In this document: positions 1 to 64,000 of the stretch, in pieces
Layout: every line of letters begins with the position of its first letter
Numbering within the stretch: position 1 is the first letter of the stretch
Origin: Haliotis rubra
Lineage: Eukaryota
Reading direction: 5' to 3'
Length of the DNA stretch: 64,000 nt
Assembly (NCBI RefSeq): GCF_003918875.1
Contig: NW_025766558.1
Span: 2,480,001-2,544,000 of the forward strand
The notes under the pieces: model-generated
The model's input: only the letters and a program-made list of their open reading frames with translations
Database searches by the model: none
What the model was told of the DNA's origin: nothing
Made by a program: the position numbers and the translations under genes

Positions 1-985
1 GGTACCAGGGGCTACATACACCAGGAGGTAAGGGTACAGGGGTACCAGGGGTACAGGTACAGGGGTACAGGTACCAGGGACTACACCACACCAGGAGGTA
101 AGGGTACAGGGGTACCAGAGGGCACATACACCAGGAGGTACAGGTACCAGGAGGTTACAGGTACCAGGGACTACATACACCAGGAGGTACACCGAGTACC
201 AGGGGGTACAGGTACCAGGAGTTACAGGGTACCAGGGGTTACAGGTACCAGGGGCTACATACACCAGGAGGTACAGGGGGTACCTAGGGGTACCAGGGTT
301 ACAGGTACCAGGGCTACATACACCAGGAGGTAAGGGTACGGGGGTACCAGGGTTACAGGAGTACATACAGATACCAGGGGCTACATACACCAGGAGGTAA
401 GGGTACGGGGTACCAGGGGTTACAGGTACAGGGGTACCAGGGGGTACAGGTACCAGGGGGGCTACATACATACACAGGGACTGGTGACTACATACACCAG
501 GAGGTACAGGGGTACCAGGAGGGTACAGGGTACCAGGGGTTACAGGTACCAGGGGGTACATACACCAGGAGGTAAGGGTACAGGGTACAGATACCAGGGA
601 CTACATACCAGGGGTTACAGGTACCAGGGGTACATACACCAGGAGGTAAGGGTACAGGGGTACCAGGGGTACAGGTACCAGGGGTACATACACCAGGGGT
701 ACATACACCAAGAGGTAAGGGTACAGGAGGTAAGGGGTACCAGGGGTACCAGGAGGTAAGGGTACAGGGGTACCAGGGTTACAGGTACCAGGTAAAGGTA
801 CATACACAGGAGGTAAGGGTACAGGAGGTACCAGGGTACAGGGGTACATACACCAGGAGGTAAGGGTAGGTACCAGGGGTACAGGTACAGGGGTACACCA
901 GGAGGTACATACACCAGGGGTTACAGGTACCAGGGGGTACATACAGCAGGAGGTAAGGGTACGGGGTACCAGGGGTTACAGGTAC
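1..985 (+). repeat. G-rich compound minisatellite (GGTACCAGGGG / CTACATACACCAGGAGGTAAGGGTACAG modules), truncated by the window start
   Basis: Directly visible irregular tandem repetition. Confidence 0.95.
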
Positions 986-2569
986 CCGAGGTTTCAGGCT
1001 AAACACACCGGTCCACTGGTCAGTGTACAAGTCTCATCATGTCAGCATGGTGATGCCAGCGAGAATATTTTTGTTTTTGTGGAAACAACTGTTTTCAATA
1101 TGTGACAAATAACTCACACTGACTGAAATCCTATATTACTGTACGCACCTTTACCTTATTCATAGCCATAGTGTATTCAAAAAGTCTTCAACCTTCAATC
1201 TTCAACCAACAAAAAATATTTCCAATTAAGATTTCCTTTGATAGCGCATTCTCCCCGGGTAGTCCTGTTTCTAAAGCAGACTGAATGAAAAAGCTAGTAA
1301 TAAGCTGATTAGGTTCTTCTAAGCCCTGTGACATTTCCAGATGACTTTTGCTCATCCCAACAGTGACCAGCAAATAACGTTTTGGGGCAAAATGACCTGA
1401 AACTTCTAATTACTCCAACACAGTGTGGTAGTTGGTCGGATCTCTATACCAGGCTACAGATCACCAAGACAGCCGTGGCGATGCCGCCGTTGGCTATTGT
1501 TGATCCCGAATGCTTCAGCGACATCTAAAAACGAAGTGGATTGATGGTGTCGAGTCACCACCCCTACGGGTCTCCTCTCCCTGCATGCACCTCGGTACTT
1601 AGACATCCGGCTTTACAGATGTTCCCCTTTGCTGTCTCTGCTGAAGAGTCACCAGGCCGACTACAACCAGACCAAGTAATAGGTTCAAAAACAAACCCGT
1701 CTAGAGGAGCGTCCTGAAACTGCTTTGCCTTACCGAAAACAGTATCGTACAATGAAAGATCTCTGTCCTCCAGGACACGGCCTGGCCTAATGAAATCGCC
1801 AGAGCATCATTGTGAAAACTCTCTAAGCTTCCAGATACCAACCAATTTAGAGCAATCAAAGTCGGGGGTTAGTTTGAAGCTATTGTGTATGTACTGCATT
1901 ATAGCCAGGGCTGTGGACTGGTAGGAGCTTCAAGAACAGCGTGTTATCGGCTGAGACTGACCTGATGAAGCAGGCAGGCCCACTGATCTCTGGAAATCTC
2001 AGTTTGCCCCTGTAATCACTGTCCTGCCTTCTTAATCAACCCCTGGAGTGAGAAACCAAACCGTCTGTAATCAATAGAACAACAGTGTTCAGTGATAGAC
2101 ACCATTGCGGAAGTCAATCTCACGCCAGCAGCCTATCGTCTCTCTGTGCACACTTTACCTCGCCAATATTGCAGTAATGGCTTGGGAATGGAAACGAGAT
2201 TGGACACTTTCATCTCAACACCGGAGAAGCAATAGATACTTTTCATCCAAGTGTTATGGAGATAATGAGCGTGCTCAAGTTGTTACGAAACATGCCTTCT
2301 GTTTGGCTCTATCAGCCGATTGCCCGTATACTACGGTTAGCCTCCTCAGTGGGGCTCATAACACGACAATGAGTGGGGGAGTGAGTGAGTGATTTTACTC
2401 TACATCACGGCAGCCAGTAAACACCAGAGAAACCAGAACTTGAGCCCACCACGCGGGAACGATGACAGAAGGGTCCATAAATTGTAACCATCCAATCCTC
2501 GTTTCAGTTCCATCTTACAACAAGAATGGAAGAAGGCCTGATCTGCAGCGCAGTTTCCATCAGATCATT

Positions 2570-3150
2570 GGATGTAAAGCTCCAATAACAGCGTTGTATA
2601 TGTAGAACATGTGAGAATTTTCGGACAGCATTGTTTGTGAAGGACGGACCCTTCAGATCTCCACGGACGACACTGTGTGTGAAGAAAACGATTCTGAGGT
2701 CTTCACCAACAGCATTATTGGTGAAGAACAAACTGCAGTGGGTGTTAGGAAATAGATACTGAAGTCTTCGCGAACAGCATTGTATGTGAAGAACAAACTG
2801 CTAAGGTTACCACGGACAGCAGTGTGTGTTAGGAAATAGATACTGAAGTCTTCGCGTACATCATTGTATGTGAAGAACAAGCTGTTGAGGTCTTCACGCT
2901 GGCACCACTGTGTGTGAAGGCCAAAATACTGAGGTTTCAACGGACAGCACTGTGTGTGAAGGCCAAAATACTGAGGTTTCAACGGACAGCACTTAGTGTG
3001 AAGGCCAAAATACTGAGGTTTCAACGGACAGCACTGAGTGTGAAGGCCAAAATACTGAGGTTTCAACGGACAGCACTGAGTGTGAAGACCAACCTGCTCA
3101 AGTTTCAACTAACAACACTGGATGTGAAGACAGAGCAGCTGAAGGGAAAC
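2570..3150 (+). repeat. 42-bp tandem repeat, degenerate 5' part and near-perfect 2910-3090
   Basis: Unit GTGTGAAGGCCAAAATACTGAGGTTTCAACGGACAGCACTGA; 14-aa periodic ORFs. Confidence 0.9.
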
Positions 3151-6100
3151 AATACGTTCTACTGTCTATCACAAAACGAATATTCTGCTTTTCACAGCTA
3201 AAACTAATTGAACGTTGGAATGTTAAAATCTCTGATTCTCAACGACATGAATATATAATCTTTCTTTCAAAATAACACAAGGAATGAATACAGATCCCTT
3301 CATCTGCAAATGTTACAATAGATGTACAGTTGGAATAAAAGTATATGTATTCCTTCAAAAACAAACAAGAACGTGATCGCTTCTGGTTCTGTGAACACGG
3401 ATTTGTCTCAGGAGGAACTCTTCAATCCGATTAAACACATTTCTGTTTCGCAATTTATTCATTTTTTTATAAAATAATTTAAGTTAACCTCGCTCTACAA
3501 GTTGTTTTTGTAATTCTTTCATCGATTGTAAATGTCACCTGACACGTCCAACAGGTTACTGAAGCTATGACAGGAATACATTCTCAGCCATCAATCTCCT
3601 ACACAACAATGACATTTCCCTGGATTTCCTTGAGAAATCCTTCTTAAGTGTGACGAAACCACGCAAAATGATGCTGTTCGGCAACAAATTCATCCAAGAA
3701 CGCAATCTTCCGACAGCATATTTCTCTCTAAAAAGAACTTTGTTCAATAACGTTTCACGGTAATTGTCAGAATACTCCTGCCCACTTTGGCGATGAGGAG
3801 TACTCAAAGTGATCGCTATTTTATCATCATTTGCTAGATGGTCAGAGAGACTTGAACACCCCAAGCTTGAGTATAGATTGACGCCTTTGTGTTATGGAAA
3901 GGAAGAAGACAGTTGGAGAAAAAAATTCCTTCCTTTCATATTAATTTTCTCCGTAGTTTTCTGACACCCATGGAGATTTTTCCGCGCTGCACTGAACAAA
4001 AACCCAATAAGTGAAAAGAAGTTTTTACTTTCAGAAGAACGAAGAGAGTTGGATTTTGCGGAGGAGGATTTTAGGGGATTCCTGTCTGGGTAATCAGTTC
4101 GGATTTCAGAATCATATCCTTCCATGGGGATGTCAGCAGACATATTTATCAAAATGATTTATTAAGTCTTACAAGGCTTTCTGACTTGCAGCTCCGAATT
4201 TCAAAGAGAATGTGATCTTATTTATGTCACAGACCAGCTCCAACTTCCTGAGGCGACAGCTATCCTTCACTCGTCATCGACCCAGTAAAACTTTCAGTCA
4301 GTGATTATGTAATTTGTCTAGCGATAATCATAATAGATTACCTTCCAACGTGTCCTGGAGTTGTAATAAGCCTGTCCTTTGTCAAGAATGTAAATTAGAT
4401 GATTCTAGTCGCAACATGCAATCTTTACGAGATCGTTATCCTTGATCAAGACAGCCTCTGAAGCTATAAGCTACGGGATTATATTGAATAGTTCTACTCG
4501 AGATACATAGAACAGGGGTTCATACTCTATGTGATATAGTACACACTGGGGTCATTAGTTTGACTACAATGTTCGTTAGGATTGAAACTTAAGTAATAGT
4601 TTTGAAATCATTCCATCAAAAGACTGAAAACATTATTAAATGTTAAGAGTCTTAAGTAAAAAGTATGTACATCGATGTTAAACTGTTATGCGACTAGGAA
4701 GCACCAACGCTCTAGACATGGGCAAGAGACGTTATCATGCCTCGGCAAGAATCTGTGTATCAGCCCAGTGGTTCTAAAACCAGATACAGATCGGTTGACT
4801 AGAGATGTCCCAGCAATACGATATTGCATGCCTCTCGCGTAACAAATTGATTCTATTCCAGTTCATATCGCCGTAAAACACCAAAACACCGATGGCGGTC
4901 ACAGGGGAGACCTGTTTGTTATGCCCGTACATTGCAAAGAGATTAAGTCTTTGATAATGTATCAGTCGAAGAGTGTACGCAGTCAAGTCGTGAAATCCAG
5001 CTTTGATAACTCTTTTACCCTTGGGTCCTGCAAGGTTAATGCCCCATCGGGCTTCCTGGTTGGAAAATCGGGCATCGGCAACCTGCGAGGCAGCCAAATG
5101 GATGGGTGGTCAGTCTTGCTGAATTGCATACCATCGAACCCCATGTTGCGGCTTAGTGCTCACAGTATCAGTCACTAGATTCCTTTGTGGTGTCCGACAA
5201 TAAACACAGACAATGTATTTCTCAAAACATTTCTAAGTTATCGTTACAAGATACCCACATCAAATCAGAGAGATACTGACTCACGTGGAACTATTTCTTT
5301 GTATGACACATTTGTTATGATCCACAGCATATATTCCAACACAACTTATAACATAGGTCCAGCCATATATCGAATCCACTGACCTTGATCGAAGGTCACA
5401 CTAAAGCAAACCCATATACAATTCTGGTTATTGTCTTTTTAATATTAGAATTGGTTTGATTAAACAGTTGAAATTAATCAGCTACTCATGTACGTCTACC
5501 AATCGTTACATTAACTTTCTATGGTAAGCCCATCTTGACATGACCTGCAAGTGATGATGGCGTGGTGTTGGCTGTCGTCGATGTAGATGGAGACAGACGG
5601 TGATGGAACTATAGCCTGTGGCGGTGGTCTGTCCACCTGCCAATCTGCACTCGTAAACTGAGGCATTGTAGGAGATGTGGTATTGGTCGGACTTCCTCGT
5701 CAGAAGCCAGGACGGTGTATCAGCTGGATACAGCGGCCCAGACACATGCTTGCATTAGTCCGCTGTTCCCGAGAACCCTGTTATTACACACAAGTAAACT
5801 GAAGGCCTCTGGTCGTGGGCGTATGTCGCTTCTTTCATCAGATACAACCAGTATTCAACTATAAAAGGTATCACGGTTTAATGTGACCTTTATTCAGTCT
5901 GAAGCGATCCATATCGTCTTGTTCTATCCTTGTGTTAATGCACGCGTGTCTGACACAATGCCTTCCATCATGTTCAGATGAACATAAGATGTTACCGGGC
6001 GTGTCCCCGTTACAACGTCGCCATGTTGATTCGCTGGTATTTTGACGTGGATTGTGTAAGACGTTGGTAAATCTGTATCCATATTAACATCGCATGAACT

Positions 6101-6439
6101 GATCAGCATGAGGATTGGGCTGGCATCTGTTCTACACCAATAACCGCCATGTAGTAGCTGTCTCTACGGAAACAACTACCTACACCCACGTCGCTGTTCA
6201 AATATAGCTTCCTCCCGCATCAAGCAGACTCGTCGTGATATAAGGGAAATACTGTTGAAAGTAGGGCAGACCCCAACAGCACAACCCTTACACTGATCAT
6301 AGCATTCCCAGGATTTCCTCTGGTCAAACGTATGAAGAACCTAAAAGCCCTAAGTTTATTAACGTCAAGTCTCTTTTCCTTCAAAAGTGGTTTCACTTGA
6401 AGTCCCTGGAGTATCCACTGCCGTCGTCTTTACAGAACA

Positions 6440-7230
6440 TTCATTAACCTCCATCATCTCGCCCGACCTGTAGTTTCCCCGGCCAGTACGCTTCACTTCC
6501 TCTACGCACCATCCTGACCTGTAAGCTTCACCGTAGTTTCACCTCATCCCCGGCCCCTTCAAGCTCGAAATGAAGTCTCCCTGCTCCCTCGACCTGTTGG
6601 CTTCCTTCCTCGTCCCTCTATCTGACCACAACTCACCAACTCCTACACCACGACCTACAGGCTCCATAACATAGTTTCCTCTAACCGTCAAGGTCGAACC
6701 TGTAGACTCCATCTGTCCCCTTCCCCCGACCCGAAGGCTCTACCGTAACACCTTAAACCCCGACCCCTAGGCTCCTCTCTCCCCGACTCTCAAGCTTCCA
6801 ACCTTCACGTTCGACCGTGTATCACACCCCTCCACCCAAGCCCCAACTTGTAGGCTCCAACACCATCCATCCTTGACCTCCACCACCATCCACCCTTAAC
6901 CCGTAGACCCCGGCCGTCGAACTGTATTCTTCATCGTACTCCCACCCCCATCCACCACAGCTTGTAGTATTCTCCACCACCATCCCACCCTCAACCTCCA
7001 ACCATCCTTATAGACCCCGGCCGTCGAACTGTATTCTTCATCGTACTCCTCCCCCAACCCCAACTTGTAGCCTCCACCACCATCCACCACCATCCACCCT
7101 TAACCCGACCATAGACGTCGAACTGTATTCTTCATCGTACTCCTCCCCACCAACCCCAGCTTGTAGCCTCCACCACTATCCACCCTTAACCCGACCCGTA
7201 TACACCCCGACATGTAGGCCTCATGCCCCT
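6440..7230. repeat. C-rich degenerate tandem repeats (three ~110-120 bp copies at 6830-7200 plus older repeats)
   Basis: CGTCGAACTGTATTCTTCATCGTACTCC occurs three times; a CGACCTGTAGGCTCC-like core recurs upstream. Confidence 0.7.
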
Positions 7231-8929
7231 CGATGAATTGCCTAGAAAGGGGAGGGAGTGTTTTGGGGGAACAGGAGGAAGATGGATGGGATATTGATCC
7301 CACCGTTCCCGTCCTGGCCTCAGCTGGCAACGTAGACCCAACTGGGAGTGTATCTCACCCGTCTCTGGCAGTCCAGCAGCCATCTAGTTGAGAATTTAAA
7401 TCGATATTTTGTGAAACTGTGTGGGGTACGTCTATATCAGCAGAGGATCCCGGTAGCAATATGTCTCCACAATCAGACTGTTGGCAGCTTGGTGTGGAGA
7501 TAGATGAAACTGGCGGAGCGCGGCTATCGGGAGTCTGGCGTCTACGTACACAAAAGCCGGTATTTGTGTACTCGGACCAATCATAAATTTCATCTTTGAA
7601 ATGATTTTTCATTGATCGATTAACTTAGGGTTCGAACCTTAACGATCAAGGCGCTACTAATAGCGCCCCTCAATCTCTCGCTGTATACAGGTCAGGAGTG
7701 TAACATTAAGTAACCAACTGCACCCTTTCAAAGCTGGGATATAGATTTAATGCAACATAATCCTTAACAACTCAAATATATGTAAATATATATAATTCCA
7801 TATAAAAGCGACAAACCCTTTTAACTCTCATTAAAATCACAGACAACATCAAGAGCCTGTGTATATAAATCACAATCAGTTAGTGATGGTATCAGGTATT
7901 TGGGTCAATGTAGGCTCATGCTGCTCTGTCGGCGGCACGCGTCACTAACACATGCAAAGGCAAGTCAATTGTTCACCCGAAAAAAAATCCAAATAGGGGA
8001 TTGTCCACTTGTATAACCCCTGTATAAAACTTTTGAAAAGTATGACGTACGCAGAGTGTTGTAACCCTGATCAACCAGGGTGGTATGGAAGCATGAGGTG
8101 GTCTCACTTGTAATGTAATATTTCGTGTAAACGATATACGGCAGGTTATCGTTATCACATACGTAAAATCTAGGACATATGAGAAGATAGTGAGAGTGTA
8201 AACGTTAGGGTGAACTAGCAGACCCTTACAGAAAATTTCAAAACTTTTATGGTTGATAGTTAGGGAAGTTGCCAAATTTGACACTTCACTGATCAAAACA
8301 GATCCGACAAATTTACTCATCTTGATGTACCTCATATTTTCCCGTGTTCGGATGAACAGTTGACGTGTGACTTTGCAAGTGCTTGTGCTCACAATTTCGC
8401 GAACACCCTGCCTCAGTTGAGCAGTCGTAACGATATATAAAGTCATGCTTATTATACATTCGGAATTGTACCATTGACGTTTTGACAGGGAAAGTGGGCT
8501 AAAATATAACGCTAAATCGGCAGTATTTCAGCCATATTGTGGCATCGTAAAGAGTGTCTACCGTTGTTAAATCATTATGAAATACTGAAAAGAACACATC
8601 AATTTGGACAACTACTGAACAATCGATATGCACTTGTACATTGATAAATGTCAATAAACACACAACTGACGTGTGAATTTCAACTTGTATATTCTACCAG
8701 GCGAAGTCTAGCTACAGGTATCATCATCTGCACGAAACATCTCATTAAAAGAATCAAGTTGAAATCCATCCGTCAGCAGTGTCTTCGTGATGAAGAACTG
8801 TAGAAAGCATGGTATTACCCCGGATTACTGTCAGCGGTTTTCGAGCAATTGTTGACCTTTGCTGGACTCTGCATGACGTATGTGTGTCCTCTCTGTCGAC
8901 ATATCTTTAGCTTACCATTGTGAGGCAAG

Positions 8930-9172
8930 CAACACAGCAGGCTGAAACAAACAATACAATCAGAACATGGCTTCATACAAATGTCATAGCGTCAAACGGG
9001 AAGGGGTATACTCGGGGATAGAAATAACGCAACAATGAGTAGGATGACCAACACAGCCGGTTGAAACAAACAATACAATCAGTACATGGCTTCATACAAA
9101 TGTCATAGCGTCAAACGGGAAGGTGCGTATACTCAGGGATAGAAATAACGCAACAATAAGTAGGATGACCAA
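8930..9172. repeat. Tandem duplication of about 119 bp (2 copies)
   Basis: CAACACAGC...GAAACAAACAATACAATCAG...GTAGGATGAC present twice. Confidence 0.9.
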
Positions 9173-9315
9173 TATGCTGGAGGTTGTAGGTATCCGAACA
9201 TATGTTTGGCTTCTCGTTTCAGAGATAGGTGTACGCTTAAAGAAGAACCGAAATTCCGATGGTCAATTATTTCTGCATATCTCATACATTTTGATTGATA
9301 CTAGGATGAGACCTA

Positions 9316-9640
9316 CTGGCAAACAAGGATAAGTTGAGCACCTGACAATTGACCCGCATTAGCATGTATGAGTGCCGCCCACTGGCGGTTGCCATTGTTA
9401 GCAAAGAGGGACCCAGGTTGTCCTCGTTCAAGTGTAGTGCAACTAGCTACACCGACGTGAGAGGCTTATGAGCAAGGCGTGTGCAGCTACGCGCGGGTTC
9501 AATTTCATCGCAATGCACGTGCACTAGCCTACATCTGTGCTCTACCTTTCACAAACCAAATGGGTTTGCTCATTGCCGTGCACCGCCTACTTCTCGTAAA
9601 CGCGTAATCTGCGCCGGTCCAACTTATCCTTGTTTGCCAG
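9316..9640. mobile_element. MITE with TIRs of about 21 bp and TA flanks (Tc1/mariner-type, non-autonomous)
   Basis: TA-CTGGCAAACAAGGATAAGTTG ... CAACTTATCCTTGTTTGCCAG-TA. Confidence 0.8.
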
Positions 9641-10213
9641 TAGTATGCTGATAGTCGAATGTTCTGTGAAGGCAAAAATGGCAATACTGACTGTAAAGTC
9701 AAGGCACGTACGTCAGATCAATGCCACCTGATGGCCAATGTGTTCTGTTATCACTGTTCTACACATCCTTTGCACAGAGTACATTGAAATGAAAAGTACT
9801 ACAAACTGGGACTCTCCAACTCCCAGACGTCCAATGGAGATGTTGCGAGTGGCAGCGTGCAGTCTCGCCATTTTCCCACTCCCAGTAAGTGGACAAAAGT
9901 ACGTCAAAATGTTGACTGACGTTTGACCCCTTACAGCCATTGTTACTACACGTGATCTTGCACGTATATTCTGCTTTTAGTTTCTTTTTAATGATATTTC
10001 TGTGAAGCCTTATAAAATGTTTGTATAAAGCTCTTACAGTATAAAGGTTGCGTTTGAACACTACACCAGTTGATGGAACATGTGACCAACATCAATCAAT
10101 TAAATATCTTGCATATGTATTGTATGTTTCATGCATAAACAACATCACCATCAGTATTGACTCATACACGTTCCTGTTTGTGAAGAGCGTATCGCTGTTT
10201 GTCTGAGAGCTCT

Positions 10214-10381
10214 GGGGCTGGTGGGGTAGCCTAATGGTTAAAGTGTTCGCTCGTCACGCCAAAAGCCGGGGTTCAATACCCCACATGAGTACATTGTGTG
10301 AAGCCCATTTCTGGTGTCCCCCGCCGTGATATTGCTGGAATAGTGCTAAAAGTCGGCGTAAAACTAAAGCTCATTCACTCA
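10214..10381 (+). mobile_element. Short tRNA-derived SINE (family A)
   Basis: A box TAGCCTAATGG, B box GGTTCAATACC, tail GCTGGAATAGTGCT..GGCGTAAAAC(TCAC)n, TSD CTGAGAGCTCT. Confidence 0.9.
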
Positions 10382-10676
10382 CTGAGAGCTCTGAATAAAG
10401 CAATATAAATGGTGAAACATTCTTGGCAGAACGTTCTTCACATTTCCCCCAGTGTATCCTATTTCTCTCTGTGTAAGCTAGAGTATGTCAGATGGAATGA
10501 TTGTTTTCATGATTACAGCCATAAGACGAAGGATTCTACAAATATGGTGTTGATGCAGTACCAGGCAATCCTGTGATTGGCATGATAAACATCGATCTAC
10601 CAAATTAGACATGCTTTTCCAATCAAGTGACAGATCTAATTAGTTGCCTTTACAACAAGCGTAGGTTCCCAGGAAC

Positions 10677-10858
10677 CTGGGCCTATTGTTTAAGCTCTCT
10701 TAGCGCTAAGATAGTCGTAAGTTAATGTTAATCCTGTAAGCCTAGATTTTCGAAGCTTTCTTGTAGCGCTGTTGTTTTCGAAGATAGTAGTAAGTTGATG
10801 TTAATGTATGGCACTTACGACTATCTTAGCGCTGAGAGCTTCGAAAATCTAAGCCCTG
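10677..10858. mobile_element. Palindromic MITE, partly duplicated, PIF/Harbinger-like
   Basis: AGCGCTAAGATAGTCGTAAGT ... ACTTACGACTATCTTAGCGCT inverted repeats; CTG flanks. Confidence 0.65.
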
Positions 10859-13800
10859 TACTCATGGCCGTCCGGACTGAGATGGTATGGCATTGTATTG
10901 ATGTGTAAAGAAAACATGTTGTATACGATCTTAGCACCTTTACGGTATTGTATTGTATGGTATCGTATTGATGTGTACAAAAAAACTGTTGTTTTTGCTC
11001 TATATTCTAACACTACGCCGTCGATTCCCTAAACCTCTCGCGAGGTCGTGAATTCAGAATAAAATACAGAAACGAGCAGTATCTCATTGTATTGATTAAA
11101 ACACTAAATGGATTGCTGCGATAACTTCAACAAGACTTTGTTATTCTGCATTCGTTGCTAAATGGCTGAAATACCGCCAATTTTGACGCAGACACTCTAT
11201 TTGCATTCCTTATCAGGGTAGATCAAATCAATACCATCAAAGGCATGAAAGGGAAATAGCGAGAAACAATATCCATCTTGAAAGAATATGTCAGATGTCA
11301 GCCATTAATAACCGTTCTCCAGTACGGTTATCTCTGCCAGCCAGAAATACTACGACATATTTTCAAGCTCTGTTCAAGTGGGCTATGTTATTTATTGAAA
11401 GTAGCACATATGAGATCATTAACAAATGAGACGTTTACAATCACAACACAAAACACAATATTGGGTCGAGCCGGACACAAGGTCATTACCTTAGTCCTGG
11501 AGGGCTAATCCCATACAATCCCCAACCATGGATTTATGGATGTCGCGTAGCGAGGTTCATCTAGCACAACCATTAGTAGTTCATTGATAACCAATGTACA
11601 TTAAAAGACCTGGTAAGTGTATATAATCCACGTTGATTGGTCTCAAGGATGAGAAGTAAGCCAGAATTAGAAGGCTTTCTGTTGCTTAGACTCATAAAAG
11701 TACTTGTGTTCCGGATTCTCGCTTAGACACAAGAATAAATATTTTATTAAAGGGTATATTTAGATCTTGGATAAAGGATACGGAAACTATATATTGGTAT
11801 GACGCTTCATTCTTAACAAGGAACACATTCTCCTTTCATCTGACAGTGTGTGGGAATGTATGCCTGTAGATTAGAAACAGTGCTGGATAAATACGGGCTT
11901 AATATAGAACATCAGCGCCAGGGTAAAAGCCAGTGTCGATTATCTGCCGAAACAGCTTCCATGGCGAGTAAATGAGCGCGGAGACCAGTCCTCACACGAA
12001 CCTTCCACTATCATCTTACAAGGTTGCAAAACACTCAATACATCCATTATGATATCGACCTGACATCATTTTATATATGCTCACCACCCGACGGGGATCA
12101 CACTGCAACTGCCCCCTTGCAAAGCTCCCGCAACAATCATCAGCTTGGAAGCACTTGGACTCGCCTTTCAGGCATACCTTTTTCATCATCATCCTGAACT
12201 TATCTCCATAATTAACCATCGGAACGATGATCACCTTAGAAACATCTCCTTGCAATTATCTCCTTACAAACGTCTCCTCCGGAACATTTGACAGTCAACA
12301 GGAGTCAGCACCTAAATAGGTATTGACCTTAACCATTGCCTTAACTGTAACATGTGACATTTTGTACCCTGAACCACTGCCTTACAAACATCTCATTACA
12401 AATATACACCTTACTCATTGCCTTGAAGGTAGACATCACTGGACATTTACACCCTCAACCGCTGCCGTACAAACATGTCCTGCTAAGTATCCTCCTCAGT
12501 CATTGCCTTCCCTCTATCCGATGCAGGTGAAGAAGGTAAGTATCAAGGCCACTTAGATGTAAATATTTAAGAATAAGAAATGTGTTTATTTACGTGACAT
12601 TAATGCCACATCCATGAAAATTCTTATCTATGTGGCGCGGGCGCATCAATTATTTATCAACTATTTTCAGAGCCTATTTGAACTTTGTCAGCATTGAAAC
12701 TGTCTGCAGCATCTGTTGACACTAGAACTAACATGTAGTCACTCCTCGGCCTCCTGGTGACAGGCATGTTCCATTAAAGTCTGTCACTCCGTGTAAAGTC
12801 CAATCGAGTCATAAGTCGACCAAAATGTAATCTATTTGTCGTGATAATCATAACGAATATTCTGCAACCAATTTATCGTTCATTTAATGCGTCTATTGAA
12901 GCGAGGCTTGTGATGTGCTAATTACGTGCAAGTTCAATTCGGGCCTTTCTCAGCCCTTTATTAGCAAAGTTGACGTTCATCGGATGCTATAATTGAACGC
13001 TTGCTGTACGAAAGCATCAAGGATCTGTCCCCAGTCAAATATGCGTCCATTGATTGTAGGTCAGCAACAGGTCACTTTTAAAATACGACTCATACAACCT
13101 TCCAATTTGCTGAGATAATACAGAGGGTGTCGCCATGACTCATCCTGGGCACATGCGTAGCCGCAGGTACGAAGAGCTTACAATCAATACCACAATTATT
13201 TTTCTGGGGATCTAGTGGGGTTTTGTGGAAACATAATTCAAGACAAAAAATACATGGAATGGAGGTCTTGAGAGGGTTACATTACGGCTTCAGTGAGAAT
13301 TTCAAGCCTCAAAGGGCAACATTCAAGATGGCGGCTGTCAAAGAGCAGCAGACGACTAATCGGTCAGATACTAAGCCAGAAGCACAAATGTCCGAGTTGG
13401 AAGAATGAGGTCATTTGTCAGCATACTGCAGCATAATCTATTACAAAATGTTACATATTTCTTCCCTCAGCGTTGATGGCCGTGAAAGCATGCTGGTGCA
13501 ATTTTACCAAAGCCACCATTTAGATGGGCGATCCATGTCGTTTCACAACGTACTTTCAGGTTTTTACCACATATGGTCAAGTACGTTTTTCATCAATGCT
13601 GGGGCAGTTCATACAGGAACCATGCCATTACCCAACTCTGAAACTGGATGAAATGTCATTGAACTGGTTGTCGACGGGAACTCCAAAAGGAGTCTCCATA
13701 CATTCACAGGTAAAGGGTTCGAACCCAGATATTCTACACCACGACTGAAGATTAGGTTTCTCTACTGCCTCGGGATTGTTATAACAGCCACATTACTCTC

Positions 13801-16623
13801 CAATTACTCACACACTTTTAAAAACAGACATATTGTACAAAGATTGAGAATGCAATATAAAACGAGCTTAAAGCTGGTTTAGAAAGCATAGTTACAGTCA
13901 CCGCCATGAGGGATATATTAAAGTCAGATATGTTTGGTTATCAATAATAAAAATTCAAACGCACCTTGCAACAATGCAGTCATCATTATTTTTCAACAAA
14001 CATATTTTGATGCATTAATCCATCGTGAAATGTGTCGCTTCTACATATGTATACATTACGATACCATTCAGGTTTTGTTTAAGAGAATATTTGTTATTTA
14101 GACTGAGATCCGTATTGAGAAACAAACAAAGCATCAAGTTATGAAACATGCTGGCTCTCTGCATACACTTTATAAAATGGAATGATTTAGAAACCATTAT
14201 CAGCAAAACATTTTCCCCCATGTGTCCCAACAGACTCGAACTGCGTCTCCGTGCTCCTCAGATCCGGCAAGATTATATTTAACCCTACGTTTGAAGATGG
14301 CTGTTTTACAAGGATACGTCTTCTACTGCTTTCGACAATTATGCTATTAAACAAGAAAGAGTTACAAAGCACCGGGCAAACCTTTACATTGTTTTGCATG
14401 TCGATACTGAAGTTGCTCTGGATCATCCATCACCGTAACTCCAGAGGCCAATGAGCTCGTTTTTAGCTTTGTCAGTGAGACGCGTGAGATTGGAGGAGTG
14501 TTGATGCAAGTAATCTGATAAGATTCACATGATTCAATGACACCTGTAAGATGTTTTTTCTACTTGATTTTATTCGGCACTGAAAACGTCATCCCGCCTT
14601 AAGGCCACATGGAAGCAGCAGAAATCAGAGGTCGGATAAGATTAACTTTCTGTGCAGACCAAGGACTTCTTCCTGCGTTGAGCAACATGTTGAGAGGACT
14701 AAGAACCACTCGACTGGAATAAATAACATGGAGTTTATCGGGTTCGTTTAGCTCAGGCCTTCTTGAAGCTAGTTGAGACAGAAGTAAAGAAGTTATAAAA
14801 ATGTTGTCTTTTAAGACAGAAGTCATCAAACATCCTTGGTCTCAAATTACAGTTCACGCAGGGCCTCTGAAACAGCCATTAATAATTCCACTGAACAGTT
14901 TTAGTTTTTGTGGTATTTGGGAATAAAGAATTGGCAGCAATCACCGGGTTGGAATCAGGACGATATGACAGACGTAGGGGGATGCAAGGAATAATTACAA
15001 GGATAGTTCCTGTACAGGTATCGATCGTCTCAGCGTCTACCTGACATCACATATTACTGCAACTGATCCCGTATGCAGCGGTGACAGCATGGGACTACGA
15101 CTACGACTACGGCTGAAACTGCTCGGGCGTGGCATAGACGTATTATGATGTACAGCTATTGATGCAGCACAGAACACTGTATAATGACGCTGGCACGTGC
15201 ACTGGGAGATTACCACGCACGGTTTTATCATGGATGTATAATTGTGACAGATGGCTTTCCATATATCTCGTTGTTTGAACCCTTTTATCGTGAATGCCAG
15301 GGATGGGACGCGGGCGCTCTTTACCCGCATACGACATTTGATGCGTACAAAGGTTTATGAATCCATATAAATTCACAGAAGCACTCAATGCACCTAAAGC
15401 CATAATAATTTTGTGTCTCATGGATCTCAAGTACAATACGTTCTAAATTACAGGGCCATTTATGTAGGTCTGTAGCACACGTGTGTACTTGCAGGCGCAG
15501 TTTTCATTATTCCCATGAACAATATAAGTTTGACTGTTTGCGTTTGTTTTTTAACCTCTATTCAGCAATATTCCAGCAACATGACACCGGCCTATAACTA
15601 CCTTGACTAGGTAATCCAGCGAACAACGCTCCACCTCAAGGGTCACAATTGGTCACAATGACACCTACGTCCCCGAGACTGACCAACTCATCCGTTTGGT
15701 CGCCATGACAGACCAGCATTTGTTCTGGGGCCCACTTCCATACCGGAATCCCTTTGGTCGTTGTTGAAGATGAGAGAACACTGCATCAGTAGGAACTAGA
15801 TGTAGTGTTGACAGCTGAATCGTAATCTAGATATGTACAGTTAGTCATACTGACTCAGGGGCAGTCGTTTAGAAAGTCAAGTGGCCTCATTCAAAGCCTC
15901 ACCACAGGACCAGGCTATGGCTATGAGTAACTTTGTATTGCAAACAGGAATGGAAAGCTCAATTTAATGGTTGGCTTTATTGTATCCGACGTTGGAATGC
16001 TGGAACTTGTATATGCTGATTGCATGATGGAGCGAGTCACGAACACAAGGCGATATGCGAGATTGGAAGAGCCGGTAGTCAGCAATTAGACTGATGACAT
16101 TATGAATTTGTTGCATGAGAAAGGGACATTATTGCAGGCTCTCCAGATCCCCCGATGAGGGTGTGTGCGTTTGTTGGCTATAGTGACTGGCGAGTATCAC
16201 CACTAACGAGGGAGAAATTAACAGCTGTTTTCACTTGCTTGTCGTATCATCAGCTTTGTCAGTTGTTTCGGCTGTAACCAACGGATTATTATAAAAAATC
16301 CTTAATTCATATGTCTTTTGATGTAGTGGTGAAATGTGGTGATTTAAGGTAGCTGCCATTTGATGTCTGTATCACCGTGTTGATGCCAACAGGTATATCT
16401 CCTTTAAATTAGGTGTTTGCATCTTATAGTCGTTAAGAACTCATTGATGACTGCAGATTGAGAAATTAGCACAGTTCCGTATTCTTGTTTGTACTTTGAA
16501 GCATTTGTTGTGATTGATAATGTTTGCCTTCTACTTTGAAAGACAATAGAGACGTTAGGTACTGTTGACTTAATTCACAAGGGAAATGACTGGAATGTAA
16601 TAGATTTTGCTTGTTTGGTATGC

Positions 16624-16996
16624 AGACCGCCTCCGTGGTGTAGTGGTTAGAGCGTCCGCCCGGAGAGCGGAAGGTCGCTGGTTCGATCCCCGACCGCGTC
16701 ATACCAAAAGACGTTAAAATATGGTACTTGTTGGTCCCTGCCTGGCGCTCGGCATTAATGGGTACAACAAGGACTGGTCGGCTCGGAGTCAGTATAATGT
16801 GTCTGAGTGGGGTATTCATGCTTCACTGCGGCATGGTATATCAGTGGGCTAGCACTATAAAACCAGCTTCAGTCTGGGCTAGTACAAGCAGCCACACATA
16901 CACATACACACGCATGCACGTCGTCATATGAGCGAAATATTCTCAATCACGACGTTCAACCCAATTTCACCTCACCTCACCTCACCTCACCTCACC
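16624..16996 (+). mobile_element. tRNA-derived SINE with a Meta/MESC-like central domain (family B)
   Basis: A/B boxes (GTGTAGTGG, GGTTCGATCCC), GTCATACCAAAAGACGTTAAAATATGGTAC domain, (CCTCA)n tail, 12-bp TSD TGTTTGGTATGC. Domain name is from recollection. Confidence 0.9.
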
Positions 16997-17526
16997 TGTT
17001 TGGTATGCTTCACGCTGTAGAAGATGAACTTCACTGCTTGCAACACCAAATGTCATAACTGTGCATGAAATAGTTAAATGTATAACCAAACATTTAAGTA
17101 ACCTAATTATTCGAGCAAAAACATGAAATCGCAATTGGCTACGGATTTATGTATCATTCGAGGTAAGGTGTGTTGGGGCTAGCTTATTGTGAGATACTAT
17201 AATATGTTCGGTCAGACCTTCTGCGATATAAACGTTTTTTCGTATTAAAGGTAGAACAGATGAAAAAATATTTTCTCATACGACATGGCCCTTGCCTTGA
17301 GATCGGCGCGTCAAGGAGACACCTTCTCATAGGCACACAATGCTGAGACAACAAGTCAGTCTATAACGATGTATTTAAATACACCATATTAAATGCATTC
17401 CTACAAAAGTAAAGTCTAGTTACCTATTGAACCCCATGGATGGCCGCAGTGGGCAGACTGTTGGAGGGACAGGGGCCTAGCCTATAAGACAAGAACAGCA
17501 TTGTAAGGTGCGGCGATACAGCTTTT

Positions 17527-17757
17527 TTTTATTTTTATTATAGGATATTTATATAGCGCACATATCCACGCAACTAGTGCAAGCTCAATGCGCTGGTATT
17601 TTTTCCCTCGATCATTGGATGTCAATCTCAACGGCACATCGTATTATCAATCTCAGCTCCCTGGGGAGTATACAACTCTTGCTGCCATTAGGCGCACCGA
17701 GTTATTGTGGCTTTCTCATCGTAACGAAGTACCCATTCACAGCTGGGTGGACTGGGA
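17527..17757 (-). mobile_element. 5'-truncated SINE with a Nin/Deu-like core and L2-like tail (family D)
   Basis: Minus strand reads TCCACCCAGCTGTGAATGGGTAC ... ACTCCCCAGGGAG ... TGCGCTATATAAAT then an A-rich tail. Confidence 0.65.
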
Positions 17758-20700
17758 CACATAGTCACAGTACTTTGTCCAACTTACAGCTGCCATTTAC
17801 ATGGACGCAACATATACAATGTTTACCGTTCAGGATTACTTGTCTTCTATTAAATGCATTGAACAATGACGCTTATAAGCGAATACTGACGACAGTGGCA
17901 TGCACGTTTGCGTCATGGCTACGGTAGACAATGTCGTGACTGCTGACGGCACCTCTTGACAACACCTCTTCTAAACTGCCGGGCAAAAGAAGGAATAAAT
18001 CCTGTTTGATGTTGGCTACAAATAAATGAGAAATTGATATTTTATGGCAATGTATTGATACGGTATCGTAGATGTGTTTTGGACTAGATCCAATTTTGTA
18101 TGTATACTTTAATTTGCCTGGCAGTTTATCATCCCTGCTCAACAAGCAGGCGAGACGCTACCACACGGAGACACGCCAGCTCAATAGCAGCATATCAACA
18201 CATGAAGATTAATGGGGAAGGTTGCCGACTCCACGGCATCAATAACAGGAAGCAGTATTAGCGAGTCTCCACCCGGAATCCGCGAGGCACAGCTTTGATA
18301 TATAATAGTAGAGGGTTGCAAACACAATCATGGAGCTCCGTACGTGTCATTGGTATCATTCCACCATTACCAGAACGACCGTAGCATAGACGGACCTATC
18401 AACTTTTAGCTCTACAGGGGCTGCCGTATATAACACTGAATATAGCCTCAGCACCAGACAATGGTAAAATAATCACTCTGGCACCACGCCTTCTATGTCT
18501 TTCCTGAACGACAGAACACAGCCACTACGTAAAAAACTTATCATTGTTTACAAAACTCAATTATCGGCGAAAGACGCGAGTCGACTTCCTAACCCCGAAA
18601 TAAATTAATTACTGGATGTATCTTACATCACGTTCAATTATAGTGGGTAAATAACCTTACTCCTGGGACGTAGCGTTCCGAGTGGCACTTTAAAGCACAT
18701 CTCCAAAGACAACTCCAGGAACATAAATTGATCACAGTTCAAACTGAGCAAGGAATTGCCCTACCGTCATCACCAATTCCAATTTTCTCCTCCCCCATAA
18801 CCACACCGCGCCATGTACTCTTGGAGAAACCATTTCCTTCATTTATAACACCGCGCTCTCTAAACCAAGGCAATAAAACAAACGAAGCATCCCTCCGCCG
18901 CAATGCCTCGAAATTGAGAGCAAGTCCTTACAACCTGTAGCGCCGGACTACAACGGACTGTCCTGACTGTGGGGGGAGGGGGGAGGCGATTGTGAGCCCT
19001 CCGTCAATACATCGCGAGACAGACTCACTTCCAGGGTATAAGGAAGCGCTCACCAGATGAATCCGAATTAGTTAGCATTAAGTACTTCGCCCGCATGCTT
19101 GACCAAACACGTTGATATGTCCAGGGATCGATACTGTCGTAGGTTAGCTCCCTTGGGTATGTCATCCAAGGTTAGTGAGAATCGGACGTTACTTGACAGT
19201 AAAGGAATTCACAAGACGCTATATGAGAACTACATACACAACACGCTTCTGTGGTCCTAAAAGTTATTTACTAACCTTCAGATAATAAGAATGAAAAATG
19301 GAAACTGAACTGAAACATTTCCAGTATCGTCATCATGTCTATACGAGCTCATCGCTGACCATTTTCGGATACATCAAATCCTAAAGATAAGACTCTTGAA
19401 TGACGACGATGGTGGAAATCACGCTCGACACGCTCCTATCACAGTAAACATCAGTAGAAATGTGTATTAGAGAACATAGATACACTTACCCTGTGTTTGA
19501 ACGGGAAGTTGACGGAGGTGTTTTGATCGCTTCCACAGGTCAGTCTTTTCCATGTAAATACACGGTTAGAATAGCAGTACCAGGGTCACGTGACTCGGTG
19601 GACCCGGAATTATCGATTTCTACCAATTCTCTGACATACATTCATTCCGACGGTAGTTACCTCCCTTACTTCCTCCGCGCTGGTAGTGGGAGTTATTGAT
19701 CTGGTAATTAGAGCGAGTATCCAGGTTTTGTAGTAAAGCGTTTACTCCGAGAATTTATGAGCATTTGATTAAGAGATCGAACGTTTTTTGTTTGTTTCAT
19801 ACGTGATGTCGTCATCAGTGGCGGAGAGGCACACGTCCCGGTAATTTTATCGTTTTTCACGCAGTTGGGATGTTGTCGTATTTGAAGTGTTTCATACAAT
19901 AAGTGTTACGTCTTCGAGAAGCAGCATTCCTGCCGAGAGTGAAACCAGTTATCGACCGGCCACGTGAAAGCATATGCGAATCTCAGATATTTTCGAAGAA
20001 CATGGCATAAAAAAACGATGTGGGCAAACGTGCTATGGGCGAGAACGATAGGATCGACAGATTCTTTGATGCTGGGACCAATGGCGGTACCGAGTCGTGC
20101 TGCTGCCTCCCCTTTAATGGTATTGACCGCGTAAAGTGACGTCATCAACGCTTCAGTGACAGTACAGAAATTAGGATTGTGAATATAAGGCTTACGTTGC
20201 CGTATTTAATTCACGGAAGCTTTTGGGTCACGCAAGCTGCTGTACACAGACCCCATTCAGAGGACTAATGGGTTAACACATGATCTGGCAATACCATAGT
20301 TTGGCAGAATTTTGGAACATTTCAACCTACTCACTTGCTTCTAAATTAATTTACATCATACAAATTGGCTTTGAAACTTAAAACCTTGAAACATCTCTGG
20401 CAATCTGTTCTGACGATTGAAGCTGAGAAAACAATGGATGTCTTGTATTTGGGTTTTATGCGCATATGACTTTCTCTGAAGGTTTCTTTGGAGGAATCGT
20501 TTCCTTCTTGATTTATTGATGACCTTAATGAGCGTGATGTAAAACGTAATTTGCGTGTTTAAGTTGATTGTAGGATTAATAGAGCCGATAATGTGGTGGT
20601 TGCTGAACGCTGAATTATCGTCTCTTGAACACGGAGTGTAATCATCGTTAAGAGGGTGTGCAACAAGAGGGTCATTTCCGTGAAATGTGACCATATGCAC

Positions 20701-22367
20701 CCAATTGCACTCTTGGTCTTGTTAGACTAGCGCCAGTACAGGAACACGCCACTCAACTAGAACACTCTTTTTCATCACACAGATGATCACAATACGTTTT
20801 TTCGTCATATGGTGATCTATCGCAAACGCTACGGTTATTTTTTTCACTCTACTCTTTTTACACGACATCAGTAGGTAGTGATAAAAACATGTCAACGGTA
20901 TGGCTTATTTAGCTTAAGGCGAGGGGTCCTTTGTTGTTTTTTTCCTGTTTGCATGAAAAATATTGATTTATCTTGAAGCAAAAGACGGCTTGTTTGAAGG
21001 CATTGTGAAAACGCGGGGTCGTGTAGCTTTGGTGCTACGTTACCTTTCATTGTGAAAGGCTTTGGTGTATTTGAATGTTTCATTTTATCGTATTATTCAA
21101 ACGGTTTTGATCACTGCAATGAAAAAGCGAGAGAACGAGTGAATAAATTAACTGGATTTACGCTTCTGTGAACACTATTTTCGTTCTTTCACGGTGTGAC
21201 AACTTTAATTTGGGAGGAAAACTTAAATTTCTAAAATGACACAGGTCTTAGGTGTTTACCATATTCATGCAAATGGTTATATTCGAGAAATATTTTGGTT
21301 ATAATGAGCAGATCCTGCCACCGTTATGGGACGCAACTGTGGCGCTCAGGGCTACTGGTTCACGAGGTTCTCCTTCAGTGACGTCACTGGTATAGAAACA
21401 TGTCCCTGTGAGTGATGCTATTCTGGTATTTCCAGAATGGTCGATGTACGTACAATCTAAACAAACGTCGTTCAAGTCTGGGTAGTTAAAACAAGCAGTG
21501 AGGCTAAGTTATCAGCTGCTAATGAGAGAAATCTGCTGTCGGTCTGTGACAACGGGACAAACCACGTCTTGACAGAATGACCACATCAGCGATCCGTCAG
21601 TGCCGATTATAGTGGAAGCTGTTCTGAAGGTCGGCTGGCGGAGACATTGGCTGGATGTATTCACAAGGGACCTGTATTGGCTGGATGTATTCACAAGGGA
21701 CCTGTATTAATACGGGGTCTGTACAACGCTAATATCCTCGCAGTAATTACTCCAAAACATAACGGGTTACTGTGTCGGAATGCGCAGCCGCCGTTCGTAT
21801 GCCGACACTGGTAGACCGTCGCCCAGCCTCCATGAGACTCCTGAGAAGGATCCCTCTGACCTGCTCGTCCTGGCCCGGCATGAAGCCACCACCGGGGTTG
21901 TCCGTCGTGGTAGCCACCTTTATTACTGCTCTGTTTTATAGGTGTAGTATGCTGGGCCACGCAAATTGGCCATTCCATATTTGGAGTGCTACCATGATTA
22001 ATCTCTATGGCTAAAATAATAAAGTTTTTATTAGACTTTTATTCCAGCCCAAGATGTTTGTTTCTTTAATACTTGTAGCGGAAGAGTGTACCAACACCTT
22101 ATATGAGAGTCTTCCGACCTCGCACAGTCCTACAAGCTACAAGATCGATCGAGACAGAGACAGAGACTATATCATGCCTCACTTCCAAATGGACAGACGG
22201 CATCCGTTCCCTGTATGTCAGTCCATACACTATAGGCAGGTGTGATCATAGTATAACGGTATATTATTCCTACGGTTCCTGTACAAAGTACGCATTATTT
22301 ATCGTCGAACAAATCACCATACATTTATAAATAGTGATGCGAAGGTTATATTTTAGATATGGTATTT

Positions 22368-22670
22368 TGGTTGTTTAACGCCGCACTCATCAATGTTTTC
22401 GATCCACGCAACTGGGATACGATGACATGTGTCAAGCAAGTCAGCGAGCCTTCCACCCGATCAGGCTAGTCGCCTCTTACGACAAGCTTGGGTTGCTGAA
22501 GATCAATTCTAACACTGTTTTTTGACCAAATGACATAAGCATAAGTCCGCGTTCAGCAACAATCACAGCAATAACCAATGGGTTTCAAGCAACATCAACA
22601 TGTCGGGGAATCGAACCCGGGTCTCGGGAGTTACGAATCAAAGCGTTATCCACAAGGCTACCCTACCGCA
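22368..22670 (-). mobile_element. Partial family C copy (about 22368-22513) followed by a degenerate family A copy (about 22545-22670)
   Basis: GTCGCCTCTTACGACAAGC motif; GGAATCGAACCCGGGT (reverse complement of a B box). Confidence 0.7.
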
Positions 22671-24135
22671 CCTTTCATCTGTACATGACTAAGCATAAAG
22701 CCATATGTGTTAATGATTGATCATAACATTTAAGTGAAATGAAAACCGGTATGGTTCTCATTCTTGTAAAGAGACGATTTCTTACGCGAATAGTGTCTTG
22801 TATAGAACAGTTAGTCTGTAAACTGATCTTAATAGAAACGTATATCTACAAAACAACACGTGAAACCCAAATGGATCCCAGAAACAATGTCTACTTCCTG
22901 GAGCTGAGGTCATCTAAATTTGCCAAATAATTCTACGCTTGCGTTGGATTCAGTTTTAATCTATTCTCCGAAAGCTGGGAGACAACTTAAGCTGGTTAAA
23001 CTTGGTTCGTCTATTCAACTGAAATGTGATAAACACAACTCGGGACTAACTGTTTCCGCCTTCAGACCATTGCTCTCCACGTACTGCTCTCTACAAAATG
23101 TGATGGAATCGTTCCCAGGACTGCCAGAATTCCTCCACAGACCCAGCTGGTGTTGCACCATTATCGTGTCCATTCAGCCTTCACTGATAAGTCGTATACT
23201 TGATAGACAGCACTTCCTCAATCTTGAAAAAGCCCTCAGATCATAATCAAATTTCATACCCTTTGCCAATAGTGACGACAACAATGAGACAGTGAGCTGC
23301 AGTTGTGGAAAAAAGGGTTCTCGGTAAAGCGCCCCTCCATTTCCTGGCTGACTACGTTACCGGGTTTGTACAGACGCTAATCCTTCCAATGCAGTGATTC
23401 GCTGACCACTGGACCATTGTGCCCTGCTGTGAACTCTCAGTGCAGTTAATATCATGGCTGTAGTCATTCATCAAGGTACAGATCTGCAGCAACATCGTGG
23501 CTTCGATCTTTCGGAACAGCGGGGAACGGGATGTGACTTCCTCGGTGGGGAACGTCTACTACGACGACGCATTGTGTTCGGGGTCCGCCATTCCTGATTG
23601 AGTTGACGTGGCTAATAGACGCATGCCTGTGAGATTAAACTCCGAAGTAAACGAAGAGTTTTCTGTGAATGTCAAAGCCAATGATTCTATCAATTATAGC
23701 AATTTCCGTCCCTGATGCTTTAGAGAATTCAAATTTGAATTTCACTCCATCAGCTAGCGTTTGGCGATGAGAACGGGAAATTGGCAATATGAACTTCAAT
23801 TAATATCAGTTCTGTAATTTCATTCAGCTGACTTGCGTAGTCACTATATTAATAAACGTTCAATAAAAAGCGTCTGAAGCGAGCTCACTTCATTATGTGG
23901 TTGTATCGATGACAAATCTTAAATAGAACTAAATAAATGAAGCAAGAAAAAAACTTTCCATATTCATAAGAAATGTAAGTTTAAGGCATGTGTTTGTGAA
24001 GCACTTTTAAATGGTGATGATACCAAGTGTTCACGAAAGGTGAACCTATCCTACCCTACCGGTGGCACTACAAAACACATGCAAAGGCACAAATGTAAAA
24101 CACGGGTACATATAGCTGGTGTAAAACAGTTGCCA

Positions 24136-27100
24136 GGAGATATACGTGTAGTAACATAGTAGCATACTGGTTCTAGCGGGAAGATATACTTGTAGTAACA
24201 TAGTAGCATACTGGTTCTAGCGGGAAGATGTACTTGTAGTAACATAGTAGCATACCGGTTCTAGCGGGGAGATATACTTGTAGTAACATAGTAGCATACT
24301 GGTTCTAGCGGGGAGATATACTTGTAGTAACATAGTAGCATACCGGTTCTAGCGGGGAGATATACTTGTAGTAACATAGTAGCATACTGGTTCTAGCGGG
24401 GAGATATACTTGTAGTAACATAGTAGCATACTGGTTCTAGCGGGGAGATATACTTGTAGTAACATAGTAGCATACTGGTTCTAGCGGGGAGATATACTTG
24501 TAGTAACATAGTAGCATACTGGTTCTAGCAGGGAGATATACTTGTAGTAACATAGTAGCATACTGGTTCTAGCGGGAGATATACTTGTAGTAACATAGTA
24601 GCATACTGGTTCTAGCGGGAGATATACTTGTAGTAACATAGTAGCATACTGGTTCTAGCAGGGAGATATACTTGTAGTAACATAGTAGCATACTGGTTCT
24701 AGCAGGGAGATATACTTGTAGTAACATAGTAGCATACTGGTTCTAGCGGGGAGATATACGTGTAGTAACATAGTAGCATACTGGTTCTAGCAGGGAGATA
24801 TACTTGTAGTAACATAGTAGCATACTGGTTCTAGCGGGGAGATATACTTGTAGTAACATAGTAGCATACTGGTTCTAGAGGGGAGATATACTTGTAGTAA
24901 CATAGTAGCATACCGGTTCTAGCAGGGAGATATACGTGTAGTAACATAGTAGCATACCGGTTCTAGCGGGAGATATACTTGCAGTAACATAGTAGCATAC
25001 ATTCTAGAGTAACATAGTAGCATAGGACATATACTGGTTCATAGTAGCATACTGGTTCTAGGGAGATATACTTGTAGTAACATAGTAGCATACCGGTTCT
25101 AGAGGGAGATATACTTGTAGTAACATAGTAGCATACTGGTTCTAGCAGGGAGATATACTTGTAGTAACATAGTAGCATACTGGTTCTAGCAGGGAGATAT
25201 ACTTGTAGTAACATAGTAGCATACCGGTTCTAGCGAGGGAGATATACTTGTAGTAACATAGTAGCATACTGGTTCTAGCAGGAGATATACTTGTAGTAAC
25301 ATAGTAGCATACTGGTTCTGGCGAGGGAGATGGTTCTAGCAGAAGGGAGATATGCGTGTAGTAACATGAAAGTAGCATATACTTGTAGTAACATAGTAGC
25401 ATACTGGTTCTAGAGGGAGATATACTTGTAGTAACATAGTAGCATACTGGTTCTAGCAGGGAGATATACTTGTAGTAACATAGTTCTAGATATACTTGTA
25501 GTAACATAGATACTGGTTCTAGCCAGTAGATATACTTGTTCTAGCGGGTTCTAGCGTAGTAACATAGTAGCATACTGGTTCTAGCGGGGAGATATACTTG
25601 TAGTAACATAGTAGCATACTGGTTCTAGCAGGGGAGATATAGTATACTGGTTCCATAGTAGCAGATACTGGTTCTAGTAACATAGTTTCTAGATATAGGG
25701 AGTATATAGTAGCATACCGGTTCTAGCTTAGGGAGATATAATTGTAGTAACATAGTAGCATACGGTTCTAGCACAGTAACATAGTAGCATACTGGTTCTA
25801 GCAGGGAGATATACTTGTAGTAACATAGTAGCATACTGGTTCTAGCAGGGAGATATACTTGTAGTAACATAGTAGCATACTGGTTCTAGCATATACTTGG
25901 AGATATACATACCGGTTGTAGTAGTAACATAGTAGCATACTGGTTCTAGCAGGGAGATATACTTGTAGTAACATAGTAGCATACCTGGTTCTAGCAGGGA
26001 GATATAGCGGGAGATATACTGGTTCTAGCAGGGAGATATACTTGTAGTAACATAGTAGCATACCGGTTCTAGCAGGGAGATATACTTGTAGTAACATAGT
26101 AGCATACTGGTTCTAGCAGGGAGATATACTTGTAGTAACATAGTAGCATACCGGTTCTAGAGGGGAGATATACTTGTAGTAACATAGTAGCATACTGGTT
26201 CTAGCAGGGAGATATACTTGCGGTTCTAGTATACTTGTAGTAACATAGTAGCATACTGGTTCTAGCAGGGGAGATATACTTGTAGTAACATAGTAGCATA
26301 CACGGTTCTAGCGAGGGAGATATACTTGTAGTAACATAGTAGCATACTGGTTCTAGAGGGGGAGATATACTTGTAGTAACATAGTAGCATACTGGTTCTA
26401 GCAGGAGATATACTTGCAGTAACATAGTAGCATACTGGTTCTAGCAGGGAGATATACTTGTAGTAACATAGTAGCATACCGGTTCTAGCAGGGGAGATAT
26501 ACGTGTAGTAACATAGTAGCATACTGGTTCTAGCGGGAGATATACTTGTAGTAACATAGTAGCATACCGGTTCTAGCAGGGAGATATACTTGTAGTAACA
26601 TAGTAGCATACCGGTTCAGCCAGGGGAGATACTTGTAGTAACATAGTAGCATACCGGTTCTAGCAGGTTCTAGAGATATACTTGTAGTAACATAGTAGCA
26701 TACTGGTTCTAGCGGGAGATATACTTGTAGTAACATAGTAGCATACCGGTTCTAGCAGGGGAGATATACTTGTAGTAACATAGTAGCATACCGGTTCTAG
26801 AGGGAGAGATTGTAGTAACATTGGTTCTAGCGGGGAATACGTGTAGTAACATAGTAGCATACCAGTTCTAGAGGGGAGATATACTTGTAGTAACATAGTA
26901 GCATACTTCTAGGGGGAGATATACTTGTAGTAACATAGTAGCATACTGGTTCTAGCAGGGAGATATACATAGTAGCATAGTAGCATACCGGTTCTAGCAG
27001 GGAGATATACTTGTAGTAACATAGTAGCATACTGGTTCTAGCAGGGATATACTTGTAGTAACATAGTAACATAGTAGTTCATACCAGTTCTAGTTCTAGG

Positions 27101-30100
27101 GGGAGATATACTTGTAGTAACATAGTAGCATACTGGTTCTAGCAGGAGATATTGCTTATAGTAACATAGTAGCATACCGGTTCTAGCAGGGAGATACGGT
27201 AGTAACATAGTAGCATACTGGTTCTAGCAAAGGGAGATATACTTGTAGTAACATAGTAGCATACTGTGGTTCTAGTAACACATTAGCATACTGGTTCTAG
27301 CAGGGAGATATACTTGTGGTAACATACCATACCGGTTCTAGCGGAGGAGATATACTAACATAGTAGCATACCGGTTCTAGCAGGAGATATACTTGTAGTA
27401 ACATAGTAGCATACCCGGTTCTAGCGGGGAGATATACGTGTAGTAACATAGTAGCATACCGGTTCTAGCGGGGAGCTGTACTTGTAGTAACATAGTAACC
27501 GAGTTGGTTCTAGCAGGGAAATATAATTGTAGTAACATAGTAGCATACTGGTTCTAGAGGGGAGATATACTTGTAGTAACATAGTAGCATACCGGTTCTA
27601 GCAGGGAGATATACTTGTAGTAACATAGTAGCATACTGGTTCTAGCGGGGAGATATACTTGTAGTAACATAGTAGCATACCGGTTCTAGCGGGGAGATAT
27701 ACTTGTAGTAACATAGTAGCATACTGGTTCTAGCAGGGAGATATACGTGTAGTAACATAGTAGCATACCGGTTCTAGCAGGGAGATATACTTGTAGTAAC
27801 ATAGTAGCATACTGGTTCTAGAGAGGGAGATATACTTGTAGTAACATAGTAGCATACCGGTTCTAGCAGGGAGATATACTTGTAGTAACATAGTAGCATA
27901 CTGGTTCTAGAGGGAGATATACTTGTAGTAACATAGCACATAGTAGCATACCGGTTCTAGAGGGGAGATATACTTGTAGTAACATAGTAGCATACCGGTT
28001 CTAGCAGGGGAGATATACTTGTAGTAACATAGTAGCATACCTGGTTCCTAGCAGGAGGAGATATACTTGTAGTAACATAGTAGCATACTGGTTCTAGCAG
28101 GGATATACTTGTGTAGTAACATAGTATACATACTAGCAGGAGATATACTTGTAGTAACATAGTAGCATACTGGTTCTAGCAGGGAGATATACTTGTAGTA
28201 ACATAGGTAGCATACTGGTTCTAGCATAGTAGATACTGGTTCTAGTACTTGTAACATAGTAGCATACCGGTTCTAGCAGGGGAGATATACTTGTAGTAAC
28301 ATAGTAGCATACTGGTTCTAGCAGGGAGATATACTTGTAGTAACATAGTAGCATACTGGTTCTAGCGGGGAGATATACTTGTAGTAACATAGTAGCATAC
28401 TGGTTCTAGCGGGAGATATACTTGTAGTAACATAGTAGCATACTGGTTCCGTGTCATAGCAGGAGATATACTTGCAGTAGCATACCGCTTCATACTGGTT
28501 CTAGAGGGGAGATATACTTGTAGTAACATAGTAGCATACCGGTTCTAGCGGGAGATGTACTTTGTAGTAACATAGTAGCATACTGGTTCTAGCAGGGAGA
28601 TATACTTGTAGTAACATAGTAGCATACTGGTTCTAGCGAGGGAGATATACGTGTAGTAGTACATAGTAGCCGAGCTGGTTCTAGCAGGAGATGTACTGCT
28701 TGTAGTAACATAGTAGCATACTATGGTTCTAGCGGGAGATATACTTGTAGTAACATAGTAGCATACCGGTTCTAGCGGGGAGAGATATACTTGTAGTAAC
28801 ATAGTAGCATACTGGTTCTAGCAGGGAGATATACTTGTAGTAACATAGTAGCATACTGGTTCTAGCAGGGAGATATACTTGTAGTAACATAGTAGCATAC
28901 CGGTTCTAGCGGGGAGATATATACTTGTAGTAACATAGTAGCATGCCGGTTCTAGCAGGGGATATACTTCTAGTAACAGTAACATAGTAGCATACTGGTT
29001 CTAGCAGGGGATATACTTGTAGTAACATAGTAGCATACTGGTTCTAGCAGGAGATATACTTGTAGTAACATAGTAGCATACCGGTTCTAGCAGGGAGATA
29101 TACTTGTAGTAACATAGTAGCATACCGGTTCTAGAGGGGAGATATACTTGTAGTAACATAGTAGCATACCGGTTCTAGCAGGGAGATATACTTGTAGTAA
29201 CATAGTAGCATACCGGTTCTAGAGGGGATATACTTGTAGTAAAATAGCAGCATACCGGTTTTAGCGGGAAGATATACTTGTAGTAACATAGTAGCATACC
29301 GGTTCTAGGGGAGATATACTTGTAGTAACATAGTAGCATACCGGTTCTAGCAGGGAGATATACTTGTAGTAACATAGTAGCATACTGGTTCTAGCAGGGA
29401 GATATACTTGTAGTAACATAGTAGCATACCGGTTCTAGCGGGGAGATATACTTGTAGTAACATAGTAGCATACTGGTTCTAGCAGGGAGATATACTTGTA
29501 GTAACATAGTAGCATACTGGTTCTAGCAGGGGAGATATACTTGTAGTAACATAGTAGCATACCGGTTCTAGCAGAGATATACTTGTAGTAACATAGTATA
29601 CTGGTTCTAGAGGGGAGATATACTTGTAGTAACATAGTAGCATACTGGTTCTAGTGGGGAGATATACTTGTAGTAACATAGTAGCATACCGGTTCTAGCG
29701 GGGAGATGTAGTTGCAGTAACATAGTAGCATACTGGTTCTAGAGGGGAGATATACTTGTAGTAACATAGTAGCATACCGGTTCTAGCGGGGAGATATACG
29801 TAGTAACATAGTAGCATACTGGTTCTAGCGGGGAGATATACTTGTAGTAACATAGTAGCATACCGGTTCTAGAGAGGGGATATACTTGTAGTAAAATAGC
29901 AGCATACCGGTTTTAGCGGGAGGATATACTTGTAGTAACATAGTAGCATACCGGTTCTAGTGGGGAGATATACTTGTAGTAACATAGTAGCATACCGGTT
30001 CTAGCGGGGAGATATACTTGTAGTAACATAGTAGCATACTGGTTCTAGCGGAGGAGAAATACTTGTAGTAACATAGTAGCATACTGGTTCTAGCGGGGAG

Positions 30101-30238
30101 ATATACTTGTAGTAACATAGTAGCCGAGCTGGTTCTAGCAGGGAAATATAATTGTAGTAACATAGTAGCATACCGGTTCTAGAGGGGAGATATACTTGTA
30201 GTAACATAGTAGCCGAGCTGGTTCTAGCAGGGAAATAT
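24136..30238. repeat. 6.1-kb satellite, ~44-45-bp unit, roughly 135 copies
   Basis: Unit GGAGATATACTTGTAGTAACATAGTAGCATAC(T/C)GGTTCTAGC(A/G)G. Confidence 0.98.
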
Positions 30239-31059
30239 CAGTGTATTGAACCTTCAAGCAGTGCTCCATCCTCCCACCATTGTGCGGTCGTAAGGTTTAT
30301 AAAGAGTCTAATATCATTAGAAACCAGTATCTGCCCCTCAAATAGATCAACATGTTATGTAATAAGTACCATAATTCACCAGTATATCTAATCATACTGA
30401 CATTGACGGATGTCCAATCAAGTCTCCCGTGGGGGGCCTGCTCGCACTGTAGAACACCCTAATGCAATTGTTGCTTTTATTGGCCAAGTTGCCTGGGAAA
30501 CAGCTCCCAGTTGATCCCTTGTTCATGAAATGTTGTCTCAAGACTGGATACAAAAAAAAGTGAACCTGAAACAGTGGAAGACCTCGCGTTGTGTTCAGTG
30601 ATATAGGGAATAGTGAGACATTTTCAGTTCTGTTTTCGGTGATAAAGTCAAATTTCTCTTATCATTGTGGAGTGTCTTAAAAACTTGTTCTTGACAACAG
30701 AACTGACTGAAGCGTCTGTAAAATCATACATACGCAAGTTGTGGGGCAGGCAATGGTCGTTGAGATTGTAAACAAAGTGTTGCAAGTTGTTCTAAGCCCG
30801 CAGTGGACGTATTTCCCCAGATCACGTTGTCCAAGGATCCAAACACAGTAAATATATACACATGGAAACACATATCGCAACTCATGTTTTGCAAGTCCCA
30901 CGTAGCCCTTTTATTACCATATCATAAATATTTTGATTTTAGATATGCACGTGCTACGGTCAAGTGTGAGCATCATTTAACAAATATCAAGTTTCAGTAA
31001 ACTGTTCTTACAGCTCGACAACTTGGAACCCATTATACAACCATTATACGTCTCATCTA

Positions 31060-31098
31060 TAGGCGGATCCAGGATATACACACACACACACACACACA

Positions 31099-31130
<32 letters not shown>

Positions 31131-31305
31131 CACGCACGCACGCACGCAGGCACGCACACATTCCGCCAATGCAAAAACATTGACTTCAATGTGGTCTTCA
31201 GTCATTTTCAAAAGGGGGTGGGGTGTTCGAACCCCTGAAACACACACACACACACACACACAAACACAACACAACACACGCGGATCCCGCGTCGGATCCG
31301 CCAAT
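31060..31305. mobile_element. MITE with GGCGGATCC TIRs containing (CA)n/(CACG)n microsatellites
   Basis: TAGGCGGATCC ... GGATCCGCCAA. Confidence 0.6.
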
Positions 31306-31309
31306 GCGT

Positions 31310-31915
31310 CTGTTGTTATCCCAAGAAAACAAAGCAACACGTCCAGCTTGGGGTCAAGGTCGGCATCATGGGGATGGTACCACTGGTCTTTTGTTCTTAA
31401 CTGATGGCCGAGCTTGTGCTGTTGGGCGCCGCGGAAATACTGACATATTTGTACAACGGGTATTGGAGCAAGTAACAAGGACTGGTCGGCCGTACAATGT
31501 GACGGTGTGGGAGTGCTTTCCACGGTACTGTAAACTTGACATTTAATATCTGAATAGACAACGGTACATCACTGACATCCTATCGATCGGGTTGTTGACA
31601 TCGATCGGGTTGTTGTCCCACATTTAGATGACCATCCTCTGAACATAAGGCCAGTCTTCATGGGCGACAATGCTGGGCCACCGTGTACGCGCCGTTGATG
31701 ATTTCTAACGTCAGGAGGCGGTGGCAAGTACAGCTTGCCCATTGGAGCCCAGGGCCCCGTTCCTCAAAGCGATCGTAGCGCAAAGTTGATCGTAACTCCC
31801 ATACTTTAACATAGACTTACGACTGTTGTAGCGCTACGATCGCTTTGAGGAACGGGGCCCAGACCTCAATCTCATAGAGCATGTTTGGGACATTATAGGT
31901 CGCAGAATACGATCC
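31310..31915 (+). pseudogene. Decayed Tc1-family transposase (catalytic region)
   Basis: Fragments resembling VMVWG, PVFM(D)DNA.P, and SPDLNLIEHVWDIIGRRI once the inserted MITE is removed. Confidence 0.8.
31753..31859. mobile_element. 107-bp MITE, PIF/Harbinger-like, nested in the Tc1 remnant
   Basis: 29-bp TIRs GGCCCCGTTCCTCAAAGCGATCGTAGCGC; 3-bp TSD CAG; removal restores the SPDLN codons. Confidence 0.9.
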
Positions 31916-32483
31916 AGAGTTTTTCGTTCTTTTTGCGTTTAACTTTGCCATCTAATAAAATTCCTTTAATGATGGTCAGTTTATCCAGATAGCAAGTGAA
32001 ACTGAGGTTTAGATAAGTTCCTTTGCTATGGTTAACAGTTAATGGGTAGTTGCAAAACTTGTTTTCACATCTGTATGCGTGTGCGTGTGTGTGTGTGGCA
32101 ACAAATTATATATTGTATAATACGAGGTGATTCTAATATAAAGATTGATTAGAAATGTGTTCTCCTCCAGGCACATACTTCATGTGATATCCCTGATATC
32201 TTTTTGTTATCGTCAGTACAGCTACTCAAATTCATATTCACACACATGATACAAACTATGTTCGAATAAGTATCTGTTTACAGCAACTTGATCACAGTAT
32301 AAGATCTACCCACTGTTCCAACCTAAATGTTGTCCACTGAAATCCGAAGCTCAAAACAAAAAATATCAAACAATTCTCCCAGTCGTATATATCATCCTAT
32401 GTTCTATTTTTCCGTCCACACGTAATAAACATTACAGAAGTGAGGTCCATATGTGTTCATGGAGATACGATGTTTCTGTGAGT

Positions 32484-32531
32484 GGGCGTGGTCTGTTGGT
32501 GTTATTTGGATCACGTGAGCAGCACATGACC
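32484..32531 (+). promoter_or_regulatory. Proximal promoter/5' region motifs of the Rab gene: GC box, CLEAR-type E-box, M-box
   Basis: GGGCGTGG at 32484-32491, TCACGTGA at 32511-32518, and GGTCATGTGCT on the minus strand at 32521-32531 (10/11 match to M-box AGTCATGTGCT). Confidence 0.55.
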
Positions 32532-32538
32532 GTGCAAA

Positions 32539-32644
32539 ATGGCGGCGGCCACAGCCGCTGATTCGGGCGAAAAGTCGGCAACAGCCTCAGGTGGCGTTCA
32601 AGAACATTTGTATAAAGTACTCGTAATCGGAGAGTTTGGTGTAG
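32539..32644 (+). CDS. Rab32: Rab32-like exon 1 (MAAATAADSGEKSATASGGVQEHLYKVLVIGEFGV)
   Basis: aaaATGGCG start, HLYKVLVIGE motif, donor G|gtaag. Confidence 0.92.
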
Positions 32645-35600
32645 GTAAGATAACCCTTCAAGTATGCCGTGAAGTTCCACAACTTGATTCATACATGACA
32701 GTCAATAACTGACAAGAGCTAGGTCCACCCCGATCGAGCAATTACTTACACTCGACTGGACAACAAGTCCCGTGAGTTCGACATGTCAGGGATAACAATA
32801 CAAACCGCCGGTCGAAATACATTTCCTCTATCAAAGATTAAAGTATTCAAATAGTTTTTGTGGAAACGTTTTGAAAACTTTGAGATGAGTGTGTTATCGA
32901 ACACTTTTATCAGCAGAAGGAAAGTTCAATCGATAAAATCCATAGAAAAAAAGGTTTCAGTAAATCGACAAACTATACGTGAATGTAGAACATGACAATT
33001 TCTTAAACACGGGAGCATGTATTCTAGAAAGTTGTTTTTTTTAATTAATGTTATTCATCTATTTTGTCCTGAAAACTGTTGAAATTGGCTGTTGTACCTC
33101 AGCTGACATATTGAAAACTGATCTTGAATTACTATGACCTCATCAACTACATGCATTTAGTGTTTGCTATTCCCTACAGTCACCACCTGTGTATGCACCT
33201 CGGTATCAGGTGTCTCCCTCTGTCTACAGCAACACACATGTATCACAACACTTGACTATCTATTGCTCGACATTCAATCATTGTAATAGCAACCCAGTAC
33301 ATATCAACAACACAGGCACTATTTTCTAATAACAATCTATTCATGCAACAGGTGGGACTTTTTATTACAAGTTGAATGGACAATTAGATGGACTCACAAA
33401 GTGCCCCAATGCTATGGATCAACATTTTGTTTTCAGGAAGTGTCATGAAAAAATTGCACGGTGACTATGAGAGGTCGTCAAAATTATGACAAGCATTAGG
33501 AAGTGTTATTGATATTATTTTCACTACATAAAAAAATGAAAAACCTCTGATCCCCCTCTTGTAATAAATGACTGGCTGATTACTTGCAGTAGAACTCAAT
33601 TCAATTACTCTGTTTCAACATTTTATTTCCACAGGCAAGACATCAATCATCAGAAGGTATACTGAAGGTAAGATGGCATGAAAATCTGTCCTTGGTTTAT
33701 TATTGTTTGCTTCTTCCAGTCCCATTTCACCAACCACCTCCGTGGTGTAGTGGTTAGAGCGTCCGCCCAGAGATGGGAAGGTCGCGGGTTCGATCCCTGA
33801 CTGCGTCATACCAAAAGACGTTAAAATATGGTACTTGTTGGTCCCTGTCTGGCTCTCGGCATTAATGGGTACAACAAGGACTGGTCGGCTCGGAGACAGT
33901 ATAATGTGTCTGAGTGGGGTATTCATGCTTCACTGCGGCATGGTATCTCAGTGGGCTAGCACTATAAAACCAGCTTCAGTCTGGGCTAGTACAAGCAGCC
34001 GCACATACACATACACACGCATGCACGTCGTCATATGAGCGAAATATTCTCAAGCACGACGTTAAACCCAATTTCACCTCACCTCACCAATTTCACCAAC
34101 TAAATCACTGTCTCTCACATGCACACAGTCTCACACTCTCATACTGACATATTGTCACTTTCACACAGATTCACACTCACAGACACATTCATACTCACTC
34201 ACTAACACACGTACAGCCTTGTCACTGATTTACCAAAGATATGTTTACAGGGATCTATTTTATCAAAGAGTCCTGAGACATTAAGTCTTCAGGAAAAGAA
34301 CACAAAAAACACTGGAGAATCCTCCTTGGTGTAAACCTGACATGATACATTGTCACCATGACGACACCAGCTCCAGGAGACTTGCTAATGGTGTTTCACA
34401 ACCAGGCCTCTGTGTATCTTGGATCCGTGAAGAGCCGGGTTAGAATTGGTCTTCAGTAACCCATGCTTGTCATAAGAGACGACTAACAGGATTGGGTGGT
34501 CAGGTTCGTTGACTTGGTTGACATATGTCATTGTATCCCAATTGTGTAGATCAATGTTCATGCTGTTGATCACTGGATTGTCTGGTCCAGATTTGAATAT
34601 TTACAGACCACTGCCATATAGCTGGAATATTGCTGAGTGCAGCATTAAACAACAAACCAAACCAACATCAGTGTATCCCGTTCCGCATCTCGAGACTTCA
34701 AGAATATGTTCAATATGAAGTCAGTGATCTCTCTGGCAAGCTTTAGTTGGGTTTTTTGCTCCCTGAAGATATACAATCAGTAAATTATTTAGTGATGGAA
34801 TTTATATCCCCTACTGTCTGATTCAGAATCTTGCAATGTATGTCCTGTGGGTTTTCAGATTGTGCAATGAAAACTTACACTAGCTGAAAACCACTACAAG
34901 TATGCCCTCATCATCTTCGTATATTTATTTACTTATTTGATGCAGCTCTTATGATGTTTCATTTGGAGTAATGACATTACACATAACATGACATTTTTCC
35001 ACACAAATAGCAATACTTTGTTGCAATTTTTCTTTGTAGTACAATGTATTTCTGTATCTGTATTGGAGCTTCTGACAAATATCAGCAGTAGATCCTGTCA
35101 TATGACTGTGTGGCTCCATGACAGGCATTCAAATCATTATATACTCGTTAACTTCATCACAGAAAAAAGATTGTTCATAATACTTTTTTAAATTGTCACC
35201 ACTCCTAACCTCCAGTCCTGCAGTACAGAGAGCTACAAAGTAGCTGAAGGATTGCAGACTGTCATAAAACAGCCAATTTATATAGATTCTTTGTTATCAT
35301 CCTTTTGTATAGTAAAACAGAAACCTATATATTAATTTTTGTGAGTGTGTTGTCAATTAAGTTATTTAGATGGCCTAGAATCATGGCTGTTGAAAGCGAA
35401 CATTAGATCAAATTAAAACAATTCTGCTTGCATTTAAAGATAAAAACAACAACCCTGTTAGTGCCGTTATCTTACTGGTAAAGCATGCCTTTTGTAAACG
35501 TTCATTCAAAACAACAACCCTGTTAGTGCCGTTATCTTACTGGTAAAGCATGCCTTTTGTAAACGTTCATTCAAAACAACAACCCTGTTAGTGCCGTTAT

Positions 35601-38600
35601 CTTACTGGTAAAGCATGCCTTTTGTAAACGTTCATTCAAAACAACAACCCTGTTAGTGCCGTTATCTTACTGGTAAAGCATGCCTTTTGTAAATGTTCAT
35701 TCAAAACAACAACTCAGTACATCAAATACATTCAAAAAGATATTACAACATATTATGATACCACAAAATATATCAGTTGTACTACCTACAGTTATGATAA
35801 ATATATTTGTCACTTGCCATCTGTACTAATGGTTTTCAAGGATTTTGTTGATAAATAATGTATATATTTGCATAAACTGTTGATAATATATATGAGGCTT
35901 ATTAGTGTATCCGGACATCTCTACTGGTACAGAAAATAAGAATTTTGTGAATTGCTTTTATGTACCCGATATGACATGACATGACGTGATGGCATGTGAT
36001 GAGCTTGTACATCGGATGAAGTGATGATGTGTCAGATGTGTTCTGTACCATGTAAACCTGCGTAAAAATGGAAAATAGTACCCAAAATATTAATAACAAA
36101 ACTACCATTGAAACGCTAAACAATACAGTTGTTTAATTAAAGTGAATCTGTTTCCTGCTTATCAACGTTGACAGTATTGCCTGACTGAGATCCACAATGC
36201 CGAGTAAGCAGTAGTCTCTTGTCAAGCACATGGCAACTTCACAGCTGCTGCTTCTGTCAATCTGGGAATATCAGTTACTATGGCAACCACAATTTTCATT
36301 GTTGTTTTTAGAGTATTAAATTCTTTGCCTGAAATATCTGGGGTTTTGTGCTGTGTGTTCCACTAGGACAATACAACCCTTCACTGAGCATGTGATGAAA
36401 ATTCCTTCAGGTTGAACAAAATGGCAAAATAAGCGCAATTAAAGGGGAATGGACACTAAATATACTACCAAAAAATAAACTGTTCACATTGTAAACCAAA
36501 TATGTATTGGAACTACAAAAAACAGGAACAAGCCCAGTAATTAGTGAATTGAATTCATGAACACATGCAACACATCTGAGCATCTTGAAAAACTGCATGT
36601 ACCAAATGAATGTCAAAAAACTGCATGTACCAAATGAATGTCAAAAACTGCTTTCACTTTGGGAAGTTTAATTGTTTGATGTTTGATCATTCAAAAAATT
36701 AAACGGCTAATGAAGCGCACATCATGCCACGACTCACAACTGCACAACATAATGAGGCTATTGGGATCGTCCATGGGGATTGTCTCAACATCAGGGGCCT
36801 GCACATTTCCACTGCCATCATATAACCACTGTTGAGACATTATGAGAACAATTATGAAATTGCTGATCGACGTCCCCACGTCATAATGCCAAGGCAGGAC
36901 AGATGGATACAAGTGACCATCTCCTGCACTCTTTCCAGACTGCCAGGACTGCTCAGGACTTGCAGGACTTTGGTCTATCCTCCCCACTGTCAGGAACCTC
37001 CTCTATCATTACAGGATACGACCACATAATGTCATTAAGTAAACTGTCATAGGTGGTGCTGAAATAATGTCCATCAACCTTGGTCATGGTGGAGGAGTTT
37101 TATGGGGGTCAAAATTTTCGGATACTTTAGTGGTAGGTACATGTGTGATTCCTGACATGATATCATGAGATCTGGTGGGTACATGTGTGATTCCTGATGT
37201 GATATCATGAGATCTGGTGGGTACATGTGTGATTCCTGATGTGATATCATGAGATCTGGTGGGTACATGTGTGATTCCTGACATGATATCATGAGATCTG
37301 GTGGGTACATGTGTGATTCCTGACATGATATCATGAGATCTGGTGGGTACATGTGTGATTCCTGACATGATATCATGAGATCTGGTGGGTACATGTGTGA
37401 TTCCTGATGTGATATCATGAGATCTGGTGGGTACATGTGTGATTCCTGATGTGATATCATGAGATCTGGTGGGTACATGTGTGATTCCTGACATGATATC
37501 ATGAGATCTGGTGGGTACATGTGTGATTCCTGACATGATATCATGAGATCTGGTGGGTACATGTGTGATTCCTGACATGGTATCATGAGATCATGAAGCT
37601 TTAATGTTTACTTAGATACAACTTACGTGATCTCATTGGGAAAGGTAGACGCATGAGAAATACATTTAGAAGAAATGTGGTTTGTAAGTTTGCAGTTTGG
37701 GCGATAATGATGACAATTAGACCTTTTTATTCCTTTGTCCATTGTTTGTCACTGGAAGAAACGATATCCCAAACCCCATATTCATAAGTTCTACTTAGTA
37801 ATGACAAGTGACTGCAGTGATGAGAAAACTCTGAGTAACTTGTTCCTTCCATGACGATATAGGTGTAACCGTCATGACATGTGTTTGTTAAATCTATTTC
37901 GATGTATGGGTTACACTATAGCACTTGTAATGTACTATTGATCGATAGATACATAATTGTGTATTCAGTGTGAACCCAGAACTGTATGGGGGGCACCGTT
38001 CGCCCAGTTACGCTGTATACAGAAATGTAACCTAGTCAAGATCAGAATACAGAAACAATATCCTACATCAAGTCCATTCCCCATTGTGTCCTTTTCTTGA
38101 TCAGAATTGTCATACTGTTGTATTAGATCCATCGGATTTTGTAATATACACAATAACGAATATTTCGCGATGCACAATACCACTCGCAATCGGTTGAACT
38201 ACATACGACTTCGGTTTTGGGGTGTGGAATATGGGCTCGTCCCCAGTTTAGGGTACCGGGTATGTTTCTGTATTTGGACATTGTTTAGGGTACATTTCTG
38301 CATACAGAAACACACCTCCGGTACATATCTGTAGTACCTGTGCCAACAACGATTCCTTCATCCCGAGTTGTCTAAACTGCTGCAATTCTCTATGACCTGC
38401 ATTACTTCCAACTTCATGCATGAGCCTGACACCAGGTAATGGAACTGGATTACCATTTGAAGCAGCGTTAAACTCACTCAGAATTGTGTGGACAAATTGA
38501 GTTGACTTAGGGTGTTCAAATAAAGTTAGTGATGGGTTTATATTGGAACATGAACCAAGCTGTCACAGACCTGTCCTGCTCATTTGCCTGGCAGTCTGTC

Positions 38601-41600
38601 GCTACGACAAGATAACACTGTACCAGACTCCCACAGTGTCGGGTGACGTTGATGAAGTGGTGTAAATCAGAACGGCTAATTAACGTCCACCATTGCCACA
38701 ATGGTATATTAGCATATCGCAGCTGTTGCACCACTGAGGCAAGATTACAAGCACCATGCTTGTTTGAACAAAAACTGTAAGGTCATACACTGCCTTGCCT
38801 CACCTGGACCTGGGAAGTCTCATCAGGGCGTGGTCCCATGGGCACCTGAAGTGGTGTTGGGTTGCTGGTGTCGGTGGCAGGTGTCGGGTGGTCTGTTGAC
38901 AGGCTAGAGTAGAGTCAGGATACACAGGTAATATTGAGTCATCATTACAATCTGTTTATAACTGAGTTATTGTAAGACATTGAATGTTTGTTGTAGCTTC
39001 TATCATCTGCCAGGGTTTCACATGGAAGCATTGCAGTTGAAATGTGTTTATGAGTAGGTTTACATTATTCCAGTTATAGCAAGGTCTGTCAGCCTGAAGC
39101 TGGAAGTGATGCAGATCATAGAGGTTTGATGTAACCCGCTAGGTCTATACTGCTATGACTTTCAACCTTTGGTTAAACCAGCTTGTATATTAGGTAATTT
39201 CAGATGTGAAGAGTTTGTAGAGATTGAGCGCTGAGCAGTCAGTTGAGTAAATGAGATGAGAAAATCTAGACTTGCTTCATTTACAACCATAGCATTAGTG
39301 CTGGGTGGAAGAGAAAATGTTAGAGTGTAGGACTGTGAAACAGGCTTGTAATGTGCTGTCTGTAGACTGAACCACTCTATCGTCAGTAGATGAGTGTTAG
39401 AAGGAGGGAAGGGGTCAGTCAATCCGCTGGTCATCCCTGTCATTACAGGCCTTGCTCCTCCATTGGTATCAAGGCCTCAGTGCTAATAGACTCCCAGCGA
39501 CAAATGATGGATATCAACAGCTTCATCAATGTCTTCGCTGTAATACAAAGTTTGTAATCAAATAATTTTTTAGCACTCCGTCAGGAGGTAATTTTTGTCA
39601 GTTTTTGATGTAGTTTTCAATATTCTTTTTGCATTAAGATGTAATAAGCAATTCTTTCTGACAGCCTCAGTTTGTGTCTAAACTGCCGGCTTAAAAAGAG
39701 GAGGCAGAGAGATCTGTAGCCCCAGTTAATGACAGTGTGATAAGATTGATGTGACAGTGATCAGTGGTGGGGAAAGTATGATCTGAGAGGGGTCATTAGT
39801 GGGGGGACAGTCTCTCTCTCTCCATCCACCCTCCTGCAGGAGGAGAGAAACAGTGGATGGAGAGTTGGGATGGGGCTTGGGGATCCGATAGTTTCAACTC
39901 GATATGTTTGAGTTTTTAATATCATATTTTATAATTAACTGCATCAACTTTTTCCTAAGTGAAGACAGATCGTTACTCGCATGATAACAGGTGCTATCAG
40001 CTTTACTGAAACACTGAATTGAAAAACTGAAAAAAATCTTAAATCCATTTATCAGTTCTGTCTCCTTAGATAATACAGCATCTAAAACGCCACACAGATA
40101 TTGCATTATATAGTTGTAATTTCCATGTAAATTGCAGTATCCTTGTATACTTCTATAAGATGGGAAAACTGACAACAGGAAGATGGACATGTTGTATTCT
40201 GTAACATATGTTATATTTGGGATTACACTTCTTAGTAAAGTACAGATTCCAGTACTTTTGTTGGGTTCAGTCCCATCCGGGATTCAAACCCACACCCTCA
40301 GAGTCCACTTTCTAAATGTCATTGTGTAATCATGTTGTGTTCTGCAGAAATGGATTATTAATAATTAATGATAATAATTGTTTGTTGTTTGATGCTGAAC
40401 TGTACAAAATGTCATGATACAGCTTCAATGGTGGCGTCTGCCATCATCAGTGGTCCTCAATAGTACGTGCCTGTCGTGGATGTCACACAAGATGCAGATG
40501 CTGTCAGTCGCTACAATTACAGCTGTCCCTAGTGGCAGGAACATCACTTAATCAGTTCTGAGGTCACTTGTGCAGAGACATATCATTTATTCCTTCACTG
40601 AATTATTCATAACATGTATTCATGTATGTCAGTGACTGTAAGCATTGGCCAGATTGTCTGCCAGATTACAATAAAATTCAGATTAAGCCACTTCCCAGCT
40701 CTAGGTATTATCTGCTCTTGGTCATTCTTTGGCCCTTACGACCCATGAAGAGGGTTAGAATTGGTCTTCAGTAACCCATGCTTGTCGTAAGAGGCAACTA
40801 ACGGAATCGGGTGGTCAGACTCACTGACTTAAATGTCATCATATCCCAGTTGTGTAGATAGGTGCTTATGGTATGTTAATCACTGGATTGTCTGGTCCAG
40901 ACTTGATTATTTACAGACCGCCACCATATGGCTGGGATATTGCTGAGTGACGTTAAACAACAAACCAACCAACCAAACCTTTGCCTTTTACAAATGTAAG
41001 AGTGGATAGTAATTAGCAACAGAAGCTATATGTGTCCAGTCCACCTTCAGTCACAAACTGCTGATCAGTTTCCTCGATGTGTGATATAGATAGTGTACTT
41101 GCAGACAGATGGATTGTACAATACTGGATTGAATTTCTTGCAGGATATTTCTCACCCAACTATAAACTGACCATCGGGGTGGACTTTGCCCTAAAGACAG
41201 TAGACTGGGACAAGAACACCAAGGTCAACTTACAACTGTGGTAGGTCAACTTACAGCTGTGGTGGGTCAGCTTACATCTGTGGTAGGTCAGCTTACAACT
41301 GTGGTAGGTCAACTTACAACTGTGGTAGGTCACTGTGGTAGGTCAACTTACAACTGTGATAGGTCAACTCAACTGTGGTACAACTTAAACTGTGGTAGGT
41401 CAACAACTGACAAACTGTGGTAGGTCACAACTGTGGTAGGTCAACTTACAACTGTGGTAGGTCAACTTACAACTGTGGTAGGTCAACTTACAACTGTGGT
41501 AGGTCAACTTACAACTGTGGTAGGTCAACTTTCAACAACTGTGGTAGGTCAACTTACAACTGTGGTAGGTCAACTTACAACTGTGGTAGGTCAACTTACA

Positions 41601-44600
41601 ACTTACATGGTGGTAGGTCAGCTTACAACTGTGATAGGTCAACTTACAACTGTGGTAGGTCAACTTACAACTGTGGTAGGTCAACTTACAACTGTGGTAG
41701 GTCAACTTACAACAACTGTGGTAGGTCAACTTACAACTGTGATAGGTCAACTTACAACTGTGGTAGGTCAACTTACAAACTGTGGTAGGTCAACTTACTG
41801 TGGTAACTGTGGTAGGTCAACTTACATCTGTGGTAGGTCAACTTACAACTGTGGTAGGTCAACTTACAACTGTGGTAGGTCAGCTTACAACTGTGGTAGG
41901 TCAACTTACAACTGTGGTAGGTCAACTTACAACTGTGATAGGTCAACTTACAACTGTGGTAGGTCAGCTTACAACTGTGGTAGGTCAACTTACAACTGTG
42001 GTAGGTCAACTTACAACTGTGATAGGTCAACTTACAGCTATGGTAGGTCAGCTTACAACTGTGATAGGTCAACTTACAGCTATGGTAGGTCAGCTTACAA
42101 CTGTGATAGGTCAACTTACATCTGTGGTAGGTCAACTTACAACTGTGGTAGGTCAACTTACAACTGTGGTAGGTCAACTTACAACTGTGGTAGGTCAACT
42201 TACAACTGTGGTAGGTCAACTTACAACTGTGGTAGGTCAACTTACAACTGTGATAGGTCAACTTACAACTGTGGTAGGTCAACTTACAGCTCAACTTACA
42301 ACTGTGGTAGGTCAACTTACAACTGTGGTAGGTCAACTTACATCTGTGGTAGGTCAACTTACATCTGTGGTAGGTCAACTTACAACTGTGGTAGGTCAAC
42401 TTACAACTGTGGTAGGTCAACTTACATCAACTTACAACTGTGGTAGGTCAACTTACATCTGTGGTAGGTCAACTTACAACTGTGGTAGGTCAGCTTACAA
42501 CTGTGGTAGGTCAACTTACATCTGTGGTAGGTCAACTTACAACTGTGGTAGGTCAACTTACATCTGTTGTAGGTCAACTTACATCTGTGGTTGGTCAACT
42601 TATATATCATACATACATTATTATTACTTTTAAAAATTACATGTATTTGTTTGTACATTTTTAAATGAAAGTATTACTGATTACCTTTGGTATGTTTCAG
42701 GGACATTGCAGGACATGAGAGGTTTGGTCACATGACCCGAGTGTACTACAAATATGCGTAAGTCATCTGGCAGTTCTGGCAGTTAAAAACCAAAACTACT
42801 AACATGTCTAAGACGTCAAATTATTATTAGGAATGATCCATTGGAGATCTATGGAACAGGAATTTTTTTTAAATAAATTGATTGTTCAGAAATGAATAGT
42901 TTGCTGGCAGTGTTGAAAAAAAATGAACAGTTTGTTTTATAGAATAATACACAAAATCATTCATTTGTTTGTAAATAGTGTAAATGAATTAATTGTTTGA
43001 TAAAAATAATCCCCCCACATAACACACAAAGTAGAAATTTATCACTTCTGATCGATAATTTTTGTTATTTCATTTTCAGAATTGCAGCAATCATATGCTT
43101 TGACTTGTCAAGGTAATTATGTTTCAGTTGTTACTTGTGACAGAGTCCTTGTACATAACAATGATGACAGACTGGGTGTTCTACAATGTTTAACTGGCAA
43201 ATATTCTCATTTATGCTTAATTTTTGTTTGACATTTTAGATTGCCCATATTTGATTGATTTATCATTTCAAAAACATATTTGATTTTGCAACATTTCATT
43301 TCAGACCAGCCACATTTGATTCAGTTCTAAAAGTAAGTTGGATGTTTAATCAATATGTCATGCCCTGTTCAAACATCATTAACAGTTAGTGTTCCGCCTG
43401 ATCCTGAGATAGTCCTTGCAAATTATTTCTTTTGCAAAAATTTACTGAAAAAAGTCAAGAAGTACAAGCGTTCCTTCTACTTTAGACCCCTCTTTGTCTT
43501 TAAACAACTCTTTTTCCATGTATTTTTAATATATGTGAACTATAATTGTAGCCTCTCTGGAACTTTTATACAATTATTTTTGAAGTTCTGCTTGACATTT
43601 CTATGGATGTTTGTTTTCATGTAACTTTTTCTCTTGATTTCCAGTGGCTGAATGATGTAAATTCCAAAGTGATGCTAGCCAATGAACAGCCAGTACCAAT
43701 CATGCTGCTGGCCAATAAGGTGAGAGTTCGACTATGGCTGCTCTCATTTTCCTGGTGTTGCATGCCTTTTGATCCTCGGGAGAAGCTGAGTATAATTAGG
43801 GCAGGTGACTCCATACTTACCTCTTGGATAACTCTTCCGCTCATTGAGTCTTTTATCATCATAAGGATCAGCACCTATTTCTGATCACACACACTTGCCA
43901 ATCAAACACACCATTATGATCCCCGGGATGACATACATTGTTGTACACCTGTTCTGTACATTATACCTGTTTTTACACCTGTCACACTGTTCCCAGTTTT
44001 ACATGTGTCACTCTGTTCCTAGTTTTACATATGTCACACTGTTCCCAGTTTGACATGTGTCACTCTGTTTCCAGTTTTACATATGTCACACTGTTCCCAT
44101 TTTTACATGTGTCACACTGTTTCCAGATTTTACATGTGTCACACTGTTTCCAGATTTACATGTGTCACACTGTTCCTACTTTTACATGTGTCACACTGTT
44201 CCTAGTTTTACATGTGTCACACTGTTCCTAGTTTTACATGTGTCACACTGTTCCTAGTTTTACATGTGTCACTCTGTTCCCAGTTTTACATGTGTCACAC
44301 TGTTCCTAATTTTACATGTGTCACACTGTTTCCAGATTTACATGTGTCACACTGTTCCCAGTTTTACATGTGTCACACTGTTCCCAGTTTTACATGTGTC
44401 ACACTGTTCCCAGTTTTACATGTGTCACACTGTTTCCAGATTTACATGTGTCACACTGTTCCAGATTTACATGTGTCACACTGTTCCCAGTTTTACATGT
44501 GTCACACTGTTCCTAGATTTACATGTGTCACACTGTTCCCAGTTTTACATGTGCGACATGGTTCCCAGTTTTTTACATGTGTCACACTGTTCCCAGATTT

Positions 44601-47600
44601 ACATGTGTGACATGGTTCCCCAGATTTACATGTGTCACACTGTTTCCAGATTTACATGTGTGTCACACTGTTTCCAGTTTTACATGTGTCACACTGTTCC
44701 CAGATTTACATGTGTCACACTGTTCCCAGTTTTACATGTGTCACACTGTTCCCAGATTTACATGTGTCACACTGTTCCCAGATTTACATGTGTCACACTG
44801 TTCCCAGTTTTACATGTGTCACACTGTTCCCAGATTTACATGTGTCACACTGTTTCCAGATTTACATGTGCCACACTGTTCCCAGTTTTACATGTGTCAC
44901 TGTTCCCAGTGTTTCTCAAATTCAGTGAAATGGCCTGAAAACACAAAACTGATTTGAAGTAAAACAGAGGTATAGATTATTTAAATATTCAGTCACTGTA
45001 CAGTCACATGTAGAGTTGATGGGGCTGGGCGTGACAGCTGTCTGGTTACCCATGGCAACTGGCCATTACTGTATGGCAGCCACAAACACAGGCCTTCACT
45101 TGTCTCCCACTTAGTGCTGCCTCCCCTTCAGCCAACATGGCAGGTTGTCTTGTTCTTGATTATGTGATATTTTATGTTCAGAATTTGAATACATAAGTAT
45201 TTCTTTAATTCAGTTTGTTTTTATATATGTATGAGATGGAATTATTAATTCAATAAGTACATGTGTCAGTTCTTGTGTCGCCTAATGTCATTGTGGGAAA
45301 TGTATTGGATTTGTGTTATGTCTTAAAGTCTTAGTTGACATTAGGCAATTTGAAGGTGTGATCTATTAGTCATACCAGTGATCTCTGTGATCTGTTTGTT
45401 CTGCCGATGATGTCTGTGATTTGTTTGTTCTGCCTGTAATATCTGTGAAATCCAACTGAAATTCAGAAATTTTATATAAATCCCAAAAGGCAAAGTCATT
45501 TGCTAATAGATTCTAATGTATCTATTACCAGAGACCATATAATATGGTCTCTGCTATTACGCATGTGTTGTTTCCATAGCAACATCCAACAAAATGGCAG
45601 ACAACTACAAAGTTGTAAACAATATGGGTTTCTTTAATTTAGGTCCTTAACAGATTGATGATGAACGTATGCAATATAATGTACTTTATATCACAATACT
45701 TGAATCATTATATTATATGTGTGATCTGTTGTGTGTATGTGGGGTTGATCTGTTACAGTGTGACATCGATGATGTAAATGCAGACGTAGGCATCCTCAAC
45801 AAGTTCTGCAAGGACTACAACTTTATAGGCTGGTTTCAGACATCAGCCAAGTCTGACATCAATATAGGTAAGTTTCAGACATCGCCAAGTCTGACATCAA
45901 TATAGGTAGGTTTCAGACATCGGTCAAGTCTGACATCACTGCAGGTAGGTTTCAGACATCAGGCCAAGTCTGACATCAATATACAGGTAGGTTTCAGACA
46001 TCAGCCAAGTCTGACATCAATAGGTAGGTTCTGACATCAGCCAAGTATGACATCAATATAGGTAGGTTTCAGACATCAGCCAAGTCTGACATCAATATAG
46101 GTAGGTTTCAGACATCAGCCAAGTATGACATCACTATAGGTAGGTTTCAGACATCAGCCAAGTCTGACATCAATATAGGTAGGTTTCAGACATCAGCCAA
46201 GTCTGACATCAATATAGGTAGGTTTCAGACATCGGCCAAGTCTGACATCAATATAGGCTGGTTTCAGACAGGCCAAGTCTGACAGACATCGATCAAGTCT
46301 GACATCAATATAGGTAGGTTTCAGACATCAGAAGTCTGATCAATATAGGTAGGTTTCCAAGTCTGACATCAATATAGGTAGGTTTCAGACATCAGCCAAG
46401 TCTGACATCAATATAGGTAGGTTTCAGACATCAGCCAAGTCTGACATCAATATAGGTAGGTTTCAGACACAAGTCTGACATCAATATAGGTAGGTTTCAG
46501 ACATCAGCCAAGTCTGACATCAATATAGGTAGGTTTCAGACATCGCCAAGTCTGACATCAATATAGGCTGGTTTCAGACATCAAGTCTGACATCAATATA
46601 GTAGGTTTCAGACATCAGCCAAGTCTGACGTCTGGTTTCAGACATCAATATAGGCTGGTTTCAGACATCGGCCAAGTCTGACATCATTATACATCATTAT
46701 AGGTAGGTTTCAGACATCGCCAAGTCTGACATATAGGCTGGTTTCAGACATCGCGGGCTAAGTCCGACATCAATATAGGTAGGTTTCAGACATCAATACA
46801 GGTAGCAGACATCGCCAAGTCTGACATCAATATAGGTAGGTTTCAGACATCAGCCAAGTTCGACATCAATATAGGTTTCCAGACATGGTAAGTCTGACAT
46901 CAATATAGTAGGTTTCAGACATCGCCAAGTATGTCAATATCAGACACATCAGCCAAGTCTGACATCAATAGGTAGACATCGCCAAGTCTGACGCTAAGTA
47001 TAAGTTTTCAGACATCAGGCCAAGTCTGACATCAATATAAGGTGGTTTCAGACATCGCCAAGTAAGTCTGACATCAATAATAGGTAAGCTGGTTTCAGAC
47101 ATCGCCAAGTCTGACATCAATATAGGTAGGTTTCAGACATCAGCCAAGTCTGACATCAATATAGGTAGGTTTCAGACATCAGCCAAGTCTGACATCAATA
47201 TAGGTAGGTTTCAGACATCAGCCAAGTCTGACATCAATATAGGCTGGTTTCAGACATCAATATAGGTGGTTTCAGACATCAAGTCTGACATCAATATAGG
47301 TAGGTTTCCGACATCACATCAATATAGGTAGGTTTCAGACATCGGCAAGTATGAATGTCTGACATCAATATAGGCTGGTTTCAGACATCGGCCAAGTCTG
47401 ACATCAATATAGGCTGGTTTCAGACATCAGCCAAGTCTGACATCAATATAGGTAGGTTTCAGAAGATAGCAAAATCTGGATCAAAAGTGTATTGATATGA
47501 GATACACAGCAGTAGGTTGACGAGGTCTGTTAGTCACAGGTACAGTATGTTAGAAGAAGTAGGTCAGAGCTGATAACATTAATATAGATAAGATAAGGAT

Positions 47601-49046
47601 GGACATATTTGACGTTGTTGTAAACAGTTACAGTATTCATAAATAATATATTAGGCTGCCATAACATTTTCCCAGGTTTATAGAAAGAAATTCTGATTTC
47701 TAGTTTGTATAGGATTAGTTTCCTAAATATGTCATTTATTGGGCATGTAGAAAGTTAGGGAAATTGTGACCAGGTCCAGAAATATAATCTTGAGAATCTG
47801 TTTTAACATGTGTGATATCAAGCATGAGCTGCCCAACCTGTGAAGATCCAGGTTAGAAGTGATCTTCAGTAACCCATGCTTGTCATAAGAGGCAACTTAC
47901 GGGATTGGGTGGTCAGTCTCGCTGACTTGGTTAACACATGTCATCAGTTCCCAATTGCGTAGATTGATGCTCATGCTGTTGATCACTGGATTGTCTGGTC
48001 CAGACTCAATTATTTACAGACCGCCGACATACAGCTGAAATAATGCTGAGTGCGGCATTAAACAACAAACCAACCAGGATGTAAGATGAGCTCCCCTGCA
48101 GCATGTGAGTCGTGATCACATTACACATTTAAGTAGGTATAGATGTATAACTGTACAGAGTTTGATGGAGAGTTATTTCACACTGACCAGTGACATGCAT
48201 TAGTGAGTGAGACTATGTATGTTTAACCTTAGACCACAAAGGCTTTGACATTGCAAAATGAATAAAAATATTTTGAATGCTTTTAAAAACATGTCCACAT
48301 TAGTGAGTGAGTTTAGTTTTACGCCGCACTCTGCAATATCCCAGCTATATGGCGACGGTCTGTAAATAATCGAGTCTGGACCAGACAATCCAGTGATCAA
48401 CAGCATGAGCATCGATCTGCGCAAGTGGGAACCGATGACATGTGTCAACCAAGTCAGCGAAACTGACCACCCGATCCAGTTAGTCGCCTCTTACGACAAG
48501 CATAGTCGCCTTTTATGGCAAGCACATGGGTTGCTGAAGACCTATTCTATCCCGGATCTTCACGGGTCTATGTCCACATTAACACATGAAGAGGAAACAT
48601 TTTATGGATAGACAACTTCTTTACTGCAATAGATGGGACATTTCAGTGTAGATGCTAACATCATTATCAAGCAAGTGATGGTGTTAGCATCGACACCAAA
48701 ACATTGCATCTATTGCAATAAAAGATGTCTATCATTAAAAATTGTTCTTCTTCATTACACCAGCTTCTAAATGCCACTAAAGAAGACACATTAAAGTATT
48801 TTAAGAACATAGGACATAGTGAATGCAGTTGTGACATTTCACCTGTAGAAATGTAGAAACTCAGTGACATCTAATTTTCCTTCAGAAAAATCTATGAACT
48901 TCCTTGTGGAGCACATCTTGTCCCTCCCCACGGAGAGCCAGCAGCCTAGCGAGCATGTCACCCTACAGTCCTCCGTCTCCTCCAGAGATGACTCCCCCGA
49001 ACAGCCCCGAACCCCACACAGACAGGAGAGTGGATGCTGCAGCTAA
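32539..49046 (+). CDS. Rab32: Rab32/Rab38-subfamily small GTPase (possibly the invertebrate Rab32LO-type paralogue), 9 exons, 232 aa: join(32539-32644,33635-33667,41144-41240,42701-42757,43080-43112,43305-43332,43645-43719,45759-45867,48886-49046)
   Basis: Hand-spliced GT-AG exons with consistent phases total 699 nt. Motifs: G1 GEFGVGKT, effector TIGVDFALK (FALK typical of Rab32/38/29), G3 WDIAGHERFGHMTRVYY, G4 ANKCD, G5 FQTSAK, C-terminal GCCS prenylation motif. Exact paralogue not resolved. Confidence 0.93.
33635..33667 (+). CDS. Rab32: Rab32-like exon 2 (GKTSIIRRYTE)
   Basis: tttccacag acceptor, G|gtaag donor, completes the P-loop. Confidence 0.92.
33733..34088 (+). mobile_element. Family B SINE in Rab intron 2
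   Basis: Near-identical to 16624-16996; TSD about ATTTCACCAAC. Confidence 0.9.
34423..34666 (+). mobile_element. SINE-like family C (no tRNA head, CCCGTGAAGATCCGGG 5' end)
   Basis: Multi-copy in the window; tail GCTGGAATATTGCTGAGTGC..TTAAAC(AACC)n. Confidence 0.88.
35442..35712. repeat. 65-bp tandem repeat x4
   Basis: AAAACAACAACCCTGTTAGTGCCGTTATCTTACTGG... near-perfect copies. Confidence 0.95.
36724..37030 (+). pseudogene. Decayed Tc1-family transposase (N-terminal HTH region)
   Basis: MPRLTTAQHNEAIG and ADRRPHVIMPRQDRWI resemble Tc1 MPRL...AIG and DRPRSGRPRVTT.RQDRYI. Confidence 0.6.
37134..37592. repeat. 42-bp minisatellite, about 11 copies
   Basis: GTACATGTGTGATTCCTGA(CA/TG)TGATATCATGAGATCTGGTGG. 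Confidence 0.97.
38012..38307. mobile_element. Old MITE-like element with imperfect long inverted repeats
   Basis: CTGTATACAGAAATGTAACCTA ... TAGGGTACATTTCTGCATACAG. Confidence 0.55.
40741..40980 (+). mobile_element. SINE-like family C
   Basis: Similarity to the other copies. Confidence 0.88.
41144..41240 (+). CDS. Rab32: Rab32-like exon 3 (GYFSPNYKLTIGVDFALKTVDWDKNTKVNLQLW)
   Basis: ttcttgcag acceptor, switch I/FALK motif, donor TG|gtaggt. Confidence 0.93.
41241..42602 (+). repeat. 21-bp minisatellite made of the exon-3 3' end plus splice donor, about 65 copies
   Basis: Unit GT+AGGTCAACTTACAACTGTG; the 19-mer is identical to the last 19 nt of exon 3. Confidence 0.97.
42701..42757 (+). CDS. 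Rab32: Rab32-like exon 4 (DIAGHERFGHMTRVYYKYA)
   Basis: tttcag acceptor, switch II, donor GC|gtaag. Confidence 0.93.
43080..43112 (+). CDS. Rab32: Rab32-like exon 5 (IAAIICFDLSR)
   Basis: ttttcag acceptor, AG|gtaat donor, phases match the neighbouring exons. Confidence 0.88.
43305..43332 (+). CDS. Rab32: Rab32-like exon 6 (PATFDSVLK)
   Basis: tttcag acceptor, AAA|gtaag donor, Rab-like TF.SV.KW. Confidence 0.88.
43645..43719 (+). CDS. Rab32: Rab32-like exon 7 (WLNDVNSKVMLANEQPVPIMLLANK)
   Basis: tttccag acceptor, AAG|gtgag donor, G4 NK. Confidence 0.92.
43977..44910. repeat. 26-bp minisatellite in Rab intron 7, about 36 copies
   Basis: TGTCACACTGTTCCCAG(T/A)TTTACATG. Confidence 0.97.
45529..45553. 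mobile_element. 25-bp palindromic transposon footprint with a 7-bp TSD
   Basis: CTATTAC-CAGAGACCATATAATATGGTCTCTG-CTATTAC. Confidence 0.8.
45759..45867 (+). CDS. Rab32: Rab32-like exon 8 (CDIDDVNADVGILNKFCKDYNFIGWFQTSAKSDINI)
   Basis: ttacag acceptor, G5 TSAK, donor G|gtaagt. Confidence 0.92.
45868..47463 (+). repeat. 39-bp minisatellite made of the exon-8 3' end plus splice donor, about 40 copies
   Basis: Unit GTAGG+TTTCAGACATCAGCCAAGTCTGACATCAATATAG; the exon ends GCTGG plus the same 34 nt. Confidence 0.97.
47836..48076 (+). mobile_element. SINE-like family C
   Basis: Similarity to the other copies; flanking ATGAGCT(G/C)CCC duplication. Confidence 0.88.
48303..48569 (-). mobile_element. 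SINE-like family C (subtype with a duplicated hairpin)
   Basis: 12-bp TSD ATGTCCACATTA; full length. Confidence 0.92.
48886..49046 (+). CDS. Rab32: Rab32-like exon 9 (EKSMNFLVEHIL...QESGCCS*)
   Basis: ttccttcag acceptor, hypervariable tail, CC prenylation motif, TAA. Confidence 0.9.
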
Positions 49047-50359
49047 CAATGGCTGTATATAGTAGACACCACCAACCAGGGTCACCACTCAACAGTCAGG
49101 GTGGGGGTCGTCAGCGACTGGTCAGATATGGGTGGGGAGATAGGACTGGTCCACATCCAGTGCCTTTTGATGGGGGTCATGGCATAAAACAGGATTTCAG
49201 GGAGACGTAGGAAGCCTCATGAAAATCAGTATATGTATAAATTAAGTAAAATAGATTTTTTTTTAAGTAACAACATATCTGAGAGAAGGAAACCTACTTT
49301 AGGGGTCACCATGACACCCAGTAATCAGTGGTTGATCTTTAGGGCCTAAGGTACGTTCTGCAATGAGGGCTTGTTATATTTATCGTGTTGACCTCAAGTT
49401 GAACCAAATGGACCGGCTTGAATGGAGAAAACCACTATCGAGACATCATACTGGAAGTAATATGGTTTCAAATGTTATTGTTTCATTACGAGTAAGAAAT
49501 CCACAATGTGATAACTTACATACTATTTATAGTTGATTTTGAAAATAATGGGTAAGGTGATCATGTTTAGAAATGTTACTACCAATCATGTTGCTTACAA
49601 GACACAGGCTGAGCTCAATTAATGTACCACAGCTGACATAGTGATTCTGCTTGCACATGTATATCTTATTTGTGTTAACTTGTATGGAATTATAAGCAGT
49701 TATATGAGTTATCAAAATGTGATAGATGTACTGCAAGTTCAATTTTAGTTGAAGCTTTGAATGACATATTTGAACATTATTCTGTTACATGTGCTTAAAT
49801 CACAGTTTTCATGTTTATTTGTTTATTTTCAACCTTGATGAATACCTCATAATATTTTTGTCTTAAATCCAAATGACTGTGCCTTTGACATTTTAACTGT
49901 CATTATAGGAATGGACAGATAAGGTGGTGGGATTTACCTCCCTTGGTGGTGCTGGTGTGTGTGTGCGCGCTTGTGTACATGTTGTTTGTTGCAGAACATG
50001 TTCCTAAGGCTGTTCAAATTGGTGAAATGTTTCTCAGGCATGAATGGAGGTTTAAAATGTCAAAAATGATATAGGAGTGTCCTTATTTCAAGTGTCCCTT
50101 TTTTCATATGTTATGGTAATCATCTGCTTGAACAAGAACTGCAGACTTTTTGATGATTTTTAATTGTTCCTGTCTTTTGAAAACCACATGCCGATGAAAC
50201 AATTAATTAATTCATGGAGTCTTAGACATGACGGCCTGTGGCACTACCTACTTGATAAAGTGTTTTAACCACATGTATATTATACTGAGAGCACAGAGGC
50301 TTGAAATGCCAAAAAATGTCAGCAAGGTATATATTGTCACTGATGGGTCTTAGCACTAA

Positions 50360-50526
50360 GGGGCGGTGGGGTAGCCTAGTGGTTAAAGCGTTGGCTCATC
50401 ACACCGAAGACCCTGGTTCGAATCCCCACATGGGTACAATGTGTGAAGCCCATTTCTGGTGTCCCCCTGTGATGTTTCTGGAATATTGCTAAAAGCGGCG
50501 TAAAACCAAACTCAGTCAGTCAGTCA
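50360..50526 (+). mobile_element. Short tRNA-derived SINE (family A)
   Basis: Similar to 10214-10381; A/B boxes; TSD GTCTTAG(C/T)ACTAA. Confidence 0.9.
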
Positions 50527-51155
50527 GTCTTAGTACTAAATAAAGTCCTTTTATGTCGTGCTAAGATCCCGTAAGTGACAATGTATAAGTTGATGCCAAT
50601 TCTTTTTGCAATACAAGTTCCTGTGACTGAGAAAAGAGAAAAATAATATTTTCTTTATAAAACTCTTCACCTTTGCAGGGTAAGCATGTTAAACATTGTA
50701 TTTAAATTTGTTTAGTGTTATTTAAATGTATATTTTTTTTTTTTTCAGTCTAAATACGTTTTTATTACATATTTTTATGTTTGCCTATTTGTGAACTGTG
50801 TTGATTGTCTTGCTTGACTAACTTATTGTTTTACAGTTTTACTTGGTTACAAATTATTTTCAAAATTACTACATTTTTATATGTGAATAGAATTTATTTT
50901 GTTATGAAATCATACCTGTTATCATGCTTAGATTTTAATGAAACCTTTTGGTAATGTACATGTTGATACGTGTTGTATGTTTCAGATGTAATAATTGATA
51001 TTTATGGGGAGATAACTCTGTGATTTGTTTTGCATAACCTGGTTGAAGTATGGGCAATATGTATTAAGCATGATTTCAGTGTCACTAGGCATCAAGTAAG
51101 TTTGCAATGCTGTTTTTTTTTCTAGTTACCTGTTGATTATTTGCAAAGAATATGT

Positions 51156-51423
51156 TAGTGAGTGAGTGTGTTTAATTTTTACGCTGCACTCAGCAATATT
51201 CCAGCTATATGGCGGCGGTCTGTAAATAATCGAGTCTGGACCAGACAATCCAGTGATCAGCAACATGAGCATCGATCTGCGCAATTGGGAACCGATGACA
51301 TGTGCCAACCAAGTCAGCAAGCCTGACCACCCGATCCCATTAGTCGCCTCTTCGTAGCATAGTGGCCTTTTGTGGCAAGCATGGGTTGCTGAAGACCTAT
51401 TCTACCCCGGATCTTCACGGGTC
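51156..51423 (-). mobile_element. SINE-like family C (duplicated-hairpin subtype)
   Basis: Similar to 48303-48569. Confidence 0.9.
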
Positions 51424-51574
51424 ACAGAAACTGTTAAAAAAGTGAGTTAAAGGGTTATCAGTATTAAGTTTTAACTAGTGAGTGGGAGGTGAGCCAAAGT
51501 GATGTCGGACAAAGGCGTTTGCAGTTTGGTGCACCTCATTAGCATGGGAATTGTGCTGTGCTCAGAGAATACAC

Positions 51575-51745
51575 CGATGAGCCTAGAGATTAAAGTGTCG
51601 GTTCGACATGCCGAAGGTCTAGGTTTGATTCCTTAAATGGATATAATGTATGAATCCTATATCTGGTGTCCTTTCAGTGTTATTCCAGGAATAGAGCTTA
51701 AAGCAGTGGAATACCCAACTCACTCACACACTCACTCACTCACTC
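51575..51745 (+). mobile_element. Degenerate family A SINE
   Basis: Recognisable head and (CTCA)n tail, highly diverged. Confidence 0.65.
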
Positions 51746-52009
51746 GAAAAATTAGAATAAATGAGTAAATGTTGTTATGTGCCTCTGTCAACAAAATATC
51801 TCAGCTACACCACGTGGTCAGGGCATGTCAACATGCAGCTACAGAACATGACCACCTGGTCCTAGCAGTCAGGATAGCCAGGAATAATAATATGGTTTGT
51901 GTTTCTCACACACTGACATGAAAAGTAGGGAAGGGGAAGGGAGATTAAATGTACCATTCAAGATTGTTGCACATATCTAGCAATATACATGCATGTGTGC
52001 AGACATATC

Positions 52010-52233
52010 AGTTTTATAGCCCAGTTTGAAATCATGCTGCACTTTCACACGGATACCCCACTCAGACACAGCATGCAGACTCTGAGCTGACCAGTTGTTG
52101 TTTCACCACCTAAATGCCAATCACCAGGCAGGGAAACAACAAGTACCAAGTTTCCATATGCTGTGGCTGGGGACTGACCAACCTTTACACCCTGTGGACA
52201 TAAGCTCTGTCCACTAGACTACAAAGATGGTCT
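52010..52233 (-). mobile_element. Degenerate family B SINE
   Basis: Reverse-complement similarity (CCCCACTCAGACACA, CAGGCAGGGA..AACAAGTACCA). Confidence 0.6.
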
Positions 52234-53042
52234 AATAACTGTAGAAGCTCTATCCTCACGTGATATTTACATGTTTGTCATGTTGCAGAAAGCCACCAGA
52301 ATAGTTTGTTTTGTAGTTGTACAGTCTTATCAGCTAATTATCCTGCATATAATCCTGTTGTCTCTACTGGTCATGTCGGTGATAATGAGACTAAATCAAT
52401 CTCTCATTCAGTAATATAAAACACATGTTAAATGGAAGCAGTTTCATCATTGTAAAACATTTTTTAACTTGCAGATAAACAATTAATTTAGATTAAACTT
52501 CTTGATTCACAAAAAGCAAACATTGTTTGATGTCAGTGTGGTCAAGCTAAACATCTCTTCTAACCTCAAGCATAATCACTGGTCCCTAACATGGCAAATA
52601 TATAGATTACCTCACCAAAGTGAATAATGATGGCATATTTGTATGAACAGTTTTTCAGATAAAAATCAAGCTGTTTTGTCTTCCTTGTGTGACCATAACC
52701 AAAAGTAAATACAAAATACTTGTTTTATGTCGTCAGTCCTCTGATGTGTTTTGTATGTGAAGCCAGTAGAAATCCACCACATTATGATACAATACAAGCT
52801 GTATCCCAGTAATCCAAACACATGACTGAAGATGTGATCATTTCAGGTATTCCACTGTAATACCATCAACCAGTGTTCATCCATACACCCATGTTTGTAT
52901 AGTACACTGAGAAGGATGTGTTTTAGCCTATTTGTATCCTAATTTGAATGTCATATTGTAGACTCATTAATTGACTTTGACATGTAAAGAATTTTTATTT
53001 TAAAAAATTATACCCAAAATAAAAATGCTTGACTTTTCGCTT

Positions 53043-53048
53043 AATAAA
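53043..53048 (+). terminator. Candidate polyadenylation signal of the Rab gene
   Basis: AATAAA followed by a GT-rich tract (tttgtggttatgttgttt), after about 4 kb of T-rich UTR-like sequence. Confidence 0.35.
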
Positions 53049-53309
53049 GAGAATTTTGCACATTTGTGGTTATGTTGTTTATGTGAAGTTTAAACTACTC
53101 GAAAGAAGTTAATGAACATTTGATTTTTTCACGACTTGGTTAAAATGTCATGACAGCACAGATTAACATAGTCGTAAAAATAAATCAAGTGTTTTCCTTG
53201 ATAGTGGATTCCATTACGTCAATGCCCCTTGCACATAATGTTAAACAGATGCATGACGAGTTCATTTGACACCTTTATATCAACCGAGTTGTCTCCCTTC
53301 CTCTATTAT

Positions 53310-53497
53310 ACCCGTGAAGGTCCGGGTTAGAATGAACGCATGGTTGTCCTAAGAGGCGATCGTATGGGTATCGGGTGGTCAGGCTCGCTGGCTTGGTTGA
53401 CACATCACTGGACTGTCTGGTTCAGACTTGATTATTTACAGACCGCTGGAATATTGCTGAGTGCGGCGTAAAACTAAATTCACCCACTCACTCACTC
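53310..53497 (+). mobile_element. SINE-like family C, internally deleted
   Basis: Same 5' end and tail as the other copies. Confidence 0.8.
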
Positions 53498-53645
53498 TTC
53501 CCTTATTACTTGGGCAGTGAATGAATTGTGGGCATGCTTGTGTGAAGTTTGGGTCTGAACATTTTTCACCCCCCTAATATTGGATTAACACACTTCAATG
53601 TTTTAAAAACATTTTTACAATCAAGCCTTGAAAGACAAAACTTAA

Positions 53646-54900
53646 AGGTCACATGCAACCAAAAAATCAAACATAATGAAAACACAATTATCACTTATTC
53701 ATGACATATAATATACATTGCTGATTATGAAAAAACATATAAACAAAATTATAAGCGTACAATCGCAAATCAAAAGTGCAATATTTTGTACTTGGGTTTA
53801 CTTCCCTCGAAACGAAGGACCGGGATACCGAACCAAGTCAGAGCGGGTGGATGTGCACTCAAGTGTAACGAGAACTTTCATTGGCTGGTTCATTTGCCGA
53901 TACCCTCACGGCTCGTGTGTGTGTTGGGTTTTGTAAGTACATGCTCATTTTTTGTGTATAACATTTTGCAATCAACAGACATCATAACATGTCATGTGTA
54001 CAAGTATCACGCCTGCCTGTCTGTGTAATTACATAATGTGACAGAGACCGAACTCAGGGGGGCACAAGCCATAAATCAATCATCAATGCCTTTTGTTTAT
54101 GGTGTATAGCCTGATAGGTGTTAAGTTCAAATTGCAGGTGGTCAATGATCGAAGTTGTGTATTGCATATTGTCATTAGCAGACAGGCAGGCAGACACATA
54201 GGTGTCAATAAAACAGACATTGAGTTTTGTCTGTGACAAAGACATATCTATATCACAGTTAGAAATTCTGTCAATGCTAAATAATGACATTGCTTTTAAG
54301 TATCGAACTGAGAAAGTGACTCGGTAAGAAGAACATGTTGTGAAATAGACAAATGAAATTATATGAACAGTTAAATCGGTAATCTACTGTCAAAACATAT
54401 AAAAAGCTCACGCCTGTGAAATATCAACAAAACATTAGAAAAATAGCTCACATCAAAGCCTTCACCAAGTACTCACAGCCAGCGAAGGTTTTCCATCTTG
54501 AAATGTCACATAGCTGAGTAGATCTAGATCCCAACAAGGTTCTTTTATGTAACGAGTAGATTATTTACTATTTGTTTTGATTAGACTACTCCTGCTCACA
54601 ACCTTATAATCCTGACATCCCGCTTCCAAGCTGCGCGAACCTATTCACTGCGCATGCGCTATGAGCGCAGCCCAGTTAAGCGCAGCACTGCTGTTGAAAC
54701 CACTTTTCACCCCAAGCTGGGGTGAATTTAGTGAATCGTTTGAACTCTGATTTCGCGGGGGGGTGTGTGTGTGTGTGTTTTTTCAATCGCGTTATTTTTC
54801 AACGTTATAAGTTGAATTTGCATTTTTGCATTTGTATCTGTAAGTCCATACCGAAAGGTATCAGAATCTGCAAAGTTGTGTTTTATGTTGCATGTGACCT
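53646..54900. mobile_element. Non-autonomous Kolobok-like DNA transposon (1255 bp)
   Basis: TTAA TSD on both sides; 14-bp TIR AGGTCACATGCAAC/GTTGCATGTGACCT; AG..CT termini rather than the piggyBac CCC..GGG. Confidence 0.85.
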
Positions 54901-55009
54901 TTAAGCAATGAAGTTTTTTAATCTCATATTTTCATGCTCTTCCTTCAACTACTTACAATCGGTTACATTTCATGATAAAAAACAATGTCTCAGATTGTTA
55001 ATACACATA

Positions 55010-55015
55010 TTTATT
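55010..55015 (-). terminator. Candidate polyadenylation signal of the C1orf198-like gene
   Basis: AATAAA on the minus strand about 2.3 kb beyond the stop, at the edge of unique sequence next to the Kolobok-like element. Confidence 0.35.
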
Positions 55016-56007
55016 GTTTGACAAATTCATAAATAGTATCAATAATTGTGACCCAGATTCCAATCCTGTTAATAGTAATATATACGGATGTTTCTAATGA
55101 AACAACAAACAATGTTTTCTCATAGCCATTACAGAACAATGCTTCCCATTTGTCATTATAATTCCAATCCATCTACAAAGACTAACTCCTTCTGTGACAT
55201 AATGTTACATAGTGTGTAAGAGCCATCTTACTAAGATATTTCACTTCAATATGATACCTACATGCATAGATGGTCTGAAGACAGTTCCATTGAAGGTTGT
55301 GAATGGTGAACCCTGAGAGAACTGAGTCCAGATCAGATGTCAGTTTTCAAAAAGGATTCGCTTCATTTCTTTTACAACCTTAATTTGAATATTTCAATCT
55401 TGATGAAAGAAAGCCAACACAGATACACTTCCACAGTACCTCTATCTGGGTGTAGGTGTCAAGGTGCTCGAAAAGACAGTATTTAACAATCACCCACCAC
55501 AATATAATTACACAGTTCTGTTTGGAACTCATTTATTTTATTTATTATTATAATTGTTTTCTATCACAGTGACATTTTAGAAGCTGTAGTACCAATGACA
55601 ACAGAGTTGACAAATAAATTTCACCTTTTCTATTCTTCCAATGCAACTTTTCAGTACTGATGCTAGTCTGTCTCACAGTCCCTGAACCACATTATTTTCC
55701 CTACTGACAAGCCCTCTCTGCAGTGCTAAAGCCCTAAATAAAGCAAGTCTAGATTTCCTCACGTTCTGAATCTCTGGTCTCCCTGGGGCTCCTTTTCAAG
55801 TTAAATGGGCTTGTTTGTTACTATCAAAATTATATTTATTCAGAGACTAAGCATTAGTCTATACTGATGCTAGTACTCTTATCAAGCACTAAGTAAACTC
55901 TTTAACCATTAATATTCTTTTTGAAAAATGACACTGTCTGTATGTTTTACTATACATGTGTATGCACAAATGCCGATGGCTCATTAGAAGCCCAAATCGT
56001 GCTGCTG

Positions 56008-56072
56008 GTCTATGTTAAAGTATGGGACATGATCACCTTAGCTTTACCATCGCTTTGAGGAACGGGGCCCAG
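56008..56072. mobile_element. Partial copy of the 31753 MITE
   Basis: GTCTATGTTAAAGTATGGGA ... CGCTTTGAGGAACGGGGCCCAG. Confidence 0.7.
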
Positions 56073-57293
56073 AAGCAACCTTCAATGGAGATGTCAGAGA
56101 AGTATCATACTAAATAAATGAGATCTTAATGAAATTGTTAATTACTGTAGATATCTAGTGAATGGTTAGTTAATTGTGCCAAATATATCAAGTGGTCAAA
56201 GAGACTAACTACACAGAAACTAAGTCTACTGAGTATCAGTAGATGTTAAATGGCAAGTCATATATGTTCTGTTTAAGCTGTATGATCAGCCATGGCCCAC
56301 AAGGAGTAATGGGCTAAGCAGCTGATATTGTGGAGTTGTGGCAGCAGTAGAGATGTCTCCAGAGATCTGTTCCTACTAAATATTTCAACTTGCACACCAA
56401 AGGTACCACAACAGAGTCCAGTATATCTATGACAGCTCCATATTAACATAATCAACATCTGTACCCACTCTATCCCAAATGAGTTGTGTCTTATATTGAC
56501 ATGATTTCAGATCCTACATCTTAATGCATTACAGTAATACAGTATCATAAAGACAATGTGTACCTGCACACTGTGACTGACACTTCAGGATTACAATGTG
56601 AAATTCTACAAAGTCAAGGCAGACAGTGTAAAAGGACTCTCATATCCAGGTAATTAATACAGTATCACAACAAGCAACATATACCACAGTATATGTATGT
56701 AAACATTTTGATCAGTTACCTCAACACAGACATATTGCACGTGTAGTCAAACAACATGTGTCATAAATACCATGGCTACAAGTTGTGGAAATCTCATCAT
56801 GTGAGAAGCAAGGCACAACATCAAAGGTTCCAATGGTGGAGGGTTAAACGTCATTGCATAAACAAACTGGGGTATAAGTGCCATAACCACCAGGAAAAGA
56901 TGCCTTTGTCTCATGCCATTAAAACCTCAGTCATCCAGAACTTCTTTAGAGCTGATCCTTCTTTATTATAACATAAAGTCTGTATTTGTTCAAATCGCGT
57001 CCAAGCCACACTTTTCCACATCAACGATAAGTACAATGCCTAATAATAAATGCTGTAAGTCCTGTATATTGAATATTCAGAGTAACAAATACTGATTAGA
57101 TTGATATATTCAGATAGATTTTCAGAAATCCTAAAACCTAGCAGATAACAGTGTTCAGTTGAAGTTTCACTTCAAACATGTTTCAACATCATTTTTGTAA
57201 ATATGGTTTTGAAGTGATTTGTACATTTCAAGTTAACAGTTTAATTGTAGTGTCTGATCTGTGGTGTTTGTTTCTCAGTCGAGGGTTGCCATG

Positions 57294-57344
57294 TTACCAG
57301 TTGTCAAGGAAGTCAAATCCACTCTTTCTCAGGTCAGATGCATT
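57294..57344 (-). CDS. C1orf198: C1orf198-like exon 5 (NASDLRKSGFDFLDNW*)
   Basis: tttcag acceptor, family-typical GFDFLDNW terminus. Confidence 0.9.
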   Translation of the reverse strand, partial: NASDLRKSGFDFLDNW

Positions 57345-60300
57345 CTGAAATGATAACAATACTTAATTCTACCACGATTATGAGGACATTTGTTCAGTTA
57401 CAACTCAGAATTTGACCCTATCCCTCCAACAAATTACCTCCCTTATATCACATATAGGACACTGGTTACAACCATTAATTACAATTGGTATCATTGATTT
57501 ACGATCTATACCCGCCATATAGCTGCAATATTGCTGAATGCGTCGTAAAACTAAACTCACTCACTCACTACAAGTGCAGCGTAAAACTAAACTCACTCAC
57601 TCATTACAATCTATACAGGTGAATTATTTGTGAATATGTCGGAACATTGTTATATCTTTAATATTTCAGGTCTTTGAAAAATACTTGCATTTCTCTCCCT
57701 TAAATGATCATAGTTTTAGTTTTGAATATGTTCAAGTTTAAAATTAATTAAATAGACAATTGCTGAAGCAGAAATTCAGTAGTAATTTCTCGACAACATA
57801 CCATCTCATCTGAGGTCTCCACTGCCACAAACAGCACCTCTTCCTGTTCTGCTTCGCTAAGGTCTGGCTGATTGGGCAGAAGTTTGGCTGTGTGGTCAGG
57901 TGTGCTCTCCACAGAATGGTCCGAACTCTCCATACCACGGTCCATTGTCATTGCCAGGGGTTCTTCTGTCACTGGCTCTTGATGAGTAGCCTCAATAATA
58001 TCTGCCACTGGCTCTTGATGAGAATCGTTTATTAAATCGGTTGCTGGCTCTTCTTCAATAGATTCTAAAGAACACATGAGAAATGTTTTCATCTAATGTA
58101 ACATCCCATTAACTTATATTTTGTTCTTAAACTCCTAATCACCTCATGATTTCATCAAGTTTGAGGAGAAAAGCTAATGAGTTACATAGAATTACTGATT
58201 ATCTGTCCTCAAGTGTTAATCCTGAGCCTTTGGTGAGAGGATTATAACATTTATTCATGAGCGACATAAAATATGTAATTCCAAATAGGTTATTCTACAT
58301 ATTACTCATTGATATTTTACTAGGCATGACTAAAAAGACAGTTAATTGAAAGGACCATCAATGAGAAGAAATAATAATTTTCTATACCAAACTTGTGTCA
58401 TCAATGATCTCCTACATAAACTCTTCTCAAACAATGAAGCACTGTTATGCCATATGGCTTTGACAGACCAATCCATACTGAGAAAATATCAGACATTTAT
58501 TACCATATTCATTACATGTAATCATTCTACCGTTTTCACATTTTATGGGAAATTTTCATTGATATAACATTAGACCTATGAACAACATACCTTCTTGCAT
58601 GTCCTGTGATTCCTGACCAACAAATGTGGACCATTCATTTGCCATTACTGGATTACTGAAAGCATTGTTGGTCTCGTCTGCTGTCTCTTTGATGATCAGT
58701 TTTTCTGTGGTCTCAATGTCAATTTCAGACTTGGAAAATGTGACTTTCTTTGGAATTGGAGATTTTGTCTTCTTAGCCTTTTCTGAGGTTTCTGAATGCG
58801 CTACAGATTCACTAATCACGCTACCTGAGCGTTCTGAGCGACTCTGATCACTGATGATACTCCCTGAACACTCTGACATTCCATGTCTAGGTGTTCCCCG
58901 TATATCCTGCACGCTTCCCTCAAAAGCTGGGTTGTCTTCTTCAAGGGGACTGCTGGCCCTTGATGGGGGTTTGCTGGTCCGAGTGTCCAGGTGGGTTTGG
59001 TATTCAGACAGTAATTCACTTGTCCACCTCTCCTCACTGTAAACAAACTGTGCTGGAGCAAGATTCTCAGGAACAGTCTCTTCAGCCTCAGTTTCAGTAC
59101 TGCCAGATTTAGTTTTTTTACCTTTTGTTGGTGGTTTGTACAGATTCTCAGGTTCAAAGTCTGACAACGTCAGATCCTGTTGGCTCTGTAAAATTGAATT
59201 TAAAAATGCACCAGTTGTGAGATATGTAAAGAACTAAATATGTCCATTTGCTAAAATAAGGATTTGGGTATACAAAATGTAAGTGGATGCTAAGTCCTTT
59301 TCTCCCAAATAGCCGGATTTTGTAATCATTTTAGTAATTTGAGTCCAATTGTATCTTTTCCATACCTTTCGGTATCACTATCAGTGTGGAGATTATGATG
59401 ATCTGTTCCACCAAAATGACATTTCATACAACATGGGTTTCTGACAACTGCCCAAAGTTACAGATTGGATATAGGACATAACTTTAATGATATTCGCTTG
59501 AAAAAAACCAGACAAGTTTGTGAGTGAGTGAGTGAGTTTAGTTTTACGCCGCACTCAGAGATATTCCAGCTATATGGCAGCGGTCTGTAAATAATCAAGT
59601 CTGGACCAGACAATCCAGTGATCAATAGCATGAGCATCGATCTGCACAATTGGGAACCGATGACATGTGTCAACCAAGTCAGTGAGCCTGACCACCCGAT
59701 CCCGTTAGTCGCCTCTTACGACAAGCATGGGTTACTGAAGATCAATATTCTAACCCAGACCTTCACGGGTAGACCACTCTGACAACATGGACAAGCTACA
59801 AAATCACAACACAGTCCAAAGGTTAGCCTATTAAATGTCAGACGTAAGTATTCAGATATTTTCAGATCACCACCATGACAATGATGGCCACAACATGCTC
59901 AAGAGGTTTTCAAAATTTGACAAAGTATTTCATTATTTCAACATGTCTATGAATGTATAAGCTGTATAAAAAAACTTGCTTCAATAAGAATCCCAACCAA
60001 ATTCTAGTCTAAACATTACCATGACAGTGTGTGTATATTACAGACTTCTTTTACAAAAGCAGAACAGAAAGGGCATGTAATTGTCTAGTAACTATTACAG
60101 GGGTGGAAATAACTTTAAAATTGCTAGTGTACTCGGGTACAGTGGCACATGTAAAATCACTTGCCCTGATCATTTTTCCACTATACCGGCTGTTTTCTTG
60201 TTGATTTTTTAACTAAACAACATTATTAACATTGGAAAGTCAACTGGACACCGGTACAGTGTGATATACAAATTTGCTTGCCCGACCGAAAAGAACACTG

Positions 60301-63135
60301 GACTCGGACGTCGGGCAATGGGTTATTTCCACCCCTGTATTATAGAAAAAGTTTCAGTTACTACAGTGACATCTGGAATACTTTCTATTACAACAAATGC
60401 AGAATATCATCAGACTATGGGTATTACAAAGAAGCATCATTGTTGACAAGTAATATATTATTCTGTCAGACGGACCGTCGACTCACCTGGCATGAAATGC
60501 ATGTGCTGCCTACAGGCACAAGGGGTCATCTCAAAGACATTTTGTGCTTTTTAATGTGTGTTGACTATGTCTCATCTATTGATTAACATCTTATGTGTCT
60601 TTCTTTCATAAAGTTTATGTTGAGATATGTAAAAGAATATGATACTCAAAAACTATAGAAACGCATCGTAGTATATAGGTGGCATGACCACCCGAAGATT
60701 GACAGGACTGGATATTATTTGTAAATTGTTATGACGTGCCGTGTACCTCCCTAGTATAATTGCCCTAAAGGATTATCTTATCTTAGCTGATATCACTATC
60801 CCAAAGCCCGACCCCAGGTTTTGCTTTTGAGGCGACCCCTCCTATCTGTTTGTTTTTATAGTGACAGTGAGACTGCATGGTAGCTACATCCTTAATAGTT
60901 TCAGCATAAAAGTTATTATTTTTTACGTCAGCTATCGTTTATAATGAATCTACGTCTAATTTCAAATTGGGCATTTAAAAAGTGTCCTTTGTAATACAAT
61001 ATCGTTGCACACTAATTTGCATAAAGCCATGGTCTGTTCCAAATAAGTCTTTTTGGACTTAGTAAAAAACCGCATTGCTCATTTCTGCACTAATTTCCCT
61101 TCAGTAAAGTCCTTTTTCTCCGTTTCCTATCTCTCTAACCACAGAGACTGTAGTTAGGCCGAACTTAGTTTAACAGATATTTCACACTTTCACATATCAA
61201 CTACATAAATTGTAGAGATAAATGACAGAATACAGTTTTTTTCTATTTCCGACAGTACTTTAGTAGTTCAATCACATCACAGCTTCACAATAAATATATG
61301 TCCAGAAGATAATGTTCAAATATTTACAATTGTTTTGATATGACAATGAATGGAACACTCACCTTGCTCTTCCAAGAAAATGGTCCTGAGTGAGCATCTC
61401 TCCATGTTCGCAACTGCAAAACACAAAAGGATATAAACACTGAAGACAAAAAACGGTGTTATTCCATCAGATTTCATATCTACAAGGATAACATCAATGT
61501 TACCACAAGCAATGGGCACCCCATAATCCCCAATCTTGTGTGTGTTTCTGTAACTGCAGACTCTTCATTTTGAATTTTATTTGGTTATTTATCATTTATT
61601 ATGGTTATTTTACTACTAGTGATATTGACATTCTCAGTTCATTTACTGATAAAGCCTGTCATTGTTATATCTTAGAAGGTCTACCACACTATATTTTTGG
61701 CATCGAATCAATGCCATAGGGTTGAATATCATTATCAGCTTCAAGCACCTGAGTTTATCAACTTGTTCCTTAGCTAATGATTTACTAATGAACCATGGAT
61801 ACTAGAAAGTGATAATTTACAAGTAGACTACCATTCATTATTCCATATGTGTACAAATGGGAACAATTATAATTTATATGTCTGCTAGTCATGTTTTTTT
61901 ACCAAACACAGAACTTCATAAACAAATACAGGTTTACCTCACAGTCACAAAGATCTAACAGTAACATTGGATCATCATTGGAAGTATGGGCTAATCACAA
62001 TTTACTCAGAATTACAGACTTTGTTAAGATAAATTTGTTCAATCTAGTTTGGAAGCATTGCCTGAAAGAGGTTAGACAGCAGATGCAAATCCTATGAATT
62101 GGAGAGGTGTGCCTCAACAAGTCTGAAAAATTAATGATCAGGAGGTGACACTGATAGATTGAGAAATGGATCCGAGGACTAAGTATAGTATCGGAGGTAT
62201 TCGGTATGTCAAACTCCAGTCAATAATCAAAAGGTATTCATGTAAGATAAGTGAAGCATGAGGTACAATCAGGTTTAATACTCAATTAAAACTTCATATG
62301 AGCTTTATTTTTACCACTATCAGTATCATAATTCATATGCATATGTGCACTTTGGGACACAGAAGTGGAACCTCATCAATGTGTTAGCAGAGACCATATA
62401 ATAATAATCTATTATATGGTCTCTGGTGTTAGGCAGAGAAAAAGTAAGAGACGTTTGAGACTGCCACCAAAAACTAATTTCATCACGACCATGTGAACAA
62501 TGGGGGAGAAAACTAAAGAGAGAAAGTAGAATATAGGTGCAGCACTAATAAATTATCCTCGCATATGTTAGTTTTGAACAGTTAAGAAAACATTGCTGAT
62601 ATTTCAATAAATAAGACAAAGCCTAAATATGTGTTCACCCTGATAGGTGATGTCTTTAACAATAGAACCATGTCTCGATATTGAGAACAGAATGCAATTT
62701 ACCGTGAGAAGCTTATGGGCTACTAGGCCTTGGCTATTATTTGTTCTGAACTGCAGAAGGTAGATGTGGACAAGTTGCCCGACAAGTACCCCACTCGCAC
62801 CAGGGGCCCGCACCACTATTGGACTTGATCATCAGATGCGCAAATCGTACAATTTCAGTTTTACGTCGTTTTCATCGACCATGATCTTCTCCCCATTGGG
62901 AATCATAAGTTTGGGGAAGGATGGTGGAAAGTCTGAAGCAGACGCCTCATTACGATAATGGTGTCGTATTTCAGAGTCCACAAAGTAGTCATCGATAACT
63001 TCTTCTTGTTCATCGATAGACAGGCTATTCCATCTATCTCCCAGATAAGATTTCAAACCCTCAGTCTGTCTATATGTGCGATTTCCCAGGAAACTTATGC
63101 CAAGCAAAATATGCTGTCACATCTGCGGTCGCCAT
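57294..63135 (-). CDS. C1orf198: C1orf198-like (DUF4706) protein, 5 exons, about 409 aa: complement(join(57294-57344,57802-58064,58591-59185,61363-61413,62865-63135)); one extra base in exon 1
   Basis: N-terminal segments (YLGDRWNSLSIDEQEEVIDDYFV, FPKL..P.GEK, TWRDAHSGPFSWKSKSQQDL) and the C-terminus GFDFLDNW* match my recollection of the C1orf198 family. GT-AG junctions have consistent phases. Confidence 0.88.
57802..58064 (-). CDS. C1orf198: C1orf198-like exon 4 (acidic, ESIEEEP...SDEM)
   Basis: tctttag acceptor, ATG|gtatg donor, phases match. Confidence 0.82.
58591..59185 (-). CDS. C1orf198: C1orf198-like exon 3 (SQQDLTLSDFEPEN...QDMQE), S/E/T-rich
   Basis: ttttacag acceptor, 595-nt open frame, G|gtatg donor. 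Confidence 0.88.
59520..59770 (-). mobile_element. SINE-like family C in C1orf198 intron 2
   Basis: Full-length similarity to the other copies. Confidence 0.9.
60098..60337. mobile_element. hAT-like MITE (240 bp)
   Basis: 16-bp TIR CAGGGGTGGAAATAAC/GTTATTTCCACCCCTG; only TATTA is duplicated in the flanks, so the superfamily is uncertain. Confidence 0.7.
61363..61413 (-). CDS. C1orf198: C1orf198-like exon 2 (LRTWRDAHSGPFSWKSK)
   Basis: tttgcag acceptor, AAG|gtgagt donor, conserved W.D.HS.PFSW motif. Confidence 0.9.
62388..62425. mobile_element. 38-bp palindromic transposon footprint with a 7-bp TSD (same family as 45529)
   Basis: GTGTTAG-CAGAGACCATATAATAATAATCTATTATATGGTCTCTG-GTGTTAG. Confidence 0.8.
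62865..63135 (-). CDS. C1orf198: C1orf198-like exon 1 (frameshifted as assembled)
   Basis: aaaATGGCG start; length 271 nt (3n+1); donor GAC|gtaaaa is weak. Confidence 0.75.
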
Positions 63136-64000
63136 TTTCCTTTTTTATTTTGAGTTGTTTCCCTTTGATAAAGGTATTTATAAAATATGGAATAGTCATG
63201 TTTATGAAAAATGATCCTTATGTTCACTCAATCGCAAAATTAAATGCTATGAAGCTATGATAAATGGTTATTTAATGATATTAGATGTTGTTATAAGGAA
63301 TTAGTTGGCGGTGAATGTTTTATAATGACAAAAGATTTAAAATTAGGTAGAAATCAACACTTGTAATTAGGACCGTGCAGTATTACCGGTACAGTATCTC
63401 GCGATACGATTATCGCGATATGGTTCAGATTCTGAAATATATTGGGTCATCCAAAGTGAGCTCCATTTGAATTATCTGACATCTCAACTCAGACAGGTTC
63501 TGGAGAAACAGCGGGCGATGGTAGAGCAGAAATCAGCGACGTGCATAAACGTGGATGTGCAATTGTGGATCCAATTGAGGAGATCTTCATGTATATACGT
63601 TATATAATTTATTTATTTTTAATATATGGATTTTTCATTTTTACTTGGTAAGAAGCACACGTGCGTTGTTGTTGTTTTTTTTCGATTTTTTGTTGTTGTT
63701 TTTGTTGGGTTTTTTTTTTGGTCGCAGGTAATGGACTCATTATTCTCTGGCGTTGACCTATTATATTGTTTTGGGTTTTGTTTTAAAACTAGTTTATATC
63801 AGTCAAACTTTACATGATAATAGGACATTATAGAGGTATTAAATAAACTTCCGTGTCGTATTCATTGGAAATTGTCTTACAAGCGTTGTAATAACATAGT
63901 AAATAACGGTACTTTGCTGGATGATTCTGATAATCAATCCTTGATTATCATATCATATAAACATATCATAACACTTTATGGGTAAATGGCGGCCCGCCAT

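Follow-up and report, generated by a model that had tools for sequence, protein, structure and literature searches.

The window, a stretch of 64,000 nucleotides from Haliotis rubra, carries on its forward strand a Rab32B-like gene (32539-49046) with nine coding exons and eight introns, all GT-AG, encoding a protein of 232 aa. The gene is assigned to the Rab32/38/29 family of GTPases by its best matches, to Rab32/38/7L1, and by its identity to the annotated Rab32B-like protein, all exons being 100% identical to H. rubra XP_046571212.1. The spliced gene model was compared exon by exon, with database proteins standing in for the joined protein; single exons, which are short, gave almost no matches as Pfam queries. 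Exons 1-3 lie at 32539-32644, 33635-33667 and 41144-41240, exons 4-6 at 42701-42757, 43080-43112 and 43305-43332, and exons 7-9 at 43645-43719, 45759-45867 and 48886-49046, the last of which ends the protein with GCCS and a stop.

Two minisatellites, both on the forward strand, span splice donors of this gene. The 21-bp array (41222-42602; 64.5 copies by TRF) makes up 93% of intron 3 and ends 98 nt ahead of the exon 4 acceptor, and the 39-bp array (45824-47463; 42.4 copies by TRF) makes up 53% of intron 8. A preliminary description of this DNA had placed the start of each array exactly at an exon/intron boundary; in fact they begin about one unit upstream, inside the exons, 18 nt (21-bp) and 43 nt (39-bp) ahead of the exon end, while its statement that the exon end is itself monomer 1 holds. 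These first monomers are formed by the last 17 nt of exon 3, with the AG ahead of them, and by the last 39-44 nt of exon 8. The 21-bp unit consists of the last 17 exon nt plus 4 intron nt, and the 39-bp unit of the final ~39 nt of the exon with the donor as its new head; in both arrays the unit spans the exon-intron boundary and the first unit is the real junction, as in 'mirage' minisatellites. The two arrays appear, as proposed earlier, to be of independent origin. Following the true donor of intron 3 at 41241, and counting it in, GTG/GTAGGT occurs 50 times in the 21-bp array, and the true donor of intron 8 at 45868 reads GTAAGT, with GTAGGT in most later units. Overall, GTAGGT or GTAAGT is kept in 50 of 63 (21-bp) and about 26 of 38 (39-bp) units, which makes these repeated splice signals in many units but not in all. 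In 7-8 intronic units of the 39-bp array, the head is the exon-type GCTGG, otherwise found only in the exon. Five further arrays in the gene (units of 65, 28, 42, 26 and 29 bp) touch no junction; among them, a 26-bp minisatellite (43971-44910, forward strand, 36 copies) lying away from junctions provides an internal control.

The AG-G microhomology formerly ascribed to both units is strong for the 39-bp array, where it lies in donor register (TATAG/G..GT, 9 of 11 positions), whereas in the 21-bp array the exonic AGGT matches intron positions +3 to +6 and not the donor. Donor-like microhomology was rejected as a general trigger, because in a scan of all donors of ten genes array-free donors gave equal or longer matches, and the array-bearing donors D3 of Haliotis and D8 of Pecten and Sinanodonta do not outscore array-free ones such as D2. 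The significance once attached to unit lengths in multiples of three is not borne out: only three of the seven unit lengths weighed (21, 39, 32, 23, 56, 43 and 39 bp) are such multiples (P 0.43), the orthologous unit of intron 8 is 32 bp in two Haliotis species, and the 21-bp unit contains an in-frame TAG.

Both tandem arrays are real. H. asinina, H. rufescens and H. cracherodii carry both of them at donors matching those of H. rubra, and they are therefore old and not assembly errors. An artefact of the H. rubra assembly has next to no probability given the matching arrays in three independent assemblies and a short-read contig depth compatible with tens of copies; in run X1 the summed depth on the 39-bp unit is ~43-57 times that of single-copy sequence, a rough figure and not a copy number. 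The one point in favor of error is that the 39-bp array is indel-rich (14% by TRF), so that single-unit details such as its 38-nt second unit may be wrong.

How these repeated donors are handled was followed in contigs from runs X2 and X4, which are presumed to be RNA and were compared with exon 8 plus two units. In both runs exon 8 is joined to exons 7 and 9 with the first donor in use (junction at 45867), and read-through contigs amount to ~1-3% of exon depth. No use of later donors was seen in the RNA-like contigs over exon 8, where rare or tissue-limited use would escape detection, and neither these contigs nor the RefSeq products examined include a longer isoform. For exon 3 the evidence is indirect, and the 232-aa models in four species together with the in-frame stop suggest that it is also spliced at the first donor. 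A frame-preserving ladder of alternative donors was ruled out by the in-frame TAG, which would be read from every donor after the first in the 21-bp array, by the 32-bp orthologous unit and by the lack of a longer isoform among these contigs and products.

A function of the arrays, in which U1 snRNP binds the repeated donors or these serve as alternative donors, copy number thereby tuning Rab32B splicing or level, would fit their retention for the age of the genus, the conserved 21-bp consensus and the human precedent of repeat length affecting splicing (PMC13747324, PMC10078293); moreover, no stop interrupts the reading frame of the consensus 39-bp unit and, intron 8 being the final one, products would escape decay. 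We nevertheless hold this to be very improbable, since species differ 4- to 10-fold in copy number and do not preserve unit length (39 to 32 bp), decoy donors are eroded in asinina and Sinanodonta, a stop follows from each later donor in this assembly, no later-donor isoform was found among the products and contigs named above, and arrays are missing from the orthologues of Gigantopelta, Patella, Aplysia, Mercenaria and Branchiostoma, the last mapped approximately.

The comparison of the four Haliotis species shows arrays that are unstable in copy number and stable in position. Copies range from 21 to 88 for the intron 3 array and from 4 to 42 for the intron 8 array, and run X10, from a related species, roughly suggests ~11-16. 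Intron 3 consists of array for 86-96% of its length and varies from 499 to 1889 nt, while its unique remainder stays at 71-98 nt, which supports the earlier proposal that the arrays could drive intron expansion. In rubra, rufescens and cracherodii the 21-bp consensus is the same as the copy in the exon, even as the introns differ by ~16-26%, and in three species nothing distinguishes the true donor of exon 8 from the decoys. The two exon-anchored arrays alone can be recognised in both the rubra/asinina clade and the rufescens/cracherodii clade; none of the 18 free arrays is shared (Fisher P 0.005), or 2 of 18 if two diverged arrays at the same place are counted (P 0.03). In rufescens and cracherodii the end of exon 8 has drifted from its own array at 4-5 codons, so that any re-seeding is not constant. 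Slower synonymous change beneath the units was not seen, synonymous sites there being no more conserved than elsewhere. The clade-shared anchored arrays and the exon-type units in the intron suggest that the exon copy acts as a lasting seed of the array.

In seven other mollusc orthologues examined blind, 4 of 35 arrays are independent junction arrays, two at donors (Pecten D8, Sinanodonta D8) and two at acceptors (Sinanodonta acceptor 6, Babylonia acceptor 8). Both blind donor arrays sit at the exon-8 donor (P about 0.02), which carries an array in three lineages, abalone, scallop and freshwater mussel. The junction excess is 2.3-fold in the blind set (P about 0.10), 4.6-fold for arrays of 10+ copies (P about 0.012) and 1.6-fold with the junction-free abalone arrays pooled in (P 0.24); whether it is significant varies with the filter on copy number and with a single borderline case (P 0.01-0.25). 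No Littorina locus orthologous to the gene was found. For seven arrays placed at random in the H. rubra gene, 0.17 donor-spanning arrays are expected, with P(>=2) of 0.013, or 0.045 with acceptors also counted, values that do not constitute a test, as the gene was chosen for its two-array pattern. A modest bias of arrays towards junctions is plausible, and to this extent the systematic, splice-site-anchored amplification proposed earlier retains some weight; its specificity for donors is not supported by two donor and two acceptor arrays.

Taken together, the observations are probably best explained by two tolerated, junction-spanning minisatellites of the mirage type, which are anchored in exons and longer-lived than free intronic arrays. 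Each would have arisen when a short stretch spanning a donor was duplicated in tandem, through replication slippage or unequal exchange aided by microhomology; this origin predates the split of the Haliotis clades, as the common position and register show. The spliceosome would take the most upstream donor, as seen at exon 8 and presumably at exon 3, and later copies would for this reason leave with the intron. Monomer 1, being coding, could neither be deleted nor decay, and it keeps exchanging sequence with the intron copies, as the exon-type intronic units show and the conserved consensus suggests; anchored arrays would outlive free ones as a consequence. This longer life, combined with the purging of exon-internal duplications, could yield a modest junction excess with no targeting machinery, the effect being an altered intron length and an unchanged protein. 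In support stand the clade-shared anchored arrays, the 21-bp consensus, the GCTGG units, first-donor use and the 32-bp unit change. Less easily accommodated are the drift at exon 8, the ordinary conservation of synonymous sites, an RNA record of presumed-RNA contigs from two runs at exon 8 only, and the blind 2.3-4.6-fold excess with both donor arrays at exon 8, neither of which persistence alone obviously predicts.

The last of these points would instead favor a biased birth of tandem duplications at exon-intron junctions, donors and acceptors alike, whether through breaks or stalled polymerases linked to co-transcriptional splicing, through R-loops or nucleosome edges, or through recurring AG/GT words that give microhomology. 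This corresponds to the 'systematic process' of the preliminary description, though not confined to donors. The four blind junction arrays, the 4.6-fold excess and the three lineages struck at exon 8 speak for such a bias, which we consider unlikely, given its filter-dependent significance, microhomology generally no stronger at array-bearing donors, and no junction match among 18 lineage-limited abalone arrays of the gene (0.78 expected); longer life likewise predicts an excess of large arrays. Chance and ascertainment, with minisatellite-rich abalone introns in which 0.17 expected donor matches per such gene imply two in about 1 gene in 80, and with a pooled blind excess of only 1.6-fold (P 0.24), appear more improbable still, as they leave unexplained both the repeated exon 8 matches and the sharing between clades of anchored arrays only. 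A new amplification process is not called for, as ordinary slippage with an exon-held seed accounts for the anatomy and the class is already described.

It is a tentative idea, more doubtful than not, that minisatellites are several-fold enriched at the splice junctions of molluscs, the exon copy being an undeletable re-seeding master that can take up synonymous variants from the array, and some junctions being recurrent hotspots; equally tentatively, the last Rab32B donor may be one, the cause lying in splicing or transcription. If true, this would be a way, general and measurable, for introns to grow and for sequence to pass between introns and coding exons, and should the junction excess and the hotspot at exon 8 be borne out across the genome, splice junctions would be linked to the birth or survival of tandem repeats. 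Taken singly, the loci are unremarkable representatives of a class already known. A donor followed by ~50 identical copies nonetheless offers a natural experiment on how strictly an invertebrate chooses the first donor, and the comparison of four species presents arrays that set intron 3 length and outlive free arrays. In practical terms, arrays of this kind are a source of error in gene prediction and read mapping, and could serve as length markers in abalone breeding.

Neither a study of junction arrays in molluscs nor a genome-wide one appeared in the literature searched, and a paper on abalone minisatellites describes no junction repeat (PMC6905558). What the present series adds is recognisable clade-sharing limited to the exon-anchored arrays, with exon-type units inside the intron, and four further independent junction arrays in seven mollusc orthologues, 1.6-4.6-fold over chance. 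In the Rogers model, introns are gained via tandem duplication of AGGT proto-splice sites (discussed in PMC3087553, PMC2812944). The abalone arrays likewise duplicate AG/GT-bearing sequence in tandem, but lengthen an existing intron and create none; intron gain was ruled out by the same 8 intron positions, those of introns 3 and 8 included, in all 11 mapped mollusc orthologues, so that the arrays are, as earlier maintained, related to this process yet distinct from it. The human ABCA7 intron-18 VNTR, with tens to hundreds of copies adjacent to the donor, is linked to aberrant splicing (PMC13747324); the abalone arrays resemble it in length and position, but no such effect was observed in the RNA-like contigs. 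A further relative is the 37-bp VNTR of human F7 IVS7, whose initial monomer contains the authentic boundary of exon and intron and whose later identical donors are silent, only the most upstream site being used (PMC1557585). The abalone first monomer also holds the real junction, with an exon-8 donor indistinguishable from its decoys in most of the species compared; F7 has 5-9 copies versus 42-64 in the rubra arrays, and its first-site rule was proven by mutagenesis, while in abalone first-donor use was observed in contigs. Together with F7, the arrays belong to the class of the amphioxus 'mirage' minisatellites of Adh3, the globins BflGb6/9, TnC and PGBD5, among which somatic instability has been observed at Adh3 (PMC3087553, PMC3902484). 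In contrast to these, the Rab32B-like arrays lie in a gastropod, copies are more numerous (42-64 in rubra, up to 146 in Pecten), and array age and exon-to-intron exchange can be traced over four Haliotis species.

The two minisatellites lie in a Rab32B-like gene of nine exons (32539-49046), in which all introns are GT-AG and which encodes a product of 232 aa. Its identity was searched one exon at a time, with full-length relatives found via a database protein; exon 3, searched alone, matches structures of Rab32, Rab38 and Rab7L1, and every exon is 100% identical to the H. rubra protein XP_046571212.1 (Rab-32B-like). According to TRF, the 21-bp array at the exon-3 donor comprises 64.5 copies (41222-42602) and the 39-bp array at the exon-8 donor 42.4 copies (45824-47463). 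They start 18 and 43 nt upstream of the respective exon ends, so that each exon end is itself the first monomer, as the preliminary description had proposed. The 21-bp unit consists of the final 17 bases of exon 3 with GTAG added, and GTG/GTAGGT occurs at 50 positions of this array, including the true donor (41241). When the frame is continued through this first donor, a TGG codon is finished and TAG follows, and every later donor of the array therefore entails a stop. At exon 8, the true donor (45868) is GTAAGT, about 25 units of the 39-bp array are headed by GTAGG, and 7-8 intronic units carry the exon-type head GCTGG. The consensus unit has no stop in frame; in this assembly the second unit measures 38 nt, and a stop follows all later donors. 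This short unit of an indel-rich array may be an assembly error.

The window contains no N. Five more TRF arrays in the Rab32B gene are all clear of junctions, and no arrays were found by TRF at the junctions of the adjacent multi-exon gene, DUF4706-like by synteny (about 57800-63150, minus strand), in its part inside the window. Upstream of the Rab gene lies a 44-bp array of 139 copies (24136-30238), and positions 1-990 hold a complex G-rich array, beginning upstream of the window, with 11 occurrences of the donor-like word CAGGAG/GTAAG. Intron 8 contains two oppositely oriented copies of a common abalone interspersed repeat (47845-48075 and 48300-48570, about 230 nt apart), which could pair in the pre-mRNA. 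An H. asinina isoform (P0271, isoform X2, 197 aa) has another N-terminus spliced onto exon 3, indicating an alternative first exon; none of the isoforms seen contained additional repeat units.

The orthologous loci of H. rufescens, H. asinina and H. cracherodii, with exons mapped exactly, bear arrays at both donors. The 21-bp array occurs in identical register in 21, 24 and 88 copies, respectively, and the exon-8 donor is followed by 4.4 copies of a 39-bp unit in H. asinina and by 18 copies of a 32-bp unit in H. rufescens and H. cracherodii, a derivative of the 39-bp unit that is 7 nt shorter. Since the same donors carry arrays in four species, both arrays predate the split of the abalone clades, an assembly artefact is ruled out, and a unit length divisible by three has been lost. 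The array makes up 86-96% of intron 3, and the number of copies determines how long this intron is (499-1889 nt). GTAGGT serves as the true exon-8 donor in three species and does not differ from the decoys there, so that position, not strength, selects the site. In H. rufescens and H. cracherodii, an 11-bp-based array stops 16 nt short of the exon-8 acceptor (L001:34150-34468, 29 copies; L003:31269-33479, 200 copies), and a 50-bp tandem array is made of the end of the common interspersed repeat (L001:32736-33035; L003:30035-30234).

Sequencing runs were selected by matches to the last exon and 3' region, none being recorded as RNA, and alignment of their contigs covered 45460-45944, that is, exon 8 and two units. 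Two runs, X2 (H. rubra) and X4 (a relative), show the pattern of RNA, with depth restricted to the exon and with loose ends that fit exon 7 on the upstream side (45757) and exon 9 on the downstream side (45867). The first donor is thus used at exon 8, where the contigs join at 45867; in X4, a single unbranched contig of 1119 nt spans both exon 8 junctions. Contigs running over this donor reach 1-3% of exon depth in X2, an upper guide for unspliced or later-donor molecules at exon 8. In the DNA run X1, summed depth over the 39-bp unit is, roughly, 43-57 times single copy, in line with about 42 copies.

Whether such arrays meet junctions by chance or by bias bears on the earlier proposal of a systematic, splice-site-anchored process. 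Random placement in the H. rubra gene predicts 0.17 donor-spanning arrays against two observed, although this P of 0.013 comes from a gene picked for its two donor arrays. In a blind set of Rab32B orthologues from seven non-abalone molluscs, 4 of 35 arrays span a junction against 1.72 expected (2.3-fold, P 0.10), rising to 4.6-fold (P 0.012) for arrays of 10 or more copies; leaving out a borderline Babylonia case gives P 0.25 and 0.06, respectively. Pooling the 35 arrays with 18 junction-free abalone arrays gives 1.6-fold (P 0.24). A modest junction excess for large arrays is therefore plausible. Specificity for donors did not hold, as the four comprise two donor and two acceptor arrays: an independent 23-bp array at donor 8 of Pecten maximus (about 146 copies, 3.3 kb, L009:13102-16414), a 56-bp array at donor 8 of Sinanodonta woodiana (L011:20255-20907), a 43-bp array of 58 copies at its acceptor 6, whose unit includes most of the 28-nt exon 6 (L011:12877-15377), and the borderline 39-bp arrays of Babylonia areolata, whose unit includes the exon-8 acceptor and which end 3 nt inside exon 8 (L010:15761-17277). 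Donor 8 is the site of both blind donor arrays (P about 0.02). In S. woodiana a 7-bp array also begins within donor 4 (L011:7328-7390), giving three junction repeats in a single gene. The emphasis on unit lengths in multiples of three is likewise not borne out: such multiples make up three of seven junction-array units, as often as chance would give, the orthologous exon-8 unit is 32 bp in two species, and the 21-bp unit contains an in-frame TAG. The AG-G microhomology said to bound both units is present at the 39-bp array, where the junction matches the sequence one unit upstream at 9 of 11 positions in donor register, but at the 21-bp array it is limited to AGGT against intron +3 to +6, off the donor. 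In a scan of donors, those without arrays carried equally long matches.

Both arrays with a first monomer inside an exon are recognizable in the two abalone clades, compared with none of 18 free arrays (Fisher P 0.005), or P 0.03 if two same-place intron 7 arrays, which may be diverged homologues, are counted. These 26-bp arrays occupy a similar place in all four abalones, with strongly different units (window 43971-44910; L001:30194-32725 in H. rufescens; L002:25797-25921 in H. asinina; L003:29443-30024 in H. cracherodii). Related units of the upstream 44-bp array are found at the matching place in H. asinina (39 copies) and H. rufescens (43 bp, 7 copies), so that some free arrays persist too. 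The 21-bp consensus is identical to the exon copy in H. rubra, H. rufescens and H. cracherodii, where introns are about 16-26% divergent, and 28 of 52 units in H. rubra and 9 of 21 in H. rufescens match exactly; the H. asinina array is old and eroded, with 2.8 differences per unit. Intronic 39-bp units headed by GCTGG can have obtained that head only from the exon copy or by a double mutation, and sequence has been copied from exon to intron within the array. Flow from intron to exon is only suggested by two shared synonymous variants, GAT of the H. rufescens exon in 8 H. cracherodii units and CAG of the H. asinina exon in H. rubra unit 2. Constant coupling of exon and array is argued against, since exon 8 of the Californian species (H. 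rufescens and H. cracherodii) has drifted away from its array and synonymous divergence beneath the repeat units is not reduced in the abalone exon comparison. The arrays would have been born by slippage, and an exon anchor may lengthen their life span.

The abalone arrays are real, old and tolerated junction-spanning minisatellites, probably without function, and of a kind already known. In amphioxus, tandem repeats spanning either exon boundary, termed 'mirages', leave splicing undisturbed (PMC3087553; PMC3902484). A donor-side VNTR in ABCA7 is able to affect splicing (PMC13747324). The human F7 intron-7 VNTR, of which the upstream donor is the only one used, has the same layout as the abalone arrays (PMC1557585).
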